From Patescibacteria group bacterium (GTDB lineage: Bacteria > Patescibacteriota > Microgenomatia > UBA1406): 64,000 nt of DNA. The translations under genes were made by a program, and so were the position numbers. The stretch covers positions 2,434-66,433 of the forward strand of contig JBAYJK010000004.1 in NCBI GenBank assembly GCA_041665145.1, in the 5' to 3' direction. Positions 1 to 64,000 of this stretch are shown here, piece by piece. Each line of letters starts with the position of its first letter. Positions within the stretch are counted from its first letter, which is position 1. The notes below the pieces were generated by a model that saw only the letters and a list, made by a program, of their open reading frames with translations, was not told the DNA's origin and did no database searches.

Positions 1-9
1 GGAGGTTCA

Positions 10-1017
10 ATGTCAAGCACGTTCAATAACATTCGAAGCGCAGCAAATACCGCAAAAAATGCTGTCGATACCGCGAAGAAAATCAGTTCTGCAGTAAAAG
101 CTGCCGGTGTACTCGGCAACCCTGTCGTCTTAACTATTATTATCGCCGGCGCGATCGTGCTTCTTTTTCTTATGATTATCCAGAGTAACAACTCGACGAC
201 AGCAGCTCAACCGCACGCAGTACAACAGAACGGCCCCACACATGGACCGATGCCCACAGACATACCACCAGTTCAAACTACGCCCGGTCCGACCATTCCC
301 CCGGTTCAAGGCCCGCCGATAGAACAGATACCGACAACACTGCAGGCAGTTATTACTACTGCTGCGCAGGCCGCATGTATTCCCAGTGAGATGCTTGCGG
401 CAATCTCCAGTCACGAAGCAAGCGGTACCTGGAGAATGAACGAAACGGACTTTAATTTTTACAACACACCAGGATGGTGGACACAGGGCATTACCAAAGT
501 ACAAGCATGTAGAGGATATGATTACAACACCTGCACCAACGCTATTTTAATTGATACTGTCGGTTTGCAGGGTCAATACTGCGGCAGAGGACCGATTCAA
601 CTTCCCTGTTATCCGAATGCGGTTGTTTCCGGGCCGATGCAATTTGAGGCGGCAACCTGGGGAGCATTTCGGGGAAGAGTCGAAGCCGCAACGGGAAGAA
701 CGGCTGACCAGCGGGTAATTTCCGATGCGTTTATGGGTGCGGCATTCAAAATAAAATCAGACAGCAGAAACACCGCAACCACCAGTTGTACCCAATGGAC
801 GAGTACAACATGGTCTCTGACAGATTTTCAGAAAGCTTCTCAAGGATATATGGGGGGAACGGGACACCCATGTATTGACACCAGCACCGGCACGACACAT
901 AATGTGTGCGGTGAGTTTTGTGATCTGTATAATGAACGGGTTGTGCAAAACAGCGGTATGAGTTCACCACAAAAACTGAATTGTGAATATTTCTGGACAA
1001 CATATGGGAGACCGTAA
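10..1017 (+). CDS. membrane-anchored lytic transglycosylase-like protein (SLT/VirB1-like)
   Basis: 335-aa ORF with GGAGG at 1-5. N-terminal TM helix, P/T/Q-rich spacer, then SLT-type motifs E-S (SSHEASG) and GPMQF (GLMQ-like). Family assigned from motif memory. Confidence 0.55.
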   Translation: MSSTFNNIRSAANTAKNAVDTAKKISSAVKAAGVLGNPVVLTIIIAGAIVLLFLMIIQSNNSTTAAQPHAVQQNGPTHGPMPTDIPPVQTTPGPTIPPVQGPPIEQIPTTLQAVITTAAQAACIPSEMLAAISSHEASGTWRMNETDFNFYNTPGWWTQGITKVQACRGYDYNTCTNAILIDTVGLQGQYCGRGPIQLPCYPNAVVSGPMQFEAATWGAFRGRVEAATGRTADQRVISDAFMGAAFKIKSDSRNTATTSCTQWTSTTWSLTDFQKASQGYMGGTGHPCIDTSTGTTHNVCGEFCDLYNERVVQNSGMSSPQKLNCEYFWTTYGRP

Positions 1018-1019
1018 TC

Positions 1020-1439
1020 ATGAATAAATTTACAAAAATATTTATTGCTATCGCTTCAGTTCTTGTTATCGGAGGAACGATTGTGCTTGCAATATTCGGA
1101 CCGAGGGAATCGGGAAATATCGAATCTCGAAATCCGAATATCGATATAAGTGCATCCCCTTATATTCCTGATGTGAAACAGAGAATAACTCCCAAAGTTC
1201 CGAAACAAGTGCTCACTAATGAATTGCGCCAGAAAATTACTGCCCAATTGCCATACGTAGGCAATGGCTTCGTGGTCGAATATTTGCCGACAGCACAAAA
1301 ATTTTATGTACGTATGGGTGTACCCACCAAGGACTCCGAAGAATATCGCGCCGCGCTTATGTGGTTGAAAAATGTAGGGATTGCCGATCCGGAAGACACG
1401 AGTGACATCCAATTCACGTTTCCGATAATCAAAAAGTAG
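1020..1439 (+). CDS. hypothetical membrane-anchored protein
   Basis: 139-aa ORF starting 2 nt after the previous stop. N-terminal TM helix (IFIAIASVLVIGGTIVLAIF). No recognisable domain. Confidence 0.5.
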   Translation: MNKFTKIFIAIASVLVIGGTIVLAIFGPRESGNIESRNPNIDISASPYIPDVKQRITPKVPKQVLTNELRQKITAQLPYVGNGFVVEYLPTAQKFYVRMGVPTKDSEEYRAALMWLKNVGIADPEDTSDIQFTFPIIKK

Positions 1440-1582
1440 TTCTTAGTTCTCATTTCTTAGTTCTTAAAGAGTTCTCAGTTCTTAAGTACCAAACTGAATC
1501 GTTTAAAAATTATTACTTAAGAAATCTTTGAGAACTGCGAACTAGAAATTGAGAACTGTAAACTATGAACTAAAAACTATTT
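1437..1582. repeat. long imperfect AT-rich 'word' palindrome (terminator-like)
   Basis: Built from words such as GTTCTTAG / GAGAACTG. Perfect inner stem TTCTTAAGTA 1479-1488 pairs with TACTTAAGAA 1514-1523. Outer arms are imperfect and boundaries approximate. Confidence 0.5.
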
Positions 1583-1606
1583 TTGCGTGTTATAATGAGG
1601 CTTACC

Positions 1607-1680
1607 GGGCCCTTAGCTCAGTTGGCTAGAGCGTCGCACTGGCAGTGCGAAGGCCAGGGGTTCAAGTCCCCTAGGGTCCA
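1607..1680 (+). tRNA. tRNA-Ala (anticodon GGC)
   Basis: Cloverleaf read by hand: acceptor GGGCCCT/AGGGTCC with the G3:U70 Ala identity pair, anticodon stem TCGCA/TGCGA, loop CTGGCAG, T-arm AGGGG-TTCAAGT-CCCCT. CCA is not encoded. Confidence 0.9.
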
Positions 1681-1772
1681 CTCTTTATTAATCGGGGTTT
1701 CCCGATATTGCTACGCTCATCGGGACTAACTGACCGTACAGACTCCCAAAGGCTCGTCAACGGTCAGTTGAG

Positions 1773-1793
1773 CAAGTCCCCTAGGGTCCACTC
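1773..1793 (+). repeat. 21-nt direct duplicate of the tRNA-Ala 3' end (att-like scar)
   Basis: CAAGTCCCCTAGGGTCCACTC is identical to 1663-1683 (3' T-arm, acceptor 3' strand and 3 nt beyond), exactly 110 bp downstream in the same orientation. Confidence 0.85.
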
Positions 1794-1798
1794 GTTTT

Positions 1799-2713
1799 CT
1801 ATTTTGGCCAGGCAATGAGAAACGTTTCAAAAACAAGGTGGTACGGGTTCAGCTTCCGTATCATAAATCGGTACTTCCCCGGCGCGTATGATTCGATAAG
1901 CGGTTTAATAAGAAAAAAGTCTTCCGGCCGATGATAGAGGGCAACAGACAGTATCGGCACGTCTTTCTTGATAGTTTTCTTCGCCCCGCGTATAACCTCA
2001 TACTCAGCTCCCTCAATGTCCAACTTGATGAGACCGACCGGCAGCGCAAGTTTCCCCGAGAAATCATCGATAGTAATAGCCGGTTTCTTGCTTCCGAGCG
2101 CTCTGTTGTGCATATGCACCGTTGACAGTTTCAGTGCCCGAATATTCTCGACACCTTTTTTGAAGACCGCTTTATCCGGTTCAAAAGAATGAACCGCTTT
2201 GCAGTGATATTTTTCGGAGAATATATATGCCGAGTCACCCATATACCCTCCCCCGTCAACTACGGTAGTTGCCAAGAGAGTATTGTGACAGGCTGGCGGG
2301 ACAAATTTTAAACCGTTATCGTAAAAGAAAACCGACGGCTCGAGAGGAAAGGAATGCTTCCAGAGACCATGATATTTCTGAGGTACCACATCTATTTTAT
2401 GAAGCGCACGCTCATCGGCCGTAAAGAGTTTCTTATCAATAAGATTGTGCGTAAAGAGATAGAAGTAGCGTGAAATGATTGACTCAGCAACAATAATACT
2501 CTCTGTATCAAGGCCGCGAAGTACGCCATGCCACTGAGCATCCATATCTTCGCGGGAAATATATGAAACAAAGCGGGATGCGAATTCGTATTCCGCGCTA
2601 TTACGCAATACATATCCCTGTTTGTTCTTCCATAATTCCCGCACGACAGCTAGTCCATCGTACAATCTGGCACTTTGGGCTTTACCGAAAAGCCGATCTA
2701 TAAGGCCGCGCAT
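1799..2713 (-). CDS. FkbM-family SAM-dependent methyltransferase
   Basis: 304 aa. Contains VVDGGGYMGDS (G-rich SAM loop) and LIKLDIEGAEYEVIRGA, the signature of the FkbM/Methyltransf_21 family. TATACT at 2720-2725, 6 nt before the ATG. Confidence 0.8.
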   Translation of the reverse strand: MRGLIDRLFGKAQSARLYDGLAVVRELWKNKQGYVLRNSAEYEFASRFVSYISREDMDAQWHGVLRGLDTESIIVAESIISRYFYLFTHNLIDKKLFTADERALHKIDVVPQKYHGLWKHSFPLEPSVFFYDNGLKFVPPACHNTLLATTVVDGGGYMGDSAYIFSEKYHCKAVHSFEPDKAVFKKGVENIRALKLSTVHMHNRALGSKKPAITIDDFSGKLALPVGLIKLDIEGAEYEVIRGAKKTIKKDVPILSVALYHRPEDFFLIKPLIESYAPGKYRFMIRKLNPYHLVFETFLIAWPK

Positions 2714-2734
2714 GGGGAAAGTATAGCAGGAATA

Positions 2735-2846
2735 GTTTTCAGTTTACAATTTCCAGTTTCTAATCAATTTTTAAAACACAGTTTTCACTGAAAATTTCTC
2801 CATTGAAAACTGAATAGAAATTGAAAACTGAAAATTGAAAATTAAT
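2735..2846. repeat. AT-rich 'word' palindrome (GAAAACTGAAAATTG family)
   Basis: Stem CAGTTTTCA 2779-2787 pairs with TGAAAACTG 2804-2812, embedded in repeated words GAAAACTG/GAAAATTG. Lies between convergent/tandem minus-strand genes. Boundaries approximate. Confidence 0.5.
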
Positions 2847-5216
2847 TTAAAGTCGTGCTCTCTGCGTTATTTCCTGTTCGACGATCTCGACCGGCTTAGC
2901 GTATTTCAAACGGGAGAGTTGGACAATTGCTTCTGCCACTTTCTTATTGCGCTTAGCTTCTTCCTTTACCATGTCTTTGGTCATATCGACATGAAATGGA
3001 GGCACCGGATCGTTGTCAATATTGGTCTTCATATATGCGCTGAAGCGGTCAACATTGATTAAATCCACCTCATTGAATACCGGGGAAAACTCATGCTGCA
3101 AATAGTTTGCGTCCGTGACGCCAACCCTGAAACCGATGATCGAACCGACGTTACCGAAAATAGCGTTTTTGACTTCCTCTTCCATCTGTCCGATAAACTG
3201 GTTTGCGACTACCAAATTCAAACGGTATTTACGGGCCTCAGAAAGTATGGTCGCAAAATCCGGTGTGGCAAAGTTCTGAAACTCGTCGACATACAGGAAG
3301 AAGTCCTTACGATCCTCTTCGGGCATATCCGCACGACTCATCGCGGCGGCAAGGATCTTCGGAATAAGCACGAGACCCAAAAAGCTTGAATTCTCTTCCC
3401 CGAGCTTACCCTTCGACAGATTGATAATAAGTATCTTTCCTTCATCCATGACTTTCCTGAAATCAAACGAACTTTTGCTCTGACCGATGATGTTTCTGAT
3501 CATTTTGTTGGTAACAAACCGACCGAATTTGGATGCGATATAGTCGAGTACTTCCGATTTATGAAAGTCGGATGTTTGGGCTATCTGATCGGTCCAATAA
3601 CGCCGGATTATCGGGTCTTTTACCTTCGGTAACAGCATGTTCACGAATTTCGGGTCGGTAAGAATACGGTTCACCTCAATGAATGTATTACCCTCCTCGC
3701 TCATGACCGTAAGCATCGCGTTACGCACGGCATGCTCGAAACGAGGTCCGACGATACCGGTGCGCTGCGGGTCGTACAGTTTATACATAAGATTAATAAT
3801 TGCCGAACACATAAAATGTTTTTGCTCTTCCGTATGTGCTTCCATGATATTCAAACCCATCGGACGGTCCGAATCTGAAGGATCAAAGTACACAACGTCT
3901 TCCGCACGTTCGGGAGGAATAAATTCGAGTAGCGCCTCGGCTGCATCACCGTGAGGGTCAATAAAACATAAACCTCGTCCTTTTTTAATATCCTGCGCAA
4001 GCATCGAAACCAGAAGCTGCGTCTTACCCATACCGGTCTTACCGATAATATACAAATGCCTGCGACGATCCGACGGCCCGATAAACACGGGGACCTTCAC
4101 GCCGCGGTACTTGGAAAACCCGATAAATATGCCGGTACTGGGCATATTGGCCGGTGCGGGAGCACGCTTCGCCTTGATCCATTTGATGTTCGGTGTTTCA
4201 ACGCTTTTATTGGGAAAGTGATAGAGCGTCGCCAGTTCGTCCGGCGAAAGGATTGAAACCTCGTGCCATCGCCAAAAATCGATGAAACCAAATGACCGGT
4301 AGACGAAATTAAACATAAACGTCGGCTTCAAAAATATGTGCACTTTGGTAAATTGATTCAGTTCGGAATTAAACTGGGCAAACGCGGATTTGATGTTTGC
4401 GATATGCATATCGGCAGAATCTTTAGTTTCCGCATTTACCGCAAAACGGATTACGGTTTCAAAACCGGGTTTTTGGCATTTCTCATCAATCTTGTCGAGG
4501 GTTTTCTGGTCAACCTTGTACGTTGCCTTCTCAGGATTTGTTTCGTTTTTACGAGTCTGCGAGACATAATTTTTACCTTCTTTTTTCCAGGTTGCTCTGG
4601 CGGGGCGTACGAGAAATTGGATGAGCGCTCCTTCGCCTTCGTTCATTTTTGACAGCGCAGACGTTAAACCTGAGAGTGAGTCGTTCGGCAAGTCTTTGTA
4701 AGTTTTGATCGGTTGATACGCAGTTTCCTTCTGAACCAAAGCGCCGAACGCCACCTTCCCCTGCTCCGTGAAAATGTTCGGCTCCTCACTGGTGGAAATA
4801 TCGGCCGAAGGATAATTTGCGTAGATCTGTTTTTCGACTAAATCTTTGATTTTCAACGGAACATGTACATAAAACAGAATCTCTCCATATCGGGCGACGA
4901 TTTCAAACGCAAGCATTGTTTCGATATCCATCATGGTAAACAAATCCGGAAGGAAGTCGTATGATTTTTTGATGGAGTACAGTGATGCAAAAAACTGCTC
5001 CGCAGCATCTATTTTCACTTCATTATCCTTGGACATTTTCACCTGCAGAACCGCCATGTCCAAAGACATTTCTTCACGTTTCTCAATCTTGTGAAACAAC
5101 ACTGCCAAGCGGAACAAAATATAGAGCGTTATGACAATGGACACGCCTACCATAAACAAGGTTAAATAGTAGAAGAGATTACTGACAATTTCCGGTGGTA
5201 TAGCTGCAGAGAACAT
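2847..5216 (-). CDS. VirD4/TraG/TraD-type coupling-protein-like ATPase (FtsK/HerA superfamily)
   Basis: N-terminal TM segment, Walker A IIGKTGMGKTQ, Walker B FFLYVDEFQNF, C-terminal EARKYRLNLVVANQFIGQ block typical of T4SS coupling proteins. Start moved to the second ATG (5216), which lies 8 nt after TATACT 5225-5230; the track ORF starts at 5222. Confidence 0.6.
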   Translation of the reverse strand: MFSAAIPPEIVSNLFYYLTLFMVGVSIVITLYILFRLAVLFHKIEKREEMSLDMAVLQVKMSKDNEVKIDAAEQFFASLYSIKKSYDFLPDLFTMMDIETMLAFEIVARYGEILFYVHVPLKIKDLVEKQIYANYPSADISTSEEPNIFTEQGKVAFGALVQKETAYQPIKTYKDLPNDSLSGLTSALSKMNEGEGALIQFLVRPARATWKKEGKNYVSQTRKNETNPEKATYKVDQKTLDKIDEKCQKPGFETVIRFAVNAETKDSADMHIANIKSAFAQFNSELNQFTKVHIFLKPTFMFNFVYRSFGFIDFWRWHEVSILSPDELATLYHFPNKSVETPNIKWIKAKRAPAPANMPSTGIFIGFSKYRGVKVPVFIGPSDRRRHLYIIGKTGMGKTQLLVSMLAQDIKKGRGLCFIDPHGDAAEALLEFIPPERAEDVVYFDPSDSDRPMGLNIMEAHTEEQKHFMCSAIINLMYKLYDPQRTGIVGPRFEHAVRNAMLTVMSEEGNTFIEVNRILTDPKFVNMLLPKVKDPIIRRYWTDQIAQTSDFHKSEVLDYIASKFGRFVTNKMIRNIIGQSKSSFDFRKVMDEGKILIINLSKGKLGEENSSFLGLVLIPKILAAAMSRADMPEEDRKDFFLYVDEFQNFATPDFATILSEARKYRLNLVVANQFIGQMEEEVKNAIFGNVGSIIGFRVGVTDANYLQHEFSPVFNEVDLINVDRFSAYMKTNIDNDPVPPFHVDMTKDMVKEEAKRNKKVAEAIVQLSRLKYAKPVEIVEQEITQRARL

Positions 5217-5235
5217 ATACATTCAGTATAACAGG

Positions 5236-5402
5236 ATTGAATAAAAGTTGAAAGTTGTAAGGCGTAAGCCTTAATAAAGCCTAAAGTTGTAAGACATAAG
5301 TTGAAATAACGGCCAAAATTAAACGTTGCATTGATTTAAATACTTATGGCTTAAAAGTTACAGCTTTATTACAACTTAACGCTTACGACTTACAACTTAA
5401 AT
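5236..5402. repeat. long imperfect 'word' palindrome (AAGTTGTAAG / TAATAAAGC family)
   Basis: The left arm (approx 5236-5300) resembles the reverse complement of the right arm (approx 5341-5400). The right arm GCTTTATTACAACTTA.CG.TTACGACTTACAACTT recurs at approx 52914-52953. Confidence 0.55.
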
Positions 5403-6221
5403 TTACCAGTTTCTTCCAAATCCATAACTTACTCCCCCCGCTCCGAAGAACGAGTACATGAGATAGTACGGCGGGTAATGGGCTGTAGAGTAAAAATATT
5501 TGATTCTTCGTACTACCTGTGTATCAAGCTCCTGTACCGATGCGGTTGACGTAATATACGAACCTTGGACCGGAAAGTTCGCACCTGCTCCCGAGCTTTG
5601 TATAGAGATCCCTGTTGCAGCATACAGCGGAACAATCGTCATGTAGCTGTACAAATATGTACCTACGGGCAACGTGATGGTAGAAAAGTACATATTCGAA
5701 AGTCCGCACGCAGATCCGTATGATGCTGTGGTCCCACCGTTTATTTGCGGATTTTGACCTCCTGTTGAGTTGAATGCATAGTGAGCAAGATACGTCGTCT
5801 CACTTATTGTATTCGTATACAAAAGCGTGCTTTGAATTGAACTTGTTGAGGTTCCCCAACAAACAGTAATAGTGGTTCCCGTATACCCCGTTAAATCAAC
5901 GTACAACGGCTGTCCGGGATTCAAGGTAACACCCGGGAGAGAAAATGTTTGACCACCTCCCGCGCTTGATGACGAGACATTCACCGTTGCGGTACCGACC
6001 GTAGTTGTACCGGGAATTCCCGCACCCGATTCCAAGCTCTGGATTGCTTTTTCAATTCCCGATTCAGCGGCAAAATACGCTTTTTGAGTTTTATCTTCAA
6101 GCGTCGCTTTCTTCTGTTCGAAAACCATCTGAGTCGTCACGGACGCACCCACCAAAGCAAATGTTGCCAACAATAATAAGGTGATGATAATCAGCTGTCC
6201 GCTATTTTTTCGTAATCTCAT
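5403..6221 (-). CDS. PilX_N-like (pseudopilin-like) secreted protein
   Basis: 272 aa, GGAG 8 nt upstream. The N-terminus RKNSGQLIIITLLLLATFALVGASVTTQMVFEQKKA...AESGIEKAI resembles the PilX N-terminal hydrophobic helix. The remainder is S/T/G-rich beta-type sequence. Confidence 0.45.
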   Translation of the reverse strand: MRLRKNSGQLIIITLLLLATFALVGASVTTQMVFEQKKATLEDKTQKAYFAAESGIEKAIQSLESGAGIPGTTTVGTATVNVSSSSAGGGQTFSLPGVTLNPGQPLYVDLTGYTGTTITVCWGTSTSSIQSTLLYTNTISETTYLAHYAFNSTGGQNPQINGGTTASYGSACGLSNMYFSTITLPVGTYLYSYMTIVPLYAATGISIQSSGAGANFPVQGSYITSTASVQELDTQVVRRIKYFYSTAHYPPYYLMYSFFGAGGVSYGFGRNW

Positions 6222-6295
6222 GTGTTTGTCTCCAACTTTTTACTTTTTACTTTAAACTTTATTTAGACTTTAGGCTTTATCCTTTAGACTTTACC

Positions 6296-9200
6296 CTAGT
6301 ACTCTCCCTGATAGTATAAAGCTCCTACTGATAATCCGCTATCTGCGTTCTTTAACGCCTCCAGCATGTCCGGTCGCGCCTGAAAAATAACCGATGGCGC
6401 AGCATTATTTCCCGCACCCATCGAACGATTAATGTATGTTGCTCCCCCAACGGCAACCGACCCCTGTACGGTCAGCTGTTCGGAGATATCGGTAACATCA
6501 TAGTTCGGCTGAGGAGGTACGGAGTCGGCAAATGTCAGCGTTCCATCCGGCACAATAAGAATTCCCGCAAATGCGGTTACATTGTCCGAAACGGTAACAT
6601 CTCCGCTCACAATAAACACGATAAAGTTATCTACAGCCACCGACAGATCACGTTCGATATTCAGATCACCATTAATAAAATACACCGACCCCGGCTGCGG
6701 GTTGATGCCGGTAAGTGTTCGGTCGCCTGTGAGTTCCGTGTATGTTCCTCCCTCAAATTGGCCCCTGAGGGATGTGTACCCGGGAATAGAGTGCGAAAGA
6801 TACGGCAAACGTTGCGGCGCACCACCTGCTGCTGCGTACCAGTTATTCGGCGAACCGTAGCGACTGTTCAGGTTTGCATCAAATGCGCCGTTTGCAACAG
6901 GAAGTCCGTTTGTCGACGAAGCATTCCTGACGGTAAAGTAACAATCAACACCTGTACACGTGGAGGTTTCGATAGCAGACGAAACACCGCTGTTGGCAAA
7001 AAAATCTCCGTCAACTGAACGCGACCATACTTGACTGATCTGCTTGACGGCAAACGCCGCATCATCATGACTTGAATCAGCAGGACGATACCCTCCGCGG
7101 GGCATCGACATATTCTCGATGGCACCGTTGACAACATTCAGCTCGCATGTTCCACCATACCGAATAAGATCCAATCCGACAATAAAATAATCAGCTGCTG
7201 TTGAGAGCGGCGCGTATGTCACGGTGTATCCAACATTACCGTTGCCGGCGTAGTTGTAATAATAATACGGCTGGTACATGTTCGTGCCCGACCAATTGTT
7301 TCCTGTCGTTTCCCACGACCCCGCGTTATTCGGAGAATAGGTAATGGTCATCGGAACACTTCCGACCGAGGTCAACCCCGTACGGTCCCCCGAGCAAATG
7401 TCTCCGGCAATATCAACACGATATGTTCCCCCGGTAATAGCAATGTCGCGTCCGTTCCAGAAATCAACAGCGTTAGTAATCGGTCCGCTGATATCCGTTA
7501 ACACGAAATTGCCTGACCCGACCTGCATGTTACCGCTCGCGAGCAATGCAGCTCCGGCAAGATCAATGGCTCCGGTATACACATTACTCAAAAACGCCTG
7601 ATTACCCGCCATCGTCGAAAAATCCAAGGTAAAACGAAGCGTGAGTATGTTTGATCCGAGGCTTCGGGACGACGTTCCCACTGTATCCTGATTGCTGCTT
7701 GATACGGGACTCTCTATCGATATTCCATTGGGTGTACCGGGCAAATTCCGCGCATCTGTGCCGGACGTAACCAAGCTCCAGGTGCCATTTCCATTATCCT
7801 GATACCGAACGCCGAAATGCACCGTACCTGCAGGGTTGTTGTTGGCATCGAATGAATTATTCTGGCTGAAATACATGTCTGCCGTACGGATATTGCTGTA
7901 ATAGAGCGTGTCAGGATCGGAAACAGCATTGTTGACATCCGAAAATTGCAACACTATCGGAATCTTCTGCGCGGTAGTCGGCGGATAGCCCGCAACAAAA
8001 CCCGTGATAATGTTCCTACTATTGCATGTAGAACCACCACAAGTTGAATTCCCAATAACCGGAACTCCCCCTGACGGAGTATTTTCGACATATTTTATGA
8101 TCATGTTATCCTGCCCGTTTCTGAATCCGCCGTTTGTGACATGGTTGGTATCGAAATTAGTTGCAGTATTTTTAGACGGAACTACGGTGGTGTTTGCACC
8201 TCCGTGATTGGTGAAATCGGTTCCCGTAAGATAGAATCCGGACGTGTTTCCGCGTATCGGCGTCAAGTTACAGTTTGCGGTACTTCCCAAGTTGTAATAT
8301 GGAAGCCTGAATTGTTGGCTCGGAACCGTGCTGAGAGCAAGCGTCGTTTGTCCAGCATCTCCGGTGTATTCCAGGGCGCAACTCGAAGAAATACTGTAGC
8401 GCGCGGAGTAACTGAAGGGGACATTGTAATTTCCCTGACTGGTGAGACTTCCGATGCCACACACCGTTTTCCCGCCCCACACATCGAGCGCACCCGCCGC
8501 ATTCGCGTCGGAAAGTGTGGTGAAAGCACCGAGACCGATACGCCGGTCAACATCTGACGTCAATGCAAAATCAGACGCAACCATATAGGCATTTGTTAAA
8601 AAATCATCGGTACAATCGGTCATGCTTGCCAAATTAATGGTGAAATTCAATGTGAGCACTCCGCCGCTGAACGACCGCGAGGACGTCCCGACTGTGTTTA
8701 CCGCACTGCTATTAACGGTATTTACGAGAGCGATATTTTGAGTTCCCGTCGAAGTAAGCGACCAGGTCCCATTCGCGTTGTCCGTATAGACCACCCGATA
8801 CTGTACTGATGCACCCGGATCCTGCACCTGTCCGCTCATATTCGTATTATTAAACACGATGAACGCATACTGAATATCAGTATATCGACCGGCAATAATA
8901 CCATCCGGATCAGCAAACGTTGCAGTAATAGATACCTGCCGATTTCTGTTACCGTCATAATCGACGACAATATTTTTGCCATCACAGGTGTTTGGGGCTC
9001 CAGGAGTGCTTGTGCACTGTCCCGCACCACCTGAATCAATAGTGAAATTGGTATTAACCGGGGTAGAATTGGTAATAGTAACCGTTCTCGTGCCGATATT
9101 CCATGCGGCGCAGTCTCCTCCTTCACGGGGAATCGCACGCAGACGGATAGTATGGTTACCGACAAACGGAACACCGGCAAACGTCGCGAGATTTGCCGTC

Positions 9201-10009
9201 ATGGTAGTCGAGAAATTCCCCGTTGCGGCATCAACGGCAAGTGTTGTTCTGAGTGTTTCGTCTATATACACTTCGACGGATTGAACTCCTGCTACAGTAC
9301 CGTTCGAGTCAGTGGCGGATCCTGAAACAGTGAACGTGGTGTCGTGTCCGATACTTGCACCTGCTGCCGGTGACGTCCAGTTTGCACTACGATAATCATC
9401 TTCTTGACCACAATCGCCTCCGCACGGGTCATCGGGAATATTGCTCCCACAGTAAGGCGCCGAACCCGTACCACAGTTGCCAATATCCGAGCTTGATTCA
9501 TTTCCACAATCTAACCCACATATGTCAGTACCTAGTGATGAGCCGCACCACGGGGCAGAGCCGGTACCACAACCGGTACCAACACTTGAAGTTGATTCGT
9601 ATCCACAAGAATTACCGCAGTCGTTATTCGGAATTGCAGTTCCGCAATACGGGTATGTGCCCGTACCACAGGTACTGTCACACGTCCATGTACACGAACC
9701 ACTCGGTCCGCAAGAACACGGCGCACCACAGGTACCACTCACGCAACTATCATAACCTCGTGTTGCACAGCCATTACACGTCCACACAGTGCCATCACAA
9801 ACAGTGGAAATATCACAACCACCAGGATCTCCAACACTACACCCTGGAGGGTCATAGACAACGCTTTCATGAGAAGTGCACGTTCCCATACTCCCAGTGC
9901 AAATTGCCCGGGTATTCGTTACGTGAACCGAAAGAAAAATAAGTAACAAAAAAACGAACCACCATACGTATTTGTGCAAACGAATCTGAAATACTTTTTT
10001 AAAAACCAT
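6296..10009 (-). CDS. 1237-aa secreted Cys-rich repeat / Ig-like surface protein (putative adhesin)
   Basis: Signal/anchor helix, then about 35 Cys in residues 35-205, including three tandem ~32-aa CGTGSAPxCG...DCG modules. Long T/S/N/G-rich beta-type domains contain an internal duplication (YRVVYTDNANGTWSLTSTGT / VRYQDNGNGTWSLVTSGT). The ATG overlaps the upstream stop (TAATG). Confidence 0.7.
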   Translation of the reverse strand: MVFKKVFQIRLHKYVWWFVFLLLIFLSVHVTNTRAICTGSMGTCTSHESVVYDPPGCSVGDPGGCDISTVCDGTVWTCNGCATRGYDSCVSGTCGAPCSCGPSGSCTWTCDSTCGTGTYPYCGTAIPNNDCGNSCGYESTSSVGTGCGTGSAPWCGSSLGTDICGLDCGNESSSDIGNCGTGSAPYCGSNIPDDPCGGDCGQEDDYRSANWTSPAAGASIGHDTTFTVSGSATDSNGTVAGVQSVEVYIDETLRTTLAVDAATGNFSTTMTANLATFAGVPFVGNHTIRLRAIPREGGDCAAWNIGTRTVTITNSTPVNTNFTIDSGGAGQCTSTPGAPNTCDGKNIVVDYDGNRNRQVSITATFADPDGIIAGRYTDIQYAFIVFNNTNMSGQVQDPGASVQYRVVYTDNANGTWSLTSTGTQNIALVNTVNSSAVNTVGTSSRSFSGGVLTLNFTINLASMTDCTDDFLTNAYMVASDFALTSDVDRRIGLGAFTTLSDANAAGALDVWGGKTVCGIGSLTSQGNYNVPFSYSARYSISSSCALEYTGDAGQTTLALSTVPSQQFRLPYYNLGSTANCNLTPIRGNTSGFYLTGTDFTNHGGANTTVVPSKNTATNFDTNHVTNGGFRNGQDNMIIKYVENTPSGGVPVIGNSTCGGSTCNSRNIITGFVAGYPPTTAQKIPIVLQFSDVNNAVSDPDTLYYSNIRTADMYFSQNNSFDANNNPAGTVHFGVRYQDNGNGTWSLVTSGTDARNLPGTPNGISIESPVSSSNQDTVGTSSRSLGSNILTLRFTLDFSTMAGNQAFLSNVYTGAIDLAGAALLASGNMQVGSGNFVLTDISGPITNAVDFWNGRDIAITGGTYRVDIAGDICSGDRTGLTSVGSVPMTITYSPNNAGSWETTGNNWSGTNMYQPYYYYNYAGNGNVGYTVTYAPLSTAADYFIVGLDLIRYGGTCELNVVNGAIENMSMPRGGYRPADSSHDDAAFAVKQISQVWSRSVDGDFFANSGVSSAIETSTCTGVDCYFTVRNASSTNGLPVANGAFDANLNSRYGSPNNWYAAAGGAPQRLPYLSHSIPGYTSLRGQFEGGTYTELTGDRTLTGINPQPGSVYFINGDLNIERDLSVAVDNFIVFIVSGDVTVSDNVTAFAGILIVPDGTLTFADSVPPQPNYDVTDISEQLTVQGSVAVGGATYINRSMGAGNNAAPSVIFQARPDMLEALKNADSGLSVGALYYQGEY

Positions 10010-10620
10010 TATTTATTAGTTACTGAAAAAACAGACTGTTCATAAAAGGCCTTTTTCTGCATAGTTGATACGATAAAATTAACATAAATCGGGCTACTCT
10101 CCTGAAGTTGCCAATCATGTTTTGCTCTAAAGATTGCTTGCCAAAACAGATTCTCGATTGTGCGGACCTGTTTGCTATATTCAAGCGTGTAAAAAAAATC
10201 ACCGAGCCCGATCCACACCGTCAATACACCATCTTTTGTTATAGTTGATTTCAGACTAACCACCTCTTGTCGCTGGGAAGTAAGTTGAACATAGTAGGAA
10301 TCACCAAGTTGAGAAGTGGGAACAAATTCAAGACGTATCTTTTTCAGAGTAATCGCCGAGGGACTGCTATTATCCGCCAGATTTTCTTTGAGGACACCCT
10401 GTTTTAATACCCCGATTTTATTCAATGTCTGTTGTAGCCATTCATTGTTCGACAGAGTTATTTTTTTCTGTGGCAGGCTTGAAATAATTTGGATTGGAAC
10501 CCTTACAAAGCTGTAACGTGGAATATTTTTAGATTGAGAAACCAATTTGAACACAACAAAGCCACATAAAGCAACTACTACAACAAAAACAAAAATGAAT
10601 AGGTTTCTTTTGATTAACAT
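10009..10620 (-). CDS. hypothetical membrane-anchored protein
   Basis: 203 aa, GGGAG 8 nt upstream, single N-terminal TM helix. Its stop overlaps the start of the 1237-aa gene by 1 nt. Confidence 0.55.
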   Translation of the reverse strand: MLIKRNLFIFVFVVVVALCGFVVFKLVSQSKNIPRYSFVRVPIQIISSLPQKKITLSNNEWLQQTLNKIGVLKQGVLKENLADNSSPSAITLKKIRLEFVPTSQLGDSYYVQLTSQRQEVVSLKSTITKDGVLTVWIGLGDFFYTLEYSKQVRTIENLFWQAIFRAKHDWQLQESSPIYVNFIVSTMQKKAFYEQSVFSVTNK

Positions 10621-10647
10621 ACAAAACTCCCTTACTCAAATATACCT

Positions 10648-12726
10648 TTATTGGGAGATTATGTCAACCGTGGGAAGGGTTGTCGCAGTGCGACAGAAGC
10701 TATTTGCAGTACTACAACCGAACTTGTTCCATACTGGATCTACATTCACACTAATAGAACCTTTACCATCACCAAACTTGCCTTCACCAATTGCGACTGC
10801 CCCTCCAAGTGCAGCAAAGGAACTTGAGGGTCCATCTCTCAGAATATTATATGCAATACTGTAACCCTTGCTTGGCGTTGATACTTTAGCCTCTAAACGT
10901 ATGCCCCGTGTTACCATAACAAGCCTTCCATTGTGAAAAAAAGTTAATGCAAGACCATCTTTTCGGGTTGCACCCTGATCCATGGTAAAAACCCTAGCGA
11001 ACAATGAGGAATTCGTCGAGTCGAAGAGCGCATCAAGTTGCGCAAATTCTTGATTAGTCACCACAAATTGATCAATAGTTTTGAGTGTTCCGGTAATCAA
11101 ACCGTCTCCCATAAATCCACCGCCCTCAGAGCTTGGTTGGACACCACTCAATTTTACATCAGCGCCAACTGGCTTACCGGCAACCGTATATACGTGCTTG
11201 ATCATTTGATCCAACGAAAAATCCAAAACAGCTTGATCCAACAACTCTAAATTCTGAACATTGCTTCTATCAAGAAGAGAATTGCTATACCTAATCGTGT
11301 ATTCTCCAGATTCTGACACCAGTTCACCGCGATCACTAAACTTTGCAGCTTGTTCAAGGTATTTAAATAATTGTTCTGATGTAACAACCTCCTGCGTCGC
11401 AGTTGCATCTTTGGTAGCTGTTTTTGTCGGAGCTGGCGTAGCTGTTTTGGTGGCAACAGCTGTAGGAGAAGCATTTACCGCGTCAATTGTCGGCGTCAAC
11501 GACGGCAGCGCTGTTGGGTTTGGGGCTTGTTCAGAGCCCGCAGCATAAGCAACCTTTGTGGTAAATAAATCTGCAAGGAGATCACCGAGTGTCTTACCTT
11601 TTTTCGCGGGGACACTTGCGGACCGGCCGTCGAGAAGATTCTTTACTTCTATCTCACCGACCATCTCTGCCCGATTCAAAACACCCATCAAATCATCAGA
11701 TTTTAAAAACTTACCTATCAGAAAATCATGATATGCTTGATCAGACATTCCCGAAGGTCTTTGGTATTCTTTCGGCAACGTTGTCGAATTGACGGTGAAA
11801 CTGAGGGCAGTTTCTCCGGCGTGTTTATTCCATAATCCAGCGTTTTCACTACCATCATCTTTTACACGTTGCGTAACGAACGACACTTTAAGCACATTAT
11901 CAACAACTCCCAGGGTCTCACCAAACGGTCCGCTGACGACCTTAAAGTTACCCGGTGCGCCGTCTTGCGGTACCTTCATAGCAAGAACAGGTTGCCTACC
12001 AGTTTCCCGTCCTGACGCGTCTTTTGTTACTGCAGTCGCAAAAGAAACCGCAGCAATTTTTTTCGGATCCTTATCGGCACCGGTATCGATTGCCAAAATA
12101 CTTCCAATATCTACTAAATTACCGACAGCATCTTGTCTTGAAGTTTCATAAGTTTCAGTTTGATTCGGGTTTATTTTCACGTCAACATCGCCAGGACTCA
12201 TGCTTCCTGCAATCGGCGTAGGCTCAATGGGAGCGGCACTTGTAGAAGCGCTGGTACAACCCCCTGCCATTCCCATTGCTATAACAAACGAGAGAACTAC
12301 AAGAGTTGCGCGAAGCGACAACGGAAAACGGTCTGCGGCTTTATCCAAAACTTGAAATATAAGATTTGCCAGATGATTCTGGTGATACTGTAATTGGAGT
12401 TCCCTGTTTGTTTCCCATGCGGCTTCCTGCAACCGAGAACTTGGTTGTCCCGCTATGCCAAACAGATTGTCTTTAACTCTGTTCAATAAAGTAGGTTGAG
12501 CTTCTGCAACGATTCTTCTGAGTGCGGCCCTGTTTGATGGATCTGAGAGCACTTCCACAACGGCTGGTTGTAAATTTGCTCCCTGCCAATCATATGTTAA
12601 AAACCTATCTACAGCAGCAAGCATCCCTTGTCGTGCCCTGTTCAGCAATTCACCGGATGTGGGATTGTGGCCACGCTCCTTAACGGCTACTTGGCCACGT
12701 GATAGTTGTAAACCCTCTGCACTCAT
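10648..12726 (-). CDS. hypothetical membrane/lipoprotein-like surface protein
   Basis: Start set at the ATG 7 nt after TATAAT; the track ORF starts at 12735, inside the -10 box. About 140 aa of cytoplasmic-looking N-terminus, then a hydrophobic segment ending in the lipobox-like MAGGC, then a large extracytoplasmic part. A shorter lipoprotein form starting at an internal TTG cannot be excluded. Confidence 0.55.
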   Translation of the reverse strand: MSAEGLQLSRGQVAVKERGHNPTSGELLNRARQGMLAAVDRFLTYDWQGANLQPAVVEVLSDPSNRAALRRIVAEAQPTLLNRVKDNLFGIAGQPSSRLQEAAWETNRELQLQYHQNHLANLIFQVLDKAADRFPLSLRATLVVLSFVIAMGMAGGCTSASTSAAPIEPTPIAGSMSPGDVDVKINPNQTETYETSRQDAVGNLVDIGSILAIDTGADKDPKKIAAVSFATAVTKDASGRETGRQPVLAMKVPQDGAPGNFKVVSGPFGETLGVVDNVLKVSFVTQRVKDDGSENAGLWNKHAGETALSFTVNSTTLPKEYQRPSGMSDQAYHDFLIGKFLKSDDLMGVLNRAEMVGEIEVKNLLDGRSASVPAKKGKTLGDLLADLFTTKVAYAAGSEQAPNPTALPSLTPTIDAVNASPTAVATKTATPAPTKTATKDATATQEVVTSEQLFKYLEQAAKFSDRGELVSESGEYTIRYSNSLLDRSNVQNLELLDQAVLDFSLDQMIKHVYTVAGKPVGADVKLSGVQPSSEGGGFMGDGLITGTLKTIDQFVVTNQEFAQLDALFDSTNSSLFARVFTMDQGATRKDGLALTFFHNGRLVMVTRGIRLEAKVSTPSKGYSIAYNILRDGPSSSFAALGGAVAIGEGKFGDGKGSISVNVDPVWNKFGCSTANSFCRTATTLPTVDIISQ

Positions 12727-12733
12727 GTCTATC

Positions 12734-12761
12734 ATTATATCCTATAGCAAACTTTTGTCAA
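12734..12761 (-). promoter_or_regulatory. sigma70-type promoter TTGACA-16-TATAAT for the 692-aa gene
   Basis: Minus-strand TTGACA (12756-12761), 16-nt spacer, TATAAT (12734-12739), 7 nt to the ATG at 12726. Confidence 0.7.
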
Positions 12762-12987
12762 GATAATATTGAATTAATATACATATCCCCTACATACGCT
12801 GTCCTGACAACCCAATTTGTTACTCAGACAAGAGTAACTACTATTACCCAGTGTAACAAAAAAATAATAACAAAACACTGCCTTATTTATGTGCTTTACG
12901 TCACATACTACGGGACGCAAAAGTCCCGGCCAAGATGATGCATATAAACGGCTGTATGGCAGGAAAAACGGTGTATAATGGATTGGT

Positions 12988-15237
12988 ATGGCAAGCTGCC
13001 TACCCACCTCCCCCACATTTGCAGAACTTTTTAAAAAATACCGGTTGAGAAGTGAGATCGAAACATTGAATGATTTCGCGCAAGAAATGCAAAACCGCGG
13101 GTTGCAATATGAGGAAAGCATCTATTCGCACTGGCAAAGAGGAACAAGAATACCAAGAGACAGGAATCTTCTCCTAATTGTTATCAAAATATTTATCGAG
13201 AGAGGCGGTATTACAACTGCGAAGGAAGTAAATACTTTGCTCGAATCGGCAGAACAAGGGTATTTAACTGAAAAAGAAATAAATAAGCTTCCCAGAGAGT
13301 TACTGCCACAAGCGCCATTCTTGGCACCAAGAGAAATAAGATTATTTACTGGTCGAAAAGCCTTTTTAGAGGAAGCGGAAAAATATATATTAACTGGAAC
13401 TTCTTTGCTTATTTCTGGATGTGCAGGTGTAGGAAAATCGAGCTGTGCTATCAAGCTTGCACACAAGCTTGCAGAACATTTCCCTGATGGAGTACTTTGG
13501 TACCGCCTGGACACCTCAACGCCCGAATCAATACTTAACTCAATTGCATACACATATGGAGAAAACATTTCACAAACCCAAGATATTAATCATAAGTCAT
13601 CGTTCATCCGGTCGTTGTTATCAAAAAAAAGAGTATTAATTGTGTTTGACAACTTGGAACGTAGCTTCCCGTTGGACTTGCTGTTACCCAATTCAGATTC
13701 GTGCGTAGTACTAGTGACAACGCGAGACGAAGACCTGGCAGACAAATTCTCTTTAAAAAATTTGTCATTAGCTTCCTTTGATCAATGGGAAACGAAGTTG
13801 CTACAGAGGAGTATCTTAGGAGATGATTATGTTCAAAAGTATCATATCGAATTAGACGAGTTGTCCTTGTATTTGGGACATCTGCCACTTGCTGTCAACC
13901 TGATTGCTCACGAATTATGTAAACCATACCAACAACCAAAAAAATTACTAAAAAGGATAATTGCAAAAAAGCTTAAGCTCGCAGAACTTAAGTATGAGAA
14001 TCAAGATCTTTTATCATCACTTAACCTTGTCTATAATGCATTATCTGAAGAGGATAAAAAGCTTTTTGTAACTCTTGGAGTTTTCGCAGGTACCGACTTC
14101 GCGCTTGAGGCTGTAGCAGCAATAAATAATTTAAATAAAGACAGGACAGAAAAACAACTCAGGGACTTAATCAACTCTTCCCTCGTTGAATATTCGTCGA
14201 ATGACAGATTCCGATTACATCCAGTTATCAAATTTTTCGTTGAAGGCAAACTCAAGAACCAAACGATATATAAAAGAGCCGCCGAATACTATTATTTGCT
14301 TATGAAAAAGAAACGGAAAAAGATAAATTATTTTAAGCTTCTCAGCATAGAAACAATTAGCATTACTTGCGTATTTAAAAAATGCATCAAACTGAACTAC
14401 GCTGTTAACGTTGAAGCGCTCTGGACAGACCTCTTTTACTTCCTGTGGGACATGGGAGAGTGGAATTATGTTGAAAGCCTCGCAAAATTGACTTATGGTT
14501 TTGCTACTAAACATAATCATCATTACCTCAAAGCACTATGCTGCGTTGAAGGCCTTGGTTGGGTTTATTACTGGACTGGTAGAACCAATTTGGCAGTGGA
14601 TTACATACGGAAAGCACTTAGTATAGGTATAAAAACTAATAACGCATTTCTCATCGCTTATGCAAAACAAAGACTCGGCAGAACTTTGCAGGGCATAGGA
14701 AAGTTCAAGAAGTCTATGACTCTGCTCAAAGAGTCTTTGCAATATTTTAAGAAAGTTAAAGACTACCGAATTATTGGTAATAACTACAGGTACTTATCAG
14801 AAACATCGTCTTTTATGGGAAATAATACTCAAGCAAAAAAATATTTACACGAAGCACTTAACATCTTAAACAAATTTAAAAATAAATTTATATTAACGGA
14901 GATGTATAAGAACCTAATCAATGCTCATATAGGAGCTCTTTTGTTACTTGAAGGTAAAAATGATGAGGCTGAATTGTATTTTACCGAGGGCTTAAATATT
15001 GACACAAAGGCTGGAACAAAAACAGTAGGGTTGATGTGGAGCAATATCGGATTAGGTCTTGTTTTTGAAAAAAGGAATGATTTTATTAGAGCCAACCTGC
15101 ACTTTCAAAAAGCAAAAAAAATTATGAGTACTTTTAACCTAGGTAGAAATATAAAGAAACGCCACGTCTTTATCAATGTACTTTACGATGAACTTGGACA
15201 AAGCTGCTACTTACCCCGTGAATTCCTCACCACTTGA
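12988..15237 (+). CDS. HTH-NB-ARC-TPR STAND NTPase
   Basis: 749 aa. N-terminal HTH-like segment (LNDFAQEMQNRGLQYEESIYSHWQRG), P-loop GCAGVGKSS, Walker B VLIVFDNLE, and a C-terminal half of TPR-like repeats. TATAAT at 12974-12979, 8 nt before the ATG. Confidence 0.65.
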   Translation: MASCLPTSPTFAELFKKYRLRSEIETLNDFAQEMQNRGLQYEESIYSHWQRGTRIPRDRNLLLIVIKIFIERGGITTAKEVNTLLESAEQGYLTEKEINKLPRELLPQAPFLAPREIRLFTGRKAFLEEAEKYILTGTSLLISGCAGVGKSSCAIKLAHKLAEHFPDGVLWYRLDTSTPESILNSIAYTYGENISQTQDINHKSSFIRSLLSKKRVLIVFDNLERSFPLDLLLPNSDSCVVLVTTRDEDLADKFSLKNLSLASFDQWETKLLQRSILGDDYVQKYHIELDELSLYLGHLPLAVNLIAHELCKPYQQPKKLLKRIIAKKLKLAELKYENQDLLSSLNLVYNALSEEDKKLFVTLGVFAGTDFALEAVAAINNLNKDRTEKQLRDLINSSLVEYSSNDRFRLHPVIKFFVEGKLKNQTIYKRAAEYYYLLMKKKRKKINYFKLLSIETISITCVFKKCIKLNYAVNVEALWTDLFYFLWDMGEWNYVESLAKLTYGFATKHNHHYLKALCCVEGLGWVYYWTGRTNLAVDYIRKALSIGIKTNNAFLIAYAKQRLGRTLQGIGKFKKSMTLLKESLQYFKKVKDYRIIGNNYRYLSETSSFMGNNTQAKKYLHEALNILNKFKNKFILTEMYKNLINAHIGALLLLEGKNDEAELYFTEGLNIDTKAGTKTVGLMWSNIGLGLVFEKRNDFIRANLHFQKAKKIMSTFNLGRNIKKRHVFINVLYDELGQSCYLPREFLTT

Positions 15238-15262
15238 CTTAATACTATAGGTTATATATAAT
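15234..15262 (+). promoter_or_regulatory. promoter TTGACT-17-TATAAT for the methyltransferase gene
   Basis: TTGACT 15234-15239 (overlaps the STAND gene's TGA stop), 17-nt spacer, TATAAT 15257-15262 directly abutting ATG 15263. The next in-frame ATG (15272) lies 9 nt downstream. Confidence 0.6.
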
Positions 15263-16288
15263 ATGACCCTTATGCCTATGCCTAAAATAAACAGCACCAC
15301 AAAGACTGAGATGAATTTGAGTAACTGGTATACTAAACTAAAGATGCCAAAAGTAGCTTTACAGCAAGAAACAATATTACACTTGTTGTCTGCTCTCAAA
15401 GATAACAAAGCTAATTTGTTTGTGAGAGAAGCATACAAGGAACACTACATTCACCATTTCTATTCACGCCGGCACGCCATATTAGCTATGATCGAGGAGA
15501 TGTTCGGTCTTCTTAACGAAGCCGTCTCAAGTCGCTATCCTACAGAGGCCCTTAAAAGTGTAATTACTACAATTCCAGAAGACATTTTTAGAAATAAAGA
15601 GAGAACATTTTGGTTCAATCGAATGTACATGTACTACAAAAAATACACTCGAGCAGACTTGGAGTACCAACAAATTAAACCTTTCATTAAAGGAACTAAA
15701 ATATTAGATTTTGGTAGTGGGGCTGGATTTTTTTCCTTAAAACTTCAAGAAAACGAACTTGACGTTTCTTCTTGTGATGTCCTGGATTATCGAATCTCTG
15801 ATACAATACATATACCATTCAAACAGATGTACCAACCTACAACTATTGAATACAAAGATAAGTCTTTCGATACGATCACGGTCAAAGCAGTGCTTCATCA
15901 CATTGATCCTGAATATCTTCCTGCAATATTCTCAGAGCTTAAAAGAGTTGGGCATAGGATTATTATCGAGGAAACCGTGTATGGATTAGACAATAATATA
16001 GAAGGAGTTAACCTGCTGAGCAATAAACAATCCTTGCTATCTGAGTTTCTTAGATTAAATCTAAAGCAACAGAAAAATGCACTTATGATTATCGACTACA
16101 TAACAAACATACTTGTATTCGGAGAACAGAATATAAACATGCCCTTTGCCTACAAAACTCTACCTGAGTGGAGAAAAATACTGGAAGAAAATAATATTAG
16201 AGTTGTCACAATCGAACCACTTGGATTTGAGAAAGAAAGAGTTACTCCTGATTGTAGGGCTTTAATTGTATGCGAAACAATTAGTTAA
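15263..16288 (+). CDS. class I SAM-dependent methyltransferase
   Basis: 341 aa. Motif I ILDFGSGAGFFS, with downstream TVKAVLHHI and HRIIIEE blocks. The N-terminal ~140 aa are unassigned. The true start may be ATG 15272. Confidence 0.65.
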   Translation: MTLMPMPKINSTTKTEMNLSNWYTKLKMPKVALQQETILHLLSALKDNKANLFVREAYKEHYIHHFYSRRHAILAMIEEMFGLLNEAVSSRYPTEALKSVITTIPEDIFRNKERTFWFNRMYMYYKKYTRADLEYQQIKPFIKGTKILDFGSGAGFFSLKLQENELDVSSCDVLDYRISDTIHIPFKQMYQPTTIEYKDKSFDTITVKAVLHHIDPEYLPAIFSELKRVGHRIIIEETVYGLDNNIEGVNLLSNKQSLLSEFLRLNLKQQKNALMIIDYITNILVFGEQNINMPFAYKTLPEWRKILEENNIRVVTIEPLGFEKERVTPDCRALIVCETIS

Positions 16289-16863
16289 GAAACTTTATTT
16301 GCTTTCTGTTTATGCTCAATAATCAAGTTCCGAATAAACTTTGACTTTGTCACACCTAATTGTTTACTCGTCTCTTCCAAATACTCAAGTAATTTATCAC
16401 TAATAAAAAAGTTAAACCGTTTGTCCCGCTTCTCACTAGCTTGTTCCAATGCCTCCTCAAGCACTTCTTTAAGGTTTGTGTCTGTATAGCTGACTAACAA
16501 CAACTTTTCTTCGTCAGAACCACTTAGAAACAGAGGAGCACTGTTTTCAAAGTATAATAATATGGTAGGTTTGTTCATTTCTAGAGACTTCTTAATAACA
16601 AACCCTATTGATAAACTATGTTTAGACACTTCAAAAACATTTACGTCGGCTTCCTGCATACGATCAATTTCTTGGTTATAAAATTCGACCGAAGCCTCCC
16701 TACCACCCTCTTTGAAGTTCTTGTAAAAATCCTTAGTTTTAACAGACATTAGGTCATCGTCGAGTAGACGATAGCCTTTCTCCTTAATAATCGAGATGAT
16801 TTGTTTGTAATATTTTTCAAATTCTTCCTTCCCTCTCTGCGATGCGGTAAAAAATACTTTCAT
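16285..16863 (-). CDS. Rossmannoid (nucleoside 2-deoxyribosyltransferase-like?) domain fused to a ribbon-helix-helix tail
   Basis: 192 aa from ATG 16863 (TATAAT 16873-16878, 9 nt upstream). The 253-aa track ORF is an upstream extension that overlaps the RAYT gene. The N-terminal beta/alpha pattern KVFFTAS...ADVNVFEVS...KPTILLY gives only a weak family guess. The C-terminal KRFNFFISDKLLEYLEETSKQLGVTKSKFIRNLI is RHH/CopG-like. Confidence 0.4.
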   Translation of the reverse strand: MKVFFTASQRGKEEFEKYYKQIISIIKEKGYRLLDDDLMSVKTKDFYKNFKEGGREASVEFYNQEIDRMQEADVNVFEVSKHSLSIGFVIKKSLEMNKPTILLYFENSAPLFLSGSDEEKLLLVSYTDTNLKEVLEEALEQASEKRDKRFNFFISDKLLEYLEETSKQLGVTKSKFIRNLIIEHKQKANKVS

Positions 16864-16999
16864 ATACTTACCATTATACACAATGAAAAGCAAATCATCT
16901 GAGAAATACTCATGGCACATAATCGGATCATTGCAGCAATCTAAAGATACAGTTCTGTGGAACATATGCCGTGGCGCCAAACCTCTCACTCGCGTAACA

Positions 17000-17015
17000 T
17001 GAAGGGCGAGACCCT
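17000..17015 (+). repeat. 16-nt direct repeat flanking the RAYT gene (left copy)
   Basis: TGAAGGGCGAGACCCT is identical to 17673-17688 and contains the mini-hairpin AGGG-CGAGA-CCCT. Confidence 0.8.
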
Positions 17016-17018
17016 GAC

Positions 17019-17675
17019 ATGCCACAAAAAAATGTCCGCAAACCATACGTCGAAAACGGTTATTACCACATCTACAATCGTGGGGTAAATAAAGAGCTGA
17101 TCTTCTGCGATGAATCTGACTACCGCATGTTTCTTTTTATAGTAAAACTATATCTAATTCCGCCAGAAGAAGCTTTACGGCAACTCTCAAATAATCATTT
17201 CCCGCACCCACGGCATTTGGAGAATTTCCATAAACAGTTAACCGTAGTGGCTTTTTGCCTCATGCCAAACCACTTCCATTTTTTACTCCATCAAACAGAT
17301 CAAAAAACAATAATAAATTTCATGCACGCATTGAGCACCAAATACTCAATGTACTTTAATAAAAAATACGCACGGGTTGGGCCAATGTTTCAAGGTGCCT
17401 ATAAAGGAATTCTCATCGAGAATGACATGTATCTTTTATATCTTTCAAGTTATATTCATCGCAATCCCACTAAATACGTATCATACCCATTCTCTAGCTA
17501 TTCGTGGTTTTTAAAAAAATTAAGAAATGACTGGTTTGACCCTGGTGCTATTCTAGACTTCTTTTCCCAACGTTCTATTTTTATACCCAAAACTAGCGCG
17601 TCGTATCAATCTTTTGTGAGCAGTTACGATGGAGAGTGCGATGACAATCTAAAGCCCTTAACGTTTGAGGGCTGA
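17019..17675 (+). CDS. IS200/IS605-type Y1 (HUH) transposase / REP-associated tyrosine transposase (RAYT)-like
   Basis: 218 aa. HUH motif NHFHFLL and catalytic Tyr helix SYIHRNP; GYYHIYNRG N-terminus typical of the family. Confidence 0.75.
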   Translation: MPQKNVRKPYVENGYYHIYNRGVNKELIFCDESDYRMFLFIVKLYLIPPEEALRQLSNNHFPHPRHLENFHKQLTVVAFCLMPNHFHFLLHQTDQKTIINFMHALSTKYSMYFNKKYARVGPMFQGAYKGILIENDMYLLYLSSYIHRNPTKYVSYPFSSYSWFLKKLRNDWFDPGAILDFFSQRSIFIPKTSASYQSFVSSYDGECDDNLKPLTFEG

Positions 17676-17688
17676 AGGGCGAGACCCT
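17673..17688 (+). repeat. 16-nt direct repeat flanking the RAYT gene (right copy)
   Basis: TGAAGGGCGAGACCCT overlaps the RAYT stop codon and is identical to 17000-17015. Confidence 0.8.
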
Positions 17689-17696
17689 TACGGCTG

Positions 17697-18800
17697 CTAC
17701 TCCATGAAGTCGCGGTAGTTGCGGTCGTTGACGATGAATTTATTGCCCTCGCCGTTGAGCATTTTCCATGCAACGATACGGGCCATGCCCTCTACTTCCC
17801 GTTTAAGGGTACGAATTCCCGCATCAAACCCGAGCGGACGGATAAGCACCGGCCATACTTTTTCATCTATTTGCAGACTGTCCGGAGGAAGCCCCGCTTC
17901 TTTAATTGCATGCGGTAATAGGTATTCCCGTGCAATATGCAGCTTCTCATCATCCGTATATGACGGCATCTGAATGACTTCCATACGGTCCATGACCGCC
18001 GTTGCAACCTTCGCGACATTGTTTGCCGTCGCGACAAAAATGGCATCCGACAAATCAAACGGGTAGTCTATGTAGTGATCGACAAACGCTTGGTTCTGGG
18101 ACGGATCAAGAAGTTCAACCAACACACCCATAATTTCCTGCCGTTTTTCGTCTGAGACACGATCCAACTCGTCAAGAAGGATCACGGGGTTTTTGACATT
18201 CACCCTCCTGAGCGATTTCATGATTACTCCGGGTTCCGCTTCCGGATGAATACGGGACAAGCCCCGAAGATCCAATGCCGAGGCAAGTCCACCGAACGGT
18301 ATGCGAACCAGCTGTCGGTTTAGGGCTTCAGCAATGGATACTGCCATAGTGGTCTTTCCGGTGCCTACTAGTCCGACAAAACACAATATCGGCGAATGAA
18401 GATGCCCCGAGTATTGTGCAAGTTTCGTGATCTGTGTAAACTGTTCTGCGCCTTGTGATGAGCTTACCATATTTGCCAGATTTTGCTTCTTTTGGAGAAT
18501 GATGACGGAGAGAAATTCCAAGATACGCTTCTTGATGTTTTCAAGACCATAATGATTTTTATCGAAGATTTGTTTTGCTTTTTTGATGTCCAAAATGTCT
18601 TCGCTTTTTTTACTCCAGGGAAGATTTACCATCCATTCCACATAACTGTCCACCTGCTCATACGTCCCGAACCCCGCTCCGCCACCCATATGCAGGGCAT
18701 TTGCCAGGCGTTCGATTTGTTGCAGAAGTTTTGCCTCCAGCTCTTTGGCAAGATGCGCATTCAGGATTTTTTGCTTCAATTCCAGTACATGAGGATCCAT
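17697..18800 (-). CDS. Lon-type AAA+ module only (no LAN domain, no protease domain)
   Basis: 367 aa, collinear with the Lon AAA+ region: VEWMVNLPWS, NHYGLENIKKRILEFL, PILCFVGLVGTGKTT, LDELD, LLDPSQNQAFVDHY, MDRMEVIQMPSYT. The sequence ends before any Ser-Lys protease domain. TATACT 18809-18814, 8 nt before the ATG. Confidence 0.7.
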   Translation of the reverse strand: MDPHVLELKQKILNAHLAKELEAKLLQQIERLANALHMGGGAGFGTYEQVDSYVEWMVNLPWSKKSEDILDIKKAKQIFDKNHYGLENIKKRILEFLSVIILQKKQNLANMVSSSQGAEQFTQITKLAQYSGHLHSPILCFVGLVGTGKTTMAVSIAEALNRQLVRIPFGGLASALDLRGLSRIHPEAEPGVIMKSLRRVNVKNPVILLDELDRVSDEKRQEIMGVLVELLDPSQNQAFVDHYIDYPFDLSDAIFVATANNVAKVATAVMDRMEVIQMPSYTDDEKLHIAREYLLPHAIKEAGLPPDSLQIDEKVWPVLIRPLGFDAGIRTLKREVEGMARIVAWKMLNGEGNKFIVNDRNYRDFME

Positions 18801-18831
18801 ATAGAATCAGTATAGCAGAAGAAAAACAACA

Positions 18832-21800
18832 CTACTCGAGTAATAGATCGGAATCGCCTTTTGGCTGTCCGTATCCTCTGTCCACAAGGAGTTGACTCAT
18901 GACTGCTGACGACTCAAACTCCGGAAGATGATGTCCGAAAAATTGTTTCACCAACTTATCAAGTGCCTGTTCCAATTCCAGTGGAATATCTTTTCCCTGA
19001 GTACGGCTCAAATACGGAAGTGCACCGAACAGTTCTTGAAGAAAAGCTATCTCCGTCGCCTGATCTTCTGCGAGCCACCGTGCGTCGGTGCGTACATCCT
19101 TAATCAACTTCTGTGCAACCGATTTATGGGGAGAATTCTGCTTATCGGCATACACAACCGCTTCAGCCAAAAAGCTGCAGAAACGCTGTACGAGATTTGC
19201 CGCTTTATCTGTGTACTTGCTGCGATCTTTCATATACTCCAGTGCCTGATTTCTGCCAAGGTTATCTTTACGGGAGAGTATCTCGAGAAGATCTATCAGC
19301 TCTTTGTCTTTTGCCAGATGAGCTCGTGCCTGAGGGGTTTTGCCGTATTCGGCAAGCACGGGATACATGGTGAAATCATAGCTATGCACAAAAGACCGCG
19401 CAAAAAGCTCAGCATCCGCCCTGCGTCTGATGTTTAGATTAGGGCCTATTGCCGCAACTCCTGCACTATATCCGGTAGACAGAGCGGTCATGAATTCCCC
19501 TTCGCCGGCACCGAGATTTGAGACCTGACCATATTGGCCATCAACGATCGGCGCCTCATCGGGAACAAGCACTCCGCCGGTTTTCCGTGCCAACGCCTTC
19601 AGCGCGGCATTGCCCGAAAGCGTGTCAATCGCCGGAACAACTCCCGCTCCCATACGCGCATCGGCTGTCTCCTGAAATAAAAGAAGCGCCGATTCCGCAA
19701 ACACCGGCAACAGCTCGGACCCGCTGACTCCTTTTGCTTTACATGCGGAAAAAAACTCCGGTTGAAAATGATGCCAAAAGTCAGCAAACGACTCAAAACG
19801 CTCTCCGGTATTGAGGTAATTGAAAACCACTTCCTTAATGGAGGTAAATACCGGGAGACCATATACGCCGAGCGTGCTCACGAAAAGTCGGTGAGCGTCC
19901 CGTCCGGGAACCGCACAGACCGCATTCGCCCGTTCGGAAACGGCAGTAATACTTGCGGCGAGCGCCCACGTTGCTAATTGCTTGGGGACAATCAACGACT
20001 CTGCCACCTTCACTAACGCTGCAATGTCCGCTTCGGGGACATGGCGTTCTTTCATGAGCCGAGTAGTAAGCGCCCGAATCTCCGGGGGACTGACCCGCCG
20101 ATCATCAACACGCAATGCTCTGTTTACCTCCGTTCTTCCATTTGCAGAGAGTGCGACAAACGCTTCGTTTTTTGTCAGTGTTACGTTATATTCCGTTGCT
20201 CCTAAAATTCGGGCAATTGAGGCGTCGTGCCCCAACATACTGTCAAGCGTATGCCGGGCTACTGATGAACCGATTCCCCGGGGAGGGTATTTATATACCT
20301 CCGTCTTGAGCTTAAAACCCATCGCATCCCGAACAGGATCATCAGCGTCCGGATGAGGAAAATCAATTCGCTCATGCTCCGCTACCGGCACATTCTCCAT
20401 TGCTCGCACTGCAGTATCTACTACCGTTTTCGCATCCGACCCGTCAATTGCGAGATGTCCGAAATAAATACGAACTCCCTTTATCGCTTCTCCGAAATGC
20501 CTGCGTTCTTTGCGGGTTGCGCCGTCTGGACCATACGGATTTGCAACCTCGACCATCGGTGAAAACAGGCCGGTTTCAAGCTCCAAAGTTGCAAGCTCCC
20601 TTCCCGCACCCGCCATATGAAACCACGATTGATTTTCGTGAACAGAGTCTTTTGATTGGCTCGGTTTCGCAAGGCGGACGGAGAGTAATGGTTGTTTTTT
20701 TCCATGAGGATCCCACTCACTGAATGATTGTGGTTTTTGTAAAGCGGCAAGAACCCGCTGTGCAACATCAGCGTCCTGCTGCTGTTTTGACAAACCCGGT
20801 GTATTCCTGATTATCGAATCTTCTATGACTTTGTCCGGCAGGGCGCTTGTGAGAAACGCCTGATACATGGCTGCTTTCGGATCATTCGGGCGATCATTCT
20901 GAAGATACAAAGCCGCATCTTCCCGTGTTTTCTTGAGGATGTTCATTGCGGTAAGCCGCACACTATCCCGAATGTCCAAATACGCGGTTTGTGCTGCCTG
21001 CACGTCACCACGGGTAAGTTTTCCGGCGACTGTCGGTGGAAGCGCAAGAAAATCCGACACAATAACGTCACAATACCCGTTATCGTCAAGCAGTATCCGT
21101 AGCGTTTCCTGTGCCGGGTCAGCACGAAGTTGAAATTCTCCCTGAACCATATACATTCCCCAATTACTTCCAACACCCGCTCGATCACAAAGTTCAATCG
21201 AACGCTTGAGCACATCTTTTTCTGAAGCTCCCGCAAATGAATGGTGGGTATCGCGCACCTGTTGAATGCGTGCCTGGTTATCACAATACGCTTCATAAAT
21301 CGTACGCACGCCTGCCTGCATGACAACTCCCGTATTTCTGTCGTCACCGGATGGGGAATGTTCGACATGCTCATCTTCAGTCGACCGGTGGGTACTGGTG
21401 CGAATGACATTACGAAAGTCCCTGTCAAGCCGGTACACTGCAAACGGTCCGGTCAAACCCCGCTCAACCATCATCTCACCCCGCAGCTTATCCGCCACCC
21501 TGACGAACTCCTGTCGGAATCGGTTCCACCAGAACGTTCCGGGGTCGGTAATTCCCGTTAACCATTCAGGTGCGATTTTAACTGTCGCGATGGTTGCCTG
21601 CATCAGGGAAGTGCCGATATCTTTTTTTTGCTCAGCAAGACGGGAAAGGGTACCGAATATATGGCGAAGGAAAGGCGCCAACTGACCCTGCTTGATAACT
21701 CCGTGTTCGACCAGGTCCAAAGCCGGACTGATCAGCGCGCCACATGTACCTAGCTCGTCCCGCTCTTGTTGTGAAAGGCCGGATAAGAACGCCGTCACCC

Positions 21801-21879
21801 GATCAAATTTAGTGGCCTTATTTTCTGCGCCAACAGATTCGCCTTCAACATCGACAGCACCGGCTACAAATACACCCAT
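18832..21879 (-). CDS. 1015-aa orphan cytoplasmic protein
   Basis: Uninterrupted ORF with no TM helix and no motif recognised. Visibly G+C-rich relative to its neighbours. TAAAAT 21886-21891, 6 nt before the ATG. Confidence 0.6.
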   Translation of the reverse strand: MGVFVAGAVDVEGESVGAENKATKFDRVTAFLSGLSQQERDELGTCGALISPALDLVEHGVIKQGQLAPFLRHIFGTLSRLAEQKKDIGTSLMQATIATVKIAPEWLTGITDPGTFWWNRFRQEFVRVADKLRGEMMVERGLTGPFAVYRLDRDFRNVIRTSTHRSTEDEHVEHSPSGDDRNTGVVMQAGVRTIYEAYCDNQARIQQVRDTHHSFAGASEKDVLKRSIELCDRAGVGSNWGMYMVQGEFQLRADPAQETLRILLDDNGYCDVIVSDFLALPPTVAGKLTRGDVQAAQTAYLDIRDSVRLTAMNILKKTREDAALYLQNDRPNDPKAAMYQAFLTSALPDKVIEDSIIRNTPGLSKQQQDADVAQRVLAALQKPQSFSEWDPHGKKQPLLSVRLAKPSQSKDSVHENQSWFHMAGAGRELATLELETGLFSPMVEVANPYGPDGATRKERRHFGEAIKGVRIYFGHLAIDGSDAKTVVDTAVRAMENVPVAEHERIDFPHPDADDPVRDAMGFKLKTEVYKYPPRGIGSSVARHTLDSMLGHDASIARILGATEYNVTLTKNEAFVALSANGRTEVNRALRVDDRRVSPPEIRALTTRLMKERHVPEADIAALVKVAESLIVPKQLATWALAASITAVSERANAVCAVPGRDAHRLFVSTLGVYGLPVFTSIKEVVFNYLNTGERFESFADFWHHFQPEFFSACKAKGVSGSELLPVFAESALLLFQETADARMGAGVVPAIDTLSGNAALKALARKTGGVLVPDEAPIVDGQYGQVSNLGAGEGEFMTALSTGYSAGVAAIGPNLNIRRRADAELFARSFVHSYDFTMYPVLAEYGKTPQARAHLAKDKELIDLLEILSRKDNLGRNQALEYMKDRSKYTDKAANLVQRFCSFLAEAVVYADKQNSPHKSVAQKLIKDVRTDARWLAEDQATEIAFLQELFGALPYLSRTQGKDIPLELEQALDKLVKQFFGHHLPEFESSAVMSQLLVDRGYGQPKGDSDLLLE

Positions 21880-21906
21880 ACGTTGATTTTAGCAGATACA
21901 TGAAAC

Positions 21907-22491
21907 CTACGGCAGCAGTTTAAACACCTTCCACCAGGCTGAAATATAGTCTGCCCTCCGGTTCTGATACCGCAGATAGTAGGCATGTTCCCACACATCC
22001 AACCCGAACACCGGAATGTGACCTTTCTGAAACGGTGAATCCTGGTTCGGAAGTGCATACGAGACAAGCTTCCCCACTTCGTCACGGGCGAGAAACGCCC
22101 AGCCGCTTCCGAATTGTTTTAACGCCAGATCAGAAAACATTTTTTTAAATTCTTCCAACGAACTATACGTCGCCACAATGTCCGCCACGAGTTTTTCATC
22201 CACTTCCTTTTCAGGACCCATGATGGTCCAAAAGAGAGAATGGTTCAGGTGGCCCCCCGCATTGTTTTTAAACATAGTTTTGTCTTGAGGAGATAAGTCT
22301 AATGAGTCCATTGAGACTAATAGGTCCGGTAGGGATCGGTCAGAAACCTGAGGATACTTTTCGAGAACCGTATTCACATTATTAATGTATGCCTGATGGT
22401 GCTTGGTATGGTGAATCTCCATAGTTTCCTTATCAATAGAGCCCTCAAGTGCGTCATATGCGTACGGCAGTTTCGGTAGTTTATATATCAT
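21907..22491 (-). CDS. sodA: Fe/Mn-family superoxide dismutase (Mn-type-like)
   Basis: 194 aa. LPKLPYAYDALE, HHTKHHQAY and DVWEHAYYLRYQNRR metal-ligand motifs; the last resembles Mn-SOD YYLKYQNRRP. Confidence 0.9.
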   Translation of the reverse strand: MIYKLPKLPYAYDALEGSIDKETMEIHHTKHHQAYINNVNTVLEKYPQVSDRSLPDLLVSMDSLDLSPQDKTMFKNNAGGHLNHSLFWTIMGPEKEVDEKLVADIVATYSSLEEFKKMFSDLALKQFGSGWAFLARDEVGKLVSYALPNQDSPFQKGHIPVFGLDVWEHAYYLRYQNRRADYISAWWKVFKLLP

Positions 22492-22562
22492 ATATAGTGT
22501 GACAAACTAATAACAAACCCTATATACAGGGTAGCACTCATAGGAAATTTGTCAAGTCATTT

Positions 22563-22578
22563 TGTGATTCTCATCACA
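22563..22578. promoter_or_regulatory. perfect CRP/FNR-type palindrome TGTGA-N6-TCACA upstream of sodA
   Basis: TGTGATTCTCATCACA lies in the 87-bp spacer upstream of sodA and abuts the stop of the PIG-L gene. No cognate regulator is seen in the window. A single occurrence could be chance. Confidence 0.3.
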
Positions 22579-23244
22579 TTACCTCTTTTTGACAAGGAAT
22601 AATTCCTCTTTTTTAAAGAGGTGGAGTTTGTTAAGCAGCTTGAAGATTTTGTAAATCATGTCGAAGTCGTGTTTCTGGGAAACATGGGCTTTGGCCGAAG
22701 CGACCTTTGTATCCCACACGGATGTGACGTCCACAATTTTATCTACCTTGTCCCGGTCATACCCTTCGGGGAAGTAGATAAAATAATCGGGAACAAATTT
22801 TCTGAAACTTTTGTTATTACAAAAATACCAGACCTCTTTAATATATTTCAGTTTTTCGAAAAGAAACGTCACAACCATGCTGACAGTTATATGATCGATA
22901 TGTCCGGAGACACCCAACATCTCGAATGTAATAACTCTTTCGGGTTTGTACTTTTCAAGATACGGCTTAATAGCGCTTGCAAATTTATGATACACGTTAT
23001 TACACAGCGTTCCGTCTGCAAAACCTAAAAAATGAACAGCTTTAATTCCCAAGATCTTCGCAGAATTCAGTAATTCACCTTCCCTAATATTTCCCGCATT
23101 TTTTCCGCCCGCCCCTGCCTCGCCTTTTGTTGCACATAAGAGATACACGTTGTACTCTTTCGCCAGGAGGGCGAGTGTCCCGGACGGACCGAATGCTTCG
23201 TCATCGGGATGAGCGAAGACGGCGACGATATTCTTGATTTTCAA
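22579..23244 (-). CDS. PIG-L/LmbE-family deacetylase
   Basis: 221 aa. VAVFAHPDDEAFG and GHIDH motifs. TTG start as in the track. Confidence 0.75.
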   Translation of the reverse strand: MKIKNIVAVFAHPDDEAFGPSGTLALLAKEYNVYLLCATKGEAGAGGKNAGNIREGELLNSAKILGIKAVHFLGFADGTLCNNVYHKFASAIKPYLEKYKPERVITFEMLGVSGHIDHITVSMVVTFLFEKLKYIKEVWYFCNNKSFRKFVPDYFIYFPEGYDRDKVDKIVDVTSVWDTKVASAKAHVSQKHDFDMIYKIFKLLNKLHLFKKEELFLVKKR

Positions 23245-23311
23245 TTTCTAATTTCTAATTTTTAATCAATGTTTAATTTAAAATTTTCAAGTAATTGTAA
23301 CATGCGATACG

Positions 23312-23341
23312 AAAAGGGCCCCGCAAAACGCGGGGCCCTTT
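23312..23341 (-). terminator. intrinsic terminator hairpin after the 185-aa secreted-protein gene
   Basis: GGGCCCCGC 23316-23324 pairs with GCGGGGCCC 23330-23338. On the minus strand the stem is followed by TTTT. Confidence 0.7.
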
Positions 23342-23387
23342 CAGGTAAAACGTATTCAATTGTCTTCAACCCACGCTGAGCGTGGGG

Positions 23388-23945
23388 CTACGGACCAAAA
23401 TGCGTTGGTCCGGGTGGGCTCCACCAGAGCTGCCACCCAGAACAACGCACCGTCTCCCAAACAACCCATGTGTATGGGCTGCAATTGGTGAGAGTGGCTG
23501 AATAACCGCCCCCCCACATATCCCATCGGGGCGTCCCGACAGCGGGATCCCCGGAATATGGGTCCTCCCGGTACCATTGGTTTGCAGGGAGCCTGCGGTA
23601 GTCATAAATCCCAGATTGACTACCGAACTCTTGCATGCTTACCTCTCCCGCCAGGGGAGTGTAAGCATGCTGCCCGAACTGGTAGTTACCTAACAGTTGG
23701 GATTCATTGGGAACCATGGTCGCACCTGGTGGTGGCAATTGCTCGGGCTGCGAAACACAGACCGAGCCATTCCACTGGGTTCCCTCGGGACAAGGGGCCC
23801 AGCAGGTCTGCCCGTCCCAGTTGTTCGGAACGGGACAATACGCCGGACGGTCATCGGCCAGGACAAGACCTTGTGGCGCCCCGAGCAGCGCCGCGACGAT
23901 AACTACAGCAACTACTCGGAGTAGTCGCTTCCACTTTGGGTTCAT
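23388..23945 (-). CDS. secreted Cys/Trp-rich hypothetical protein (G+C-rich gene)
   Basis: 185 aa, AGGAGG upstream, signal peptide RLLRVVAVVIVAALLGAPQGLVLA. Confidence 0.6.
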   Translation of the reverse strand: MNPKWKRLLRVVAVVIVAALLGAPQGLVLADDRPAYCPVPNNWDGQTCWAPCPEGTQWNGSVCVSQPEQLPPPGATMVPNESQLLGNYQFGQHAYTPLAGEVSMQEFGSQSGIYDYRRLPANQWYREDPYSGDPAVGTPRWDMWGGGYSATLTNCSPYTWVVWETVRCSGWQLWWSPPGPTHFGP

Positions 23946-23986
23946 CAGGCCTCCTTTTTCCCCCGCTCAGCGGGGGGATTTGATAT

Positions 23987-24634
23987 TTACCGATCGACCC
24001 AACGGCCGGAGCCGTACGGGTCGCACTGAATCGTTGGGTTTTGCGCGGGCGCCAATGCACCCGGCAGAACCATTTCTCGGGTTTCCCGGTACCAGCAAGA
24101 TTTTTGTACGAACTTGCTTTGGCCCAACGGCAAACCGTCAGGACCGAAGCACCCAACGGGACCGGGAAGGTCCACGAGCCCGGACTGGTCCCTCTGGTAC
24201 GCCCAGAGAGCACAGTCCTCTCGCTGCCACGCCCCCATGTATGATGGGAGCTTATCTTCCGGGATGAACTCCGGAAGAACTACGGGCGGCAAAGCAGTCG
24301 GCTGCGGCTGTACGGCTGGAAAGCCGTCTGGAGTCGGCGACGCTGCCGTCTCAAAAAATCCGGGGAACGACATCCCGGGCGCCGCCGTAATTACGATGAG
24401 CGGAACCTCAGTCTGCTCAGGTGTCGGCCAGAAACCTGGCGCCGCCACCGGCGGCAGCGTCGGAATGGCCTGAACGCCGGTAGATTGCGCCGGCTGCTGG
24501 GCCGGTGACGGCGTCCTCGGGGCATTCCCTTCGGACGCCACTACCACCAGCCCGAGAATCAGGCCGAATGTGACCACGGCTCGCCGTAGCGAGCCGAACA
24601 TCAATCTCAGTAACGCAGGTCCTGCTTTCTTCAT
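23987..24634 (-). CDS. secreted Pro-rich hypothetical protein (G+C-rich gene)
   Basis: Start moved to ATG 24634, which has AGGAGGTG at 24641-24648 (track start 24673). Signal/anchor helix followed by a P/A/T/Q-rich region. Confidence 0.6.
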   Translation of the reverse strand: MKKAGPALLRLMFGSLRRAVVTFGLILGLVVVASEGNAPRTPSPAQQPAQSTGVQAIPTLPPVAAPGFWPTPEQTEVPLIVITAAPGMSFPGFFETAASPTPDGFPAVQPQPTALPPVVLPEFIPEDKLPSYMGAWQREDCALWAYQRDQSGLVDLPGPVGCFGPDGLPLGQSKFVQKSCWYRETREMVLPGALAPAQNPTIQCDPYGSGRWVDR

Positions 24635-24738
24635 GTTATTCACCTCCTGTGCTCTTATAGATTTTTTTGTCAAGAGCCAGAGATTAGTAGTTTGGCGATT
24701 ACTAATTTCTGACTCTTAACTCTTTTCGAATACGTTTT

Positions 24739-24751
24739 CCTGTTAAAGAAC
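24739..24751 (-). promoter_or_regulatory. rrn-type boxA-like element in the 5' leader
   Basis: The minus strand reads TGTTCTTTAACAGG (E. coli rrn boxA is TGCTCTTTAACAA). It is preceded by the nested hairpin TGTACA..CCTGTCT..AGACAGG..TGTACA. Confidence 0.6.
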
Positions 24752-24821
24752 ATTTGTACAACAACACCTGTCTCAGCATAGCAAGACAGGACGCTGTACA
24801 AATTACACGATCAATGGGTGT

Positions 24822-24827
24822 ATTATA
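24822..24827 (-). promoter_or_regulatory. candidate -10 box (TATAAT) for the long-leader transcript of 23987-24634
   Basis: Minus-strand TATAAT in the context CTATAGTATAAT. The -35 is weak. Implies a ~185-nt leader. Confidence 0.4.
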
Positions 24828-24897
24828 CTATAGGAGCCTTATAGAAGCCTAAAGTAGGGATGATTGGTCTAAATGTCTGATTGTCTGAAGAGTCTTA

Positions 24898-25548
24898 CTA
24901 TTTTTCAACTTCCTGCCGTTTGGCTTCGATTATCGAACGAAGCTTCTCCATGGTTTCCGCTTCTTTGCCGGTTGCATTCAACAGCACATAATCGCAGTCT
25001 TCCGTCTGTTCTACTTCCCAGTTGGCAAGGGCAACGCTTGTTTTCATTACTTCTTCCGTCAGCTGATCTGCAGCGCGACGGTCCCTAATTCTTTTTTCAA
25101 GTTCCGCAATACTTTCAGGAACGATCATAACGATAAGGACATTCTTAAATAGCCGAATGGCTTTTTGCCGCACGTTCTTCATTCCGCGCACATCGATGCG
25201 CCAAATAACGTCTTTTCCCGATTTAAGCGCTTCTTCGACATGTTTCTTTTGGCCGCCCTTGTAATGGCCGAGATACTCCACCCACTCAATAAACCCGTCT
25301 TCCGCAATAAGTTTTTCAAATTCGTCACGACTGACAAAGTAGTAGTCTTTACCCTCGATTTCACCATCACGCATCGGTCGGGAGTTGGTTGTTATGAGAT
25401 GAACGGCGTCGGGATATTTTGCAAGATACCCGTCCATGACTGTATCTTTGCCCGCACCCGTCGGGCCGGTAAGAATCACAAGAATATTTTTGGATTTCTG
25501 ATTGTTTGCGACTTCGAATGCATTCATGACCATGGGATATGGTAACAC
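24898..25548 (-). CDS. gmk: guanylate kinase
   Basis: P-loop GPTGAGKD and SRPMRDGEIEGKDYYFVSRDEF signature. The track start is GTG 25548; ATG alternatives are at 25533 and 25527. Confidence 0.75.
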   Translation of the reverse strand: MLPYPMVMNAFEVANNQKSKNILVILTGPTGAGKDTVMDGYLAKYPDAVHLITTNSRPMRDGEIEGKDYYFVSRDEFEKLIAEDGFIEWVEYLGHYKGGQKKHVEEALKSGKDVIWRIDVRGMKNVRQKAIRLFKNVLIVMIVPESIAELEKRIRDRRAADQLTEEVMKTSVALANWEVEQTEDCDYVLLNATGKEAETMEKLRSIIEAKRQEVEK

Positions 25549-25662
25549 ATACGAATCAAAAGTTTCAAGGCTTAATGTTTAAGGCAATTAAGTCTTACTG
25601 ACTTACGACTTGAAAATTGAATAGAAATTAGAAATTGAGAATTAAAAATTAATTTTGTGTAT

Positions 25663-25694
25663 GTGGAGCTGCGCCGGACAGGGCGCAGCTCCAC
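25663..25694 (-). terminator. 13-bp G+C-rich hairpin at the 3' end of the LysM gene (no U-tract)
   Basis: GTGGAGCTGCGCC 25663-25675 pairs with GGCGCAGCTCCAC 25682-25694. No T-run follows on the minus strand. Confidence 0.45.
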
Positions 25695-25717
25695 GGTTTC
25701 GGCCGCACGAGAGAGGG

Positions 25718-26374
25718 CTAGGGCATCAGGGGGAAGTTGTCCCCCGCAACACATACCCAGTCATCCTGGGATGTAATTTGATACCCCCGAATTTGGTTGT
25801 TCCCGTCATAAAACTCGACGGTTACAACCAGTCCGCCCTTTTGGGCGGACCACTTCCAGAGGGCAATTTCTTGCCCTCGATTGTCAAGAGGCGGGTTGCC
25901 CACAACCGCCTCAAGACTGTACGCGTCAGCTTTCAGCCAGATGCGCTGAAACGCGCCGATCCGGCTGCACTCGGCCACCGAGCCAAGTGAGAAATGCTCA
26001 TTTGTCCCCGACTTCTTCGTCGGGACGGTGAATGTGGCCGGGATGCACAAGTTGCGCCCGGCCTCGACGTAGTTGGCGTTGTCGATCCCATTGATGCGGA
26101 CCAACGACGCCAAAGAGACGCTCTCGGCTTGGGCGATGCCGAGGAGCGTCTCCCCGCTTAAAACCTTGTGCCTCTTGGCACAGATCGAGGCGGTTTTCGT
26201 CGGTTGCGGCTGCGCCGTAGGCTGAGGCACAACCTGGGCGGCAACTGCGGCAGTTGCCGGGGGGGTCTGTCCACCCCCACTCGGCGCCACGCTGAGCGTG
26301 GGAGCCGCCGCCGGTGCACAGGCCGACAGCCATATCGCCGCGCACAGCGCGGCCACCAACTTCAACACGTTCAT
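25718..26374 (-). CDS. secreted LysM-domain protein (G+C-rich gene)
   Basis: 218 aa, GAAGGAGG upstream. Signal peptide, A/P/T/Q linker, and LysM motif HKVLSGETLLGIAQAESVSLASLVRINGIDNANYVEAGRNLCIP. Confidence 0.7.
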   Translation of the reverse strand: MNVLKLVAALCAAIWLSACAPAAAPTLSVAPSGGGQTPPATAAVAAQVVPQPTAQPQPTKTASICAKRHKVLSGETLLGIAQAESVSLASLVRINGIDNANYVEAGRNLCIPATFTVPTKKSGTNEHFSLGSVAECSRIGAFQRIWLKADAYSLEAVVGNPPLDNRGQEIALWKWSAQKGGLVVTVEFYDGNNQIRGYQITSQDDWVCVAGDNFPLMP

Positions 26375-26440
26375 TTTCTTCCTCCTTCAAATTTCTCGCC
26401 TACACAGGCGAGTCTGAAATAAAGATGATTTCTTGAATCT

Positions 26441-26465
26441 GGATCCCCGCTTCCGCGGGGATGAC
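26441..26465. repeat. partial copy of the GGATCCCCGC..GCGGGRATGAC hairpin element
   Basis: GGATCCCCGCTTCCGCGGGGATGAC; compare GGATCCCCGCCTACGCGGGAATGAC at 41357-41380. Confidence 0.6.
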
Positions 26466-26533
26466 AACCAATAGACTGACAGCACTTGAAAACACCCTTA
26501 TCTCAGACTTCCTGTAAGACAAGATTCGTGCGG

Positions 26534-26546
26534 CCTGTTAAAGAAC
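26534..26546 (-). promoter_or_regulatory. rrn-type boxA-like element in the LysM-gene leader
   Basis: The minus strand reads GGTTCTTTAACAGG, preceded by the hairpin GCGCGCC..GGCGCG. Confidence 0.6.
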
Positions 26547-26606
26547 CAGTTTCTAGGCGCATATATCGCGCCATGCATAACAGGCGCGCATACGTACCGT
26601 ATATGT

Positions 26607-26635
26607 ATTTTATCCTATAGTTAGCAGAAAATCAA
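26607..26635 (-). promoter_or_regulatory. promoter TTGATT-17-TAAAAT for the LysM gene (about 225-nt leader)
   Basis: Minus-strand TTGATT 26630-26635, 17-nt spacer containing CTATAGGA, TAAAAT 26607-26612. Confidence 0.5.
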
Positions 26636-26833
26636 CTAGTCATACGGAAAACTTCCCTACCCTATAGCAGTAAACAAAGACCGTATTATTATGAATAACA
26701 TAAGTAAACAATACGCATTAATGATGCTTATAAACCGTTGTTTTACGATATGTAAAGAATTACAGTTTTTGCAGAATTTTGTCAGGAACAGGCAAAATTC
26801 GTGGCGACCCAAACGGGGATGGGGGTTTAATGG

Positions 26834-28510
26834 TTATTTTCCCCGTAAATCTTCGGGGCAACCTCGTTCCGCATTGGCATTCGTCGTCCATCCGAACCCG
26901 GGCTCTACCATCGACGTACCGTCGCTCGACCGAGTGACCGGATACCGCGAACCCTGCATGGAAGCGTCAAAATAACCAAATGAGGCTCCAAACGGCATGG
27001 GGGCGGGATACAAAACCAAACGCATATTGCGGGAAAACCCTACCGACCATGAGCCGTCAGACTGTTTGGTACAGTAGACGTTGACCGTATCAGGGAGATC
27101 GACCCATTCCTGCTTATGCCCAGCAAGCCCGCGCATGGGATCCGGGTTAACGAGGTGCACCATTTGCGTTGCCGAAACGAAGATATATCCGTCACGACGG
27201 GTCACGGAAATACGGATCGGTTGCCCATCGGACCCGTGACTATTGGGGCCCATACTGGAAAAAACAGAACCAAGGGCTGCTGCTTTACTAGTGAGCAAAT
27301 CATATGCAAGGCCGAGGATATCGGTGCGGTGGGGCCATTTGAGGGGTATGGTCCGGCCGTCGAGACCGATAACGAATGCATATTCACCTGTTACGGTATC
27401 TTTCAGCGTAAATTCGTCAAATACGGGAGCTGCCGGTTCGGGAACTTTTGTCGGATCTGGAGCTTTCGGTTGAGCTGTGGGTGTTGCAACTGTCGGTGTT
27501 GTGTCAGAAGGGAGGCAATAAGTTGAAGATGTTAGACCCGGAAGAATTCTTGTTTTACTTACTGGAGGATTTGTTGACCAGTCTGCATGCCCGTTCGTAC
27601 ATATAAGATAAGCTGTTGGTCCGCCATCATTCCGTTTTATGTACATAAGTAATCCACTCGCCTGTTCACCATAGGGAATTGAATTATCACCGGTATACCG
27701 GTATCCATTGAAATCAAAGTTCATAAGAAACTGGTTGCCTCTTCCAGGTATGTAAGCGCTAACCGCGTTTCCATTGTGTCGGTACACTCCATCGGTTGCT
27801 CCTTGCTCCGGCCGTACATCTGGTACAAATGTTGGTTGAACTGTTGGTGCGGTCTCCGGGACAAATTGTGCTCCTGTGGGAGTTGCACCGGGAACAGGTT
27901 CAAATCGGGGATACCCTGGTAGAAGTCTGCAATCGGAATCATACTTTAAGTACTCGCCGGTCATGTTTTGATTCCACTCTCCATTTCCCCGACAGAATAC
28001 ACCTCCGGCGGCAATCGTATAATCGCCTGCATTAAAACCCATACACCCTCCGAAAATTCCTAAGTCAATGTAACAGGTACTGCCGTTTTGTTGAACGGGT
28101 AAATGAGAGACACCAAACAAATGAGCGAGGTCAGGACTTAACGCCATCATATACGACGCATTCCCGAGGTCGCTCAACTGGGGTTGGTTATGTTGCTGCG
28201 CGACTGCTTGATATGCTCCAAAGGCGAGCGCTCCGGCAGCAAGACGAACTATTCCATGCGCAATCTTTCGTAGTCTTTCCTCTTGTTTTCGCTTTTCTGT
28301 TTCTTCAACGTGTAATCTGTTTTGATTGAGGAGACTTCTTGTGCGAGCCGTTTGGTATAACGGAGAATTTGCTTCGCTGGGATAATCAAAATTCCATACG
28401 CCGGAATAACGATCGTCTGTCGGCACCGTTACATTTGGCGATACTCTGCCGTAATTCAATTGAGGATTGTTAACCGAAACCGGGTGTGCACCCGTTTCTA
28501 TGTTTGGCAT
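26834..28510 (-). CDS. hypothetical single-pass membrane protein with a large extracytoplasmic domain
   Basis: Start moved to ATG 28510, because the track ORF's first 39 codons run through the groEL terminator. About 100 aa N-terminal, TM helix IVRLAAGALAFGAYQAVA, and a P/T-rich linker. Confidence 0.6.
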   Translation of the reverse strand: MPNIETGAHPVSVNNPQLNYGRVSPNVTVPTDDRYSGVWNFDYPSEANSPLYQTARTRSLLNQNRLHVEETEKRKQEERLRKIAHGIVRLAAGALAFGAYQAVAQQHNQPQLSDLGNASYMMALSPDLAHLFGVSHLPVQQNGSTCYIDLGIFGGCMGFNAGDYTIAAGGVFCRGNGEWNQNMTGEYLKYDSDCRLLPGYPRFEPVPGATPTGAQFVPETAPTVQPTFVPDVRPEQGATDGVYRHNGNAVSAYIPGRGNQFLMNFDFNGYRYTGDNSIPYGEQASGLLMYIKRNDGGPTAYLICTNGHADWSTNPPVSKTRILPGLTSSTYCLPSDTTPTVATPTAQPKAPDPTKVPEPAAPVFDEFTLKDTVTGEYAFVIGLDGRTIPLKWPHRTDILGLAYDLLTSKAAALGSVFSSMGPNSHGSDGQPIRISVTRRDGYIFVSATQMVHLVNPDPMRGLAGHKQEWVDLPDTVNVYCTKQSDGSWSVGFSRNMRLVLYPAPMPFGASFGYFDASMQGSRYPVTRSSDGTSMVEPGFGWTTNANAERGCPEDLRGK

Positions 28511-28522
28511 GGTATTGGGGGG

Positions 28523-28552
28523 ATTATAGCACCGTACATATCCGATATGCAA
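28523..28552 (-). promoter_or_regulatory. promoter TTGCAT-18-TATAAT
   Basis: Minus-strand TTGCAT 28547-28552 and TATAAT 28523-28528, 12 nt before ATG 28510. Confidence 0.55.
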
Positions 28553-28553
28553 C

Positions 28554-28586
28554 AAAAAAGGCCCCGGCTTTCGCCGGGGTCTTTTT
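28554..28586 (-). terminator. intrinsic terminator of groESL (bidirectional shape)
   Basis: GGCCCCGGC 28560-28568 pairs with GCCGGGGTC 28573-28581, flanked by an A-run and a T-run. On the minus strand the stem is followed by TTTTTT. Confidence 0.8.
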
Positions 28587-28652
28587 AACTTTTTACCATT
28601 CAATTTTCTTTTGTACGGACAAGGCATGCCTTGTCCCTACGCACAGAATGTT

Positions 28653-30329
28653 TTAATACATTCCTCCCATGCCACCCATTCCTCCCATACCGCCCATATC
28701 ACCACCTGCCGGGCCGGCTTTCTTTTCTTCGGGAATTTCGGCAATTCCTGCTTCCGTGGTCAGAATCATGGCTGCAACCGAGATTGCATTCTGTACTGCG
28801 GTACGGACAACCTTTGCCGGGTCGATAATTCCTGCTTTGACCATGTCGACGGGAACGGCGGTTAATGTCGAATCTGTGCTCATAACGTCAAACCCGAGAC
28901 CCTTTGCACTACCTTCACGGGCCTTGGCAATCAGCTCTCCGGCGTTGAGTCCGGCGTTTTCCATGAGCTTCGTAAACGGCGCTTCGATTGCACGTTTCAC
29001 AATCTCAAAACCGAATATTTCGTCACGGCTCGCCTTGGCAGTTTCGAGAGCTTTTGAACTCATGCGTTGGCTGATGTCAAGAAGCGCGACTGCTCCTCCG
29101 GGGACAATTCCTTCTTCAAGAGCAGCTTTGGTTGCTGCGACTGCATCATTAACGCGTTCTTTTTTATCTTTCAACTCGACCTCGGTTGCTGCACCAACTT
29201 TGATAACTGCAACACCGCCGGTAAGTTTTGCCAAACGTTCTTGAAGCTTTTCCTTATCAAAGTCGGATGTTGAAAGACCAATTTCTTTCCTGATCTGGGC
29301 AACGCGACCGTCGATGGCTTTTTTGTCTCCCTTGCCGCCGATGACTCGGGTGTTGTCTTTATCAACCTCAAGTCGTTCGGCTCGACCACAGTCTTCAATC
29401 TCAACACTGTCGAGTTTGCGACCGAGATCTTCAGAAATGACCGTTCCTCCCGTAAGGATAGCAATATCTTCGAGCATTGCTTTTCGTCTGTCTCCAAAAC
29501 CGGGAGCTTTGATTGCGATTGCGTTAAAGACACCTTTCATTTTATTAACAACGAGAACCGCTAATGCTTCGCTTTCTACTTCATCGGCAATGATCACCAG
29601 GTTTTTGGAAACCTTCACGAACTTTTCCAAAAATGGCAGAAGATCGGCGATAGCAGAAATCTTTTTATCCGTAATTAAAATGTACGGATCTTCAAGCTCT
29701 GCAACCATTTTGTCGGGATTCGTGACAAAATAAGCGCTGGCATAGCCACGATCAAATTCCATACCTTCTTTGAATTCGAGATCTGTGGTGAGCCCTTTTC
29801 CTTCTTCAACAGTAACCACACCATTTTTACCGACTTTCTTGAGTGCATCGGCAATAAGTTTTCCGAGCGTTTCATCGGCAGCGGAAATAGTGGCAACGGA
29901 TGCGACTTCTGTCTGTTTGATATCTTTGCGCATAAGCTTTAATTCACCGACGATATAATCACTGGCTTTCACGAGACCCCGACGCATAACCATGGGGTTG
30001 GCTCCGGCTGTAATCATTTTGATTCCTTCTTCGACGATTGCGCGGGCAAGAACGGTTGACGTGGTGGTTCCGTCTCCGGCAACATCCGCGGTTTTGCTGG
30101 CTGCTTCTTTGACAAGCTGCGCACCCATATTTTCATAGGCATCAGCAAATTCCAATTCTTTGGCAACGCTTACACCGTCATGAATAACTTGCGGTCCGCC
30201 CCATTTGCGGTCAATTGCAACGTTGCGGCCTTTTGGTCCGAGTGTGGTACCGACAGCGTCGGCCATTTTACGGACACCTTCAAACATTTTTTGTCGGAGC
30301 TCTGCTCCATAGAGTACTTTTTTTGCCAT
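28653..30329 (-). CDS. groEL: chaperonin GroEL
   Basis: 558 aa. AKKVLYG...TLGPKGRNV...[12 protein letters not shown] and a C-terminal GGM repeat. Confidence 0.97.
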
Positions 30330-30356
30330 GTATATAGGTTAATTTATAATGAAAAT

Positions 30357-30668
30357 TTATTCGACGATTGCCATAACTTCTTTTTGCTCAACAAGGAGCC
30401 ATTCTTCCATACCGACTTTTACTTCATTGCCTGCCCATTTCTTGTAAAGAATTTTCTGTCCCTTTTTAAGAATCATCGGGCTGCTGGCGCATTCACCGGC
30501 ACCACCGCATTCACACTGTTTTCCGGGACCGACCGCCATCACTTCACCTACCTGGGGTTTCTCTTTTGCAGAATCCGGGAGCACGATGCCTGAAGCGGTT
30601 TTTGTTGCACCTTCAAGGGGTTTAATTAACACGTAATCGAACAAAGGTTTGATTGTTGTACCTTTCAT
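30357..30668 (-). CDS. groES: co-chaperonin GroES with a Cys-rich insertion
   Basis: 103 aa. IKPLFDYVLIKP...ASGIVLPDSAKEKPQVGEVMAVGPG, followed by the unusual QCECGGAGECASS before the conserved KKGQKILY. Confidence 0.9.
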   Translation of the reverse strand: MKGTTIKPLFDYVLIKPLEGATKTASGIVLPDSAKEKPQVGEVMAVGPGKQCECGGAGECASSPMILKKGQKILYKKWAGNEVKVGMEEWLLVEQKEVMAIVE

Positions 30669-30753
30669 AGAGCCAAATATAAACTTTTAAATGAGTATCT
30701 ATTTTTAACAAATTTCGCTTAGGTTGTCAAGCGGTGTTCTTGAGTGCTAATGA

Positions 30754-31482
30754 TTAAATTCCCAGGTTCGGGAACTGCATATAGGTAGATGGAGTGCCCG
30801 ATTGCCAGATATGTTGCAGGTTAACCCGGTCCCGTATCATGAGTAGTGCTGTGTCCCGAGTACCAACTTGATGACATTGAATATGACTTGCCATATTGGG
30901 CTGATCGATTGCAACGTGCCGGACCAGCCATAACCCTTCGTGCGGACCGGGTCCGAGTTGCAGCGCTCCCGATTCCTCATGTCCAACAAACGCTATAGCT
31001 ATTTCGGTCGGAGTAAGAAGCGGAGGCAAATCTTCTTGATACTGAGACCGATATGCCAGGCGCATATGGGCAATAGGTTGTCCGTTCGGCAGCATGACCG
31101 GCGAAAGATAGGTGATGTACCAGGGGGGATGACGGAGAACGCCATGAGTACGAGCACTCAGTCGCGGATCAAGCCACGGTACAACTGCAGAAAAATTATC
31201 CCGTGCGACAATTGGAATGGTCGGAGCAAGAGCTAATGCACTCGCGTGCAGAGAAAACTCGGGAGCAGTGAGAATATGACTGTCATCAAACCGGGAAAAA
31301 TAGCCCATTTGTGCACGGAGTCCCCGCAACACCTGTTCAACATCGGTCGAGAAGCGCGTTCTGCCTTCCTCTCCCGGGTAAGAAGTGTCGAGTGTTTCGG
31401 CAACAAGTTGCGCTTCATCTGCATAGCGGTCTTCATAACGAAATTGATGCGGAGATATTGAGCGTCGGCGATCAACAGTCAT
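30754..31482 (-). CDS. hypothetical protein (G+C-rich orphan)
   Basis: 242-aa ORF with no TM helix and no recognised motif. Confidence 0.5.
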   Translation of the reverse strand: MTVDRRRSISPHQFRYEDRYADEAQLVAETLDTSYPGEEGRTRFSTDVEQVLRGLRAQMGYFSRFDDSHILTAPEFSLHASALALAPTIPIVARDNFSAVVPWLDPRLSARTHGVLRHPPWYITYLSPVMLPNGQPIAHMRLAYRSQYQEDLPPLLTPTEIAIAFVGHEESGALQLGPGPHEGLWLVRHVAIDQPNMASHIQCHQVGTRDTALLMIRDRVNLQHIWQSGTPSTYMQFPNLGI

Positions 31483-31511
31483 TTCGCATAGTATACCCTA
31501 TTGCGTCAAGC

Positions 31512-31934
31512 TCAGTCGTATTTCAACTGGTCGGCTTTGTTTTTTTCCCGGGGAATATAGGTAAACGTAACAGGAATTTTCAATTCATTTAATAATGTGT
31601 GAATCTGCAGAATAAACTCCCGCATACGCGCTTCTTTTACTTTCCACCGACCGTTTAATTGTTCAACAACCAGTTTGGAATCCAAAAGAAAACTAATTGG
31701 TTCTGAAGGATTGGACTCATGAGTCTTATAAGACTCATTGGACTTATTTGACAAATACTCCAATGCGTATATTACAGCCAAATACTCTGCTTCGTTGTTG
31801 GTGCAATGCTCTAATCGAACACGGTTTTGGATGTTTCGAGTTTCGGATTTCGAGTTTCGGATTTCAATTACGTACATCGCCCACCCGGGACCGGGGTTTC
31901 CAGAAGATGCGCCATCGGTATAAACAGTGATCAT
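31512..31934 (-). CDS. rnhA: ribonuclease HI with in-frame repeat insertions
   Basis: DGASSGNPGPG, NNEAEYLAVIYALE, LDSKLVVEQL and REKNKADQL (DEDD pattern). TTTAAT lies 5 nt before the ATG. Confidence 0.8.
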   Translation of the reverse strand: MITVYTDGASSGNPGPGWAMYVIEIRNSKSETRNIQNRVRLEHCTNNEAEYLAVIYALEYLSNKSNESYKTHESNPSEPISFLLDSKLVVEQLNGRWKVKEARMREFILQIHTLLNELKIPVTFTYIPREKNKADQLKYD

Positions 31935-31993
31935 ATTTAATTAAAACTCAAAATTCAAATGTCAAATAATACCAAATCTCGTGAAACAGTTTG

Positions 31994-33256
31994 TTATTTG
32001 TCATTTAAGCTTGATTTGTTATTTGTGGATTTGAGCTTTGAATTTGCAATCAAAATCCCCCCCAACATCACCAATATCAACCCTTCTCCGACAATGGTCA
32101 TCCAGGTTGACGCAAGATAGCTGTAGCGCGGGATAAAATACAGATTGCCGATTACATTAATCACAAATCCGACAAGGTATACCCATACGAGGAGCATTTC
32201 TTTTTTCTGCAGAAACAGGAGCCACGTTAACGCACTTGTCACAAAAAAGATGGGGTATGAGAGCCCCAGAATCTGCAGCGGAACGATTGAAGCATGATAG
32301 TCACTTTTGATAAGTACCAGAAACGGAGCGATAAAATATGTCCCGACCGTAAACACCAATGACGCAACAAGCAGTAACGCCATTGCCTTGGTAAACACCG
32401 ATGTAAACCGCTCGCGGTTGTCCTGATAGAGTTTCACATAGTGGGGAAAAATCGCGTTTGCAAAAAACGTTGCAAATGCCAAGGGAAATTCAAAAAATTT
32501 ATAGGCAAGTTGGTACACTCCGATATCCGCGTTAGTTTTAAGTGCAGAAAGAACAAACACGTCGGCACGGAAATACATGGTGTTCAGAAAAAGCATCAAC
32601 CCGACCGGAGCAGCCTCTTTCATCAGCAACCATAATTCCTCAATAAGAAACGGTTCTTTAAAGAAATGCACATCCAAATATTTCCGCGCCAAGAGATATC
32701 CGACAACAACCGTCAGGAGGCTTCCACCGACCAGAGACAACACCATCATCGGCAACCCGAATGGCATCGCAACCAGCATAGACAACAACCCTCCCGCACT
32801 ACCGACGAGTGCCGCAATGACCGAAAGATCGTAGCGAAGCAACAACTGAAACAGTAAATTAATACTGGTGAAATAGCCGAAGAACAGAATGCTCGGAACA
32901 AACAAAACAACGATCAGTTTTTCACTGTGTTGAAAAAAAGTTTGCCGGGTAAATAACAGAAACGCTCCGATAACCAGAACGGACATGAGAAAGAACATGG
33001 TCCGCAACGCGTTCAATGTTGAATAGTGCGAAAGGTCTTCTTTATATTTTCGAATATACACGGCGTTTAAGCCGAAGTCCACAAACAGATAGAAAAAAGC
33101 GACGAGTGCATACGCCTTCGCGTATACCCCGTACCCTGCCGCACCCAAGTATCGCGCAATAATAACCGTGGTGACGAAGCCCAAAAAAGAGGTGCCGAAC
33201 CGCCCGACAAATTGAATAAACGTATTGTATAAAACTCGTTGTTTGAGCGACGGCAT
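31994..33256 (-). CDS. MOP/Wzx-type oligosaccharide flippase
   Basis: About 12 TM helices. Start set at ATG 33256 (TATAAT 33263-33268, 6 nt upstream). The track's 17-aa N-terminal extension is translated repeat DNA. Confidence 0.65.
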   Translation of the reverse strand: MPSLKQRVLYNTFIQFVGRFGTSFLGFVTTVIIARYLGAAGYGVYAKAYALVAFFYLFVDFGLNAVYIRKYKEDLSHYSTLNALRTMFFLMSVLVIGAFLLFTRQTFFQHSEKLIVVLFVPSILFFGYFTSINLLFQLLLRYDLSVIAALVGSAGGLLSMLVAMPFGLPMMVLSLVGGSLLTVVVGYLLARKYLDVHFFKEPFLIEELWLLMKEAAPVGLMLFLNTMYFRADVFVLSALKTNADIGVYQLAYKFFEFPLAFATFFANAIFPHYVKLYQDNRERFTSVFTKAMALLLVASLVFTVGTYFIAPFLVLIKSDYHASIVPLQILGLSYPIFFVTSALTWLLFLQKKEMLLVWVYLVGFVINVIGNLYFIPRYSYLASTWMTIVGEGLILVMLGGILIANSKLKSTNNKSSLNDK

Positions 33257-33399
33257 GGAAGTATTATACTCAAATGCAATTTTCAATTTGCAGTTTTCAA
33301 TTTTCATTCAATTTTGAAATTGATTAAAAACTGGAAACTAAAAACTGAAAACTGTGCGTCAGCTTGCTCTTCTGACGCACATATGCTATACTATAAGTC

Positions 33400-33891
33400 A
33401 TGTCAGATCTTAAATCAGTCATCGCATTTTTTATCGGCCTTGTTTTCTTTGTGGTACTTGTCGTATTTGCAATCGGAAGAATCCGTGGCGGAGCCAAGCC
33501 TACTTCGGTCAGCGCTTCCATTACGGCTACCATTACACAAGCACCGTCGCCGACTCCTGTGGGTTTACAGGCTGCAAAGAAACCCTCTTTTATTGACAGA
33601 ATAAAGAGCTTTTTCACTGCCCGAAAGGTAACTCCTACCCCAACAACTCCAGTGCCAAATCCAACTGCGGCAGTTGCCAACGGGGCATCAAATAGTCCTA
33701 ATTTCCAACTTAAGGACGCAGTAAGACCAACAGTTATTCTCTATACCCAAACAAAAGGTGGAGTAAAACAACCGTCGGTGAATACTGTTTCCGGCGTTGC
33801 AACAATTCCTGAAACCGGTGCAGAGACATTCGTGTTACCGCTTGCCAGCGCGTTGGGAGGACTGGGAATCTATTTGAAGAAAAGAAAATAA
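33400..33891 (+). CDS. small surface protein with an LPXTG-like (IPETG) sortase signal
   Basis: N-terminal TM/signal helix, P/T-rich segment, then C-terminal IPETG + hydrophobic stretch + KKRK. Confidence 0.6.
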   Translation: MSDLKSVIAFFIGLVFFVVLVVFAIGRIRGGAKPTSVSASITATITQAPSPTPVGLQAAKKPSFIDRIKSFFTARKVTPTPTTPVPNPTAAVANGASNSPNFQLKDAVRPTVILYTQTKGGVKQPSVNTVSGVATIPETGAETFVLPLASALGGLGIYLKKRK

Positions 33892-34031
33892 TCTTCTGAT
33901 TCCGTTTCTAATTCCTAGTTTTTAGTTTCTATTGAAGTATTAGTTTCTAGGTGTTAATTTACAAACGTTTGCAAAATAGAAAATAGAAATTGGTAACTCA
34001 ATAGAAACCAGTAATTAGAAACTAAAAACTA
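33892..34031. repeat. 'word' palindrome between convergent genes
   Basis: Perfect 16-bp inverted repeat: TAGTTTTTAGTTTCTA 33916-33931 pairs with TAGAAACTAAAAACTA 34016-34031. The right arm supplies the trmD stop codon. Confidence 0.7.
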
Positions 34032-34877
34032 AGCTTTCTTCTTCGTTTCCTTCCACGCTTCCTGAATCTGCCATTCCCGGATTTTTTTGGGGTCTCCTGA
34101 TATTAAAACATCAGGAACTTTTTTTCCCCGAAATTCGCGAGGTAAGGTATATTGAGGATACTCGAGTAAAGAGATCTTTGCAGAGTTTCCAGTTTTCAAT
34201 TTACAATTTTCAGTGAAGGTGGGATTAGAATCATCAGTCTGAAGGTCGGGATCATGAGTGATTGTAAATAATTCTTCCCGGTCGATTTCAAAAAAGGTTT
34301 CGTTAACCGTTGCGTCTTCTTTTTTAAGAACTCCCGGAATTAGTCGTACTAGAGCGTCAATTACCACCATTGCCGCCGCTTCCCCGCTGGAGAGAACGTA
34401 GTTACCGATGGACAACTCTTCATCTATATAGTCTACGATTCGTGCGTCGAATCCTTCGTAGTGGCCGCAGATTAATAAAACATGATCACGTATCACGCAT
34501 CGCGCATCATTCATCTGATCCGTACCGTTCGTTTCGAGATCCGCGATCCGAGATTCGAGATGCGAGATTCTGTCCCGTGCCCAGGATTGGGTAAGTAAAG
34601 TTCCCTTTGGTGAAAGAGCGATTTTATAGGCTTTGCCGAATTGTTTCTCGATATGTTCAATTGCTTCAACAAGCGGTTCAATTTTCAGAAGCATCCCCGC
34701 GCCCCCACCGAACGGGTGATCATCCACCGTCTTATGTTTGTCATGAGCAAAATCCCGCAGCTGCACTACATTAAATGTAACAAGTCCTTTTTCCACTGCC
34801 CGGTTGATAATGCTGTGGTGCAAAAACGGTTCTACGACTTCGGGGAATAGTGTTAGTACTGTAATGTTCATTGGCAA
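34029..34877 (-). CDS. trmD: tRNA (guanine37-N1)-methyltransferase with two in-frame repeat insertions
   Basis: TLFPEVVEPFL, DDHPFGGGAGMLLKIEP and IGNYVLSSGE motifs. At 282 aa it is longer than I recall for typical TrmD proteins (not checked). Confidence 0.85.
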   Translation of the reverse strand: MPMNITVLTLFPEVVEPFLHHSIINRAVEKGLVTFNVVQLRDFAHDKHKTVDDHPFGGGAGMLLKIEPLVEAIEHIEKQFGKAYKIALSPKGTLLTQSWARDRISHLESRIADLETNGTDQMNDARCVIRDHVLLICGHYEGFDARIVDYIDEELSIGNYVLSSGEAAAMVVIDALVRLIPGVLKKEDATVNETFFEIDREELFTITHDPDLQTDDSNPTFTENCKLKTGNSAKISLLEYPQYTLPREFRGKKVPDVLISGDPKKIREWQIQEAWKETKKKA

Positions 34878-35479
34878 CGTAAAATATCCTGTTGTAACTT
34901 AATGAAGTTATCACGATTCGGATCCAGTTTAAGTGCAATCGCAATATCTTCTTCCGCCTGCTCACACTGATGCAATTTAAAATACATGACGCTGCGGTAT
35001 GCATAGCCGTCGGCATAGTTGGGGTGATCTTTCAGAATAAGCGTTATTTTTCTGACCATTTCGTGTAGTTTATTTTTCTCTTCCTGAACAGTAACCGCAA
35101 CTTCCTCTTCCCCGTTTTCCGCAAGCAGAGAAATAATGTCTCCGTTTATTTGTTGGTCTGTCGAATTTCTGAGAACCATTTGCAGCGCCTGTTTGTCCAA
35201 CGGGTTTTCCAAAAGTGTTTTCACTGAATCGGGCAGCGCCAGCTGCATAAAAATGTTCATGAAGATTAACAAGAACAAACCGGCAACAATGAGAAATGGA
35301 GCATTATTACGCGAAAACACAGCTCTAAAGTGGTTAACTAACCTGCTTTTGCTGAAGTTCCAGCGAGGCACGGCGGGAATAGAGCGGGAATTCTGCGGGG
35401 ATCCTCCGTCCCGCTCAGCGGGACTTTGCTTCCCAAGAGAATCTTTTTTTTTGTGCTTGGACATGGGGGAATTATACAC
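34868..35479 (-). CDS. membrane protein with a C-terminal TPR-like repeat
   Basis: 203 aa. One TM helix (APFLIVAGLFLLIFMNIFMQLAL) and the TPR-like YADGYAYRSVMYFKLHQCEQAEEDIAIALKLDPN. Overlaps the trmD start by 10 nt. Confidence 0.5.
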   Translation of the reverse strand: MYNSPMSKHKKKDSLGKQSPAERDGGSPQNSRSIPAVPRWNFSKSRLVNHFRAVFSRNNAPFLIVAGLFLLIFMNIFMQLALPDSVKTLLENPLDKQALQMVLRNSTDQQINGDIISLLAENGEEEVAVTVQEEKNKLHEMVRKITLILKDHPNYADGYAYRSVMYFKLHQCEQAEEDIAIALKLDPNRDNFIKLQQDILRCQ

Positions 35480-35598
35480 GATTAAGTTCTTAGCCTAAAG
35501 TTTAAAACTAAAAGGAAGGTGGAAAGTTAAAAGGTCTGAAAGTAGGAAAATTGCTGAATTGCTAAATTGTTAAATTGTTAAATTGCTATATTGTTAGT

Positions 35599-36786
35599 AT
35601 GCGCACATACGATATGTTCCATGGGCTTTTGCATCATCAGGCAAAGCAGGAACGGCTTACTCTATTATATGTGGCGTACATTCTGCGATCCGCATTGTTT
35701 GCATTCTTAAGTTTGTTTATTCCCATTTATTATTACCAGGCCGCTGCGGGTCTGGGGTTTGTCGGCAACCAAGGATGGGCGATTATGATTTGCCTCATGA
35801 TGGTTGTCTATGCGACAAATATTGTTGCTGCATACAGTGCCGCAAAGTTACTCCGCAAACTCGGGTTGCACCACAATTACCTCATCAGCGTGATGTTCTT
35901 GTCGCTGTTTATCGGCGGGATTATTATGTTTCACTCGTTACTCGGGCTCGTGATCACCGCAGTATTGCTTGGCATACACTTCGGATTCTGGTGGACAACG
36001 TATCATGTTGATTTTATTCATAACGGAAAGCCGCATGAGTTTGGGAGAGAAGTAGGAGCCGTCCAGGGTCTGGGAATACTTGCCGGCGTATTGAGCCCGC
36101 TTGTTGCCGGATTCATCGTACAATCATACGGATTCTTAATTCTGTTTTCCTCCAGTTCGTTATTGGTCCTCCTTTTGGCACTGACGTTAATGGCGATACG
36201 GGAAGAGCGCATGGTACAGCCGGTGAATCTCAAAATCATGCTCGGTGAATTTACCGCTAATAAAAAAGACACCCTCTCTAACCTCGCGCTCGGAGGGGAA
36301 AGCACCATAGCCCAAGACTTATGGCCACTGTTTGTTTTTCTCCTTTTGAAAGAGCCGCTGTTAGTGGGAATACTTGCCACAGTCGTGACACTCGTCAGCT
36401 TTTTGTCACGGATATACGGAGGACTCATTTCGGATAGTTTCAACAAGAAGCATCTGGAGATCTTTGGAGCCTTCTCTGTTTCAGCAAGCTGGACGGGGAA
36501 ATTTTTGTTTCCCATACCGTTCGGACTCGTGTTTTTTGAATTTATGCATAAGGCAACCAGTTCTTTTTTTTACGTATCAAATCAGGCACTTGCATATGTT
36601 CATTCGCTGACTCAGAACAAAACGGCGTATATTACGTCGCGGGAAATAAGTATTATGGCGGGGAAAATAATTGTGTTATTCGGGTGTCTGGTAATAATTG
36701 CGCTTGATATATCCATCTGGTCCATACTCCTCTTGGGCGCTATCAGCCCGCTGTTTGTATACTTCATATCCAAATCGAGAAAATAA
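35599..36786 (+). CDS. MFS-type transporter
   Basis: About 12 TM helices. Start set at ATG 35599 (TATATT 35587-35592, 6 nt upstream); the track start is 35575. Confidence 0.6.
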   Translation: MRTYDMFHGLLHHQAKQERLTLLYVAYILRSALFAFLSLFIPIYYYQAAAGLGFVGNQGWAIMICLMMVVYATNIVAAYSAAKLLRKLGLHHNYLISVMFLSLFIGGIIMFHSLLGLVITAVLLGIHFGFWWTTYHVDFIHNGKPHEFGREVGAVQGLGILAGVLSPLVAGFIVQSYGFLILFSSSSLLVLLLALTLMAIREERMVQPVNLKIMLGEFTANKKDTLSNLALGGESTIAQDLWPLFVFLLLKEPLLVGILATVVTLVSFLSRIYGGLISDSFNKKHLEIFGAFSVSASWTGKFLFPIPFGLVFFEFMHKATSSFFYVSNQALAYVHSLTQNKTAYITSREISIMAGKIIVLFGCLVIIALDISIWSILLLGAISPLFVYFISKSRK

Positions 36787-36860
36787 TTTCACAGCTACTA
36801 TAACAAAATTGAATCAATTTCGGTAATAACGCGGGTAAAGTGCGGGAATAGGGGTAAAGA

Positions 36861-36884
36861 AGATCCCAAAGAGCAACTGAAACC
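36861..36884. repeat. 24-nt 3'-flank repeat AGATCCCAAAGAGCAACTGAAACC (copy 1)
   Basis: Identical to 38995-39018. Its core ATCCCAAAGAGCAAC is the reverse complement of 38740-38754 and 41443-41457. Confidence 0.85.
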
Positions 36885-36892
36885 TTCCGCTT

Positions 36893-36922
36893 CCGGGCCC
36901 GCCAGAACTCTGGCGGGCCCGG
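36893..36922 (-). terminator. 13-bp G+C hairpin after paralogue 1 (no U-tract)
   Basis: CCGGGCCCGCCAG pairs with CTGGCGGGCCCGG. A second hairpin, CCTCTCGTC..GACGAGAGG (36928-36961), encloses the stop codon. Confidence 0.45.
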
Positions 36923-36943
36923 ACTAACCTCTCGTCGAGCGCG

Positions 36944-38452
36944 CTAGCGCGAGACGAGAGGAATGTAATTGTAGTATTCGACACTGCAGGCAAACGTTTT
37001 CCACCCGGATACCGCGCTAAAATCCGCGGCGGCGGCAATCCGCAGCTGCCCTGCATCGCAGCTCTTGACAGTCATGGTGGCCGTCAATCCATTGTTCACC
37101 AACGTCGCAAATTGAGCGCCGTACCAGTTCATCGATTGACCTTCCTGCAGGCTAATGCCATTGCCATACGCGTCGAACAGGTCGGCGCGAAGGCTGTAGC
37201 TCTGGCCAGGATGGACCGTGGTCAACCCCTCGGGGACCGAGTCGATAACGATCGACGCCAGCTTCGCCGGCAGAACGGTAAATGACAACGTCGCCGCCGT
37301 CTCGCAACCATACCGGTTACAGGCCGTGACATTTGCCACGTATTGTCCCGCAACGGTGATTGTGGTCGTCGCCCAGTTTCCGTACTGAACCATAGTTGTT
37401 CCCGTGATCGCGAACGTCCAGGTAACGCCCGATTGCGTCGAGCTCAAGCCAGCGGCGCATGTAATTACTTCGCCGGCTTTTTTACCGTCGTCGCACGCTG
37501 CGACCAGACCCTCAATGGGCTGGGGCAACTCGACATACATCGGCGACACCGCCGGCAAGCCGGCAGAGGCGTTCGACGTCGTAAACAACGTGCGGGTCAT
37601 CCCACTCTGAAAAAACTGGATGACCTCGCGGTCCGGGACATAGCTGCTCGGGGACAGTCCTACGCAGAATCCATTATTGCAGTTCGGCTGGAAAGTCGTG
37701 GTCACTAACACACGGCTTGGGTTGCCCGCTCGATACACATGCGTATCGGGACCAGCTTTTGCTTCGTAAACAAGACCGCCCGCGTCGTCGAACGCGGGAA
37801 AGTTCTGGTCATTGCCTACATCGGCCGGGGCATACCAGCTCCCGGGCGCACCCGGGACTTGTTGCCGAATTGCGTAAATATAGCTGTAGCGGCAACTTGC
37901 CGCAATCAGTCCGCCGGGCACCCAACTCGGGTTCCGGCATGCGGCGAATGAAGCATCAACTCGGGCAACATTACTCAGCGTTACGTTGCTGTCCGATACT
38001 ACCAGACTAGCAGTCATAAGATGGTTCGTCTGACCGTCTCCAACGGCCTGAACAAAAACCATCTTTTTGGTAAGCCGATCGATCGCCGGCATGTAGCCGG
38101 TAATCCCCAACGTCTGGGTCAGCCCGGTCCAGATATCGTAAACGGCCAACTCCTGGTCCAACCAGCTGATTTTGCTATACACAACGTACCTGGTGTCCAG
38201 CCACGTCGGCCGGCTCGAGAGAGATTCCGACGTCGTCAGGATGTTCCCAACCGAGTCATGCACCTCGAGAAAGCCAGACTCATTCATGAGCGCCACTGTG
38301 GGCGTGATGCCCCACATCGATTGCGGTCCCGCGCTCAGCGCGGCTGCCGTCTGAGCATTCCCGCCCAGCAAGGTAACAGACAAAACGATTGCCAACAACG
38401 CGGCTGCGGCCATCGTGGCCGCCAACAGATGGGTGAAACGAGTCTTGTTCAT
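36944..38452 (-). CDS. secreted beta-propeller/Ig-like surface protein, paralogue 1 (G+C-rich)
   Basis: Start moved to ATG 38452 with AGGAGGAGGG upstream (track start 38608). The signal peptide MNKTRFTHLLAATMAAAALLAIVLSVTLLGGNAQTAAALSAGP is homologous to the N-terminus of 39082-41094. Confidence 0.65.
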   Translation of the reverse strand: MNKTRFTHLLAATMAAAALLAIVLSVTLLGGNAQTAAALSAGPQSMWGITPTVALMNESGFLEVHDSVGNILTTSESLSSRPTWLDTRYVVYSKISWLDQELAVYDIWTGLTQTLGITGYMPAIDRLTKKMVFVQAVGDGQTNHLMTASLVVSDSNVTLSNVARVDASFAACRNPSWVPGGLIAASCRYSYIYAIRQQVPGAPGSWYAPADVGNDQNFPAFDDAGGLVYEAKAGPDTHVYRAGNPSRVLVTTTFQPNCNNGFCVGLSPSSYVPDREVIQFFQSGMTRTLFTTSNASAGLPAVSPMYVELPQPIEGLVAACDDGKKAGEVITCAAGLSSTQSGVTWTFAITGTTMVQYGNWATTTITVAGQYVANVTACNRYGCETAATLSFTVLPAKLASIVIDSVPEGLTTVHPGQSYSLRADLFDAYGNGISLQEGQSMNWYGAQFATLVNNGLTATMTVKSCDAGQLRIAAAADFSAVSGWKTFACSVEYYNYIPLVSR

Positions 38453-38564
38453 TTTAATCGCCCTCCTCCTGAGGGGTGCTGCGTTACTAAAATTTATTAG
38501 TCCAGTTTTGTGCCTACTTCTCCCAAGCACACAAGGGGCCCATTTAGGGTCAGAGAGCAGAAAG

Positions 38565-38700
38565 AGAAAACTCAAAATCCAAATATACAAATGACAAATG
38601 AAGCACAAAATTCAAATATTAATCATATATTGGAATTTTTTTAGTTTTTAAATTTCAATTGAATTTTGTCATTTGAATTTTGAATTTGTTATTTTCCCAT
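38565..38700. repeat. 'word' palindrome (CAAATGACAAATG family) inside the paralogue-1 leader
   Basis: CAAATGACAAATGAAGCACAAAATTCAAAT faces ATTTGAATTTTGTCATTTGAATTTTGAATTTG. Related words occur at 41255-41310 and 31935-32045. Confidence 0.5.
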
Positions 38701-38751
38701 ATTTCCTCCTCTCCAACCCTAAATGGTCGTTTAATTTTTGTTGCTCTTTGG

Positions 38752-38764
38752 GATGTTAAAGATC
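38752..38764 (-). promoter_or_regulatory. boxA-like element in the paralogue-1 leader
   Basis: The minus strand reads AGATCTTTAACATCC, immediately followed by CAAAGAGCAAC. Confidence 0.5.
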
Positions 38765-38828
38765 TAATCTCTTCGAGCCCATAATAATCCAGCAATTAGG
38801 ATTGTTTGGACTCAAGTTATATCCTATA

Positions 38829-38857
38829 ATTGTATACATACTGCGTGCGTATGTCAA
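38829..38857 (-). promoter_or_regulatory. promoter TTGACA-17-TACAAT (paralogue 1)
   Basis: Minus-strand TTGACA 38852-38857 and TACAAT 38829-38834. The leader is about 375 nt. Confidence 0.7.
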
Positions 38858-38994
38858 GTTAAAAGTATAAAGTAAAAGGTCTGAAGCAAAGTGAGAAGTA
38901 GGAAGGGTAAAGTAAGAAATTCTAGGAGATATGGGAGAAAGGTGAAATGAGGGTAATGAGGAAATAACGCGGGTAAAATGCGGGAATAAAGGAA

Positions 38995-39018
38995 AGATCC
39001 CAAAGAGCAACTGAAACC
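38995..39018. repeat. 24-nt 3'-flank repeat (copy 2)
   Basis: AGATCCCAAAGAGCAACTGAAACC. It is preceded by AATAACGCGGGTAAAATGCGGGAATA (38963-38988), which also occurs at 36825-36850 and, degenerate, at 41616-41640. Confidence 0.85.
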
Positions 39019-39036
39019 TTTCCTTTTGAACCAACA

Positions 39037-39070
39037 GCTCGAGGCGGCGTGCATAGTGCCGCCTCGAGCT
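39037..39070 (-). terminator. 13-bp G+C hairpin after paralogue 2 (no U-tract)
   Basis: AGCTCGAGGCGGC 39037-39049 pairs with GCCGCCTCGAGCT 39058-39070. Confidence 0.45.
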
Positions 39071-39081
39071 GGATAGGCCCC

Positions 39082-41094
39082 CTAGCGTAGAGCGAGGGGG
39101 AGGAAGAGGGTATGCGGCGGGCGGCACTCGAGCGCCCAGGGCGCCGACACCGACGTGCCCGTCGCGGTCATCGTGCCGGTCAACATCTTGCCGGGCAAGC
39201 AGACGGGCGCATGCAAAACACCGGCGTCGTCGAACGAGCCTGATCCTTCGTCGGCCAACCAGGTAATCGGCCAGATGATCAGCACGCCGTACTGGTTAAA
39301 CACTTCGCCGTAGCTCTGAATCGAGCCACTCGAGTATACCCAGTTGGCGCTCGGGAAGCCGCCATGAATGCGCCCGGGCAGGCCCCAGATCACTTCGACC
39401 GTGGCCGTGCCCGTCACATTACTATAGCTGGCCGAAAGCTCGTGCGACCCCGCCGTATAGCAACTCAGAATCGAGCCCACGACGTTGCAGTCGGCGGGTA
39501 CGGTCACATCAAAGTCGCCGATGTTGCTGGTGACAATGTTACCGTATTGATCGAGCGCCTTGATCGTCGCCGTCACAGGCTGCCCAGCCTCGATAGGCGA
39601 GGGCAAATCCCACGTAACGCTGACCGTGGGGCCGGGCAGGAAGGTCACGGTGTTCGTCGTGACTAAACTACCAAAACCTGCCGTAATCACGACCGATTCC
39701 GCTACAGTATCGGTTACCGCAACCTTACTGCAGGTCGCGTGGCCGGAGCAGGTTACCGCAATCCATTCCGAGTTGCCTTCTACGATCAAGTTCATGAACT
39801 GATCGTAGATTGTGGTCCACATCGGAACAGACTGCCCAGCCGTAGCCACAGTCGTCGAGAAATCCGTATGGACATACGTCCACATGTTCGGGTATGTTTC
39901 GAACGGCGCGTAGCCGCTCTTGCACCCGAACCGGTTGCAGGCATCAACCACAGCGGTCAAGTGCCCCGCGGCCGTGATAACGGCCGTCACATCCTGCCCA
40001 GACAACACTGTGTTGTGAGGCAGATGCCACGTGTAGCTGACATCAGCCTGCTCAGGCAACACCGTCGCGCTAAACGTGACTGTCACGGGAACTTGTTGCG
40101 CATGTGGCCCCGCGTCCGCCACTGCGATCACCTGCGTGATCGGCTGGGGAACGTGGTATTCACCGTGGCTCAGCATTGGCCCGGAGAACGTCACACTGTT
40201 TGTCGCAATTGTACTGGTCAGACCCATCCTCGTATCGAGAAGGACGAGTTCAGCTGCCGGCGCGCTTGTCGTCCAGACGCACCAGTAGTTGACACAATTC
40301 GGATAGTACCCTAATGCAATCGCGGCGGCCGTTCCCGTAATCGTCTGGGAGTAGATCTTCCCATCGCTCGCGAACAGTAGGTGGCCGTCAGGACTAAACG
40401 TTGGGCTCGTATGCGATCCGACAACGTTTTGATCACTGACCGTTGCCCAGGTTCCATCTTGCACCTGGCAACGTATGTCAATGTTGTTAAAGACGTACTC
40501 TTGTGTCACGCATAGACGGCCGGTCGTCGGGTCGATAGCCGGGTCAAATGCCCCCGACCACATTGCGTCGGTAACCTGGACTCGCGTCGTCGTAATCGGC
40601 GTACCGCCTTCGAAAGTGACATTGGAAGTATAGATCTGATTCTGATTCCAGCCCCAGGCAACCTGGGACTGATACACCAGAATCGTCCCCGAGAAGACGG
40701 GCTTTGTGCCCGTCAAACCCAGAGAAACAGTGACGCCCGTGTTGGTGTTGTATGCGACCAACAGCGGGAGATTTCCCGTTTGCGGGACGGGGCAGACATT
40801 CCATTGGTCGTCTGCAGACCACGCGCAGCGCGCATTCGCGCCCACGACGGTTGCCGTTTGCACGCCGGAAGAATCGAGGAGACTGGCACTGATAACGCCG
40901 GTCATCCGGATAAAGCTTACGGCCGGCGTGTATTCCGTCGTGTTCGCCACGGCGGTCAAATTCGAGTTCGGTCCGGCCGAAGCGGCCGAGACCGTCTGAG
41001 CAGACCCGCCCAGCAAGGTAACAGACAAAACGACCAACGCGACTGCGGCCACTATAGGCGCCAACAAACGAGCAAAACGATTAGTCTTGGACAT
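39082..41094 (-). CDS. secreted beta-propeller/Ig-like surface protein, paralogue 2 (G+C-rich)
   Basis: 670 aa, AAGGAGAAGGG upstream. Signal peptide MSKTNRFARLLAPIVAAVALVVLSVTLLGGSAQTVSAASAGP. Shares blocks with paralogue 1 (e.g. ACNRYGCETA / ACNRFGCKSG). Confidence 0.7.
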   Translation of the reverse strand: MSKTNRFARLLAPIVAAVALVVLSVTLLGGSAQTVSAASAGPNSNLTAVANTTEYTPAVSFIRMTGVISASLLDSSGVQTATVVGANARCAWSADDQWNVCPVPQTGNLPLLVAYNTNTGVTVSLGLTGTKPVFSGTILVYQSQVAWGWNQNQIYTSNVTFEGGTPITTTRVQVTDAMWSGAFDPAIDPTTGRLCVTQEYVFNNIDIRCQVQDGTWATVSDQNVVGSHTSPTFSPDGHLLFASDGKIYSQTITGTAAAIALGYYPNCVNYWCVWTTSAPAAELVLLDTRMGLTSTIATNSVTFSGPMLSHGEYHVPQPITQVIAVADAGPHAQQVPVTVTFSATVLPEQADVSYTWHLPHNTVLSGQDVTAVITAAGHLTAVVDACNRFGCKSGYAPFETYPNMWTYVHTDFSTTVATAGQSVPMWTTIYDQFMNLIVEGNSEWIAVTCSGHATCSKVAVTDTVAESVVITAGFGSLVTTNTVTFLPGPTVSVTWDLPSPIEAGQPVTATIKALDQYGNIVTSNIGDFDVTVPADCNVVGSILSCYTAGSHELSASYSNVTGTATVEVIWGLPGRIHGGFPSANWVYSSGSIQSYGEVFNQYGVLIIWPITWLADEGSGSFDDAGVLHAPVCLPGKMLTGTMTATGTSVSAPWALECRPPHTLFLPLALR

Positions 41095-41311
41095 TGTCCC
41101 TTCTCCTTAAGAGGGGATGTTGCGTATCTTATTTTAATTCATCGATCGAGTTCATTTTGTGCCTCAAACTCCCTAGGCACCAAGGGTCTCAAGTAGATAA
41201 AAGCAGAATTGCTTTGTACCTCCTTAGGTTTGATTTCCACTTGAGATTGGAGAGCAGGACAGAAATTACACAAATAACAAATGACAAATCCACAAATCAA
41301 ATTCAAAAAAT

Positions 41312-41380
41312 GTCATTCCCGGCACACATGACCGGGAATCCAGATACTTATTCCTGGATCCCCGCCTACGCGGGAATGAC
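41312..41380. repeat. 69-nt nested-hairpin element GTCATTCC...GGAATGAC (MITE/REP-like)
   Basis: Terminal inverted repeat GTCATTCC/GGAATGAC encloses three hairpins: ATTCCCGG..CCGGGAAT, ATCCAG..CCTGGAT and CCCCGC..GCGGG. Translation gives the familiar spurious peptide ...WIPAYAGMT. Confidence 0.65.
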
Positions 41381-41454
41381 ACTATACTTGTGTAATTTCA
41401 TAAAATCCTCCTCTCCAACCCCAAGCGGGTTGTTAAAATTTTGTTGCTCTTTGG

Positions 41455-41467
41455 GATGTTAAAGATC
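41455..41467 (-). promoter_or_regulatory. boxA-like element in the paralogue-2 leader
   Basis: The minus strand reads AGATCTTTAACATCC. Confidence 0.5.
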
Positions 41468-41531
41468 TAGACTCTTCGGGCCCATAACAACCCAGCAATT
41501 AGGATTGTTTGGACTCAAGTTATATCCTATA

Positions 41532-41560
41532 ATTATATACATACTGGGTGCGTATGTCAA
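41532..41560 (-). promoter_or_regulatory. consensus promoter TTGACA-17-TATAAT (paralogue 2)
   Basis: Minus-strand TTGACA 41555-41560 and TATAAT 41532-41537. The leader is about 430 nt. Confidence 0.8.
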
Positions 41561-41639
41561 GACTGAAAGAACTTAAGGGGAATATGGGAGAGAGGTAAAA
41601 TGAGGGTGATTAGGGAATAAAGCGGGGAATATGCGGGAA

Positions 41640-43541
41640 TTACGTACCTTCGATAATTTCTTTCTCGTGAGGGGCGGCGATAACGCGCAGAGCAACATGT
41701 GCCTGCCCGGCAAAAAACAATCCTTCACCGACACCCGAGGAGAGCAAAAAGTGTTTTTCCCCTGAGGTGAGGTAGAAAATCTCGGTCAACTTATCGATGG
41801 CAACCGGCGACTGCTTCAACAGAATCTGTAAACTCGAATTGGTGATAATCGCTTTACCTTCATTTGTCGCCAAAAAGTCCTCGACATCCTGAGTAATAGT
41901 AGTTAATCCTAATCCGTATTTTCGAGCTCGTTTTGCAAAATTAAAGATGTATTCGGCCGTATCTTTTTGCTTAATGAGGTACCACGCCTCGTCGACAATA
42001 AGTATGCGTTTTTTCTTTTCATGCTTGATCTTCGTCCAAATGTAGTCGAGAACGATATACATGGCAACCGGCCGTAAATTCTCTTCAAGATCCCGAATAC
42101 CGAAAATAGTGAGTTTGTTTTTAAAGGCAAAATTCGATTGGGAATTGAAGATCCCGGCAGCTGACCCTTTAATGAACTTTTCGAACTTGAACGACATATT
42201 TTGCGCCGCCTCTTGCTCCATACCGATGAGCACTTTATACAGATCTTCCATGAGCGGCGGTTCCAACGTGTGCGTTGCCGGGTCCTGGGTGATTCCCTTC
42301 AACATATAGGTTTGAATGAGCGCTTTATCCAGCAGCGCATCTTCCTCGGGAGTAAGTTCGCCCATAATGACTTTCATCAGCGTGTGCAGATTCAACACAT
42401 TATTGGCCATCGCGTCGTCACCTTCTTCCTGCACGGGAAGATCGAACGGATTGAGGCGGATCGGGGAACTTGAGGAAAACTGGACGTACTCACCGCCGAA
42501 TTTCTGACAGATTCCCTGATATTCGTTTTCCGGGTCGATAATGATTACTTCAGCACCGATCATGATCTGACGCATAACCTCGAGCTTCATCATAAAGCTT
42601 TTTCCGCCACCGGACTTTCCGAGGACAACCATATTAGCGTTTTCGAGGGTAAACCGGTCGAAAATAACCAAACTTGAGTCTGATTCGTTAATTCCGTAAA
42701 TGATTCCTTCCGACGTCGAAAGAGATGATGTGACAAACGGGAAGGTCATGGCAAGAGAAGTGGTATCCATATTGCGCCACACACCCAGTTTGTCGGCAAA
42801 GATGGGTAACGTTGATTTGAAGCCTTCTTCTGCCTCCAGAACCGCCCGCTTGGAGATAATAAGGAGCCCTGACAATAACCCTTCCACTTCTTTGGTTAAG
42901 CGCTCCAATTCTTCTTTGCTGTCTGCAGGAATGGTGATGTACAAGCCGTACTGAAAGAAGCGTTCGGCACCTTTGGCAATTTCCGCCTGCAAGGAAAGTG
43001 CGTCGTCAAGCGCCACCTGAACGGTAGGATCGACAACTTTCCCTTTTTTGACCTCACCCTCAAGCGTCGCTTCCATCTCGGAGATTTTACGTTTCAGGTC
43101 GTCCAAAACGACATTCGACTGCGTCGGGTAAATGAACATCGAGATAAACAACGGATACTCAAACGTAATCAGCTGATTGAGCCAGTTGGGACCGACATAC
43201 CGCGGATAACCGACAACAAACAGCGTGGTATAAAACGCTTCATTAATTTTAATGTGGGAAAAGTCCACTTCAACGTACGACGGAGCGACAATGTCGAGGA
43301 CGCTCGTCATACCGGCTGCAAATTTCTTGCCGATTTTATCCGTTTTTGTTGTCGGAGCTGGACCTTTTTTGGTAGCAGAGGTAATAGAGGGCGAGGGGGG
43401 TGATATGGGAGAAGCGGGAGATACGGGGGCAGAGAGAGGAGCTGCCATTGGAGGCATCGATGAATTAATCGGCGCTGCTGACGCTATCTGTATATCCGGA
43501 GCGTTCGGTGCAAAATGTGTAGGTTTATTGGTGTGATCCAT
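41640..43541 (-). CDS. virB4: VirB4/TrbE/CagE-family T4SS ATPase
   Basis: 633 aa. Walker A VVLGKSGGGKSF, Walker B RILIVDEAWYL, and the ARKYGLGLTTITQDVEDF block. The N-terminal ~70 aa are P/S/A-rich. Confidence 0.8.
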   Translation of the reverse strand: MDHTNKPTHFAPNAPDIQIASAAPINSSMPPMAAPLSAPVSPASPISPPSPSITSATKKGPAPTTKTDKIGKKFAAGMTSVLDIVAPSYVEVDFSHIKINEAFYTTLFVVGYPRYVGPNWLNQLITFEYPLFISMFIYPTQSNVVLDDLKRKISEMEATLEGEVKKGKVVDPTVQVALDDALSLQAEIAKGAERFFQYGLYITIPADSKEELERLTKEVEGLLSGLLIISKRAVLEAEEGFKSTLPIFADKLGVWRNMDTTSLAMTFPFVTSSLSTSEGIIYGINESDSSLVIFDRFTLENANMVVLGKSGGGKSFMMKLEVMRQIMIGAEVIIIDPENEYQGICQKFGGEYVQFSSSSPIRLNPFDLPVQEEGDDAMANNVLNLHTLMKVIMGELTPEEDALLDKALIQTYMLKGITQDPATHTLEPPLMEDLYKVLIGMEQEAAQNMSFKFEKFIKGSAAGIFNSQSNFAFKNKLTIFGIRDLEENLRPVAMYIVLDYIWTKIKHEKKKRILIVDEAWYLIKQKDTAEYIFNFAKRARKYGLGLTTITQDVEDFLATNEGKAIITNSSLQILLKQSPVAIDKLTEIFYLTSGEKHFLLSSGVGEGLFFAGQAHVALRVIAAPHEKEIIEGT

Positions 43542-43546
43542 GTTGT

Positions 43547-44200
43547 TTATTGTCCGTGTACAAGATAACTTTCAAAGATTGATGCGTCAATCAAATCAAT
43601 TCCGGTCGCTGACGGGTTATACAGGTTGTAGTAGAAGTTGACGAGCTTTGTTTTATCCAGAACTTCCGCCCGCAAACCGAGACGCGCGAGGAGCCGCAAC
43701 ACATGGTCTCGCTTCGGGTACAGCGCAGTTTTTGCCCGTTGCAAAATATATTCCGGTGTCATGCCACTTGCCGCCGCACCTTTTGCTCCCATTTCAAGAG
43801 CGGAAAACGGAACGATAATAAAAAAACGCTTTTTCAGCACGGTGTTTTTCTTGACAATGTTTTTTGTAAAATCGATGTACTTTACCAGCCATTCACGAAT
43901 AATGGGGTTGTTCTGCTTTTGCATTTTGTTCTGCAGGTATTCAAGATAATCCGAAATATTCATACGCGTCGAAAAAATGAGAATCTGAATGGCAAATGAC
44001 AAAGAATTAAGCATGGAGGAGAACGAGTAGACCAACGAATCCTGCTCTTCCTCCGAAAGAAGCGAATAATTAATTGCCGACGTTTCGACGACCGTTGCAC
44101 AGGAACCGTCTTTCAGCATAACAACATCATCCGTAATCTGTCTGATCTCTATAAAATCCTGTGTGGTCGCCTTAATCGGGGCTGTTGGTTTTTTATTCAT
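43547..44200 (-). CDS. hypothetical soluble protein in the T4SS-like cluster
   Basis: 217 aa from ATG 44200 (TATATT 44210-44215, 9 nt upstream); the track start is TTG 44233 within repeat DNA. Its stop lies 5 nt before the virB4 ATG. Confidence 0.55.
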   Translation of the reverse strand: MNKKPTAPIKATTQDFIEIRQITDDVVMLKDGSCATVVETSAINYSLLSEEEQDSLVYSFSSMLNSLSFAIQILIFSTRMNISDYLEYLQNKMQKQNNPIIREWLVKYIDFTKNIVKKNTVLKKRFFIIVPFSALEMGAKGAAASGMTPEYILQRAKTALYPKRDHVLRLLARLGLRAEVLDKTKLVNFYYNLYNPSATGIDLIDASIFESYLVHGQ

Positions 44201-44298
44201 ATGTTCAGTAATATACTTGTCTAAATGTCTCAATGTCTTAATGTCTAATTGTCTTAGACTTTCGGACCTTCAGACCTTATGACACTCAGACGGATACG

Positions 44299-45276
44299 CT
44301 ATGATTGCTTGTGTGCAAACACCACAATATTCGGTAATGTTCCGTCTATTTTCATTGTATCAAAGGAATATATTTTGCGGGGGTCTTCGAGATTTAATAC
44401 ATAGTCGCCCTTCGGAATGGGCAAGTTGTTCACAAATACTCCGTGAGCGTCCGTACGGAAGAGCCGGACTATTTTGTCGCCCTGTTTGACGTAGGCAAGA
44501 ATTCCCTCAAGAGGCAGACCTGTTCCCGCATACACTTCACCGCGGACCACAAAGCTAGTTGATGGCTGAGGGTCGCGGGTCGCGGGTCGCGGGTCACTGG
44601 TCACGGGTCGGGGATCTGTGGTTACCGGTTGCGTGTCGCGGGTCGCGGGTCGCGGATCAACAGACTTTGTGTCTGATTGTCTTAATGTCTGAATGTCTTG
44701 TTGATCTGTCAAAGGTAAAACAGGAGTCTTTGGCTCAAGGCTCAGGGTTCCTGGCTCCGGACTCACGACGCGCGACTCGTGACTCGTGACCGAGGTCCCC
44801 ATCATCACCGCCTGCAACTTTTTCTTTTTCTCATCATACGCTTTATCAATGACATCCATATCTTCTTTGGGAGTGGCCCGCGGCTTATTCTGCAAGTACG
44901 TATTCAGTTTCTGCTGTGCCAACAGATGTTGCTGCAAAACGTCACGTGGTGGCAATGTAATCCCCAGCATTATTTTTGGCGGAGCATTGTTTTTTTTAAA
45001 ATAGTATTGCGTTGGTGAAGTAAGACGTTTAATCATATTTCTCAACCATATATCCATGGGACGGTCGTTGATCGGGACAAACGCAAACCCGATTCCAAGC
45101 AGAGCGGGAAGTGCCGCAATTGCGATGTTAATATACAACACGGCGGGAACGGCAAAGTACAAGACCAGTGCAAGCACGCTTCCGAATGCAAGATACACAA
45201 ACTGATGAATAGTGAGCTCTCCAATGAGCTTAAATTCAAAGGTGGTTATTTGCCGCGGTAAAGAATGTTCCTGCAT
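44299..45276 (-). CDS. PrgI/VirB3-like membrane protein with repeat linker and a beta-sandwich-like C-terminal domain
   Basis: Start set at ATG 45276 (TATAAT 45284-45289, 7 nt upstream). FEFKLIGELTIHQFVYLAFG plus two TM helices resemble the PrgI family. DPRPATR-type repeats, then C-terminal VVRGEVY...DAHGVFVNNLPIPKGDYVL (CarboxypepD_reg-like). Confidence 0.5.
   Translation of the reverse strand: MQEHSLPRQITTFEFKLIGELTIHQFVYLAFGSVLALVLYFAVPAVLYINIAIAALPALLGIGFAFVPINDRPMDIWLRNMIKRLTSPTQYYFKKNNAPPKIMLGITLPPRDVLQQHLLAQQKLNTYLQNKPRATPKEDMDVIDKAYDEKKKKLQAVMMGTSVTSHESRVVSPEPGTLSLEPKTPVLPLTDQQDIQTLRQSDTKSVDPRPATRDTQPVTTDPRPVTSDPRPATRDPQPSTSFVVRGEVYAGTGLPLEGILAYVKQGDKIVRLFRTDAHGVFVNNLPIPKGDYVLNLEDPRKIYSFDTMKIDGTLPNIVVFAHKQS
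44570..44653 (-). repeat. tandem heptanucleotide GGGTCGC tracts inside the PrgI-like gene
   Basis: Three perfect plus three degenerate units at 44570-44611; one degenerate plus two perfect units at 44633-44653. They encode the DPRPATR/DPRPVTS repeats. Confidence 0.8.
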
Positions 45277-45366
45277 ATTATTCATTATATACATTTTGGT
45301 GAAGAAGGAAGAGGTGGTAAATAAAGGAAACCCTCCTTCGCAAAAAGCTTCGGCGGGCAAAGGCAA

Positions 45367-45395
45367 TTGACATTATGGAAGAGAATTGCCACAAT
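45367..45395 (+). promoter_or_regulatory. promoter TTGACA-17-CACAAT for the VirB6-like gene
   Basis: TTGACA 45367-45372 and CACAAT 45390-45395, 8 nt before ATG 45404. Confidence 0.6.
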
Positions 45396-45403
45396 GAATG
45401 TAT

Positions 45404-46930
45404 ATGGTACGGCGATTTTTCGTATTCTTTTTGATTGCTTTTTTTACGTTTTCGGCGTTCTCTGCCAAACCTGCTTCGGCTGAACAAAATGTACAAGTAC
45501 AACAGTCAGAATCCTGGTACAACGGAGGATTTACCGGTGTGAATAACGCGATTAACGACACAACCACCAATAATAGCGTCAGCAAAGAACCTCTTGATAT
45601 TTACAGTATTTCGACTACATTTCCTATCGGAATAATTTCCGCCATCTCTGGTTTTCACGGACAAACAACCGTTACCGCGTGGTTGAACGATTATAAAAAA
45701 AGTGCGCTCGGGCAGACTTCAAATATGATGGCGGCTATGTACGTTCAGCCTCCTGCTTCGACAACCGAGTATCTTGCGGATGTATTTAACAGAACCGGTG
45801 TGATCCCCCAAGCTTATGCCCAGGGTATAACCTACTCACGCCTTATTCCGATTCTTCCCATGTGGAAAGCTTTTCGCGATATTGCCTACATTATGTTGAC
45901 GCTTATTATGTTGTTTGCGGGACTCATGATCATGATGCGACAGAAGATTAATCCACAGACCGTCGCTTCGATCGAGAACACCATTCCATCCGTGATTGTG
46001 ACGTTGGTTTTGATAACCTTTTCGTTTCCCATTGCGTCACTGATACTCGACTTTATGTACATCATCATTGCTGCGGGAATCCAGGTAATCGGAAGCACGA
46101 TCAGCGATCCTAATCTGGGGGATGCGATCAAGGCATACTCGTCGGGTACCGCCATTAATTTGTTCGACAAAGCGGTATTTGCTCCTATTGCGCCGTTTAT
46201 GCCGAGTTTTGTTCAATCGGGAACGGGGGCGGCAGTAGGTGCCGTAGGTGCCGTCGGCATTGGGGCAATTGTCGGACTGGGTGTTTTGGCCCCATTGCTC
46301 GCAATCATCGGAGGTATGATCGGAGCCGTTGCGGCAAGCGGTGGGGACCTCATGACAACACTCAGCCCGTTGTTGGTTTTGATAATATTTGTCGTATTAT
46401 TTTTCGGTGTTTTCAAGATTTTTTTTATGCTCTTGATGAATTACATCCAGATAGTCGTATTCATCATTTTCGCTCCGTTTATTCTGATGATGAATGCCGT
46501 GCCCGGTAAAAGCACCTGGTCATATTGGTGGAAAAATATTGCCGGAAACGCAATCAGTTTTGTGGTTGTTTCCATTATGTTGTACCTCGGATACGCCATA
46601 AATTTGCGGGTGGTCGAAACGAAGGGATTCTGGGTAGCGCCGTTCATCGGCTTGTCAAACGGCGATGCTGCTTCACGTATGGTAGTGGGTTTAATCTCGC
46701 TCGGAATAGTTTTGATGATTCCCCAATTTGTGCAGATGGCAAAGGGTATATTCAACGTGAAGCCGTTTGCCAATGTCGGACCCGGTATGATTGTGGCCCC
46801 ATTGACTCAGAGCCTCGGACAAATCAGCGGACTTGGCCAACAATTTAGGGCATGGGATCAGACTGCCCGCGAAAGTGGAGGTATTGTCGGCAAGGTGCTA
46901 CGAGGGGTCGGCTTGGGAAAGAAAAACTAA
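45404..46930 (+). CDS. polytopic membrane protein, VirB6/TrbL-like
   Basis: About 508 aa. Signal-like N-terminus, at least 8 TM helices, and G/A/V-rich loops. Family guessed from topology and neighbourhood only. The track start is 45398. Confidence 0.4.
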   Translation: MVRRFFVFFLIAFFTFSAFSAKPASAEQNVQVQQSESWYNGGFTGVNNAINDTTTNNSVSKEPLDIYSISTTFPIGIISAISGFHGQTTVTAWLNDYKKSALGQTSNMMAAMYVQPPASTTEYLADVFNRTGVIPQAYAQGITYSRLIPILPMWKAFRDIAYIMLTLIMLFAGLMIMMRQKINPQTVASIENTIPSVIVTLVLITFSFPIASLILDFMYIIIAAGIQVIGSTISDPNLGDAIKAYSSGTAINLFDKAVFAPIAPFMPSFVQSGTGAAVGAVGAVGIGAIVGLGVLAPLLAIIGGMIGAVAASGGDLMTTLSPLLVLIIFVVLFFGVFKIFFMLLMNYIQIVVFIIFAPFILMMNAVPGKSTWSYWWKNIAGNAISFVVVSIMLYLGYAINLRVVETKGFWVAPFIGLSNGDAASRMVVGLISLGIVLMIPQFVQMAKGIFNVKPFANVGPGMIVAPLTQSLGQISGLGQQFRAWDQTARESGGIVGKVLRGVGLGKKN

Positions 46931-46938
46931 ATAGAAGA

Positions 46939-49900
46939 TTATTTCTTCGAATCTAATTCCTTGGAACCTTGCTGAACAGCAATGAGAGTTATTGCGGCTA
47001 TGGCAATTGCAAAGTAGACACCAAATTGGAGCAGTCCTTTGAAGTTATTCAAACCCAAACCCTCTTTGATTCGTTTGGCGTTAAAGGCATACACATCGTC
47101 TTTATATTTAACCCCGAGACCAAAGGGATGCATCGCTCCCACTTTCTCGGCAACGTGGTAGAAACTCAATTTTTGCTTCTCCCACCAGGTAAGACGCTCC
47201 TTTTCCGGTATAGTCGTATCATTTGCCTTAATCTCCAGGTCTTCCAACTCTTTATCTATTTTTTTAAATAAGCTTTTGGCAAACACTTCTTTGAGAGGTT
47301 GTGCTTTTTTGTCGACGTCCTCGCCTCGGGAGCTTGGGGGCAACAGACCGAGTTTTACCGCTTTGAAAATGAAGTTTTCCATACGGGTAACGTCCATATG
47401 AAACTCCGATCCCAGTTTATTGAGTCCGAGAAACCCGTGCTCACGATTGGCGATTTCTGCAAGACTCTTGCCCGATAACAATTGTCGTGACAAAGCACCG
47501 CCGTATTTAATATCCGCACCGAGCTTGCCCGGAGTGCGACCCATGAGAAGCCACATCTCAACCATGTGGGCACCGACTTCGTATTTTTTGCCCGGCGGGT
47601 TGTAGGAAAAGACTGTCTTTACGGCCATCGCTTGGGCTTTCTTTAGATACGCATCTTCTGCAGCTTCGTATTCTTTGGTGGTTTGCGCTCGCACCGCTTC
47701 TTCCATGATTTCCGTTGCCTCATTGAATTCCTTCAAACCCGCAAGTTGTTTTTGAAAATCGGCAAACATACGAACATCGACACTCTTACCAGAATCCGGA
47801 GCACCGAGTATCTGCGGGTTGTAAATCGTCGGATCTTTCAAACCAAAATTCTCATAATACATATCAAACACCGGACCGGTAAACTTTCTCTCAACCCCCT
47901 GCATCAGATCAATCAGACTCACTTTTTTTTCACGAGCTGCCTGAGACGCTTGTCCAAGATCATAATATTTTGCACCATCTAACAAACCCCGAGAAACCTC
48001 GGTATTGAGAGTAACTTGACCGTTTGCCGTAATCGTACGTTTCACCCCCTCGCTTTTCCCACCGTAGAGCGTCTGAAACAAATAGTGGGCATAGTCACGC
48101 ATAACCCGAAGTTCATTGTCGCTATTTATTGGCAAACCATGTTGTGTTACAGACAATTGTAAGAATTTTTGCAACGTTCGAAATGCTGAATCCCTGGTAA
48201 TGAAATTTGTATACGTTGTGTGCAGCTCTCGGATTTCCGCAGTGGCGCCATCTTCCTTAAAAGCTTTATGTTTTGCGCTCGTATAACCTGCTTGCAAAAA
48301 CTTATCAAGGTCTTTAATGAGCTCACTAAGTTCACCGCGGAGCGTGGGGGGAACGTATTCTGCTCCCATTGCCTGTGTAATCACTCCCTCGGTAACCCCA
48401 GCCTCATTACGTTTGTGCATAACAAACTTCTCAAGTACAATCATTCCTTCAAGCATATTTTGTTGAATAATACGACTATCAATCTCATCTTTTTGAAAGT
48501 CGGCCCACGATCCTTTCATCGCAGTCACATATTCTTCCCTCCGTTTACCGTCTTCTGCTAAAAACATATTACATAAGCCGTTCGGACCTTCCGAACGGTA
48601 CTTTGTTAAGATATCGTACCTCCAATCTTCCATAAAAACGCGGTCTTCTTGGTGAGTAAAACGCCGGAAGTCTGGACGCATAACAAAAAGGGAGGGGAAT
48701 TGTTCGTAGGCCATGTTGTAAACATATTTTTTCAGATCTTTGGCAACATCCCCGGCTTTTTTTACAGCATCGTGGCCTTTGAGACCATATGTCCGTTCTA
48801 CATAGTCAAGAAGAAATTTATTAAACTCTGGATCAGCCTTCAGGCCGCTAAATGTTCCCAACTTTTCCACAATTAGTGTTGCAGTACGCGGACCTACCTG
48901 CATTCCTAAGTCGACAAACGTATACGGATTGAAGTTTTCTGTTTGTGACAAATATTTGGCTAATAAAGCGTTTAGCTGAACCGCGTCATCACGCCAGCCC
49001 CCCCGTTCACCCATCCCTAGACCGGGTACAAGTTGGGTTAATCGATACATCATGGGCCATTTGCCTTCAAGTCGCTGCCGTAGAACTTCTGTAGTCATTC
49101 CATCCGACAACGTGGTGAGCTCATCATCGTATAGGTGTAAAATTTCCAAAGGGTCAGTTAATGTCTTATGCGAGTTATAGGGAAGAAATGATTGGAAAGC
49201 CCTTTTTAATTTGTACCCAATTTTGCCGGTAGTAGTCTCCGGTTTTGCATCTTCTTCAATATTATATCCGCCGGCAAACAACATGTGTTGAACTTTGGTA
49301 TCTTCCCTCATTTTTCCCCAGAGAAGAAAAAGTATCGGGTTTGCTTGCTGTAGAAGTCCACGAGCATACTCGTCGTAGAACGTCGTCGACAATTTACGAC
49401 GCACCCGATGTTTATAGAACCATTTCACGAGATCCATTTCCTTTTTGGCTTTCTCATACGGCTTAAGACTTTCGTAACCGGGTTGTTTTTTGAGTTCAGC
49501 AATTCGTTCATTTAATTCGGCTTGGCGTTTACCGAGATTCGGAGTTTCTACTTTCATGGGAGGCAAATAACGCGCAAGCTGAGGAAGAATATCACCGATA
49601 CTCCACATAAGCATTTCGGCCATCGCACCGTATACGCGTGCAACGTTTTCTTCCTGCTCGGGGTACAGGGCAGTGATAGAGCGGAACATTTCAAGATCTT
49701 GCGGGGTTGCCATACTGGAATCATTTACCCCAAAAAAAGAGGGACGGATCTGGCCGTCTGCCATGGCGACATTCATACGGAACGTATCCATGCGTTGAGC
49801 CATTGCCAAAAGAATGACCGGCGACTCGCTGGTTAGTTTCGATAACACGAAGTTTGTTACTTCACTCGCAATTTTACCGATATTCTCTGCGTTACCACTT

Positions 49901-51600
49901 GCGATGCTTTTTTTGAACTCACCGGCTTTTCCTGCAAGGTGCACTACTTCACGCACGTGTGTTCCGAACGTCTGCATCAGGTCTCCCATATTCTGATGGT
50001 TCGCATCTTCTGCACCCTGTTGAACTGTGGATACGCCTCTTTCGGATGACTGCGTCATTACCTCGCTGACGCCTGAGGACAATACGGCAACCCGCTTTGT
50101 TATGTTCGACTCTCCGGCAATGCCACCTAAAAAACGAATATCTGCACGGGGATTCGTCGGAGAAGAAGTACTGAATTCTTTTAGTGTCATGATGTCGTCA
50201 AGCCGGCGAGTCATCATGCCAAACGCCTGCGGTTCCTGGGTACCTGTCATCCGAAACGCCGCCTGATTAATATAGATACGTTTTAAGTCACCAAAAACAT
50301 AGTTCTCCATGGCGTGGTAATCTATACCAACAGCACCATGTCCATTCGCACCGAGAGCAGCCTCTTGGGCGTGATGGCCATGTTTATTGTGCTCCATGAA
50401 AGATTTTATTTTGAAGTGCGTATAAATATCCTTCGCGTCTTTGTCGGAGCTTTCAAAAAACATAAAGGCAAGAAGCGAAGAGTCATAGGCATCCAGATGA
50501 AAAGCAGCGCGTAAGTCTTCTCCTTGGAACCTGAAACTCCCTTGTGAAGGACTGTAGTTTGCCATAAACTTTTGCTTTATTTTCACCGCTTCCCTGAAAT
50601 TTCTGAAGTAGGCTTGCCACTTGTTCTGCAGATCGGCAGATAACCCATATTTACGACACTTGGCAAGGTATTCTTTCTCAACATCACTCCATACCCCTTC
50701 GCGATACTCTTCTGATTGATTCACCTTCATACGATTAAGGATGTCGTCAATGTCAATTTCCAAAATATCGTACATCACCTGACGCTTTTTACCGTCATCA
50801 AGGGACAGATCTTCAAGAATTGCCGTTTCCACCTCTTTGTAACCCGCGGTAAACTTACGCACCACATCGTCTCCTTCACGATCAAGATTTTCGCGGTCGA
50901 CATCTCGTTTGTTTTTCTCCCATTCCTGATACACTTTGGTAAAATCTTTGATATCAGCACCTTTCATGACCAGCGAATGAACGTTATCACGAATGGCCCG
51001 CATCTCGCTGCTTCCCAATTGGAACCTGTTTGCCGAAACATCGGCTGCTATCAGGGCAACGAACGATTTGAGCTGTTGCGGAGTAATGTCGGATTGTTCG
51101 AGAAGAATCGAACATAACAGTTCTACGCGCTGCTGAACTGCAGACGGATCAGTGGAAGTAAGAATGTCTTTCTGGATCACCTGATCAAGGTAACGACCGA
51201 GGGGCAATGCAGAAGTCTCGTCAACTTTTTGACCAGTTTCGGCAAGCGCTTCTCCCATATAGCTTGATTGACTATTTTTAGCGAGAATATCAGCAGCTTC
51301 CTGAGCGATATCCGCTACCACTGTTTTAATTTCAGTTCGATTCACCTCTGAAGAGCTTGCGGAAACCAACGACTTGAAAAGCGTCAGGTTTTCTTTAACC
51401 GATTGGACACGCTTGGCAGGCTCCTCCGGAAGCGGTCGATCAAGATAATTTTCTGCCTGTGTTTGTCGTGCCGGAGAAACTTTTGCTTTGACTTTCGCAA
51501 CCAAACGATCTTTAACTTCCTTTAACTTTGCACGCAACTCCACTTGAGTTTCGCCGGACTCCGCATTTCCTATTGGTGGGTATTCGGGGGCATCCATCAT
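46939..51600 (-). CDS. 1553-aa tail-anchored giant protein, unknown function
   Basis: Uninterrupted ORF with no signal peptide and a single C-terminal TM helix (LLQFGVYFAIAIAAITLIAV). One Walker-A-like string (GAPDSGKS) has no obvious Walker B. ATGA overlap with the upstream 65-aa ORF. Confidence 0.65.
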   Translation of the reverse strand: MMDAPEYPPIGNAESGETQVELRAKLKEVKDRLVAKVKAKVSPARQTQAENYLDRPLPEEPAKRVQSVKENLTLFKSLVSASSSEVNRTEIKTVVADIAQEAADILAKNSQSSYMGEALAETGQKVDETSALPLGRYLDQVIQKDILTSTDPSAVQQRVELLCSILLEQSDITPQQLKSFVALIAADVSANRFQLGSSEMRAIRDNVHSLVMKGADIKDFTKVYQEWEKNKRDVDRENLDREGDDVVRKFTAGYKEVETAILEDLSLDDGKKRQVMYDILEIDIDDILNRMKVNQSEEYREGVWSDVEKEYLAKCRKYGLSADLQNKWQAYFRNFREAVKIKQKFMANYSPSQGSFRFQGEDLRAAFHLDAYDSSLLAFMFFESSDKDAKDIYTHFKIKSFMEHNKHGHHAQEAALGANGHGAVGIDYHAMENYVFGDLKRIYINQAAFRMTGTQEPQAFGMMTRRLDDIMTLKEFSTSSPTNPRADIRFLGGIAGESNITKRVAVLSSGVSEVMTQSSERGVSTVQQGAEDANHQNMGDLMQTFGTHVREVVHLAGKAGEFKKSIASGNAENIGKIASEVTNFVLSKLTSESPVILLAMAQRMDTFRMNVAMADGQIRPSFFGVNDSSMATPQDLEMFRSITALYPEQEENVARVYGAMAEMLMWSIGDILPQLARYLPPMKVETPNLGKRQAELNERIAELKKQPGYESLKPYEKAKKEMDLVKWFYKHRVRRKLSTTFYDEYARGLLQQANPILFLLWGKMREDTKVQHMLFAGGYNIEEDAKPETTTGKIGYKLKRAFQSFLPYNSHKTLTDPLEILHLYDDELTTLSDGMTTEVLRQRLEGKWPMMYRLTQLVPGLGMGERGGWRDDAVQLNALLAKYLSQTENFNPYTFVDLGMQVGPRTATLIVEKLGTFSGLKADPEFNKFLLDYVERTYGLKGHDAVKKAGDVAKDLKKYVYNMAYEQFPSLFVMRPDFRRFTHQEDRVFMEDWRYDILTKYRSEGPNGLCNMFLAEDGKRREEYVTAMKGSWADFQKDEIDSRIIQQNMLEGMIVLEKFVMHKRNEAGVTEGVITQAMGAEYVPPTLRGELSELIKDLDKFLQAGYTSAKHKAFKEDGATAEIRELHTTYTNFITRDSAFRTLQKFLQLSVTQHGLPINSDNELRVMRDYAHYLFQTLYGGKSEGVKRTITANGQVTLNTEVSRGLLDGAKYYDLGQASQAAREKKVSLIDLMQGVERKFTGPVFDMYYENFGLKDPTIYNPQILGAPDSGKSVDVRMFADFQKQLAGLKEFNEATEIMEEAVRAQTTKEYEAAEDAYLKKAQAMAVKTVFSYNPPGKKYEVGAHMVEMWLLMGRTPGKLGADIKYGGALSRQLLSGKSLAEIANREHGFLGLNKLGSEFHMDVTRMENFIFKAVKLGLLPPSSRGEDVDKKAQPLKEVFAKSLFKKIDKELEDLEIKANDTTIPEKERLTWWEKQKLSFYHVAEKVGAMHPFGLGVKYKDDVYAFNAKRIKEGLGLNNFKGLLQFGVYFAIAIAAITLIAVQQGSKELDSKK

Positions 51601-51794
51601 GTTTTAATGTGATGAACTACTACTTTTGTCCAGACGCCTTTTTTGACAATGTCACCCCAGCCGCAATTTAAGCATTCGTCTTTGGTGGTCGCCATATAGA
51701 GGATCAGGTCGAGAAGAAAGGAAAAGGGAAGCATGAGGAGGAGTGGTGCCCTCGCCAACTGTTGCAACCTGGAGCGTGACATTTTGTTTTTCAC
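51597..51794 (-). CDS. 65-aa membrane peptide translationally coupled to the giant gene
   Basis: One TM helix (APLLLMLPFSFLLDLILYM). Its stop TGA overlaps the giant's ATG. GTG start lies 7 nt after TATACA. Confidence 0.45.
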   Translation of the reverse strand: MKNKMSRSRLQQLARAPLLLMLPFSFLLDLILYMATTKDECLNCGWGDIVKKGVWTKVVVHHIKT

Positions 51795-51943
51795 GTTCGG
51801 TTGTATAACTTATAGTATTTTATCACACCACACGAAGATAAGCAAATTTCTGACATGAAATCATTATATAGAGAAAAGCTGAAAGTTGAAAGGTGTAAGT
51901 TGTAGTAAAGTTGTAACGAGGGAAGTTAAAAGTCAGAGTCGTT

Positions 51944-52002
51944 TTACTTAAGGCTTGCAGCTTTAGACTTTATTTCAACTTTCGCCTTACGACTTACAAC
52001 TT
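51944..52002. repeat. 59-bp inverted repeat, left copy (overlaps the yidC 3' end)
   Basis: Its reverse complement matches 52826-52884 at 53 of 59 positions (aligned by hand). Confidence 0.85.
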
Positions 52003-52804
52003 CTTGAGCAGGTTTCTTTTTCAACTGTTGCCAGTATTGCCATACACCGAAAAGAGTAAAGATATTCCAATAGAGTGCTAGACCGACAGGGAAATTAAAC
52101 GACATCCATCCGATCATGAGCGGGAAGATGATCATCATCTGCTTCTGCATCGTAACGGCCATATCGGGCTCTTTCTTTTCTTCTTTGCCGTCAACAGATT
52201 TCGGTTCTTCTTTTTTGGCGCTAGTTGTACTCTTCAGGGTGAGATATGACTGCAGAAGCTGCAATCCTCCGGTAACCACGGGAATAATGAGATACCACCA
52301 GCCGAGTTTTTGCCAGGCGCTCGGGTGTTGATCAAGCTGAAAACCGAAAAACGAAACATCCATGCGGGTGATATGCAAAAAGGAGAAGTAAAAGCGGGCG
52401 TTTAATCCATCGATTACTTTTTGTGCCGTACCGTTGACGACTGCTTGCGAAAGCGCCGTATACAACCCGATGAATAGAGGCATTTGTATAATGAGCATGA
52501 GACAACCGAGACCCGGATTTATTTTCTTTTCTTTATACAGTTCCATTTGAGCTGCCTGCAATTTTGCCGGTTCATCTTTGTATTTCTTCTGCAGTTTCGA
52601 GATCAAGGGTTGCAATTCCTGCATTTTTGCGGACTGTTCAATCTGGTGTTTCATTAATGGGTTAACGGCAAGACGAATGGCGACAGTTGCGGCAATGATG
52701 GCAAAACCGAGCGTACCGGGAATGTGCAAAATTTCAAACCCTTTATAGAATAGAAACAAAATGTTCGTAATGGGATTGATGAGCAGAACGTCAAAAAAGT
52801 TCAT
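51944..52804 (-). CDS. yidC: YidC/Oxa1-family membrane insertase
   Basis: Start at ATG 52804 (TATACT 52814-52819, 9 nt upstream). NPLMKHQIEQSAKMQELQPLISKLQKKYKDEP...NPGLGCLMLIIQMPLFIGLY is typical of short YidC proteins. Confidence 0.85.
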   Translation of the reverse strand: MNFFDVLLINPITNILFLFYKGFEILHIPGTLGFAIIAATVAIRLAVNPLMKHQIEQSAKMQELQPLISKLQKKYKDEPAKLQAAQMELYKEKKINPGLGCLMLIIQMPLFIGLYTALSQAVVNGTAQKVIDGLNARFYFSFLHITRMDVSFFGFQLDQHPSAWQKLGWWYLIIPVVTGGLQLLQSYLTLKSTTSAKKEEPKSVDGKEEKKEPDMAVTMQKQMMIIFPLMIGWMSFNFPVGLALYWNIFTLFGVWQYWQQLKKKPAQEVVSRKAKVEIKSKAASLK

Positions 52805-52825
52805 TAGGGGAATAGTATAACACAC

Positions 52826-52884
52826 AAGTTGTAAGTTGAAAGGTGAAAGTTGAAATAAAGTCTAAAGCTGCAAGGTTGAAGTAA
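52826..52884. repeat. 59-bp inverted repeat, right copy (upstream of yidC)
   Basis: AAGTTGTAAGTTGAAAGGTGAAAGTTGAAATAAAGTCTAAAGCTGCAAGGTTGAAGTAA. It is followed by a second word arm up to about 52955. Confidence 0.85.
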
Positions 52885-52967
52885 AGCAATTCTGACTTAC
52901 AACTTCTCCAATTACGGCTTTATTACAACTTACGACTTACGAGTTACAACTTTTCCGCAAATTTCCC

Positions 52968-52996
52968 TTGACAGTTGAAGGTGGCCTCGCTATAAT
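52968..52996 (+). promoter_or_regulatory. consensus promoter TTGACA-17-TATAAT of the tRNA-Ala/23S unit
   Basis: TTGACA 52968-52973 and TATAAT 52991-52996. Confidence 0.85.
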
Positions 52997-53125
52997 ACCT
53001 TTCACCGTATGACAATACGTTAACTTCTGGGCAGGATGGAGGCCTCATTCTAGGTTCTCCTAAACACCCCAAGCAATGGCAGTTTAGAAACAAGAAAGCT
53101 GGCTCTTTTGGCCGTTATGGTTTAT

Positions 53126-53201
53126 GGGGCTATAGCTCAATTGGTAGAGCGTTCGGTTTGCATCCGAAAGGTTGAGGGTTCGAGTCCCTTTAGCTCCACC
53201 A
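53126..53201 (+). tRNA. tRNA-Ala (anticodon TGC), CCA encoded
   Basis: Acceptor GGGGCTA/TAGCTCC with G3:U70, anticodon stem TTCGG/CCGAA, loop TTTGCAT, and a 3' ACCA. Confidence 0.9.
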
Positions 53202-53300
53202 AGCTGAGCAATAGAAGAAATTATGTTTTTTTGGGTAGTAGTTAGTCCTGGCTCGCTACTACCCACGAGAATGTAATTTCTGCCTCGTTCGCAGATACGT

Positions 53301-53313
53301 GATCTTTAACAGG
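53301..53313 (+). promoter_or_regulatory. rrn spacer boxA (GATCTTTAACAGG)
   Basis: Matches the core of the E. coli rrn boxA TGCTCTTTAACAA. It is preceded by the hairpin GGGTAGTAG..CTACTACCC (boxB-like position). Confidence 0.7.
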
Positions 53314-53480
53314 GGAATACAAAAAACAAACAAACAAGTAGGCCACTTCATGTCAAGATAATTGATTATGAAGGGCTAAATGGAAGCATCTAAAAAATAT
53401 ATATGAATTCTATTGTTGTAATAAACACGCAAAGAAATTGCAATTAATTTTGCAAATGTACCTTGTATACCAAAATACAA

Positions 53481-56370
<2,890 letters not shown>

Positions 56371-56393
56371 TGTATTTTGTTGTACAGGGTTTA

Positions 56394-57158
56394 TTACATC
56401 AGTTTTTGTATTCCCCGTTGGATCCCAGTCGAATATTGCATAGCTTTTTTCGGACGATGCACGATTTCCACAGGCAAACCCAATTCTTTTCCGACAAGAC
56501 GAGAAATGTATTTCTCTTGTCCGTTATGAATAAGAAGATCTTCCGGCACAGAGAGCGCAAAATCCATAAACTCTTTGGCAAGATACGGATGAATTAATTG
56601 TATTTCCCATCGTTTAGCCATAGCTCCATCACGTTTTCCATCAATTTCCAGTAAAGGTAAGTCTTTCAAGATTTCCTTTCGGATTTCGATATTCGAATTT
56701 CGAATTTTCTTGTATTTACTATATCCTGCAAAAAGAATATCTGGTCCCTGACCAGTAAAAACTGTACGAATCCCCAGTTTGTGGGCGTACTCAAATGCTG
56801 CATAATAAACAGAGGCTAGGGCTTTCTGCATCTGGTTAGTTTCAACTCCGGAAACGGTCAGTAAATCGCTTACGTCAAGTTGAATTGAATTCAAGTAATC
56901 CTGATCAACTTCGACAAATTCTATTTTCTTTTTGAAGTGTGCTCCGAGCATAGTTGCAAACGGTCGGTCAAGGCTTTTGTCTGTCGCAACACTAAGAAAA
57001 TATGCTTCCGAAAAATATTTATTTACAAAATACGCTATCAAAGAAGAATCTATGCCACCCGAAACCACAACACCAATGGCACCCAAGTTGCTCTTGCTAA
57101 AGTGCGCAAATTGATCCTCCAGTAACGATTTATATATCTCTGTTTGTTGTGCTGTCAT
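56394..57158 (-). CDS. asparagine-synthase-like PP-loop ATP pyrophosphatase
   Basis: 254 aa. PP-loop VVVSGGIDSS and the Asn_synthase-like TGQGPDILFAGY. Its stop lies about 20 nt from the 23S 3' end (convergent). Confidence 0.55.
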   Translation of the reverse strand: MTAQQTEIYKSLLEDQFAHFSKSNLGAIGVVVSGGIDSSLIAYFVNKYFSEAYFLSVATDKSLDRPFATMLGAHFKKKIEFVEVDQDYLNSIQLDVSDLLTVSGVETNQMQKALASVYYAAFEYAHKLGIRTVFTGQGPDILFAGYSKYKKIRNSNIEIRKEILKDLPLLEIDGKRDGAMAKRWEIQLIHPYLAKEFMDFALSVPEDLLIHNGQEKYISRLVGKELGLPVEIVHRPKKAMQYSTGIQRGIQKLM

Positions 57159-57165
57159 AGTGCGC

Positions 57166-57175
57166 TATAATTATA
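57166..57175. promoter_or_regulatory. overlapping face-to-face -10 boxes (TATAATTATA) in a 21-bp divergent spacer
   Basis: On the plus strand TATAAT 57166-57171 lies 8 nt before ATG 57180. On the minus strand TATAAT 57170-57175 lies 11 nt before ATG 57158. Confidence 0.6.
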
Positions 57176-57179
57176 CACC

Positions 57180-58793
57180 ATGCAATACCCGCAGCAATTT
57201 TCCAAAAGCAGTGAAAAAAACTTGATTTTAATCTTGAAACAACTTCAAGAGGAAGGAAAAAAAATAACGACATTACATGAATTTGATCGAGCGATCAAAT
57301 TAATAGTTAAACGTAAGAACTTAGCGCTCCCCGCACTATGGCATTTCAGATTTATACTCGGCCGGCACAAAGACTTATTTACTTCCACATTTATTGCCAA
57401 CTTAAAATCTATTCTCGTCAAAACACAAGTCCGCTCGTGGTCTGGTATTGTCCCCGTATCAATTTTTACCGCAGGTGTCGGTTGCCCATTTCATTGTATT
57501 TATTGTGCAAATGAACCCGATATGCCCAAAAGTTATTTTTCAGATGAGCCTTCAGTTATGCGAGCAGTGCGTTTTAAATTTGATCCCTACAAACAAGTGC
57601 TCGGGCGATTGCAAATGTTCTATCTTTCAGGTCATCCGCTCGACAAAATCGATCTCATAATACAAGGGGGAACCTTTTCATTTTACGATCGAAAGTATCG
57701 AGAGTGGTTTCTAAAACGCTGCTACGACGCCGCAAACACGAGCATAGAAACTCTTGTCAATGAAGGAAGACGTGTTGCCGACACAAGCCGCACCCTTCAG
57801 CAAGCACAGTTCAAAAACGAAACGGCTCAACAAAGAATAATCGGAGTTACCATTGAAACACGACCCGATTATATTACGGAGAACGAGTTACAGTTTCTCA
57901 GAAAATTGGGAGTTACCCGTGTTGAAATTGGTGTCCAGGCACCAGATGACAAAATTTTAGAGACAATCAATCGGGGCCATGGGGTAGAAGAGATTGTCAA
58001 AGCAACAAGATTATTACGGTCCTTTGGATTTAAAATAACATATCATCTTATGCCAGGACTCCCGGGAAGCTCTTTGAAAAAGGACATCACAATGCTCAAG
58101 GAAATCTTCACGAACCCAAAATTTAAACCGGATAATATTAAGTTTTACCCAACGTCCGTCGTTAAGTATTCACCGTTAGAACAATGGTTTAAGGATGGTA
58201 AGTATAAGCCGTATGACAATGATACACTCACAAAACTTGTATTGGAATTCAAGAAAAACATTGTGCCCCGTTGGTTACGCATACAACGACTTGTCCGTGA
58301 TTTAACGGTAAATGATATCGTCTACGACACGTTTCCTTCAAACTTTCGACAAAACATTGAATCAGAACTAAGGAAAAAGAGAATTCGATGTATGTGCATC
58401 CGCTGCCGCGAGATTAAAAATGATCTCAAACTCCCGGATCTTTCGTTAAAAATTTTAAATTATAAAGTGAACGGTGGGACAGAAAACTTCCTTGAATATG
58501 TCGATAAAAATGACCGGTTATACGGTTTGCTTCGGCTTTATGTTTCTGACGAGAAAAAAGCTACTATTCGTGAATTGCATGTGTATGGTGGTGCGCTGGC
58601 CATAGGGAAATACAGCACAAAACAAGCTCAACATCAGGGTCTCGGCACAAAACTCATCCAAGAGGCGGAAAATATAGTTCGTAAAGAAGAAATTCCACAA
58701 CTTTCGATTATTGCGGGTGTCGGTACCCGTGAGTATTACAGAAAGTTTGGGTACACACTAAAACAGACCTATATGACCAAAACACTGCCTTAA
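57180..58793 (+). CDS. Elp3-like radical-SAM/GNAT tRNA-modification enzyme
   Basis: 537 aa. Radical-SAM cluster CPFHCIYC, Elp3-type core (RVEIGVQAPDD, YHLMPGLPGS, KFYPT), and a C-terminal GNAT (HQGLGTKLIQEAE). Confidence 0.8.
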   Translation: MQYPQQFSKSSEKNLILILKQLQEEGKKITTLHEFDRAIKLIVKRKNLALPALWHFRFILGRHKDLFTSTFIANLKSILVKTQVRSWSGIVPVSIFTAGVGCPFHCIYCANEPDMPKSYFSDEPSVMRAVRFKFDPYKQVLGRLQMFYLSGHPLDKIDLIIQGGTFSFYDRKYREWFLKRCYDAANTSIETLVNEGRRVADTSRTLQQAQFKNETAQQRIIGVTIETRPDYITENELQFLRKLGVTRVEIGVQAPDDKILETINRGHGVEEIVKATRLLRSFGFKITYHLMPGLPGSSLKKDITMLKEIFTNPKFKPDNIKFYPTSVVKYSPLEQWFKDGKYKPYDNDTLTKLVLEFKKNIVPRWLRIQRLVRDLTVNDIVYDTFPSNFRQNIESELRKKRIRCMCIRCREIKNDLKLPDLSLKILNYKVNGGTENFLEYVDKNDRLYGLLRLYVSDEKKATIRELHVYGGALAIGKYSTKQAQHQGLGTKLIQEAENIVRKEEIPQLSIIAGVGTREYYRKFGYTLKQTYMTKTLP

Positions 58794-58847
58794 GAAACTT
58801 TTTGGGTGGTTCGTGCATATACTATGTGTTACCAATTAAACAATTAA

Positions 58848-59231
58848 ATGAATAAATACACAGTTGCGCTTATTTTTGCAGTTACGATTCTTTCTTTATT
58901 ACCTCACTCAGTATATGCTCAGAACAGAGGACGTGAGCGGGAAAATACCATTAATCCTGTAACTCCGCAACAATTCTGGAATAATGAAAGAAACCGACGG
59001 GATGAATTCTTAAGCAAAACCCCCGAAGAACGACGGATCATGCGCCAACAAGTGGCATCTGATAAAAAGAACAAGACCCCAACCGTATCCATAACTCCGT
59101 CAGTTACGAACACACCCTCTACAACCATTTCCCCCACACCGCCGTTGGTTATTACCAAGATTCAGTCCTTGTGGAATGAATTTTGGGAAATGCTCAAAAA
59201 ACCCGCACCACGCTCCAGATCCGCACGGTAA
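58848..59231 (+). CDS. small secreted protein
   Basis: 127 aa. Signal peptide ALIFAVTILSLLPHSVYA and a T/P-rich middle region. Confidence 0.45.
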   Translation: MNKYTVALIFAVTILSLLPHSVYAQNRGRERENTINPVTPQQFWNNERNRRDEFLSKTPEERRIMRQQVASDKKNKTPTVSITPSVTNTPSTTISPTPPLVITKIQSLWNEFWEMLKKPAPRSRSAR

Positions 59232-59252
59232 CAGAATGGTATAATATGAACC

Positions 59253-60509
59253 GTGAAATACTTCATCATTACGTTTGGCTGTCAACAAAACAAAGCGGAT
59301 TCAGAGCGTATTGACCGTGCCTTCAAAAATAGAGGTTTCACCAAAGCACGAAGTTATAAAAACTCCAATTATGTCATCGTTAATACCTGTATGGTGCGTG
59401 AAAGTGCTGAGAATCGAGTTTACGGATTGGTCAATAACCTCGGTGTAATTAAAGAATCTGCACTCAAAAAGGGTATTCTATATAAGATCATTATTACTGG
59501 TTGTATGATCGGATTGGCATACCGCGATAAAACCGGAAAGTTTCTTAAGAAAATAAAGAACGCGATGCCGGCGGTTGATGAATTCATGCCGATTGAAGAA
59601 GTGGGGTTTGATTCCGAGCCGGTGCGGACCGATAAAAAGACTGCTTGGGTTACCATCTCTAACGGTTGTAATAATTTTTGCACGTTTTGTGTTGTTCCTA
59701 TGACACGGGGAAGAGAGGTTAGCCGACCATATGAAGACATACTGGAAGAATGCAAAGAACTGAAAAAACAAGGGTACACATACGTCACGCTTTTGGGACA
59801 AAACGTCAACTCATATGGAGCAGATCTCATTCTCGGACAAGAAAATATTCAAGCCATGAGAGATTTGGATAAAGTATATTTTGATAATCCGAAGCACGAA
59901 TTCCGAAATACGAAACAAGCTTCAAAATTAGAAGATTCGAAACCTTCGGGTTTGTCTCGAATTTCGGATTTCGGATTTCGAGATTTAAAGCCCGTGTATG
60001 TCAAGCACCTCGGCCGTTACCGTTTACCGACGCTTTTTCCACACCTGCTTGACGCAGTGGCAAAACTCGGATTCAAAACTGTTGATTTTATCTCTTCAAA
60101 TCCGTGGGATTTTTCTGACGAGCTTATTGATGTTATAGCACGAAATAGCAACATATCTCGTACTATTCATTTTGCTCTGCAATCCGGAGATAATAACGTT
60201 CTCAAAAGGATGAACCGATGGTACACACGCGAAAAATATTTGGAACTCGTGGAAAAAATGAGAACAAAAATTCCCGGTATCAGATTTACTACAGATATAA
60301 TTGTCGGCTTTTGTGGAGAGACTGAAGAAGAGTATCAAAATACGGTTGATCTGTGCAAGAAAGTTGGATTTTATAAGGCGTTCATTGCACGTTATTCACT
60401 CCGTCCTTTGACGGCTGCAACAAAAGTAATGAAAGATGACATTCCGGCAACCGTCAAGAAAAAACGCTGGCAGGAGCTTGATAGAATCGTGAACTTCCAG
60501 TACTACTAG
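59253..60509 (+). CDS. miaB: MiaB-like radical-SAM methylthiotransferase (repeat insertion; apparently no TRAM domain)
   Basis: GTG start 7 nt after TATAAT 59240-59245. FGCQQNKADSERI (N-terminal cluster) and NGCNNFCTFCVVP (radical SAM). The sequence ends soon after ARYSLRPLTAATKV, so the TRAM domain seems absent. Confidence 0.7.
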   Translation: MKYFIITFGCQQNKADSERIDRAFKNRGFTKARSYKNSNYVIVNTCMVRESAENRVYGLVNNLGVIKESALKKGILYKIIITGCMIGLAYRDKTGKFLKKIKNAMPAVDEFMPIEEVGFDSEPVRTDKKTAWVTISNGCNNFCTFCVVPMTRGREVSRPYEDILEECKELKKQGYTYVTLLGQNVNSYGADLILGQENIQAMRDLDKVYFDNPKHEFRNTKQASKLEDSKPSGLSRISDFGFRDLKPVYVKHLGRYRLPTLFPHLLDAVAKLGFKTVDFISSNPWDFSDELIDVIARNSNISRTIHFALQSGDNNVLKRMNRWYTREKYLELVEKMRTKIPGIRFTTDIIVGFCGETEEEYQNTVDLCKKVGFYKAFIARYSLRPLTAATKVMKDDIPATVKKKRWQELDRIVNFQYY

Positions 60510-61681
60510 CTACGTTTTTTAAACATGATCATTACCATTCCCAGTAGCACCACCAATACGCAGCCGAGAAAAAGTGCAAACGTGTTGGGACTGTAGTTGT
60601 CGATAAAATATCCCACAGGAACAGAAAGCAGAGCAAACGGCATTTGGGTTAATAATTTTAGACTGGAGATAGCCGTTGCCCTATTTTTTGACGAAACAAA
60701 GCTGTTGAGAAGTGACGATTTCACATTGTTAAACGTAGTCGAACTTGCAATCCGCATCATTATGAGAAACACGCCGGCAGAAAGTCCCACAAAGCGGGCA
60801 AAAATAAACGAACAGATAAGAATAATAGCAGCTCCGACCACAAGTCCTTGTGCACCAAACTTCTTTTTGAGGAATGGGTAAAACTGTGAGGCTGTTGCAG
60901 AAAATAAGTAGGCGATACCCCAAGTAACACCCACGCTCACGCTATTCATTCCGTATTCTTTCAACTGCGAAATCCCCAAGATATTAGCTGCAACTGTGTA
61001 CCCAAACCCTACAATTGCAAGAACCAGGGTTATTCGTACAATACGCTTATTTTGAAACAATTCTTTGAAGCCGATAATGTTTTGTGTAAGTACCTGATTC
61101 ATAGAATACTTCTCGGTATCCAAGCGGGGCTCTTGAAGGAAGAGTGCAATAATTGCGGCACATCCGTATATCACTCCCTGAATAATATAGGGCGCTTGAA
61201 ACCAAACCATGTAAATAGATCCCCCTAAAATAGATGCGATTGCCAAACCTATCCAGGTAATAGTCTGTGTATGTGCAATAACTTGGTCATACTCGCGTTC
61301 TTGCTTCGTCTCTTTAAGAGAATCGTACACCAGTGCTTCCATGCTTCCCGAATATAATGCATTTCCCAGAGCCTTTACGAGCTCTAAAATGATAAATACC
61401 CACAAGGTTGTTGAGAAAGCCCACATAGTCATGGCAACAGCGCAAAGTGCAAAACTAATGACTACAGATATTTTTCTTCCAAACATATCTGCGAATGCGC
61501 CAGTTGGAACTTCCAAAGCATTCTCAGCAACCATTTTGACCATCGTAATCAAACCAATCTCGGTAAACGTGAGGAAGCGTAAGTAGAAGAAAAGCCAGAT
61601 TGCGATAGGAAAATAACAGTCGCTTAAAAAGTTAAGTATATAACCGATTAATACGTTCCTTCGCGCCAATCGTTTGTCCAT
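60506..61681 (-). CDS. MFS-type transporter
   Basis: 391 aa, about 12 TM helices. Its 3' end overlaps the miaB stop by 4 nt. Confidence 0.6.
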   Translation of the reverse strand: MDKRLARRNVLIGYILNFLSDCYFPIAIWLFFYLRFLTFTEIGLITMVKMVAENALEVPTGAFADMFGRKISVVISFALCAVAMTMWAFSTTLWVFIILELVKALGNALYSGSMEALVYDSLKETKQEREYDQVIAHTQTITWIGLAIASILGGSIYMVWFQAPYIIQGVIYGCAAIIALFLQEPRLDTEKYSMNQVLTQNIIGFKELFQNKRIVRITLVLAIVGFGYTVAANILGISQLKEYGMNSVSVGVTWGIAYLFSATASQFYPFLKKKFGAQGLVVGAAIILICSFIFARFVGLSAGVFLIMMRIASSTTFNNVKSSLLNSFVSSKNRATAISSLKLLTQMPFALLSVPVGYFIDNYSPNTFALFLGCVLVVLLGMVMIMFKKRS

Positions 61682-61727
61682 AGGTAAGATTATACCGCTT
61701 CAGAGCCCAAACTGGTATAATATCGGC

Positions 61728-62231
61728 ATGATAAACCTTGATAAAATCACTAACCCAGAGGCGCTGAGGTTTGCACATGTGTTTTTAAATGACCGCCTGA
61801 TAAACAGGGAATTCTACCTACGAGTTCCTGAGGATAAGCTCGACTTCCAGATGACTCCGAAATCGGATTCCATCCGCAAGAGTTTGATCCATCAGATTGA
61901 TATTACGCGAGAATACATTCATGGGATTACGTCCGGAAAACTTGAGTTTCATTCGCTGAAAAGCTATTACGTCACCGGTGGAGACAAACAGACAAAATTA
62001 GACCTGCTGAAAGAGCTTGATAAAACAGAATTGGAACTCATCACCGTATTGGAAGATCCGAATATTGCCGAGAAAACCGTCAGTGTGCCGTGGGTAAACA
62101 AACCCATTCCCGCACTCACCTCATTGTGGGGAATGGATTCTCACGAAATTCTTCACACCGGTTGGAATCTTGCACTTATGGATCACCTCGGAATAGAACG
62201 GTTTCCCGAGCTTAAAGCCATGTGGGGATAA
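61728..62231 (+). CDS. DinB-superfamily-like protein
   Basis: Start at ATG 61728 (TATAAT 61716-61721, 6 nt upstream; track start 61674). His-rich helices (HQIDITREYIHG, DSHEILHTGWNLALMDHLG) suggest DinB-like, weakly. Confidence 0.4.
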   Translation: MINLDKITNPEALRFAHVFLNDRLINREFYLRVPEDKLDFQMTPKSDSIRKSLIHQIDITREYIHGITSGKLEFHSLKSYYVTGGDKQTKLDLLKELDKTELELITVLEDPNIAEKTVSVPWVNKPIPALTSLWGMDSHEILHTGWNLALMDHLGIERFPELKAMWG

Positions 62232-62285
62232 ACGCAGCAAAGCTGCGTAAGCCTTAAGACTAAAGACTAAATATTTAATATTCTT

Positions 62286-62903
62286 TTATCTGCTTAGAAA
62301 ATCCTCGAGCAATTCCTTTTGTTCCTTTTGAGGAAGGGAGAAGTCTTTCCCGTGGCGGGAACGATACATTTCCGATAAAAAGATTGCTGTCGAAACCGAC
62401 ACATTCAAGCTTTGCACCATACCCTGCATGGGAATCAACACATGATAATCAGCAAGTTCAAGCGCCTCTTGAGATAACCCTCCATGCTCATTTCCAACTA
62501 ACAGAGCAACCTTCTCCGGCCATTTAAACTCATAGAGGTCAATTGCCTTGTCCGTAAGCGCCGTCGCAACTATCGTGTACCCTTCCTTTTTAAGTTTTTT
62601 TAGACATTGGGCGATTGGTGCTTGTTCCGGATTTCGCATTTCGAGCTTCGAATTTTTACTCCAAATCGTAAAATCAATCCACTTATTCGCACTGCTACTC
62701 GTCGCTTTTCCCACTTTTCGAGGCTTAAATGGCTCTGTGGTATCGAAAATAATGTGTACGTGCTGTATTCCGAACGCGTCGCACGTGCGAAAAATCGCTT
62801 CAACATTGTGGGGGTCAAAAATATCCTCTAAGACCACCGTAATATCACGTTGCCGTCGCGCCACGACTCCCTTCATCTTATCCGTCCTTTGTGCTGTCAC
62901 CAT
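62286..62903 (-). CDS. trmH: SpoU/TrmH-family RNA 2'-O-methyltransferase with in-frame repeat insertion
   Basis: ITVVLEDIFDPHNVEAIFRTCDAFG, LLVGNEHGGLS and IPMQGMVQSLNVSVSTAI motifs. Start set at ATG 62903 (TAAAAT 62910-62915, 6 nt upstream); the track start is TTG 62909. Confidence 0.8.
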   Translation of the reverse strand: MVTAQRTDKMKGVVARRQRDITVVLEDIFDPHNVEAIFRTCDAFGIQHVHIIFDTTEPFKPRKVGKATSSSANKWIDFTIWSKNSKLEMRNPEQAPIAQCLKKLKKEGYTIVATALTDKAIDLYEFKWPEKVALLVGNEHGGLSQEALELADYHVLIPMQGMVQSLNVSVSTAIFLSEMYRSRHGKDFSLPQKEQKELLEDFLSR

Positions 62904-62909
62904 AGCCAA

Positions 62910-62931
62910 ATTTTACCATAGGTGGTATAAT
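62910..62931. promoter_or_regulatory. back-to-back -10 boxes for trmH and the HD-domain gene
   Basis: Minus-strand TAAAAT 62910-62915. Plus-strand TATAAT 62926-62931, 5 nt before ATG 62937. Confidence 0.55.
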
Positions 62932-62936
62932 TAAAC

Positions 62937-63839
62937 ATGGTTAGAGTAGAAAATCCGAGACCAGAAATTGCAAAAGAGCCTCTCCGTACTCAGTTTTTCC
63001 AGTGGTTTCAACACGCTGGGTTAGTAGAGGGCGTACCAATTCAGAATACCGACCATATTCGTGAAATAACACCTGATGATCTGGAAGATCTATTCTCTTT
63101 TGGAATAGCGCCATATTTTGATTCCTTTCCTCCGCTGTTGAATGATCAATTCATCATCGCAGTCGCGGCAAAAGCGTTTGAATTACAAAGATATGAGCGT
63201 AAAGCAAGCAAGAAATTATACGTCCGGCATGTACTTGCCGTTCTCGGTGAATTGTGGAAAAGCGCCATCGAGCCGTATCTTGAACTGGGAGATATCCAAA
63301 GTGCTCGGATACTCATCATGGGTGCTTTTCTACATGATACGGTAGAACTCCAACGAAAATATCATATCGATTATACGCTGAAAAATCTCCGTGGTTCGCT
63401 AACCGAGATTGACCAGGAGACTGAGCCAATTTCCACCAGAGTGGAAGAAATAGATCGTCTTACGAGGATAACTGAAGAATTTACACCACACGAAACACCA
63501 AGTCACATTAGAGATCGTGCTTTATGGTTATTGGCAAAATTAGAGCCTTTTGAGGCAAAACTACACCTTAATATAGGGATAAATACCCATCCTTTTCTAC
63601 TTATTGAGGCAGCGGATATATGTGCAAACATATATGAAACAATTACCGATTTCAACCTAGAACTCGATGGTGGTATGGATAGGCCATTATCCGACCGCTT
63701 GTTCGTTTTTAGAAGAAGAATAGAGATGTACCTGATGAAATTTCCGAATGGACTTATGAGTAGACAACTCATAGTAGCTTATGACTCAGTACGGAGACTT
63801 GAAGCTGCAATCGCCTCCGATTACCAAGCTCAGTCTTAA
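62937..63839 (+). CDS. HD-domain-like phosphohydrolase
   Basis: 300 aa. H...HD pattern (YVRHVLAVLGEL ... GAFLHDTVE). Confidence 0.45.
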   Translation: MVRVENPRPEIAKEPLRTQFFQWFQHAGLVEGVPIQNTDHIREITPDDLEDLFSFGIAPYFDSFPPLLNDQFIIAVAAKAFELQRYERKASKKLYVRHVLAVLGELWKSAIEPYLELGDIQSARILIMGAFLHDTVELQRKYHIDYTLKNLRGSLTEIDQETEPISTRVEEIDRLTRITEEFTPHETPSHIRDRALWLLAKLEPFEAKLHLNIGINTHPFLLIEAADICANIYETITDFNLELDGGMDRPLSDRLFVFRRRIEMYLMKFPNGLMSRQLIVAYDSVRRLEAAIASDYQAQS

Positions 63840-63842
63840 AAA

Positions 63843-64000
63843 CTATTTACTTACTTTTTCAAACCTCTTTATTTTCTTTCCGTCCCGAACAATAGTTTCC
63901 AAAAACATGGCCGCCGGGCGAATCCATAACGAACCATCATCCATATGCTTGTATACAACGTATTCTTCAAGCGTTTCGCTGTGTTTTGCGGTGCCAACAA
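63843..64000 (-). CDS. DUF1653-like protein, C-terminal fragment (gene continues beyond the window)
   Basis: Hand translation of the minus strand from 63998 gives VGTAKHSETLEEYVVYKHMDDGSLWIRPAAMFLETIVRDGKKIKRFEKVSK*, with stop at 63843-63845. Matches the DUF1653 pattern (HSET.E..VVY......LWVRP..MF). Not in the ORF track because the in-window portion is under 60 aa. Confidence 0.6.
   Translation of the reverse strand, partial: VGTAKHSETLEEYVVYKHMDDGSLWIRPAAMFLETIVRDGKKIKRFEKVSK

Follow-up and report, generated by a model that had tools for sequence, protein, structure and literature searches.

boxA-type motifs in the long, structured 5' leaders of GC3-rich secreted-protein genes in a Microgenomates genome

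Introduction

Can a signal known from rRNA operons serve the mRNA leaders of secreted-protein genes? The question is raised by a 64,000-nucleotide stretch of DNA (the window) from a Microgenomates (Roizmanbacteria-like) MAG. The original prediction had placed rrn-type boxA motifs in four leaders of G+C-rich secreted-protein genes in this window, and proposed that NusB/NusE-dependent antitermination protects these foreign-looking genes from premature, perhaps Rho-dependent, termination. The rrn antitermination signal consists of boxB, boxA and boxC, and is recognised by NusB/NusE together with NusA, NusG, SuhB and S4. To our knowledge, boxA-Nus complexes have long been viewed as devices of rRNA operons and lambdoid phages, and the few known mRNA or CRISPR targets are mostly from Proteobacteria. 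Functional boxA elements occur in the suhB 5' UTR and upstream of CRISPR arrays, the latter guarding long untranslated RNA (PMC5725501, PMC7665894). In our literature search, no paper connected the candidate phyla radiation with boxA or with leaderless mRNAs.

Results

Copies of the motif

All predicted motifs were present, with positions shifted by 1-2 nt at most (Table 1). Searched as an exact string, GWTCTTTAACA gave five matches in the window, one in the tRNA-Ala/23S spacer and one in each of four long 5' leaders, and none across 579 kb of unrelated bacterial loci used as control DNA. The core TCTTTAACA was found six times against 0.83 expected, a count reached by 0 of 100 shuffles. The sixth core match (40485-40493) was rejected as a boxA: C replaces G at position 2, and the match lies inside a coding sequence. 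The five exact copies of the extended motif were all sense-oriented relative to transcription and outside ORFs. When one mismatch was permitted, 7 matches were counted against 3.2 expected; because this is not above chance, the signal is confined to exact copies. The copies at 38.7 kb and 41.4 kb lie within one duplicated module that is 95% identical, reducing the independent occurrences from five to four.

Both the shared duplication and the unremarkable one-mismatch count would suit a chance resemblance inflated by a duplicated segment. Such a resemblance is, however, hard to reconcile with four independent exact 11-mers where about zero are expected, and with leader copies that are all sense and perfectly associated with GC3-rich genes led by a Shine-Dalgarno (SD) sequence. 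We regard chance as extremely improbable.

A comparison of independent upstream regions returned boxA as the longest common substring in six of nine pairs. The pairs of leader 2 with leader 3, leader 2 with leader 4 and leader 4 with rrl shared other strings, of a length not beyond that seen in shuffles. The sequences flanking boxA are unrelated from leader to leader, so common descent of the leader copies from the spacer is unlikely.

Following a study that validated unusual boxA variants against the rRNA boxA of the same species (PMC7665894), we compared the leader copies with the spacer copy as well as with the search consensus GYTCTTTAANA, which is gamma-proteobacterial (PMC5725501). The motif of leaders 1 and 2, GTTCTTTAACA, fits this consensus at 11 of 11 positions and is identical to the spacer boxA over TCTTTAACAGG. 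That of leaders 3 and 4, GATCTTTAACA, is identical to the spacer copy over all 11 nt and departs from the consensus at position 3 only. G2, C5, U6, U8 and A9 (numbering of UGCUCUUUA) are retained in all copies, and G2, C5 and U6 have been reported as critical for NusB/NusE binding (PMC3177189). With two perfect consensus fits, two copies of the genome's own spacer boxA and the contact bases kept, the motifs are boxA-type at the sequence level, as predicted.

Table 1. Positions of boxA motifs, predicted leader elements and associated genes in the window
Feature	Coordinates	Strand	Remarks
Leader 1, predicted -10 TATAAT	24822..24827	-	read from sequence; weak -35
Leader 1, 5' hairpin	24752..24803	-	boxB-like position, adjoins boxA; MFE and centroid folds
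Leader 1, predicted motif TGTTCTTTAACAGG	24752-24739	-	
Leader 1, boxA GTTCTTTAACA	24741..24751	-	perfect GYTCTTTAANA fit; ~+66
Leader 1, second hairpin	24669..24720	-	boxA-SD interval; predicted fold
Transcription unit 1, two genes	23388..24634	-	
Unit 1, 215-aa Pro/Ala-rich membrane-anchored protein	23987-24634	-	GC3 0.68; SD GGAGG 24643-24647
Unit 1, 185-aa Cys/Trp-rich secreted protein	23388-23945	-	GC3 0.60
Leader 2, predicted promoter TTGATT, 17-nt spacer, TAAAAT	26607..26635	-	9/12 consensus matches
Leader 2, 5' hairpin	26556..26598	-	predicted fold
Leader 2, predicted motif GGTTCTTTAACAGG	26547-26534	-	
Leader 2, boxA GTTCTTTAACA	26536..26546	-	perfect GYTCTTTAANA fit; ~+56
Leader 2, long hairpin	26388..26528	-	z = -5.4
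LysM lipoprotein gene, lipobox LSAC	25718..26374	-	GC3 0.74; strong SD GAAGGAGG
Leader 3, predicted promoter TTGACA, 17-nt spacer, TACAAT	38829..38857	-	11/12 matches
Leader 3, 5' hairpin	38773..38815	-	predicted fold
Leaders 3 and 4, predicted motif AGATCTTTAACATCC	38765-38751 and 41469-41455	-	
Leader 3, boxA GATCTTTAACA	38754..38764	-	equals 23S-spacer boxA; ~+60
Leader 3, long hairpin, 187 nt	38540..38726	-	z = -6.1
502-aa secreted PKD/Ig-like protein gene	36944..38452	-	GC3 0.66
Leader 4, predicted promoter TTGACA, 17-nt spacer, TATAAT	41532..41560	-	12/12 matches
Leader 4, 5' hairpin	41480..41514	-	predicted fold
Leader 4, boxA GATCTTTAACA	41457..41467	-	~+60
Leader 4, long hairpin	41229..41428	-	z = -8.7
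670-aa secreted protein gene	39082..41094	-	GC3 0.71
Predicted promoter of tRNA-Ala/23S unit: TTGACA, 17-nt spacer, TATAAT	52968..52996	+	read from sequence
tRNA-Ala(TGC)	53126-53201	+	
Spacer hairpin	53233..53264	+	boxB-like position; z = -5.0
rRNA spacer, predicted motif GATCTTTAACAGG	53301-53313	+	
rRNA spacer, boxA GATCTTTAACA	53301..53311	+	reference copy for the genome
23S gene	53481-56371	+	

The spacer copy and its relatives

An alignment of four related genomes revealed that the stem of the hairpin preceding the spacer boxA is invariant in sequence. In relative L095, the orthologous site reads TGCTCTTTAACAGG, the canonical form. From this orthologous site and its own place after a conserved hairpin between tRNA-Ala and 23S, the spacer copy can be taken as an authentic rRNA boxA. 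The boxA itself is not strictly kept among the relatives, reading TGCACCTTAACAAG in L098 and CGTAAATTAAGCGG in L096; as it varies while the hairpin upstream does not, dependence on boxA may be relaxed in this clade. Flanking sequence beyond the window, 9.8 kb and 2.5 kb at the two ends, contained no further boxA and no 16S or 5S gene.

A common leader plan

All four leaders follow one order: predicted promoter, 5' hairpin, boxA, long hairpin, strong SD and AUG. Hairpins ahead of boxA had been noted for the first two leaders and are present in the predicted folds of all four. The expected upstream promoters were recovered for three leaders by a consensus scan (12/12, 11/12 and 9/12 matches). 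The fourth, leader 1, has a perfect TATAAT and a weak -35, and is missing from the scan list because of that poor -35. Leader lengths of about 180, 225, 370 and 430 nt, together with GGAGG SDs, bear out the claim of long leaders and strong SDs. In each case boxA lies at about +56 to +66 from the predicted start site, and some 95-350 nt, including a large hairpin, separate it from the functional SD further downstream.

These distances bear on another role for boxA. The element might bind Nus factors and yet repress, as in Escherichia coli suhB, where boxA inhibits translation and Rho termination follows, context deciding whether termination is prevented or promoted (PMC5725501, PMC12360218). 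Hindered translation initiation would then tie low expression to the supply of Nus factors or ribosomes. Although the motif evidence is equal for repression and for antitermination, the suhB boxA is only 6 nt from its SD, whereas a wide interval filled by a hairpin separates the two elements here. The 12/12 and 11/12 promoters and the strong SDs, moreover, look built for high expression. Repression of this type is distinctly unlikely in our estimate.

Predicted folding is strong in all leaders (z = -5.4 to -8.7), and their sense strands are 12-28 kcal/mol more stable than the antisense. This strand-specific folding argues for transcription and for RNA-level selection of the leaders. For leader 1, z was -5.7 for the whole leader and -3.8 for its 82-nt 5' fragment, and the sense strand was favoured by 12 kcal/mol. 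For leader 2 the difference was 22 kcal/mol, with 12 G.U pairs against 2. The probability of being unpaired is 0.43-0.55 for boxA and 0.33-0.40 for the leader average, a modest gain. No boxC-like GT-rich element was seen in the leaders, and none of the curated Rfam leader or riboswitch families matched them apart from the matches to an insert in leader 4 (WsnRNA46 and FtrB), which are well below threshold.

The long hairpins differ in detail. At its apex, the one in leader 2 bears half of a palindromic repeat, CCCGCGGAAGCGGGGATCCAG (26439-26459). The apex in leader 4 is occupied by a palindromic, mobile-element-like insert (41293-41400), the source of the Rfam matches; within it, downstream of boxA, a hairpin resembling an intrinsic terminator precedes a T-run (41339-41315). 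In leader 3, the purine-rich 5' arm holds an apparent SD and a mini-ORF, MGK*. We rejected a leader-peptide function for such ORFs in leaders 3 and 4: what looks like an SD belongs to the purine-rich arm of a hairpin of 190-200 nt, and the two leaders do not have the same ORF. The true start of the 502-aa protein is the ATG at 38452, after the SD AGGAGGAGGG.

Alternatively, the sites could be DNA operators for a transcription factor co-regulating the rRNA unit and the secreted-protein genes. Their fixed distance downstream of the promoters would fit, and the leader 1 copy has a short dyad, TGTT-CTTT-AACA. However, the dyad is missing from other copies (GATCTTTAACA), operators are unusual at 56-66 bp past the start, and the five copies share one orientation relative to transcription. 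The sense-strand-specific structure around the motif likewise points to function at the RNA level. We consider an operator very unlikely.

The genes under boxA leaders

The description of these genes as G+C-rich is borne out: GC3 is 0.60-0.74 in the five genes under boxA leaders and 0.35-0.54 in the other 40 ORFs. All five GC3-rich genes, in four units, are under a boxA leader, as against none of those 40. Each encodes a secreted or membrane-anchored protein; the two in transcription unit 1 had no Pfam match. In many of the other genes the ATG follows a -10 box by 4-11 nt and no SD is present, so the leaderless look ascribed to them was confirmed for many. Besides the boxA leaders, the window showed no long untranslated stretch of mRNA.

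The 670-aa protein carries C-terminal PKD/Ig-like repeats behind an orphan N-terminal region of 400 residues. Among 1.84 billion representative proteins, the only homologue of the N-terminal 400 residues of either PKD protein was the other one. In four relatives identified through VirB4 (78-85% identity), the flanking gene order is kept, without the PKD pair and its leaders. The empty syntenic slot indicates that the two genes are an insertion and, together with the orphan N-termini, supports their foreign look. A search of genome contigs with the guanylate kinase for relatives returned nothing above 38% identity, and relatives found through GroEL (at most 77% identity) were distant, A+T-rich and without synteny. 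No orthologous leader was found in any collection searched, and the downstream genes are orphans. Scanning a metagenome collection without the window's own contig for the leader 19-mer GATCTTTAACATCCCAAAG gave two unrelated chance matches, and the Logan, ENA and JGI copies of the genome are all 100% identical. For the boxA-leader genes, acquisition as complete cassettes of promoter, leader and gene is probable, with a GC3-rich relative as a possible source.

Nus factors and Rho

No nusB, nusA, nusG, rpsJ or rho gene was found within 76 kb (the window plus 12 kb of flanks). In a published nusB survey, the sole Microgenomates entry is scored 'No' and Candidatus Saccharimonas aalborgensis (Saccharibacteria) 'Yes' (supplement, PMC7665894). 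The lack of nusB in the 76 kb read would also suit a leader RNA module independent of Nus factors, such as a processing or stability signal (an entry site for RNase III or RNase E/Y beside the long stems) or the site of a different RNA-binding protein. In that case the motif would resemble boxA through descent from the rRNA spacer, or because U-rich single strands had converged. Every leader has long double-stranded stems of the RNase III type, which agree with such a module, as does an rRNA-spacer hairpin far better conserved in relatives than boxA. Two 11/11 fits to the gamma-proteobacterial consensus and the retention of all NusB/NusE contact bases, on the other hand, are hard to explain without Nus recognition, and we judge a Nus-independent module unlikely.

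Protection from Rho, which had been offered as the reason for boxA, is weak as a rationale and found no support in base composition. In the coding regions, G is at least as frequent as C, and no C>G bias was seen in the genes or in most leader windows. Neither leaders nor coding regions are C-rich and G-poor, as an obvious Rho substrate would be. A simpler reason for boxA would be that the leader is long and untranslated, while many mRNAs of this genome seem to be translated from the 5' end.

Discussion

We lean, by a small margin of belief over doubt, toward the leader motifs being genuine boxA elements at which a predicted Nus-type complex is loaded and carries RNA polymerase through the long untranslated leaders. 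At the sequence level, the boxA type of the motifs, their strand, their placement after a hairpin and the foreign look of the genes all stand from the original prediction; the Rho rationale is weak. Cumulatively, the sequence comparisons suggest that the four units are probably new examples of a known route for preventing an early stop of RNA polymerase.

By this antitermination mechanism, RNA polymerase would start at a sigma-70-type promoter and, having made the 5' hairpin, reach boxA some 56-76 nt along the RNA. A NusB-S10 (NusE) dimer would bind the single-stranded boxA and, with NusA and NusG, render the polymerase resistant to termination and pausing. The modified polymerase could then cross about 180-430 nt of folded, untranslated leader, including the inserted terminator-like hairpin in leader 4, until a ribosome loads at the strong SD. 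For leaderless genes, a ribosome would trail the polymerase from the first nucleotide, because the mRNA appears to be without a leader. The boxA leaders would share the difficulty met by transcripts of rRNA and of CRISPR arrays.

In rRNA synthesis, the Nus complex has been proposed to hold the 5' end near the polymerase. As a tentative extension, which we rate as unlikely, the hairpin, boxA and RNase III-type stem might form an rRNA-mimicking leader in a clade of largely leaderless mRNAs, a portable cassette by which acquired genes that need an SD could be expressed there. The Nus complex would both block termination and keep the 5' end close to the polymerase, letting the long stem fold and undergo processing to a stable, translatable mRNA.

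If antitermination at these leaders is confirmed, the reach of the boxA mechanism would extend to the candidate phyla radiation and tie it to lineage-specific secreted proteins, likely relevant to the cell surface of tiny, probably host-dependent bacteria. One genome would also provide a natural test, with many leaderless genes without boxA and a few long SD-led leaders that all carry it; this internal contrast bears on the idea that boxA protects untranslated RNA. In genomes of uncultured organisms, the combination of boxA and leader architecture could serve as a marker of surface-protein genes that are highly expressed or acquired.

Among known systems, the rrn signal is matched in its core sequence (E. 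coli TGCTCTTTAACAA; here TGTTCTTTAACAGG, GGTTCTTTAACAGG and AGATCTTTAACATC) and in the order of hairpin and then boxA a few tens of nucleotides past the promoter. Unlike rrn leaders, those described here serve secreted-protein mRNAs, and boxA is followed by a long hairpin and an SD rather than by an rRNA processing stalk. The boxA of suhB and other gamma-proteobacterial genes likewise sits in the 5' UTR of a protein-coding target. Sites in that set were, however, defined at no more than 50 nt from the start codon, and the suhB site represses (Baniulyte et al. 2017, PMC5725501); ours lie about 95-350 nt from the SD, in another phylum and before accessory secreted-protein genes. With the boxA of CRISPR arrays (Stringer et al. 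2020, PMC7665894), the leaders share a position of boxA early in a long untranslated transcript that without it would be open to premature termination, although what is protected here would be a few hundred nucleotides of 5' leader preceding a translated gene and not a non-coding array.

The nut sites of phage lambda (boxA and boxB with the N protein) resemble the leaders in having boxA beside a hairpin early in the transcript, in serving mobile genes and in placing a large stem between the signal and the SD of the first gene. The order is reversed, since lambda has boxA and then boxB, and the leader hairpins differ in sequence among themselves. We rejected a lambda-type nut site: the hairpin precedes boxA in all four leaders, and no N-like protein or phage genes were found near them. 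RfaH with ops, and LoaP, are NusG paralogues that also use a leader signal for processive antitermination of acquired genes for surface or secreted products (PMC12360218). Their signals are read in non-template DNA or another RNA element through the NusG paralogue, whereas the signal here would be the general rRNA boxA.

Exact boxA copies in four leaders and an rRNA spacer

In the 64-kb window we counted six copies of the nine-base core TCTTTAACA where 0.83 would be expected, and none of 100 dinucleotide-preserving shuffles yielded as many. Extending the core to the 11-mer GWTCTTTAACA leaves five exact copies, one in each of four predicted 5' leaders (leaders 1-4) and one in the tRNA-Ala/23S interval (the spacer). 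The original prediction had described near-identical motifs in four non-rRNA leaders; these proved to be exact, and its coordinates were right to within 1-2 bases. Loci from unrelated bacteria, 579 kb in all, contained no match to the 11-mer. With one mismatch allowed, there were 7 matches in the window against 3.2 expected, which is not above chance, and therefore the exact copies alone are informative. Both counts bear on whether the motif is a chance resemblance, the exact copies speaking against it and the one-mismatch forms being what chance would give. The sixth core copy (40485-40493), which reads ACGTCTTTAACAA, was dropped as a boxA because it is internal to the 670-aa gene, in coding sequence, and has a C at G2 when aligned to UGCUCUUUA; transversions at G2 are reportedly not tolerated (PMC3177189). 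Within 40485-40510 this copy is followed by TTGACATACG, ten bases that also make up the −35 region in the promoters of leaders 3 and 4; the match may be a coincidence or a recombination trace.

boxA copies, predicted promoters and downstream genes
Location	boxA position	Strand	boxA match	Predicted promoter	Consensus matches	Genes or flanking features
Leader 1	24741-24751	minus	exact GWTCTTTAACA	perfect TATAAT at 24822-24827, poor −35	read from sequence	215-aa Pro/Ala-rich membrane-anchored protein; 185-aa Cys/Trp-rich secreted protein
Leader 2	26536-26546	minus	exact GWTCTTTAACA	TTGATT-17-TAAAAT	9/12	LysM lipoprotein
Leader 3	38754-38764	minus	exact GWTCTTTAACA	TTGACA-17-TACAAT	11/12	secreted protein with PKD/Ig-like repeats (502 aa), paralogue of leader 4 protein
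Leader 4	41457-41467	minus	exact GWTCTTTAACA	TTGACA-17-TATAAT	12/12	secreted protein with PKD/Ig-like repeats (670 aa), paralogue of leader 3 protein
rRNA spacer	53301-53311	plus	exact GWTCTTTAACA			between tRNA-Ala(TGC) 53126-53201 and complete 23S gene 53481-56371

GYTCTTTAANA is the consensus for finding functional non-rRNA boxA in gamma-proteobacteria (PMC5725501). Leaders 1 and 2 read GTTCTTTAACA, a perfect match to it, and leaders 3 and 4 and the spacer read GATCTTTAACA, the sole difference being at position 3 in NusB/NusE numbering; G2, C5, U6, U8 and A9 are kept in all five exact copies.

Judged from its sequence, the copy in the spacer is a true rRNA boxA. Its proposed kinship to the rrn boxA is borne out by the orthologous site in the relative L095 (Logan SRR5321242 contig 0), which reads TGCTCTTTAACAGG, the E. 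coli sequence, and by a tRNA-Ala/23S arrangement that is the same in four related genomes. Ahead of the spacer boxA site, the related genomes have a hairpin whose stem (GGGTAGTAGT...ACTACCC) does not vary; in an alignment of the window's hairpin (53233-53264) with its orthologous sites (A2), the stem was invariant across four genomes. The boxA site itself varies: L098 has TGCACCTTAACAAG and L096 a degenerate CGTAAATTAAGCGG, so that boxA is less constrained than the upstream hairpin in this clade. This weaker constraint calls for caution with any Nus-based reading, and in this clade the hairpin may matter more as a signal. The 23S gene has its own predicted promoter with tRNA-Ala upstream (unit 52968-56371), is divergent from yidC, and is conserved as a unit in L095, L096, L098 and L099. 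No 16S or 5S gene was found beside it or within 10 kb downstream, and a protein gene ends 22 nt past it.

Leader architecture and predicted folding

All four leaders follow one plan: a 35-52-nt hairpin at the 5' end, boxA near +56 to +66 of the predicted start sites, a second long hairpin, a strong GGAGG-type Shine-Dalgarno (SD) site and the start codon. Leaders 3 and 4 were counted as one independent occurrence because they are ~95% identical over ~200 nt, a stretch running from the −35 box as far as the long hairpin's 5' arm; the proteins downstream are only 30% identical. In six of the nine pairs formed by independent leaders and the spacer, no common substring is longer than boxA; in the other three the shared strings are no longer than in shuffles. 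An "SD plus tiny ORF" in leaders 3 and 4 was rejected, as it corresponds to the long hairpin's purine-rich arm.

Whole-leader folds compared with shuffles gave z values of −5.7, −5.4, −6.1 and −8.7 for leaders 1 to 4, and the sense strand was more stable than the antisense by 12-28 kcal/mol, with 1-10 extra G.U pairs. Such modelled strand-specific folding is a signature of RNA-level rather than DNA-level structure, which tells against the motif being a DNA operator, and it gives indirect support to the predicted transcription of the leaders. The long stems are also what a Nus-independent role, such as processing or stability, would be tied to. Within the folds boxA is moderately accessible (unpaired probability 0.43-0.55; the leaders average 0.33-0.40).

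The apex of the long hairpin in leader 4 holds a palindromic insert (41293-41400), with Rfam matches to WsnRNA46 and FtrB, both below threshold, and an intrinsic-terminator-like hairpin with a T-run (41339-41315); the leader 2 hairpin apex carries a half copy of its repeat (26439-26459). The repeat is palindromic and mobile-element-like (GTCATTCCCGCGTAGGCGGGGATCCAG...), and an IS200/Y1-type transposase gene (17019-17675) might be its mobiliser. The region 13000-17700, low in G+C (0.35-0.39) with an NB-ARC/TPR STAND-type NTPase, a methyltransferase and a Y1 transposase, may form an island of its own, acquired or defence-related.

Genes behind the leaders and their genomic setting

GC3 is 0.60-0.74 in the five boxA-led genes against 0.35-0.54 in all 40 other window ORFs, as expected for genes originally called G+C-rich, and boxA leaders and GC3-rich genes correspond one-to-one in the window. 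Since the leaders have merely 35-47% G+C, the compositional jump falls at the start codon. The N-terminal 400 residues of the 670-aa protein (NCBI locus tag WC775_04650) matched nothing beyond the protein itself and its paralogue when 1.84 billion representative proteins were searched exhaustively.

By its GroEL and VirB4-like proteins, the genome belongs to the Microgenomates of the candidate phyla radiation, nearest to Roizmanbacteria-labelled MAGs; the contig is also IMG 3300037810 Ga0376277_0000024 (918,908 bp). Comparison with four different genomes (80-85% VirB4 identity) revealed a shared backbone of 23S/tRNA-Ala, YidC, a large protein, PrgI, TraC-like and VirB4, continuing with (MFS), RimM-like, TrmD ... 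RNase H, GroES and GroEL. VirB4 is directly followed by the MFS or RimM-like gene in all four relatives, and therefore the 4.7-kb segment with both PKD genes and their leaders is, by gene order, an insertion in this genome. No orthologous leader was found in any collection searched. Type IV secretion-like genes (2847-5222 and 41640-45366), encoding a VirD4-like coupling protein, a VirB4-like ATPase, and TraC-like and PrgI-family proteins, are part of the backbone conserved in the Roizmanbacteria-like relatives at 80-85% VirB4 identity. Just past groEL, a strong bidirectional terminator hairpin (28555-28627) falls in the first 25 codons of a 597-aa ORF (26834-28627), whose true start is probably further downstream.

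Base composition swings widely within this clade: L095 (85% VirB4 identity) has 53% G+C and the other relatives 33-43%. In L095, GC3 is 0.6-0.8 throughout, the intergenic DNA is A+T-rich and the rRNA boxA is canonical; an L095-like donor could account for A+T-rich leaders attached to GC3-rich genes. The gene at 7550-8365 of L095 is a reverse outlier, with GC3 of 0.26.

Leaderless genes and a proposed role for boxA

In many genes a TAnnnT box, −10-like and often preceded by TGn, ends 4-11 nt ahead of the ATG and there is no SD; SD sites occur mainly on boxA-led genes and a few internal operon genes. The strict leaderless pattern holds for 14 of the window's 44 genes, with further cases by eye. 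The remark that most other genes look leaderless thus stands for many, at least 14 of 44 by the strict pattern. The pattern recurs in L095 and L098, which suggests that this Microgenomates clade makes wide use of leaderless mRNAs. The 343 nt upstream of a 1553-aa gene (51601-51943) contain two small ORFs, one apparently leaderless, with no boxA, and are not a long untranslated leader.

With confidence a little above even, we favour the reading that the leader motifs are functional boxA elements whose Nus recruitment makes RNA polymerase termination-resistant through the long leader. A boxA early in the transcript would recruit NusB-S10 and other Nus factors, and the Nus-loaded polymerase would resist pausing and termination across the untranslated leader; leaderless genes could be translated from the first nucleotide. 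All long untranslated mRNA stretches in the window carry boxA and the apparently leaderless genes lack it, a distribution that fits a logic of protecting untranslated RNA. The same Nus complex at boxA might instead repress, in the manner of suhB. Shielding of G+C-rich genes from Rho, as originally proposed, is disfavoured by composition: the genes have at least as much G as C, and the leaders do not combine high C with low G. Neither nusB nor rho lies in the 76 kb of this genome read; in a nusB survey, the lone Microgenomates entry lacked nusB and one Saccharibacteria genome had it (PMC7665894).

None of the literature searched ties boxA, Nus factors or leaderless mRNAs to the candidate phyla radiation. 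That boxA can control non-rRNA transcripts is established, and such control has been predicted to be widespread (PMC5725501, PMC7665894, PMC12360218); the leader boxA set is not a new kind of system. The nearest known cases are the 5' UTR of suhB and the leaders of CRISPR arrays (PMC5725501, PMC7665894), in the latter of which boxA shields long untranslated RNA from Rho (PMC7665894). What is new here is the phylum and the gene class of these boxA-leader members, together with the distinctive architecture that their leaders share.

Follow-up and report, generated by a model that had tools for sequence, protein, structure and literature searches.

Why do the genes of two conserved enzymes, RNase HI (rnhA) and the tRNA m1G37 methyltransferase TrmD, contain short repetitive DNA that leaves their reading frames open? 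We addressed this question in a window of 64 kb (the whole stretch of DNA that was analyzed), which is part of a 919-kb Patescibacteria MAG genome; the array census covers those 64 kb. A preliminary description had reported four in-frame repeat stretches in these genes, and all four were recovered from the sequence in their places, with the peptides it had named and within intact open reading frames. The four families are all short-period tandem repeats (7, 9 and 14 nt); three of them have heptamer units and often occur in pairs that make hairpins. The reading that we consider rather probable is that short tandem arrays populate the genome as a whole and the intrusions in rnhA and trmD are local copies; the arrays would be dispersed, copied, selfish or neutral hairpin repeats which resemble Rickettsia palindromic elements (RPE) and are tolerated in loops. 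The features around the two genes are as follows.

31512 to 31934, minus strand: rnhA, RNase HI of 140 aa, intact (Pfam RNase_H/RVT_3; PDB alignment; AF2 pLDDT 93.2)
31713 to 31745, minus strand: rnhA array 2, period-9 GTCYNATRA, about 4 units with a palindromic core (sequence; alignment)
31832 to 31869, minus strand: rnhA array 1, (TTTCGAG TTTCGGA) x 2.3, period 14/7 (TRF, 100% matches)
31951 to 32045, unstranded: inverted repeat with short-period arms, in and beside the rnhA-flippase spacer (TRF; inverted-repeat search)
33277 to 33358, unstranded: inverted heptamer arrays CAATTTT / AAAACTG in the spacer of the divergent flippase gene and ORF163 (TRF; word search)
33904 to 34031, unstranded: intergenic heptamer-array hairpin between the convergent ORF163 and trmD (63-nt arms; -33.5 kcal/mol, z = -5.5)
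34029 to 34877, minus strand: trmD, 282-aa ORF, annotated with 280 aa (Pfam PF01746; PDB alignments; exact match P0001)
34183 to 34229, minus strand: trmD insert 2, genome-specific part, (RAAAYTG)n block with flank (alignment; word search)
34485 to 34570, minus strand: trmD insert 1, inverted pair of heptamer arrays (TRF; period census; alignment)

The catalytic motifs of RNase HI (D7/E48/D85/D135) are all present. Array 1 codes for EIRNSKSETRN, which the AF2 model places at the tip of the β2-β3 hairpin. Its presence at 31834-31865 and this peptide agree with the preliminary description, but the proposed structure of 2 x 15 nt does not hold, as TRF returned a period of 14. At the same site, another array (14-nt x 2.1, perfect) is found in L004, the closest syntenic relative, and a period-9 array in the relative L133; this loop, hypervariable across relatives, is thus occupied by a different array in each of the window, L004 and L133. 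Array 1 is a replacement inside a hypervariable loop and no clean insertion, with a net gain of 0-11 aa depending on the orthologue, and its hairpin is not significant (z = 0.13). The second stretch, described as a palindromic insert at about 31715-31750, is a repeat with a palindromic core, but in fact a period-9 array. Its peptide, NESYKTHESN, lies in the loop that connects helix A to β4 (pLDDT 74-76 in the AF2 model), and the hairpin of the array is modest (z = -1.75). This array is missing in L004 and in more distant relatives and common to the close relative L133. The inverted repeat at 31951-32045 extends with its right arm into the 3' end of the flippase ORF; the rnhA and flippase genes of L004 overlap.

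The stretch reported at 34527-34570 of trmD is present, but represents one arm of a larger inverted pair and not the whole element: the arms are of the ATCACGC type (34485-34509) and the CGAGATC type (34535-34570) with a loop of 25 nt between them. The insert contributes 25 aa (RISHLESRIADLETNGTDQMNDARCVI) and is missing from L004 and from 17 other TrmD sequences aligned. In the AF2 model it lengthens a helix and then continues as a disordered segment (117-128); its hairpin is not significant (z = 0.10). In the same loop the TrmD of L005 contains an independent period-8 hairpin insert (z = -4.5). The second trmD region, claimed for 34185-34215, is a block of repeat words, (RAAAYTG)n at 34183-34215, but most of the region is a lineage-wide and not a genome-specific insertion. 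It is nested in a linker insertion (34176-34292) which the TrmD alignment shows to be common to the whole lineage, and the genome-specific share, coding for ..DDSNPTFTENCKLKTGNS, amounts to only about 6-16 aa. The CPR relatives share a linker insertion of ~20-25 aa, modelled by AF2 as a strand (195-199) and a helix (200-207), and residues 217-229 have a pLDDT below 50. The same segments were not encountered in orthologues of unrelated phyla.

The spacers next to the two genes contain related DNA. The words of the trmD block, said earlier to recur in intergenic palindromes, are indeed found in the intergenic hairpins of the window. The left arm at 33277-33358 generates an N-terminal extension of the flippase ORF with the sequence KIENCKLK, which had been called false and is so judged here, since the L004 orthologue begins with MSSLKQRVLYN. 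The hairpin at 33904-34031 provides the trmD stop codon with its final unit and occurs in no relative; the spacer between trmD and the next ORF measures 0-20 nt in L004 and L007-L009.

Counted over the window, period-7 tandem arrays number 20 versus 0.4 expected from Markov shuffles keeping the dinucleotide frequencies, and period-8 arrays 6 versus 0.1 in such shuffles. Periods 8, 9 and 14 are rarer than period 7, and periods 3-6 and 10-12 yield at most one array each; the 7-nt excess over other periods holds. The word TTTCGRRTTTCGRR with up to 2 mismatches has 30 matches versus 9.9 expected, a number reached in none of 100 shuffles, and RAAAYTGRAAAYTR with up to 1 mismatch has 24 matches versus 2.0. 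With a density of 3.4/kb in intergenic and 0.18/kb in coding DNA, the arrays lie mainly between genes. They are frequently inverted pairs able to fold as long hairpins, and folding is significant at several elements (z = -4 to -5.7). Element length and unit sequence vary widely between loci. The syntenic relatives L004 and L007-L009, compared at protein identities of at most 83%, have essentially no period-7 arrays. Further elements and a transposase-like gene in the window are listed here.

1116 to 1144, plus strand: TCGAAAT-type array in-frame in the small ORF 1020-1439, GNIESRNPNIDIS (TRF; word search)
1437 to 1580, unstranded: intergenic heptamer-array hairpin, whose first unit TAGTTCT holds the stop codon of ORF 1020-1439 (TRF; inverted-repeat search)
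2734 to 2848, unstranded: intergenic heptamer-array hairpin, RAAAYTG family (inverted-repeat search; z = -5.7)
5240 to 5403, unstranded: intergenic hairpin, AAGTTGW family, 62-nt arms (inverted-repeat search)
17019 to 17675, plus strand: Y1 (IS200-like / REP-associated) tyrosine-transposase-like ORF (Pfam PF01797, 6e-9)
44217 to 44278, unstranded: period-8 array hairpin TGTCTnAA / AGACnTTC adjoining the PrgI-like gene, same family as the period-8 array within that gene (TRF; period census)
44567 to 44791, minus strand: arrays in the PrgI-like gene 44299-45366 (TRF; period census; codon view)
51875 to 52002, unstranded: AAGTTGW-family arrays at the yidC 3' end (TRF; between-locus similarity)
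52826 to 52952, unstranded: AAGTTGW-family hairpin in the yidC / tRNA-Ala/23S rRNA spacer (TRF; inverted-repeat search; between-locus similarity)
56677 to 56707, minus strand: TTTCGAA-type array in-frame in the Asn-synthase-like gene, KIRNSNIEIRKE (TRF; period census)
59886 to 59985, plus strand: complete hairpin element in the MiaB-like radical-SAM methylthiotransferase gene 59253-60509 (inverted-repeat search; codon view)
62623 to 62652, minus strand: TTTCGNR array in-frame in the SpoU methylase gene, SKLEMRNP (word search)

The genes rnhA and trmD, with two in-frame copies each, are joined by at least five further affected genes in the window (MiaB-like, PrgI-like, Asn-synthase-like, SpoU and the small ORF), and by conserved genes in unrelated metagenomic contigs. 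The MiaB-like element sits in a 41-aa insert (..NPKHEFRNTKQ...SRISDFGFR) that is missing in the L008 orthologue, and folds with -35.6 kcal/mol (z = -4.0). About 12 copies of GGGTCGC give four DPRPATR-like heptapeptides in the PrgI-like gene, which also contains a period-8 TGTCTnAA array (44676-44699) and GACTCGT units (44766-44791); ~29 aa are missing in three orthologues. The SpoU array is a replacement with zero net gain in length.

Arrays of the type (TTTCGRR)4 are widespread in metagenomic and viral contigs, with Patescibacteria, Acidobacteriota and Bacteroidota among the source names. Elsewhere they are found in-frame in genes for PNPase, a DnaE-type polymerase, a GatA-like amidase, an ATP-dependent DNA ligase, a class-III aminotransferase and a protein kinase, and the metagenomic in-frame copies have conserved motifs on both sides in one frame. 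The arrays of the window belong to a sequence family that spans unrelated contigs, with which they have irregular units and prefix modules in common; the Asn-synthase-like array is 97% identical over 31 nt to the array of the metagenomic locus L028. The metagenomic contigs have a composite architecture in common, AAA-(TCCGAAA)4-CAAATCCGAATGACC...-(TTTCGGA)4-TTT, although these loci were picked by the repeat pattern itself and their mutual similarity is partly built in. The ordered string TCCGAAA TCCGAAA CTCGAAA TCCGAAA was found again in L035, L042, L052 and L082. Composite modules, CAAATCCGAA being one example, show enrichment.

Do these arrays spread, or do they arise where they stand? An origin in place, without mobility, would require a slippage favoring 7 nt that expands seeds and a fold-back or template switch that adds the inverted arm, while bias and the filtering of stops would account for the recurring words. 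Heptanucleotides are over-represented in many bacterial genomes in general, according to PMC4679880 and PMC4692102 (citing Mrazek 2007), and the units of the window differ from locus to locus. The right arm of trmD insert 1 (GCGCGAT GCGTGAT ACGTGAT) ends in the CGTGAT that already exists at the empty site of L004, so that it resembles local tandem growth, apparently from this ancestral seed, and not insertion. Ten elements inspected in the window had no target-site duplications, no conserved termini or GTAG/CGTC heads were seen at element ends in the window, and palindromy fades gradually into the flanks, leaving no defined end; the trmD and MiaB-like inserts have repeated flanks (RD..RD and RDL..RDL) that are ambiguous as target-site duplications. 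Arrays in viral contigs would also be expected if host replication makes them. Nevertheless, we regard this explanation as unlikely. Similarity between loci reaches past the repeat unit (87% over 46 nt between the right arm of 2734-2848 and 25610-25655, 86% over 36 nt and 76% over 58 nt) and takes in aperiodic segments and irregular units, the order of A-rich and T-rich arms is constant inside each family, the ordered unit string recurs between contigs, and composite modules are enriched. Moreover, L004 and L007-L009 are essentially free of arrays though they presumably have the same replication machinery, and slippage by one unit (7 or 14 nt) would be a frameshift in rnhA and trmD. The similarity beyond the unit, the constant arm order, the common irregular units and prefix modules and the composite architecture argue for copying rather than local growth, and suggest that the repeats multiply in this way.

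In the copying model, an element would consist of 3-12 imperfect units of mostly 7 nt, typically as two inverted arrays forming a long imperfect hairpin. Such repeats would be non-coding, selfish or neutral, and would multiply through copying in a manner comparable to REP, MITE and RPE, and copies would pile up in intergenic spacers. A copy would survive in a gene only if the added length is divisible by three, if the unit is free of stop codons in the reading strand and if the site is a permissive surface loop. The surviving copies would be translated into hydrophilic, disordered or loop-extending peptides which do not destroy the enzyme. The units TTTCGRR, CGAGATC and GGGTCGC are stop-free in all six frames; in-gene units lack stops, whereas the majority of intergenic units carry them. 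Single in-gene TTTCGRR arrays always have TCSGAAA in the coding strand, giving hydrophilic peptides. AF2 models of TrmD and RNase H place the inserts at surface or disordered positions, as had been expected. The in-frame copies in conserved enzymes, the stop-free coding units, the modelled loop placement and the choice of the hydrophilic strand suggest that the copies in genes are tolerated and probably add harmless surface loops.

Could the inserts instead be adaptive, lineage-specific protein features, for example interaction loops, that happen to be in repetitive DNA? The folded linker insertion of ~20-25 aa common to TrmD of CPR relatives and the repeated gain of inserts in the TrmD and RNase H loops would fit, but the nearest relatives do not have the genome-specific parts, whose sequences are entirely different from one relative to another. 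In addition, the periodicity resides in the DNA and not in the protein, intergenic DNA is filled with the same words, the TrmD inserts and rnhA array 2 are modelled at low or reduced confidence, and the host enzymes are functionally unrelated. We therefore judge an adaptive role highly improbable; the inserts appear to be neutral rather than useful. That they escape translation by ribosomal bypassing or RNA removal, as in the 'byps' of yeast mitochondria or phage T4 gene 60, would suit the strong mRNA hairpins of the MiaB-like and L005 TrmD inserts (-35.6 kcal/mol and z = -4.5). This explanation seems remote, as all in-gene copies are in frame and stop-free, most intergenic units have stops and single arrays always offer the hydrophilic strand to translation; only inserts that are read should be subject to such a filter, which points to their translation. 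Tandem repeats are classic slippage switches and prone to misassembly, but it is hardly credible that the arrays are phase-variable contingency loci or assembly artefacts, since over stretches of 10-21 kb, all arrays included, the window agrees at 100.000% identity with each of three assemblies of other samples, so that the array copy number is unchanged, and a change by one unit would frameshift rnhA and trmD, which are conserved housekeeping and not surface or contingency genes.

RPE are dispersed palindromes of ~100-150 bp that fall into families with consensus sequences and are not known outside Rickettsia; they occur in intergenic DNA and in-frame in conserved functional genes, where their peptides lie at the surface and off the catalytic sites. 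They were reportedly described by Ogata et al. in 2000. The earlier comparison with these elements is supported at the level of behavior. The arrays of the window occur in-frame in functional protein genes and in many spacers, and AF2 models and PDB alignments of TrmD and RNase H put the peptides at the surface away from the active site. Stable hairpins, a further RPE trait, are seen in the MiaB-like insert, the L005 TrmD insert and intergenic copies, but not in trmD insert 1 and rnhA array 1. In contrast to RPE, the elements are assembled from tandem units of 7 nt (and of 8 and 9 nt) and differ greatly from one another in length; the copies in genes often possess one arm only, and the word family crosses phyla. 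Given the heptamer periodicity, homology to RPE-1 to RPE-8 is unlikely. The elements are probably no members of the RPE family.

The cyanobacterial STRR and heptanucleotide long SSRs show a genome-wide 7-nt excess, mainly intergenic and with patchy phylogeny (Mrazek 2007; Mazel 1990, as cited in PMC4692102 and PMC4679880). Over-representation of 7-nt units and their mainly intergenic position are likewise found in the window, but its arrays are short, imperfect and hairpin-paired, form families with aperiodic modules and lie repeatedly in-frame in housekeeping genes, a location which those two papers do not report; the STRR units CCCCAGT, TTGGTCA and CAACAGT do not occur in tandem in the window. 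The TAACTGA repeats of Beggiatoaceae, cyanobacteria and Bacteroidetes (PMC4679880) and the GGGAATC repeats of Xanthomonas (PMC4692102) are similar in their sets of 2-6 copies, cross-phylum occurrence without known vector, position near gene starts or ends and occasional inversion. They differ in their units, are almost wholly intergenic (only 10 TAACTGA sets are interior to ORFs; MacGregor 2015) and are read as regulatory or G-quadruplex-forming; the TAACTGA unit has stop codons, unlike TTTCGRR.

No description of the present arrays was found in the searchable literature. As a tentative proposal, the TTTCGRR/TCCGAAA arrays could be an undescribed cross-phylum class of 7-nt-periodic hairpins that is actively propagated by a dedicated mechanism and routinely inserted in-frame in essential genes (TrmD, RNase HI, MiaB-like, PNPase, DnaE-type polymerase, GatA-like, DNA ligase). 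If so, this class would be a general bacterial counterpart of RPE, from which new protein loops arise time and again.

The copying could be the work of a Y1 transposase that recognizes the hairpins, or could result from slippage together with fold-back template switching. MITE resemble the elements in their non-autonomous size of ~80-250 nt, inverted arms and dispersed copies, but, apart from the ambiguous repeated flanks, no target-site duplication was found, nor a conserved terminal inverted repeat or parent IS, and the arms are internally periodic. Abundant intergenic hairpins and a Y1-transposase-like gene recall REP/REPIN-RAYT systems, but a 20-40-nt REP bearing a GTAG/CGTC head is lacking in the window. 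The Y1-like ORF, a candidate for the acting enzyme, scores 34.8 bits with NCBIfam NF047646, below the cut-off of 80; instead of heptamer arrays, it is bordered by two identical direct 15-mers (GAAGGGCGAGACCCT) with a small AGGG...CCCT palindrome inside.

Tandem Repeats Finder returned about 30 rows of period 7 for the whole window. Using a self-match scan and Markov shuffles that kept the dinucleotide frequencies, we observed 20 period-7 arrays versus 0.4 expected, 6 versus 0.1 of period 8 and 4 versus 0.2 of period 9; all other periods stayed at background level in the window. Intergenic DNA (5 kb) contained 3.4 arrays per kb, compared with 0.18 per kb for coding DNA (56 kb). Pairs of the word TTTCGRR occurred 30 times (9.9 expected in the window) and pairs of RAAAYTG 24 times (2.0 expected). 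Many arrays are arranged as inverted pairs and form long imperfect hairpins, with folding energies far beyond those of shuffled controls (z = -5.5 and -5.7). Since the window is 100.000% identical to three assemblies of other samples over 10-21 kb, the arrays are not artefacts of assembly and show no visible instability. Four samples carry this genome, namely ERZ27249449, SRR6484324, SRR18595301 and the one behind the NCBI MAG. The genes and examples of hairpins are as follows:

31512-31934, minus strand, rnhA (RNase HI), clear Pfam match
34029-34877, minus strand, trmD, clear Pfam match
1437-1580, hairpin-forming inverted pair
2734-2848, hairpin-forming inverted pair
5240-5403, hairpin-forming inverted pair
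33904-34031, hairpin-forming inverted pair
52826-52952, hairpin-forming inverted pair
Gene order of the syntenic block, part of a Patescibacteria MAG: TPR, trmD, small membrane ORF, flippase, rnhA, hypothetical, groES, groEL

At 1437-1439, 2847-2849 and 34029-34031 the terminal array unit contains the stop codon of the adjacent gene (ORF 1020-1439, the VirD4-like gene and trmD, respectively); the elements abut or supply the stop. The hairpin at 52826-52952 is located just upstream of tRNA-Ala(UGC) (53126-53201), which precedes the 23S rRNA gene (53481-56371). Rfam identified nothing beyond the 23S rRNA and two tRNAs in the window, and 16S and 5S rRNA were not detected within it.

The preliminary description had located two repeat-derived stretches in rnhA and two in trmD, and all four were recovered there together with the peptides they encode. 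Identical TrmD (P0001) and RNase HI (P0145) proteins have been recorded from a contig of 918,908 bp. Compared with solved structures, TrmD contains about 24 extra residues at 94-129 and about 37 at 196-234. An alignment of 19 relatives confirmed the first segment (RISHLESRIADLETNGTDQMNDARCVI, 25 aa) as an insert, as it is missing from every other sequence including the closest relative, L004 (TrmD P0002). Its DNA consists of inverted heptamer arrays, (ATCNCGN)5 followed by a 25-nt loop and (NCGNGAT)3, and the predicted junction peptide reads ...ARDRISHLESR.... As a stable hairpin this insert had to be rejected, because its folding was no better than that of shuffles (z = 0.10). In a more distant relative (L005, TrmD P0003) this loop contains an independent insert, composed of inverted period-8 arrays, (AATTGTTC)3.9 and (CAATTTAR)4.5, with z = -4.5. 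The second TrmD segment had likewise been taken for an insert, but it is mostly a lineage-wide linker insertion; the part specific to the window amounts to about 6 aa compared with L004 and about 16 aa compared with the others. This part holds the (RAAAYTG) block, and the earlier observation that its words recur between genes was correct, as the block also builds the neighbouring intergenic hairpins. The same applies to the flippase-like ORF (31994-33307, minus strand), whose false N-terminal extension of 17 aa (MKIENCKLKIAFEYNTS) originates from an intergenic heptamer array; translation probably begins at MPSLKQRVLYN near 33256, as in L004. A second kind of repeat lengthens a protein in L005, where a REP-like palindrome, CCTCCCCTATTAGGGGAGG (L005 2668-2700, 4146-4180), which recurs upstream, codes for the C-terminal TrmD tail NPFLPPLLGED.

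In rnhA the first tandem (31832-31869) had been described as 2 x 15 nt; Tandem Repeats Finder gave instead a period of 14 (TTTCGAG TTTCGGA) with 2.3 perfect copies. It occupies the β2-β3 loop, a hypervariable site in Microgenomates, where lengths differ by 0 to about 25 aa. Three close relatives contain different arrays at this one site: (TCCGAAACTCGAAA)2.3 in the window, a perfect (GTCGCGAGTCACGG)2.1 in L004 (83% protein identity) and a period-9 (TCTCCCTTA)3.8 in the close relative L133. The rnhA loop arrays result from turnover or repeated acquisition; they have not diverged from a single ancestral one. The second element (31713-31745) has the palindromic core previously noticed, although its basic structure is a period-9 array; it is shared with L133 and missing from L004 and more distant relatives. 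The catalytic motifs of RNase HI are intact, and the predicted insert-junction peptide is ...VIEIRNSKSETR.... Odd low-complexity inserts in the same β2-β3 loop were also seen in the RNase HI of several other Microgenomates, for example FSAPISPKSPLSPLLPSLPI and KLIIKNPKLIIG, and this alignment suggests that repeat-derived inserts are common at the site across the group.

AlphaFold2 models placed the inserts at peripheral positions of the kind anticipated in the preliminary description. In the case of TrmD (mean pLDDT 79.6, core 85-97) the first insert lengthens the helix 97-116 and is then disordered (117-128), and the window-specific part of the second insert is disordered at 217-229. In the RNase HI model (pLDDT 93.2), which was built on search-derived homologues, the first array lies at the tip of the β2-β3 hairpin and the second in the loop between helix A and β4 (pLDDT 74-76).

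Further genes of the window contain in-frame arrays. A MiaB-like radical-SAM enzyme has a 41-aa insert that encloses a complete hairpin element (59886-59985, -35.6 kcal/mol, z = -4.0) and is missing from the orthologue in the syntenic relative L008. In a PrgI-like protein about 12 GGGTCGC copies encode four DPRPATR-like heptapeptides, which three orthologues lack. TTTCGRR-type arrays were found in an Asn-synthase-like gene, a SpoU methylase, where the array replaces sequence with no gain in length, and a small ORF. In the case of single TTTCGRR arrays within genes it is always the TCSGAAA strand that would be translated, which yields hydrophilic peptides.

A scan of the genome collection with TrmD gave only distant relatives (34-44% identity); the syntenic relatives were obtained by protein search and contig look-ups. 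L004, L007, L008 and L009 have kept the gene order, with spacers of 0-20 nt between trmD and the next ORF, and no period-7 arrays were found in them. As arrays are present in L005 and L133, the trait has a patchy distribution even at this close degree of relationship.

Metagenome contigs were scanned for exact occurrences of (TTTCGRR)4, and at least 120 matches were obtained, where chance would give far fewer than one by our own estimate. Long TTTCGGG arrays among them belonged to eukaryote telomere-like contigs and were set aside; in L060, L068, L090, L093, L095 and L122 long (TTTCGGG)n grades into TTTAGGG repeats of the plant/algal telomere type, and these variant telomeric units are unrelated to the bacterial elements. 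After this removal 103 short arrays were left among the matches listed, in contigs of 35% to 69% GC, and a palindromic architecture, AAA-(TCCGAAA)4-CAAATCCGAATGACC…centre…-(TTTCGGA)4-TTT, is common to many of them. A preference for exactly four units cannot be claimed, as the search pattern demanded at least four. Arrays in frame, with conserved motifs on both sides, were found in PNPase, a DnaE-type polymerase, a GatA-like amidase, an ATP-dependent DNA ligase, a class-III aminotransferase and a protein kinase; in the polymerase both arms are in frame (SEIRNPKSEI…SDFGFRISDF), mirroring the MiaB-like insert of the window. Viral contigs, 38 in number, carry the pattern as well. With a synthetic SEIRNPK repeat as protein query, 24 significant matches were obtained, all of them small spurious ORFs, a low yield that is due to the short matches and the huge database; such ORFs are annotated in MAGs of Acidobacteriota and Saprospiraceae.

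In metagenome loci such as L071, L073, L082, L047 and L070, and in many others, a start codon follows the end of a (TCCGAAA)4 array at a distance of a few to some tens of nt, for example …CAAATCCGA ATG ACC. For 34 of the 103 arrays among the matches listed, an ORF of 80 aa or more starts between -6 and +80 nt of the array end, with offsets of 1-79 nt. In this position they are reminiscent of the TAACTGA repeats found close to gene starts in Beggiatoaceae.

The reading with the best support treats the arrays as one family of dispersed short-period repeats that form hairpins and behave like REP, MITE or RPE elements, in agreement with the likeness to Rickettsia palindromic elements proposed earlier. 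Copies are abundant between genes, and those within genes would be tolerated only if they are in frame, free of stops and within a permissive loop. Inter-locus similarity beyond the repeat unit, a consistent arm order within families and modules shared across genomes support copying, the latter including irregular units and prefix modules common to window arrays and metagenomic loci. Growth in place by slippage and fold-back copying stays a serious rival, because no clear target-site duplications, defined ends or GTAG/CGTC heads were seen at the elements, which also tends to disfavour a classical transposon, and because a local CGTGAT looks like the seed from which the right arm in the first trmD insert grew. 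Ribosomal bypassing of the inserts is unlikely, since in-gene units are stop-free in all six frames and most intergenic units carry stops, a filter for frame and stop-free units that speaks against it. A role as transcription terminators is also unlikely, as separate canonical GC-rich terminators exist and arrays occur between divergent genes as well. A candidate enzyme for the dispersed repeats is a Y1 (IS200-like / REP-associated) tyrosine-transposase-like ORF (17019-17675, plus strand), though nothing ties it to the arrays. It lies between identical direct 15-mers, GAAGGGCGAGACCCT (17001-17015 and 17674-17688), each holding a small AGGG…CCCT palindrome.

RPEs are the classic example of palindromic repeats in frame, and in-frame selfish repeats within essential genes have been described mainly from Rickettsia. 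The outcome here is the same but the DNA is different, namely hairpin-paired heptamer tandem arrays in a reduced CPR genome, and unrelated bacteria carry this word family in frame within conserved genes as well. In the open-access literature that was searched we found no description of CPR heptamer-array hairpins, of the TCCGAAA family or its in-frame occurrence, nothing on the repeat DNA strings or the encoded peptides, and nothing relevant on CPR with palindromic or in-frame repeats. Over-representation of heptanucleotides in bacteria has already been described for cyanobacterial STRR, Xanthomonas GGGAATC and Beggiatoaceae TAACTGA repeats (PMC4679880, PMC4692102). If our reading is true, this long-noted and unexplained excess of 7-nt repeats would be tied to the evolution of protein loops, and the loops of TrmD, RNase HI, PNPase and other proteins would represent natural experiments on the tolerance of 10-40-aa insertions. 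It would also be a warning for annotation, as arrays would give rise to false ORF extensions, spurious small 'SEIRNPK' proteins and inflated CPR loop lengths. The word family is common to hosts of 31% to 69% GC, which prompts one to ask what spreads or generates it.

Elsewhere in the window a repeat of about 155 nt (91-93% identity) is located at 38704-38858 and 41406-41561, with further stretches at 36822-36857, 38925-38995 and 41578-41648. It carries consensus sigma-70-like promoters (TTGACA-17-TATAAT at 41560-41532, TTGACA-17-TACAAT at 38857-38829), is accompanied by G-rich sub-repeats and adjoins two paralogous large genes (36944-38608 and 39082-41094), neither with a Pfam match. Part of the 3' half of the tRNA-Ala(GGC) gene (1607-1681) is duplicated 110 nt downstream (1737-1796, 70% over 60 nt). 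The GTCCCCTAGGGTCCACTC core is identical in the duplicate, which may represent a relic of an integration (att) site. Type IV secretion-like genes (PrgI-like, TraC-like, VirB4-like and a VirD4-like coupling protein) are located at 2847-5222 and 41640-45366, and their order is conserved in relatives.
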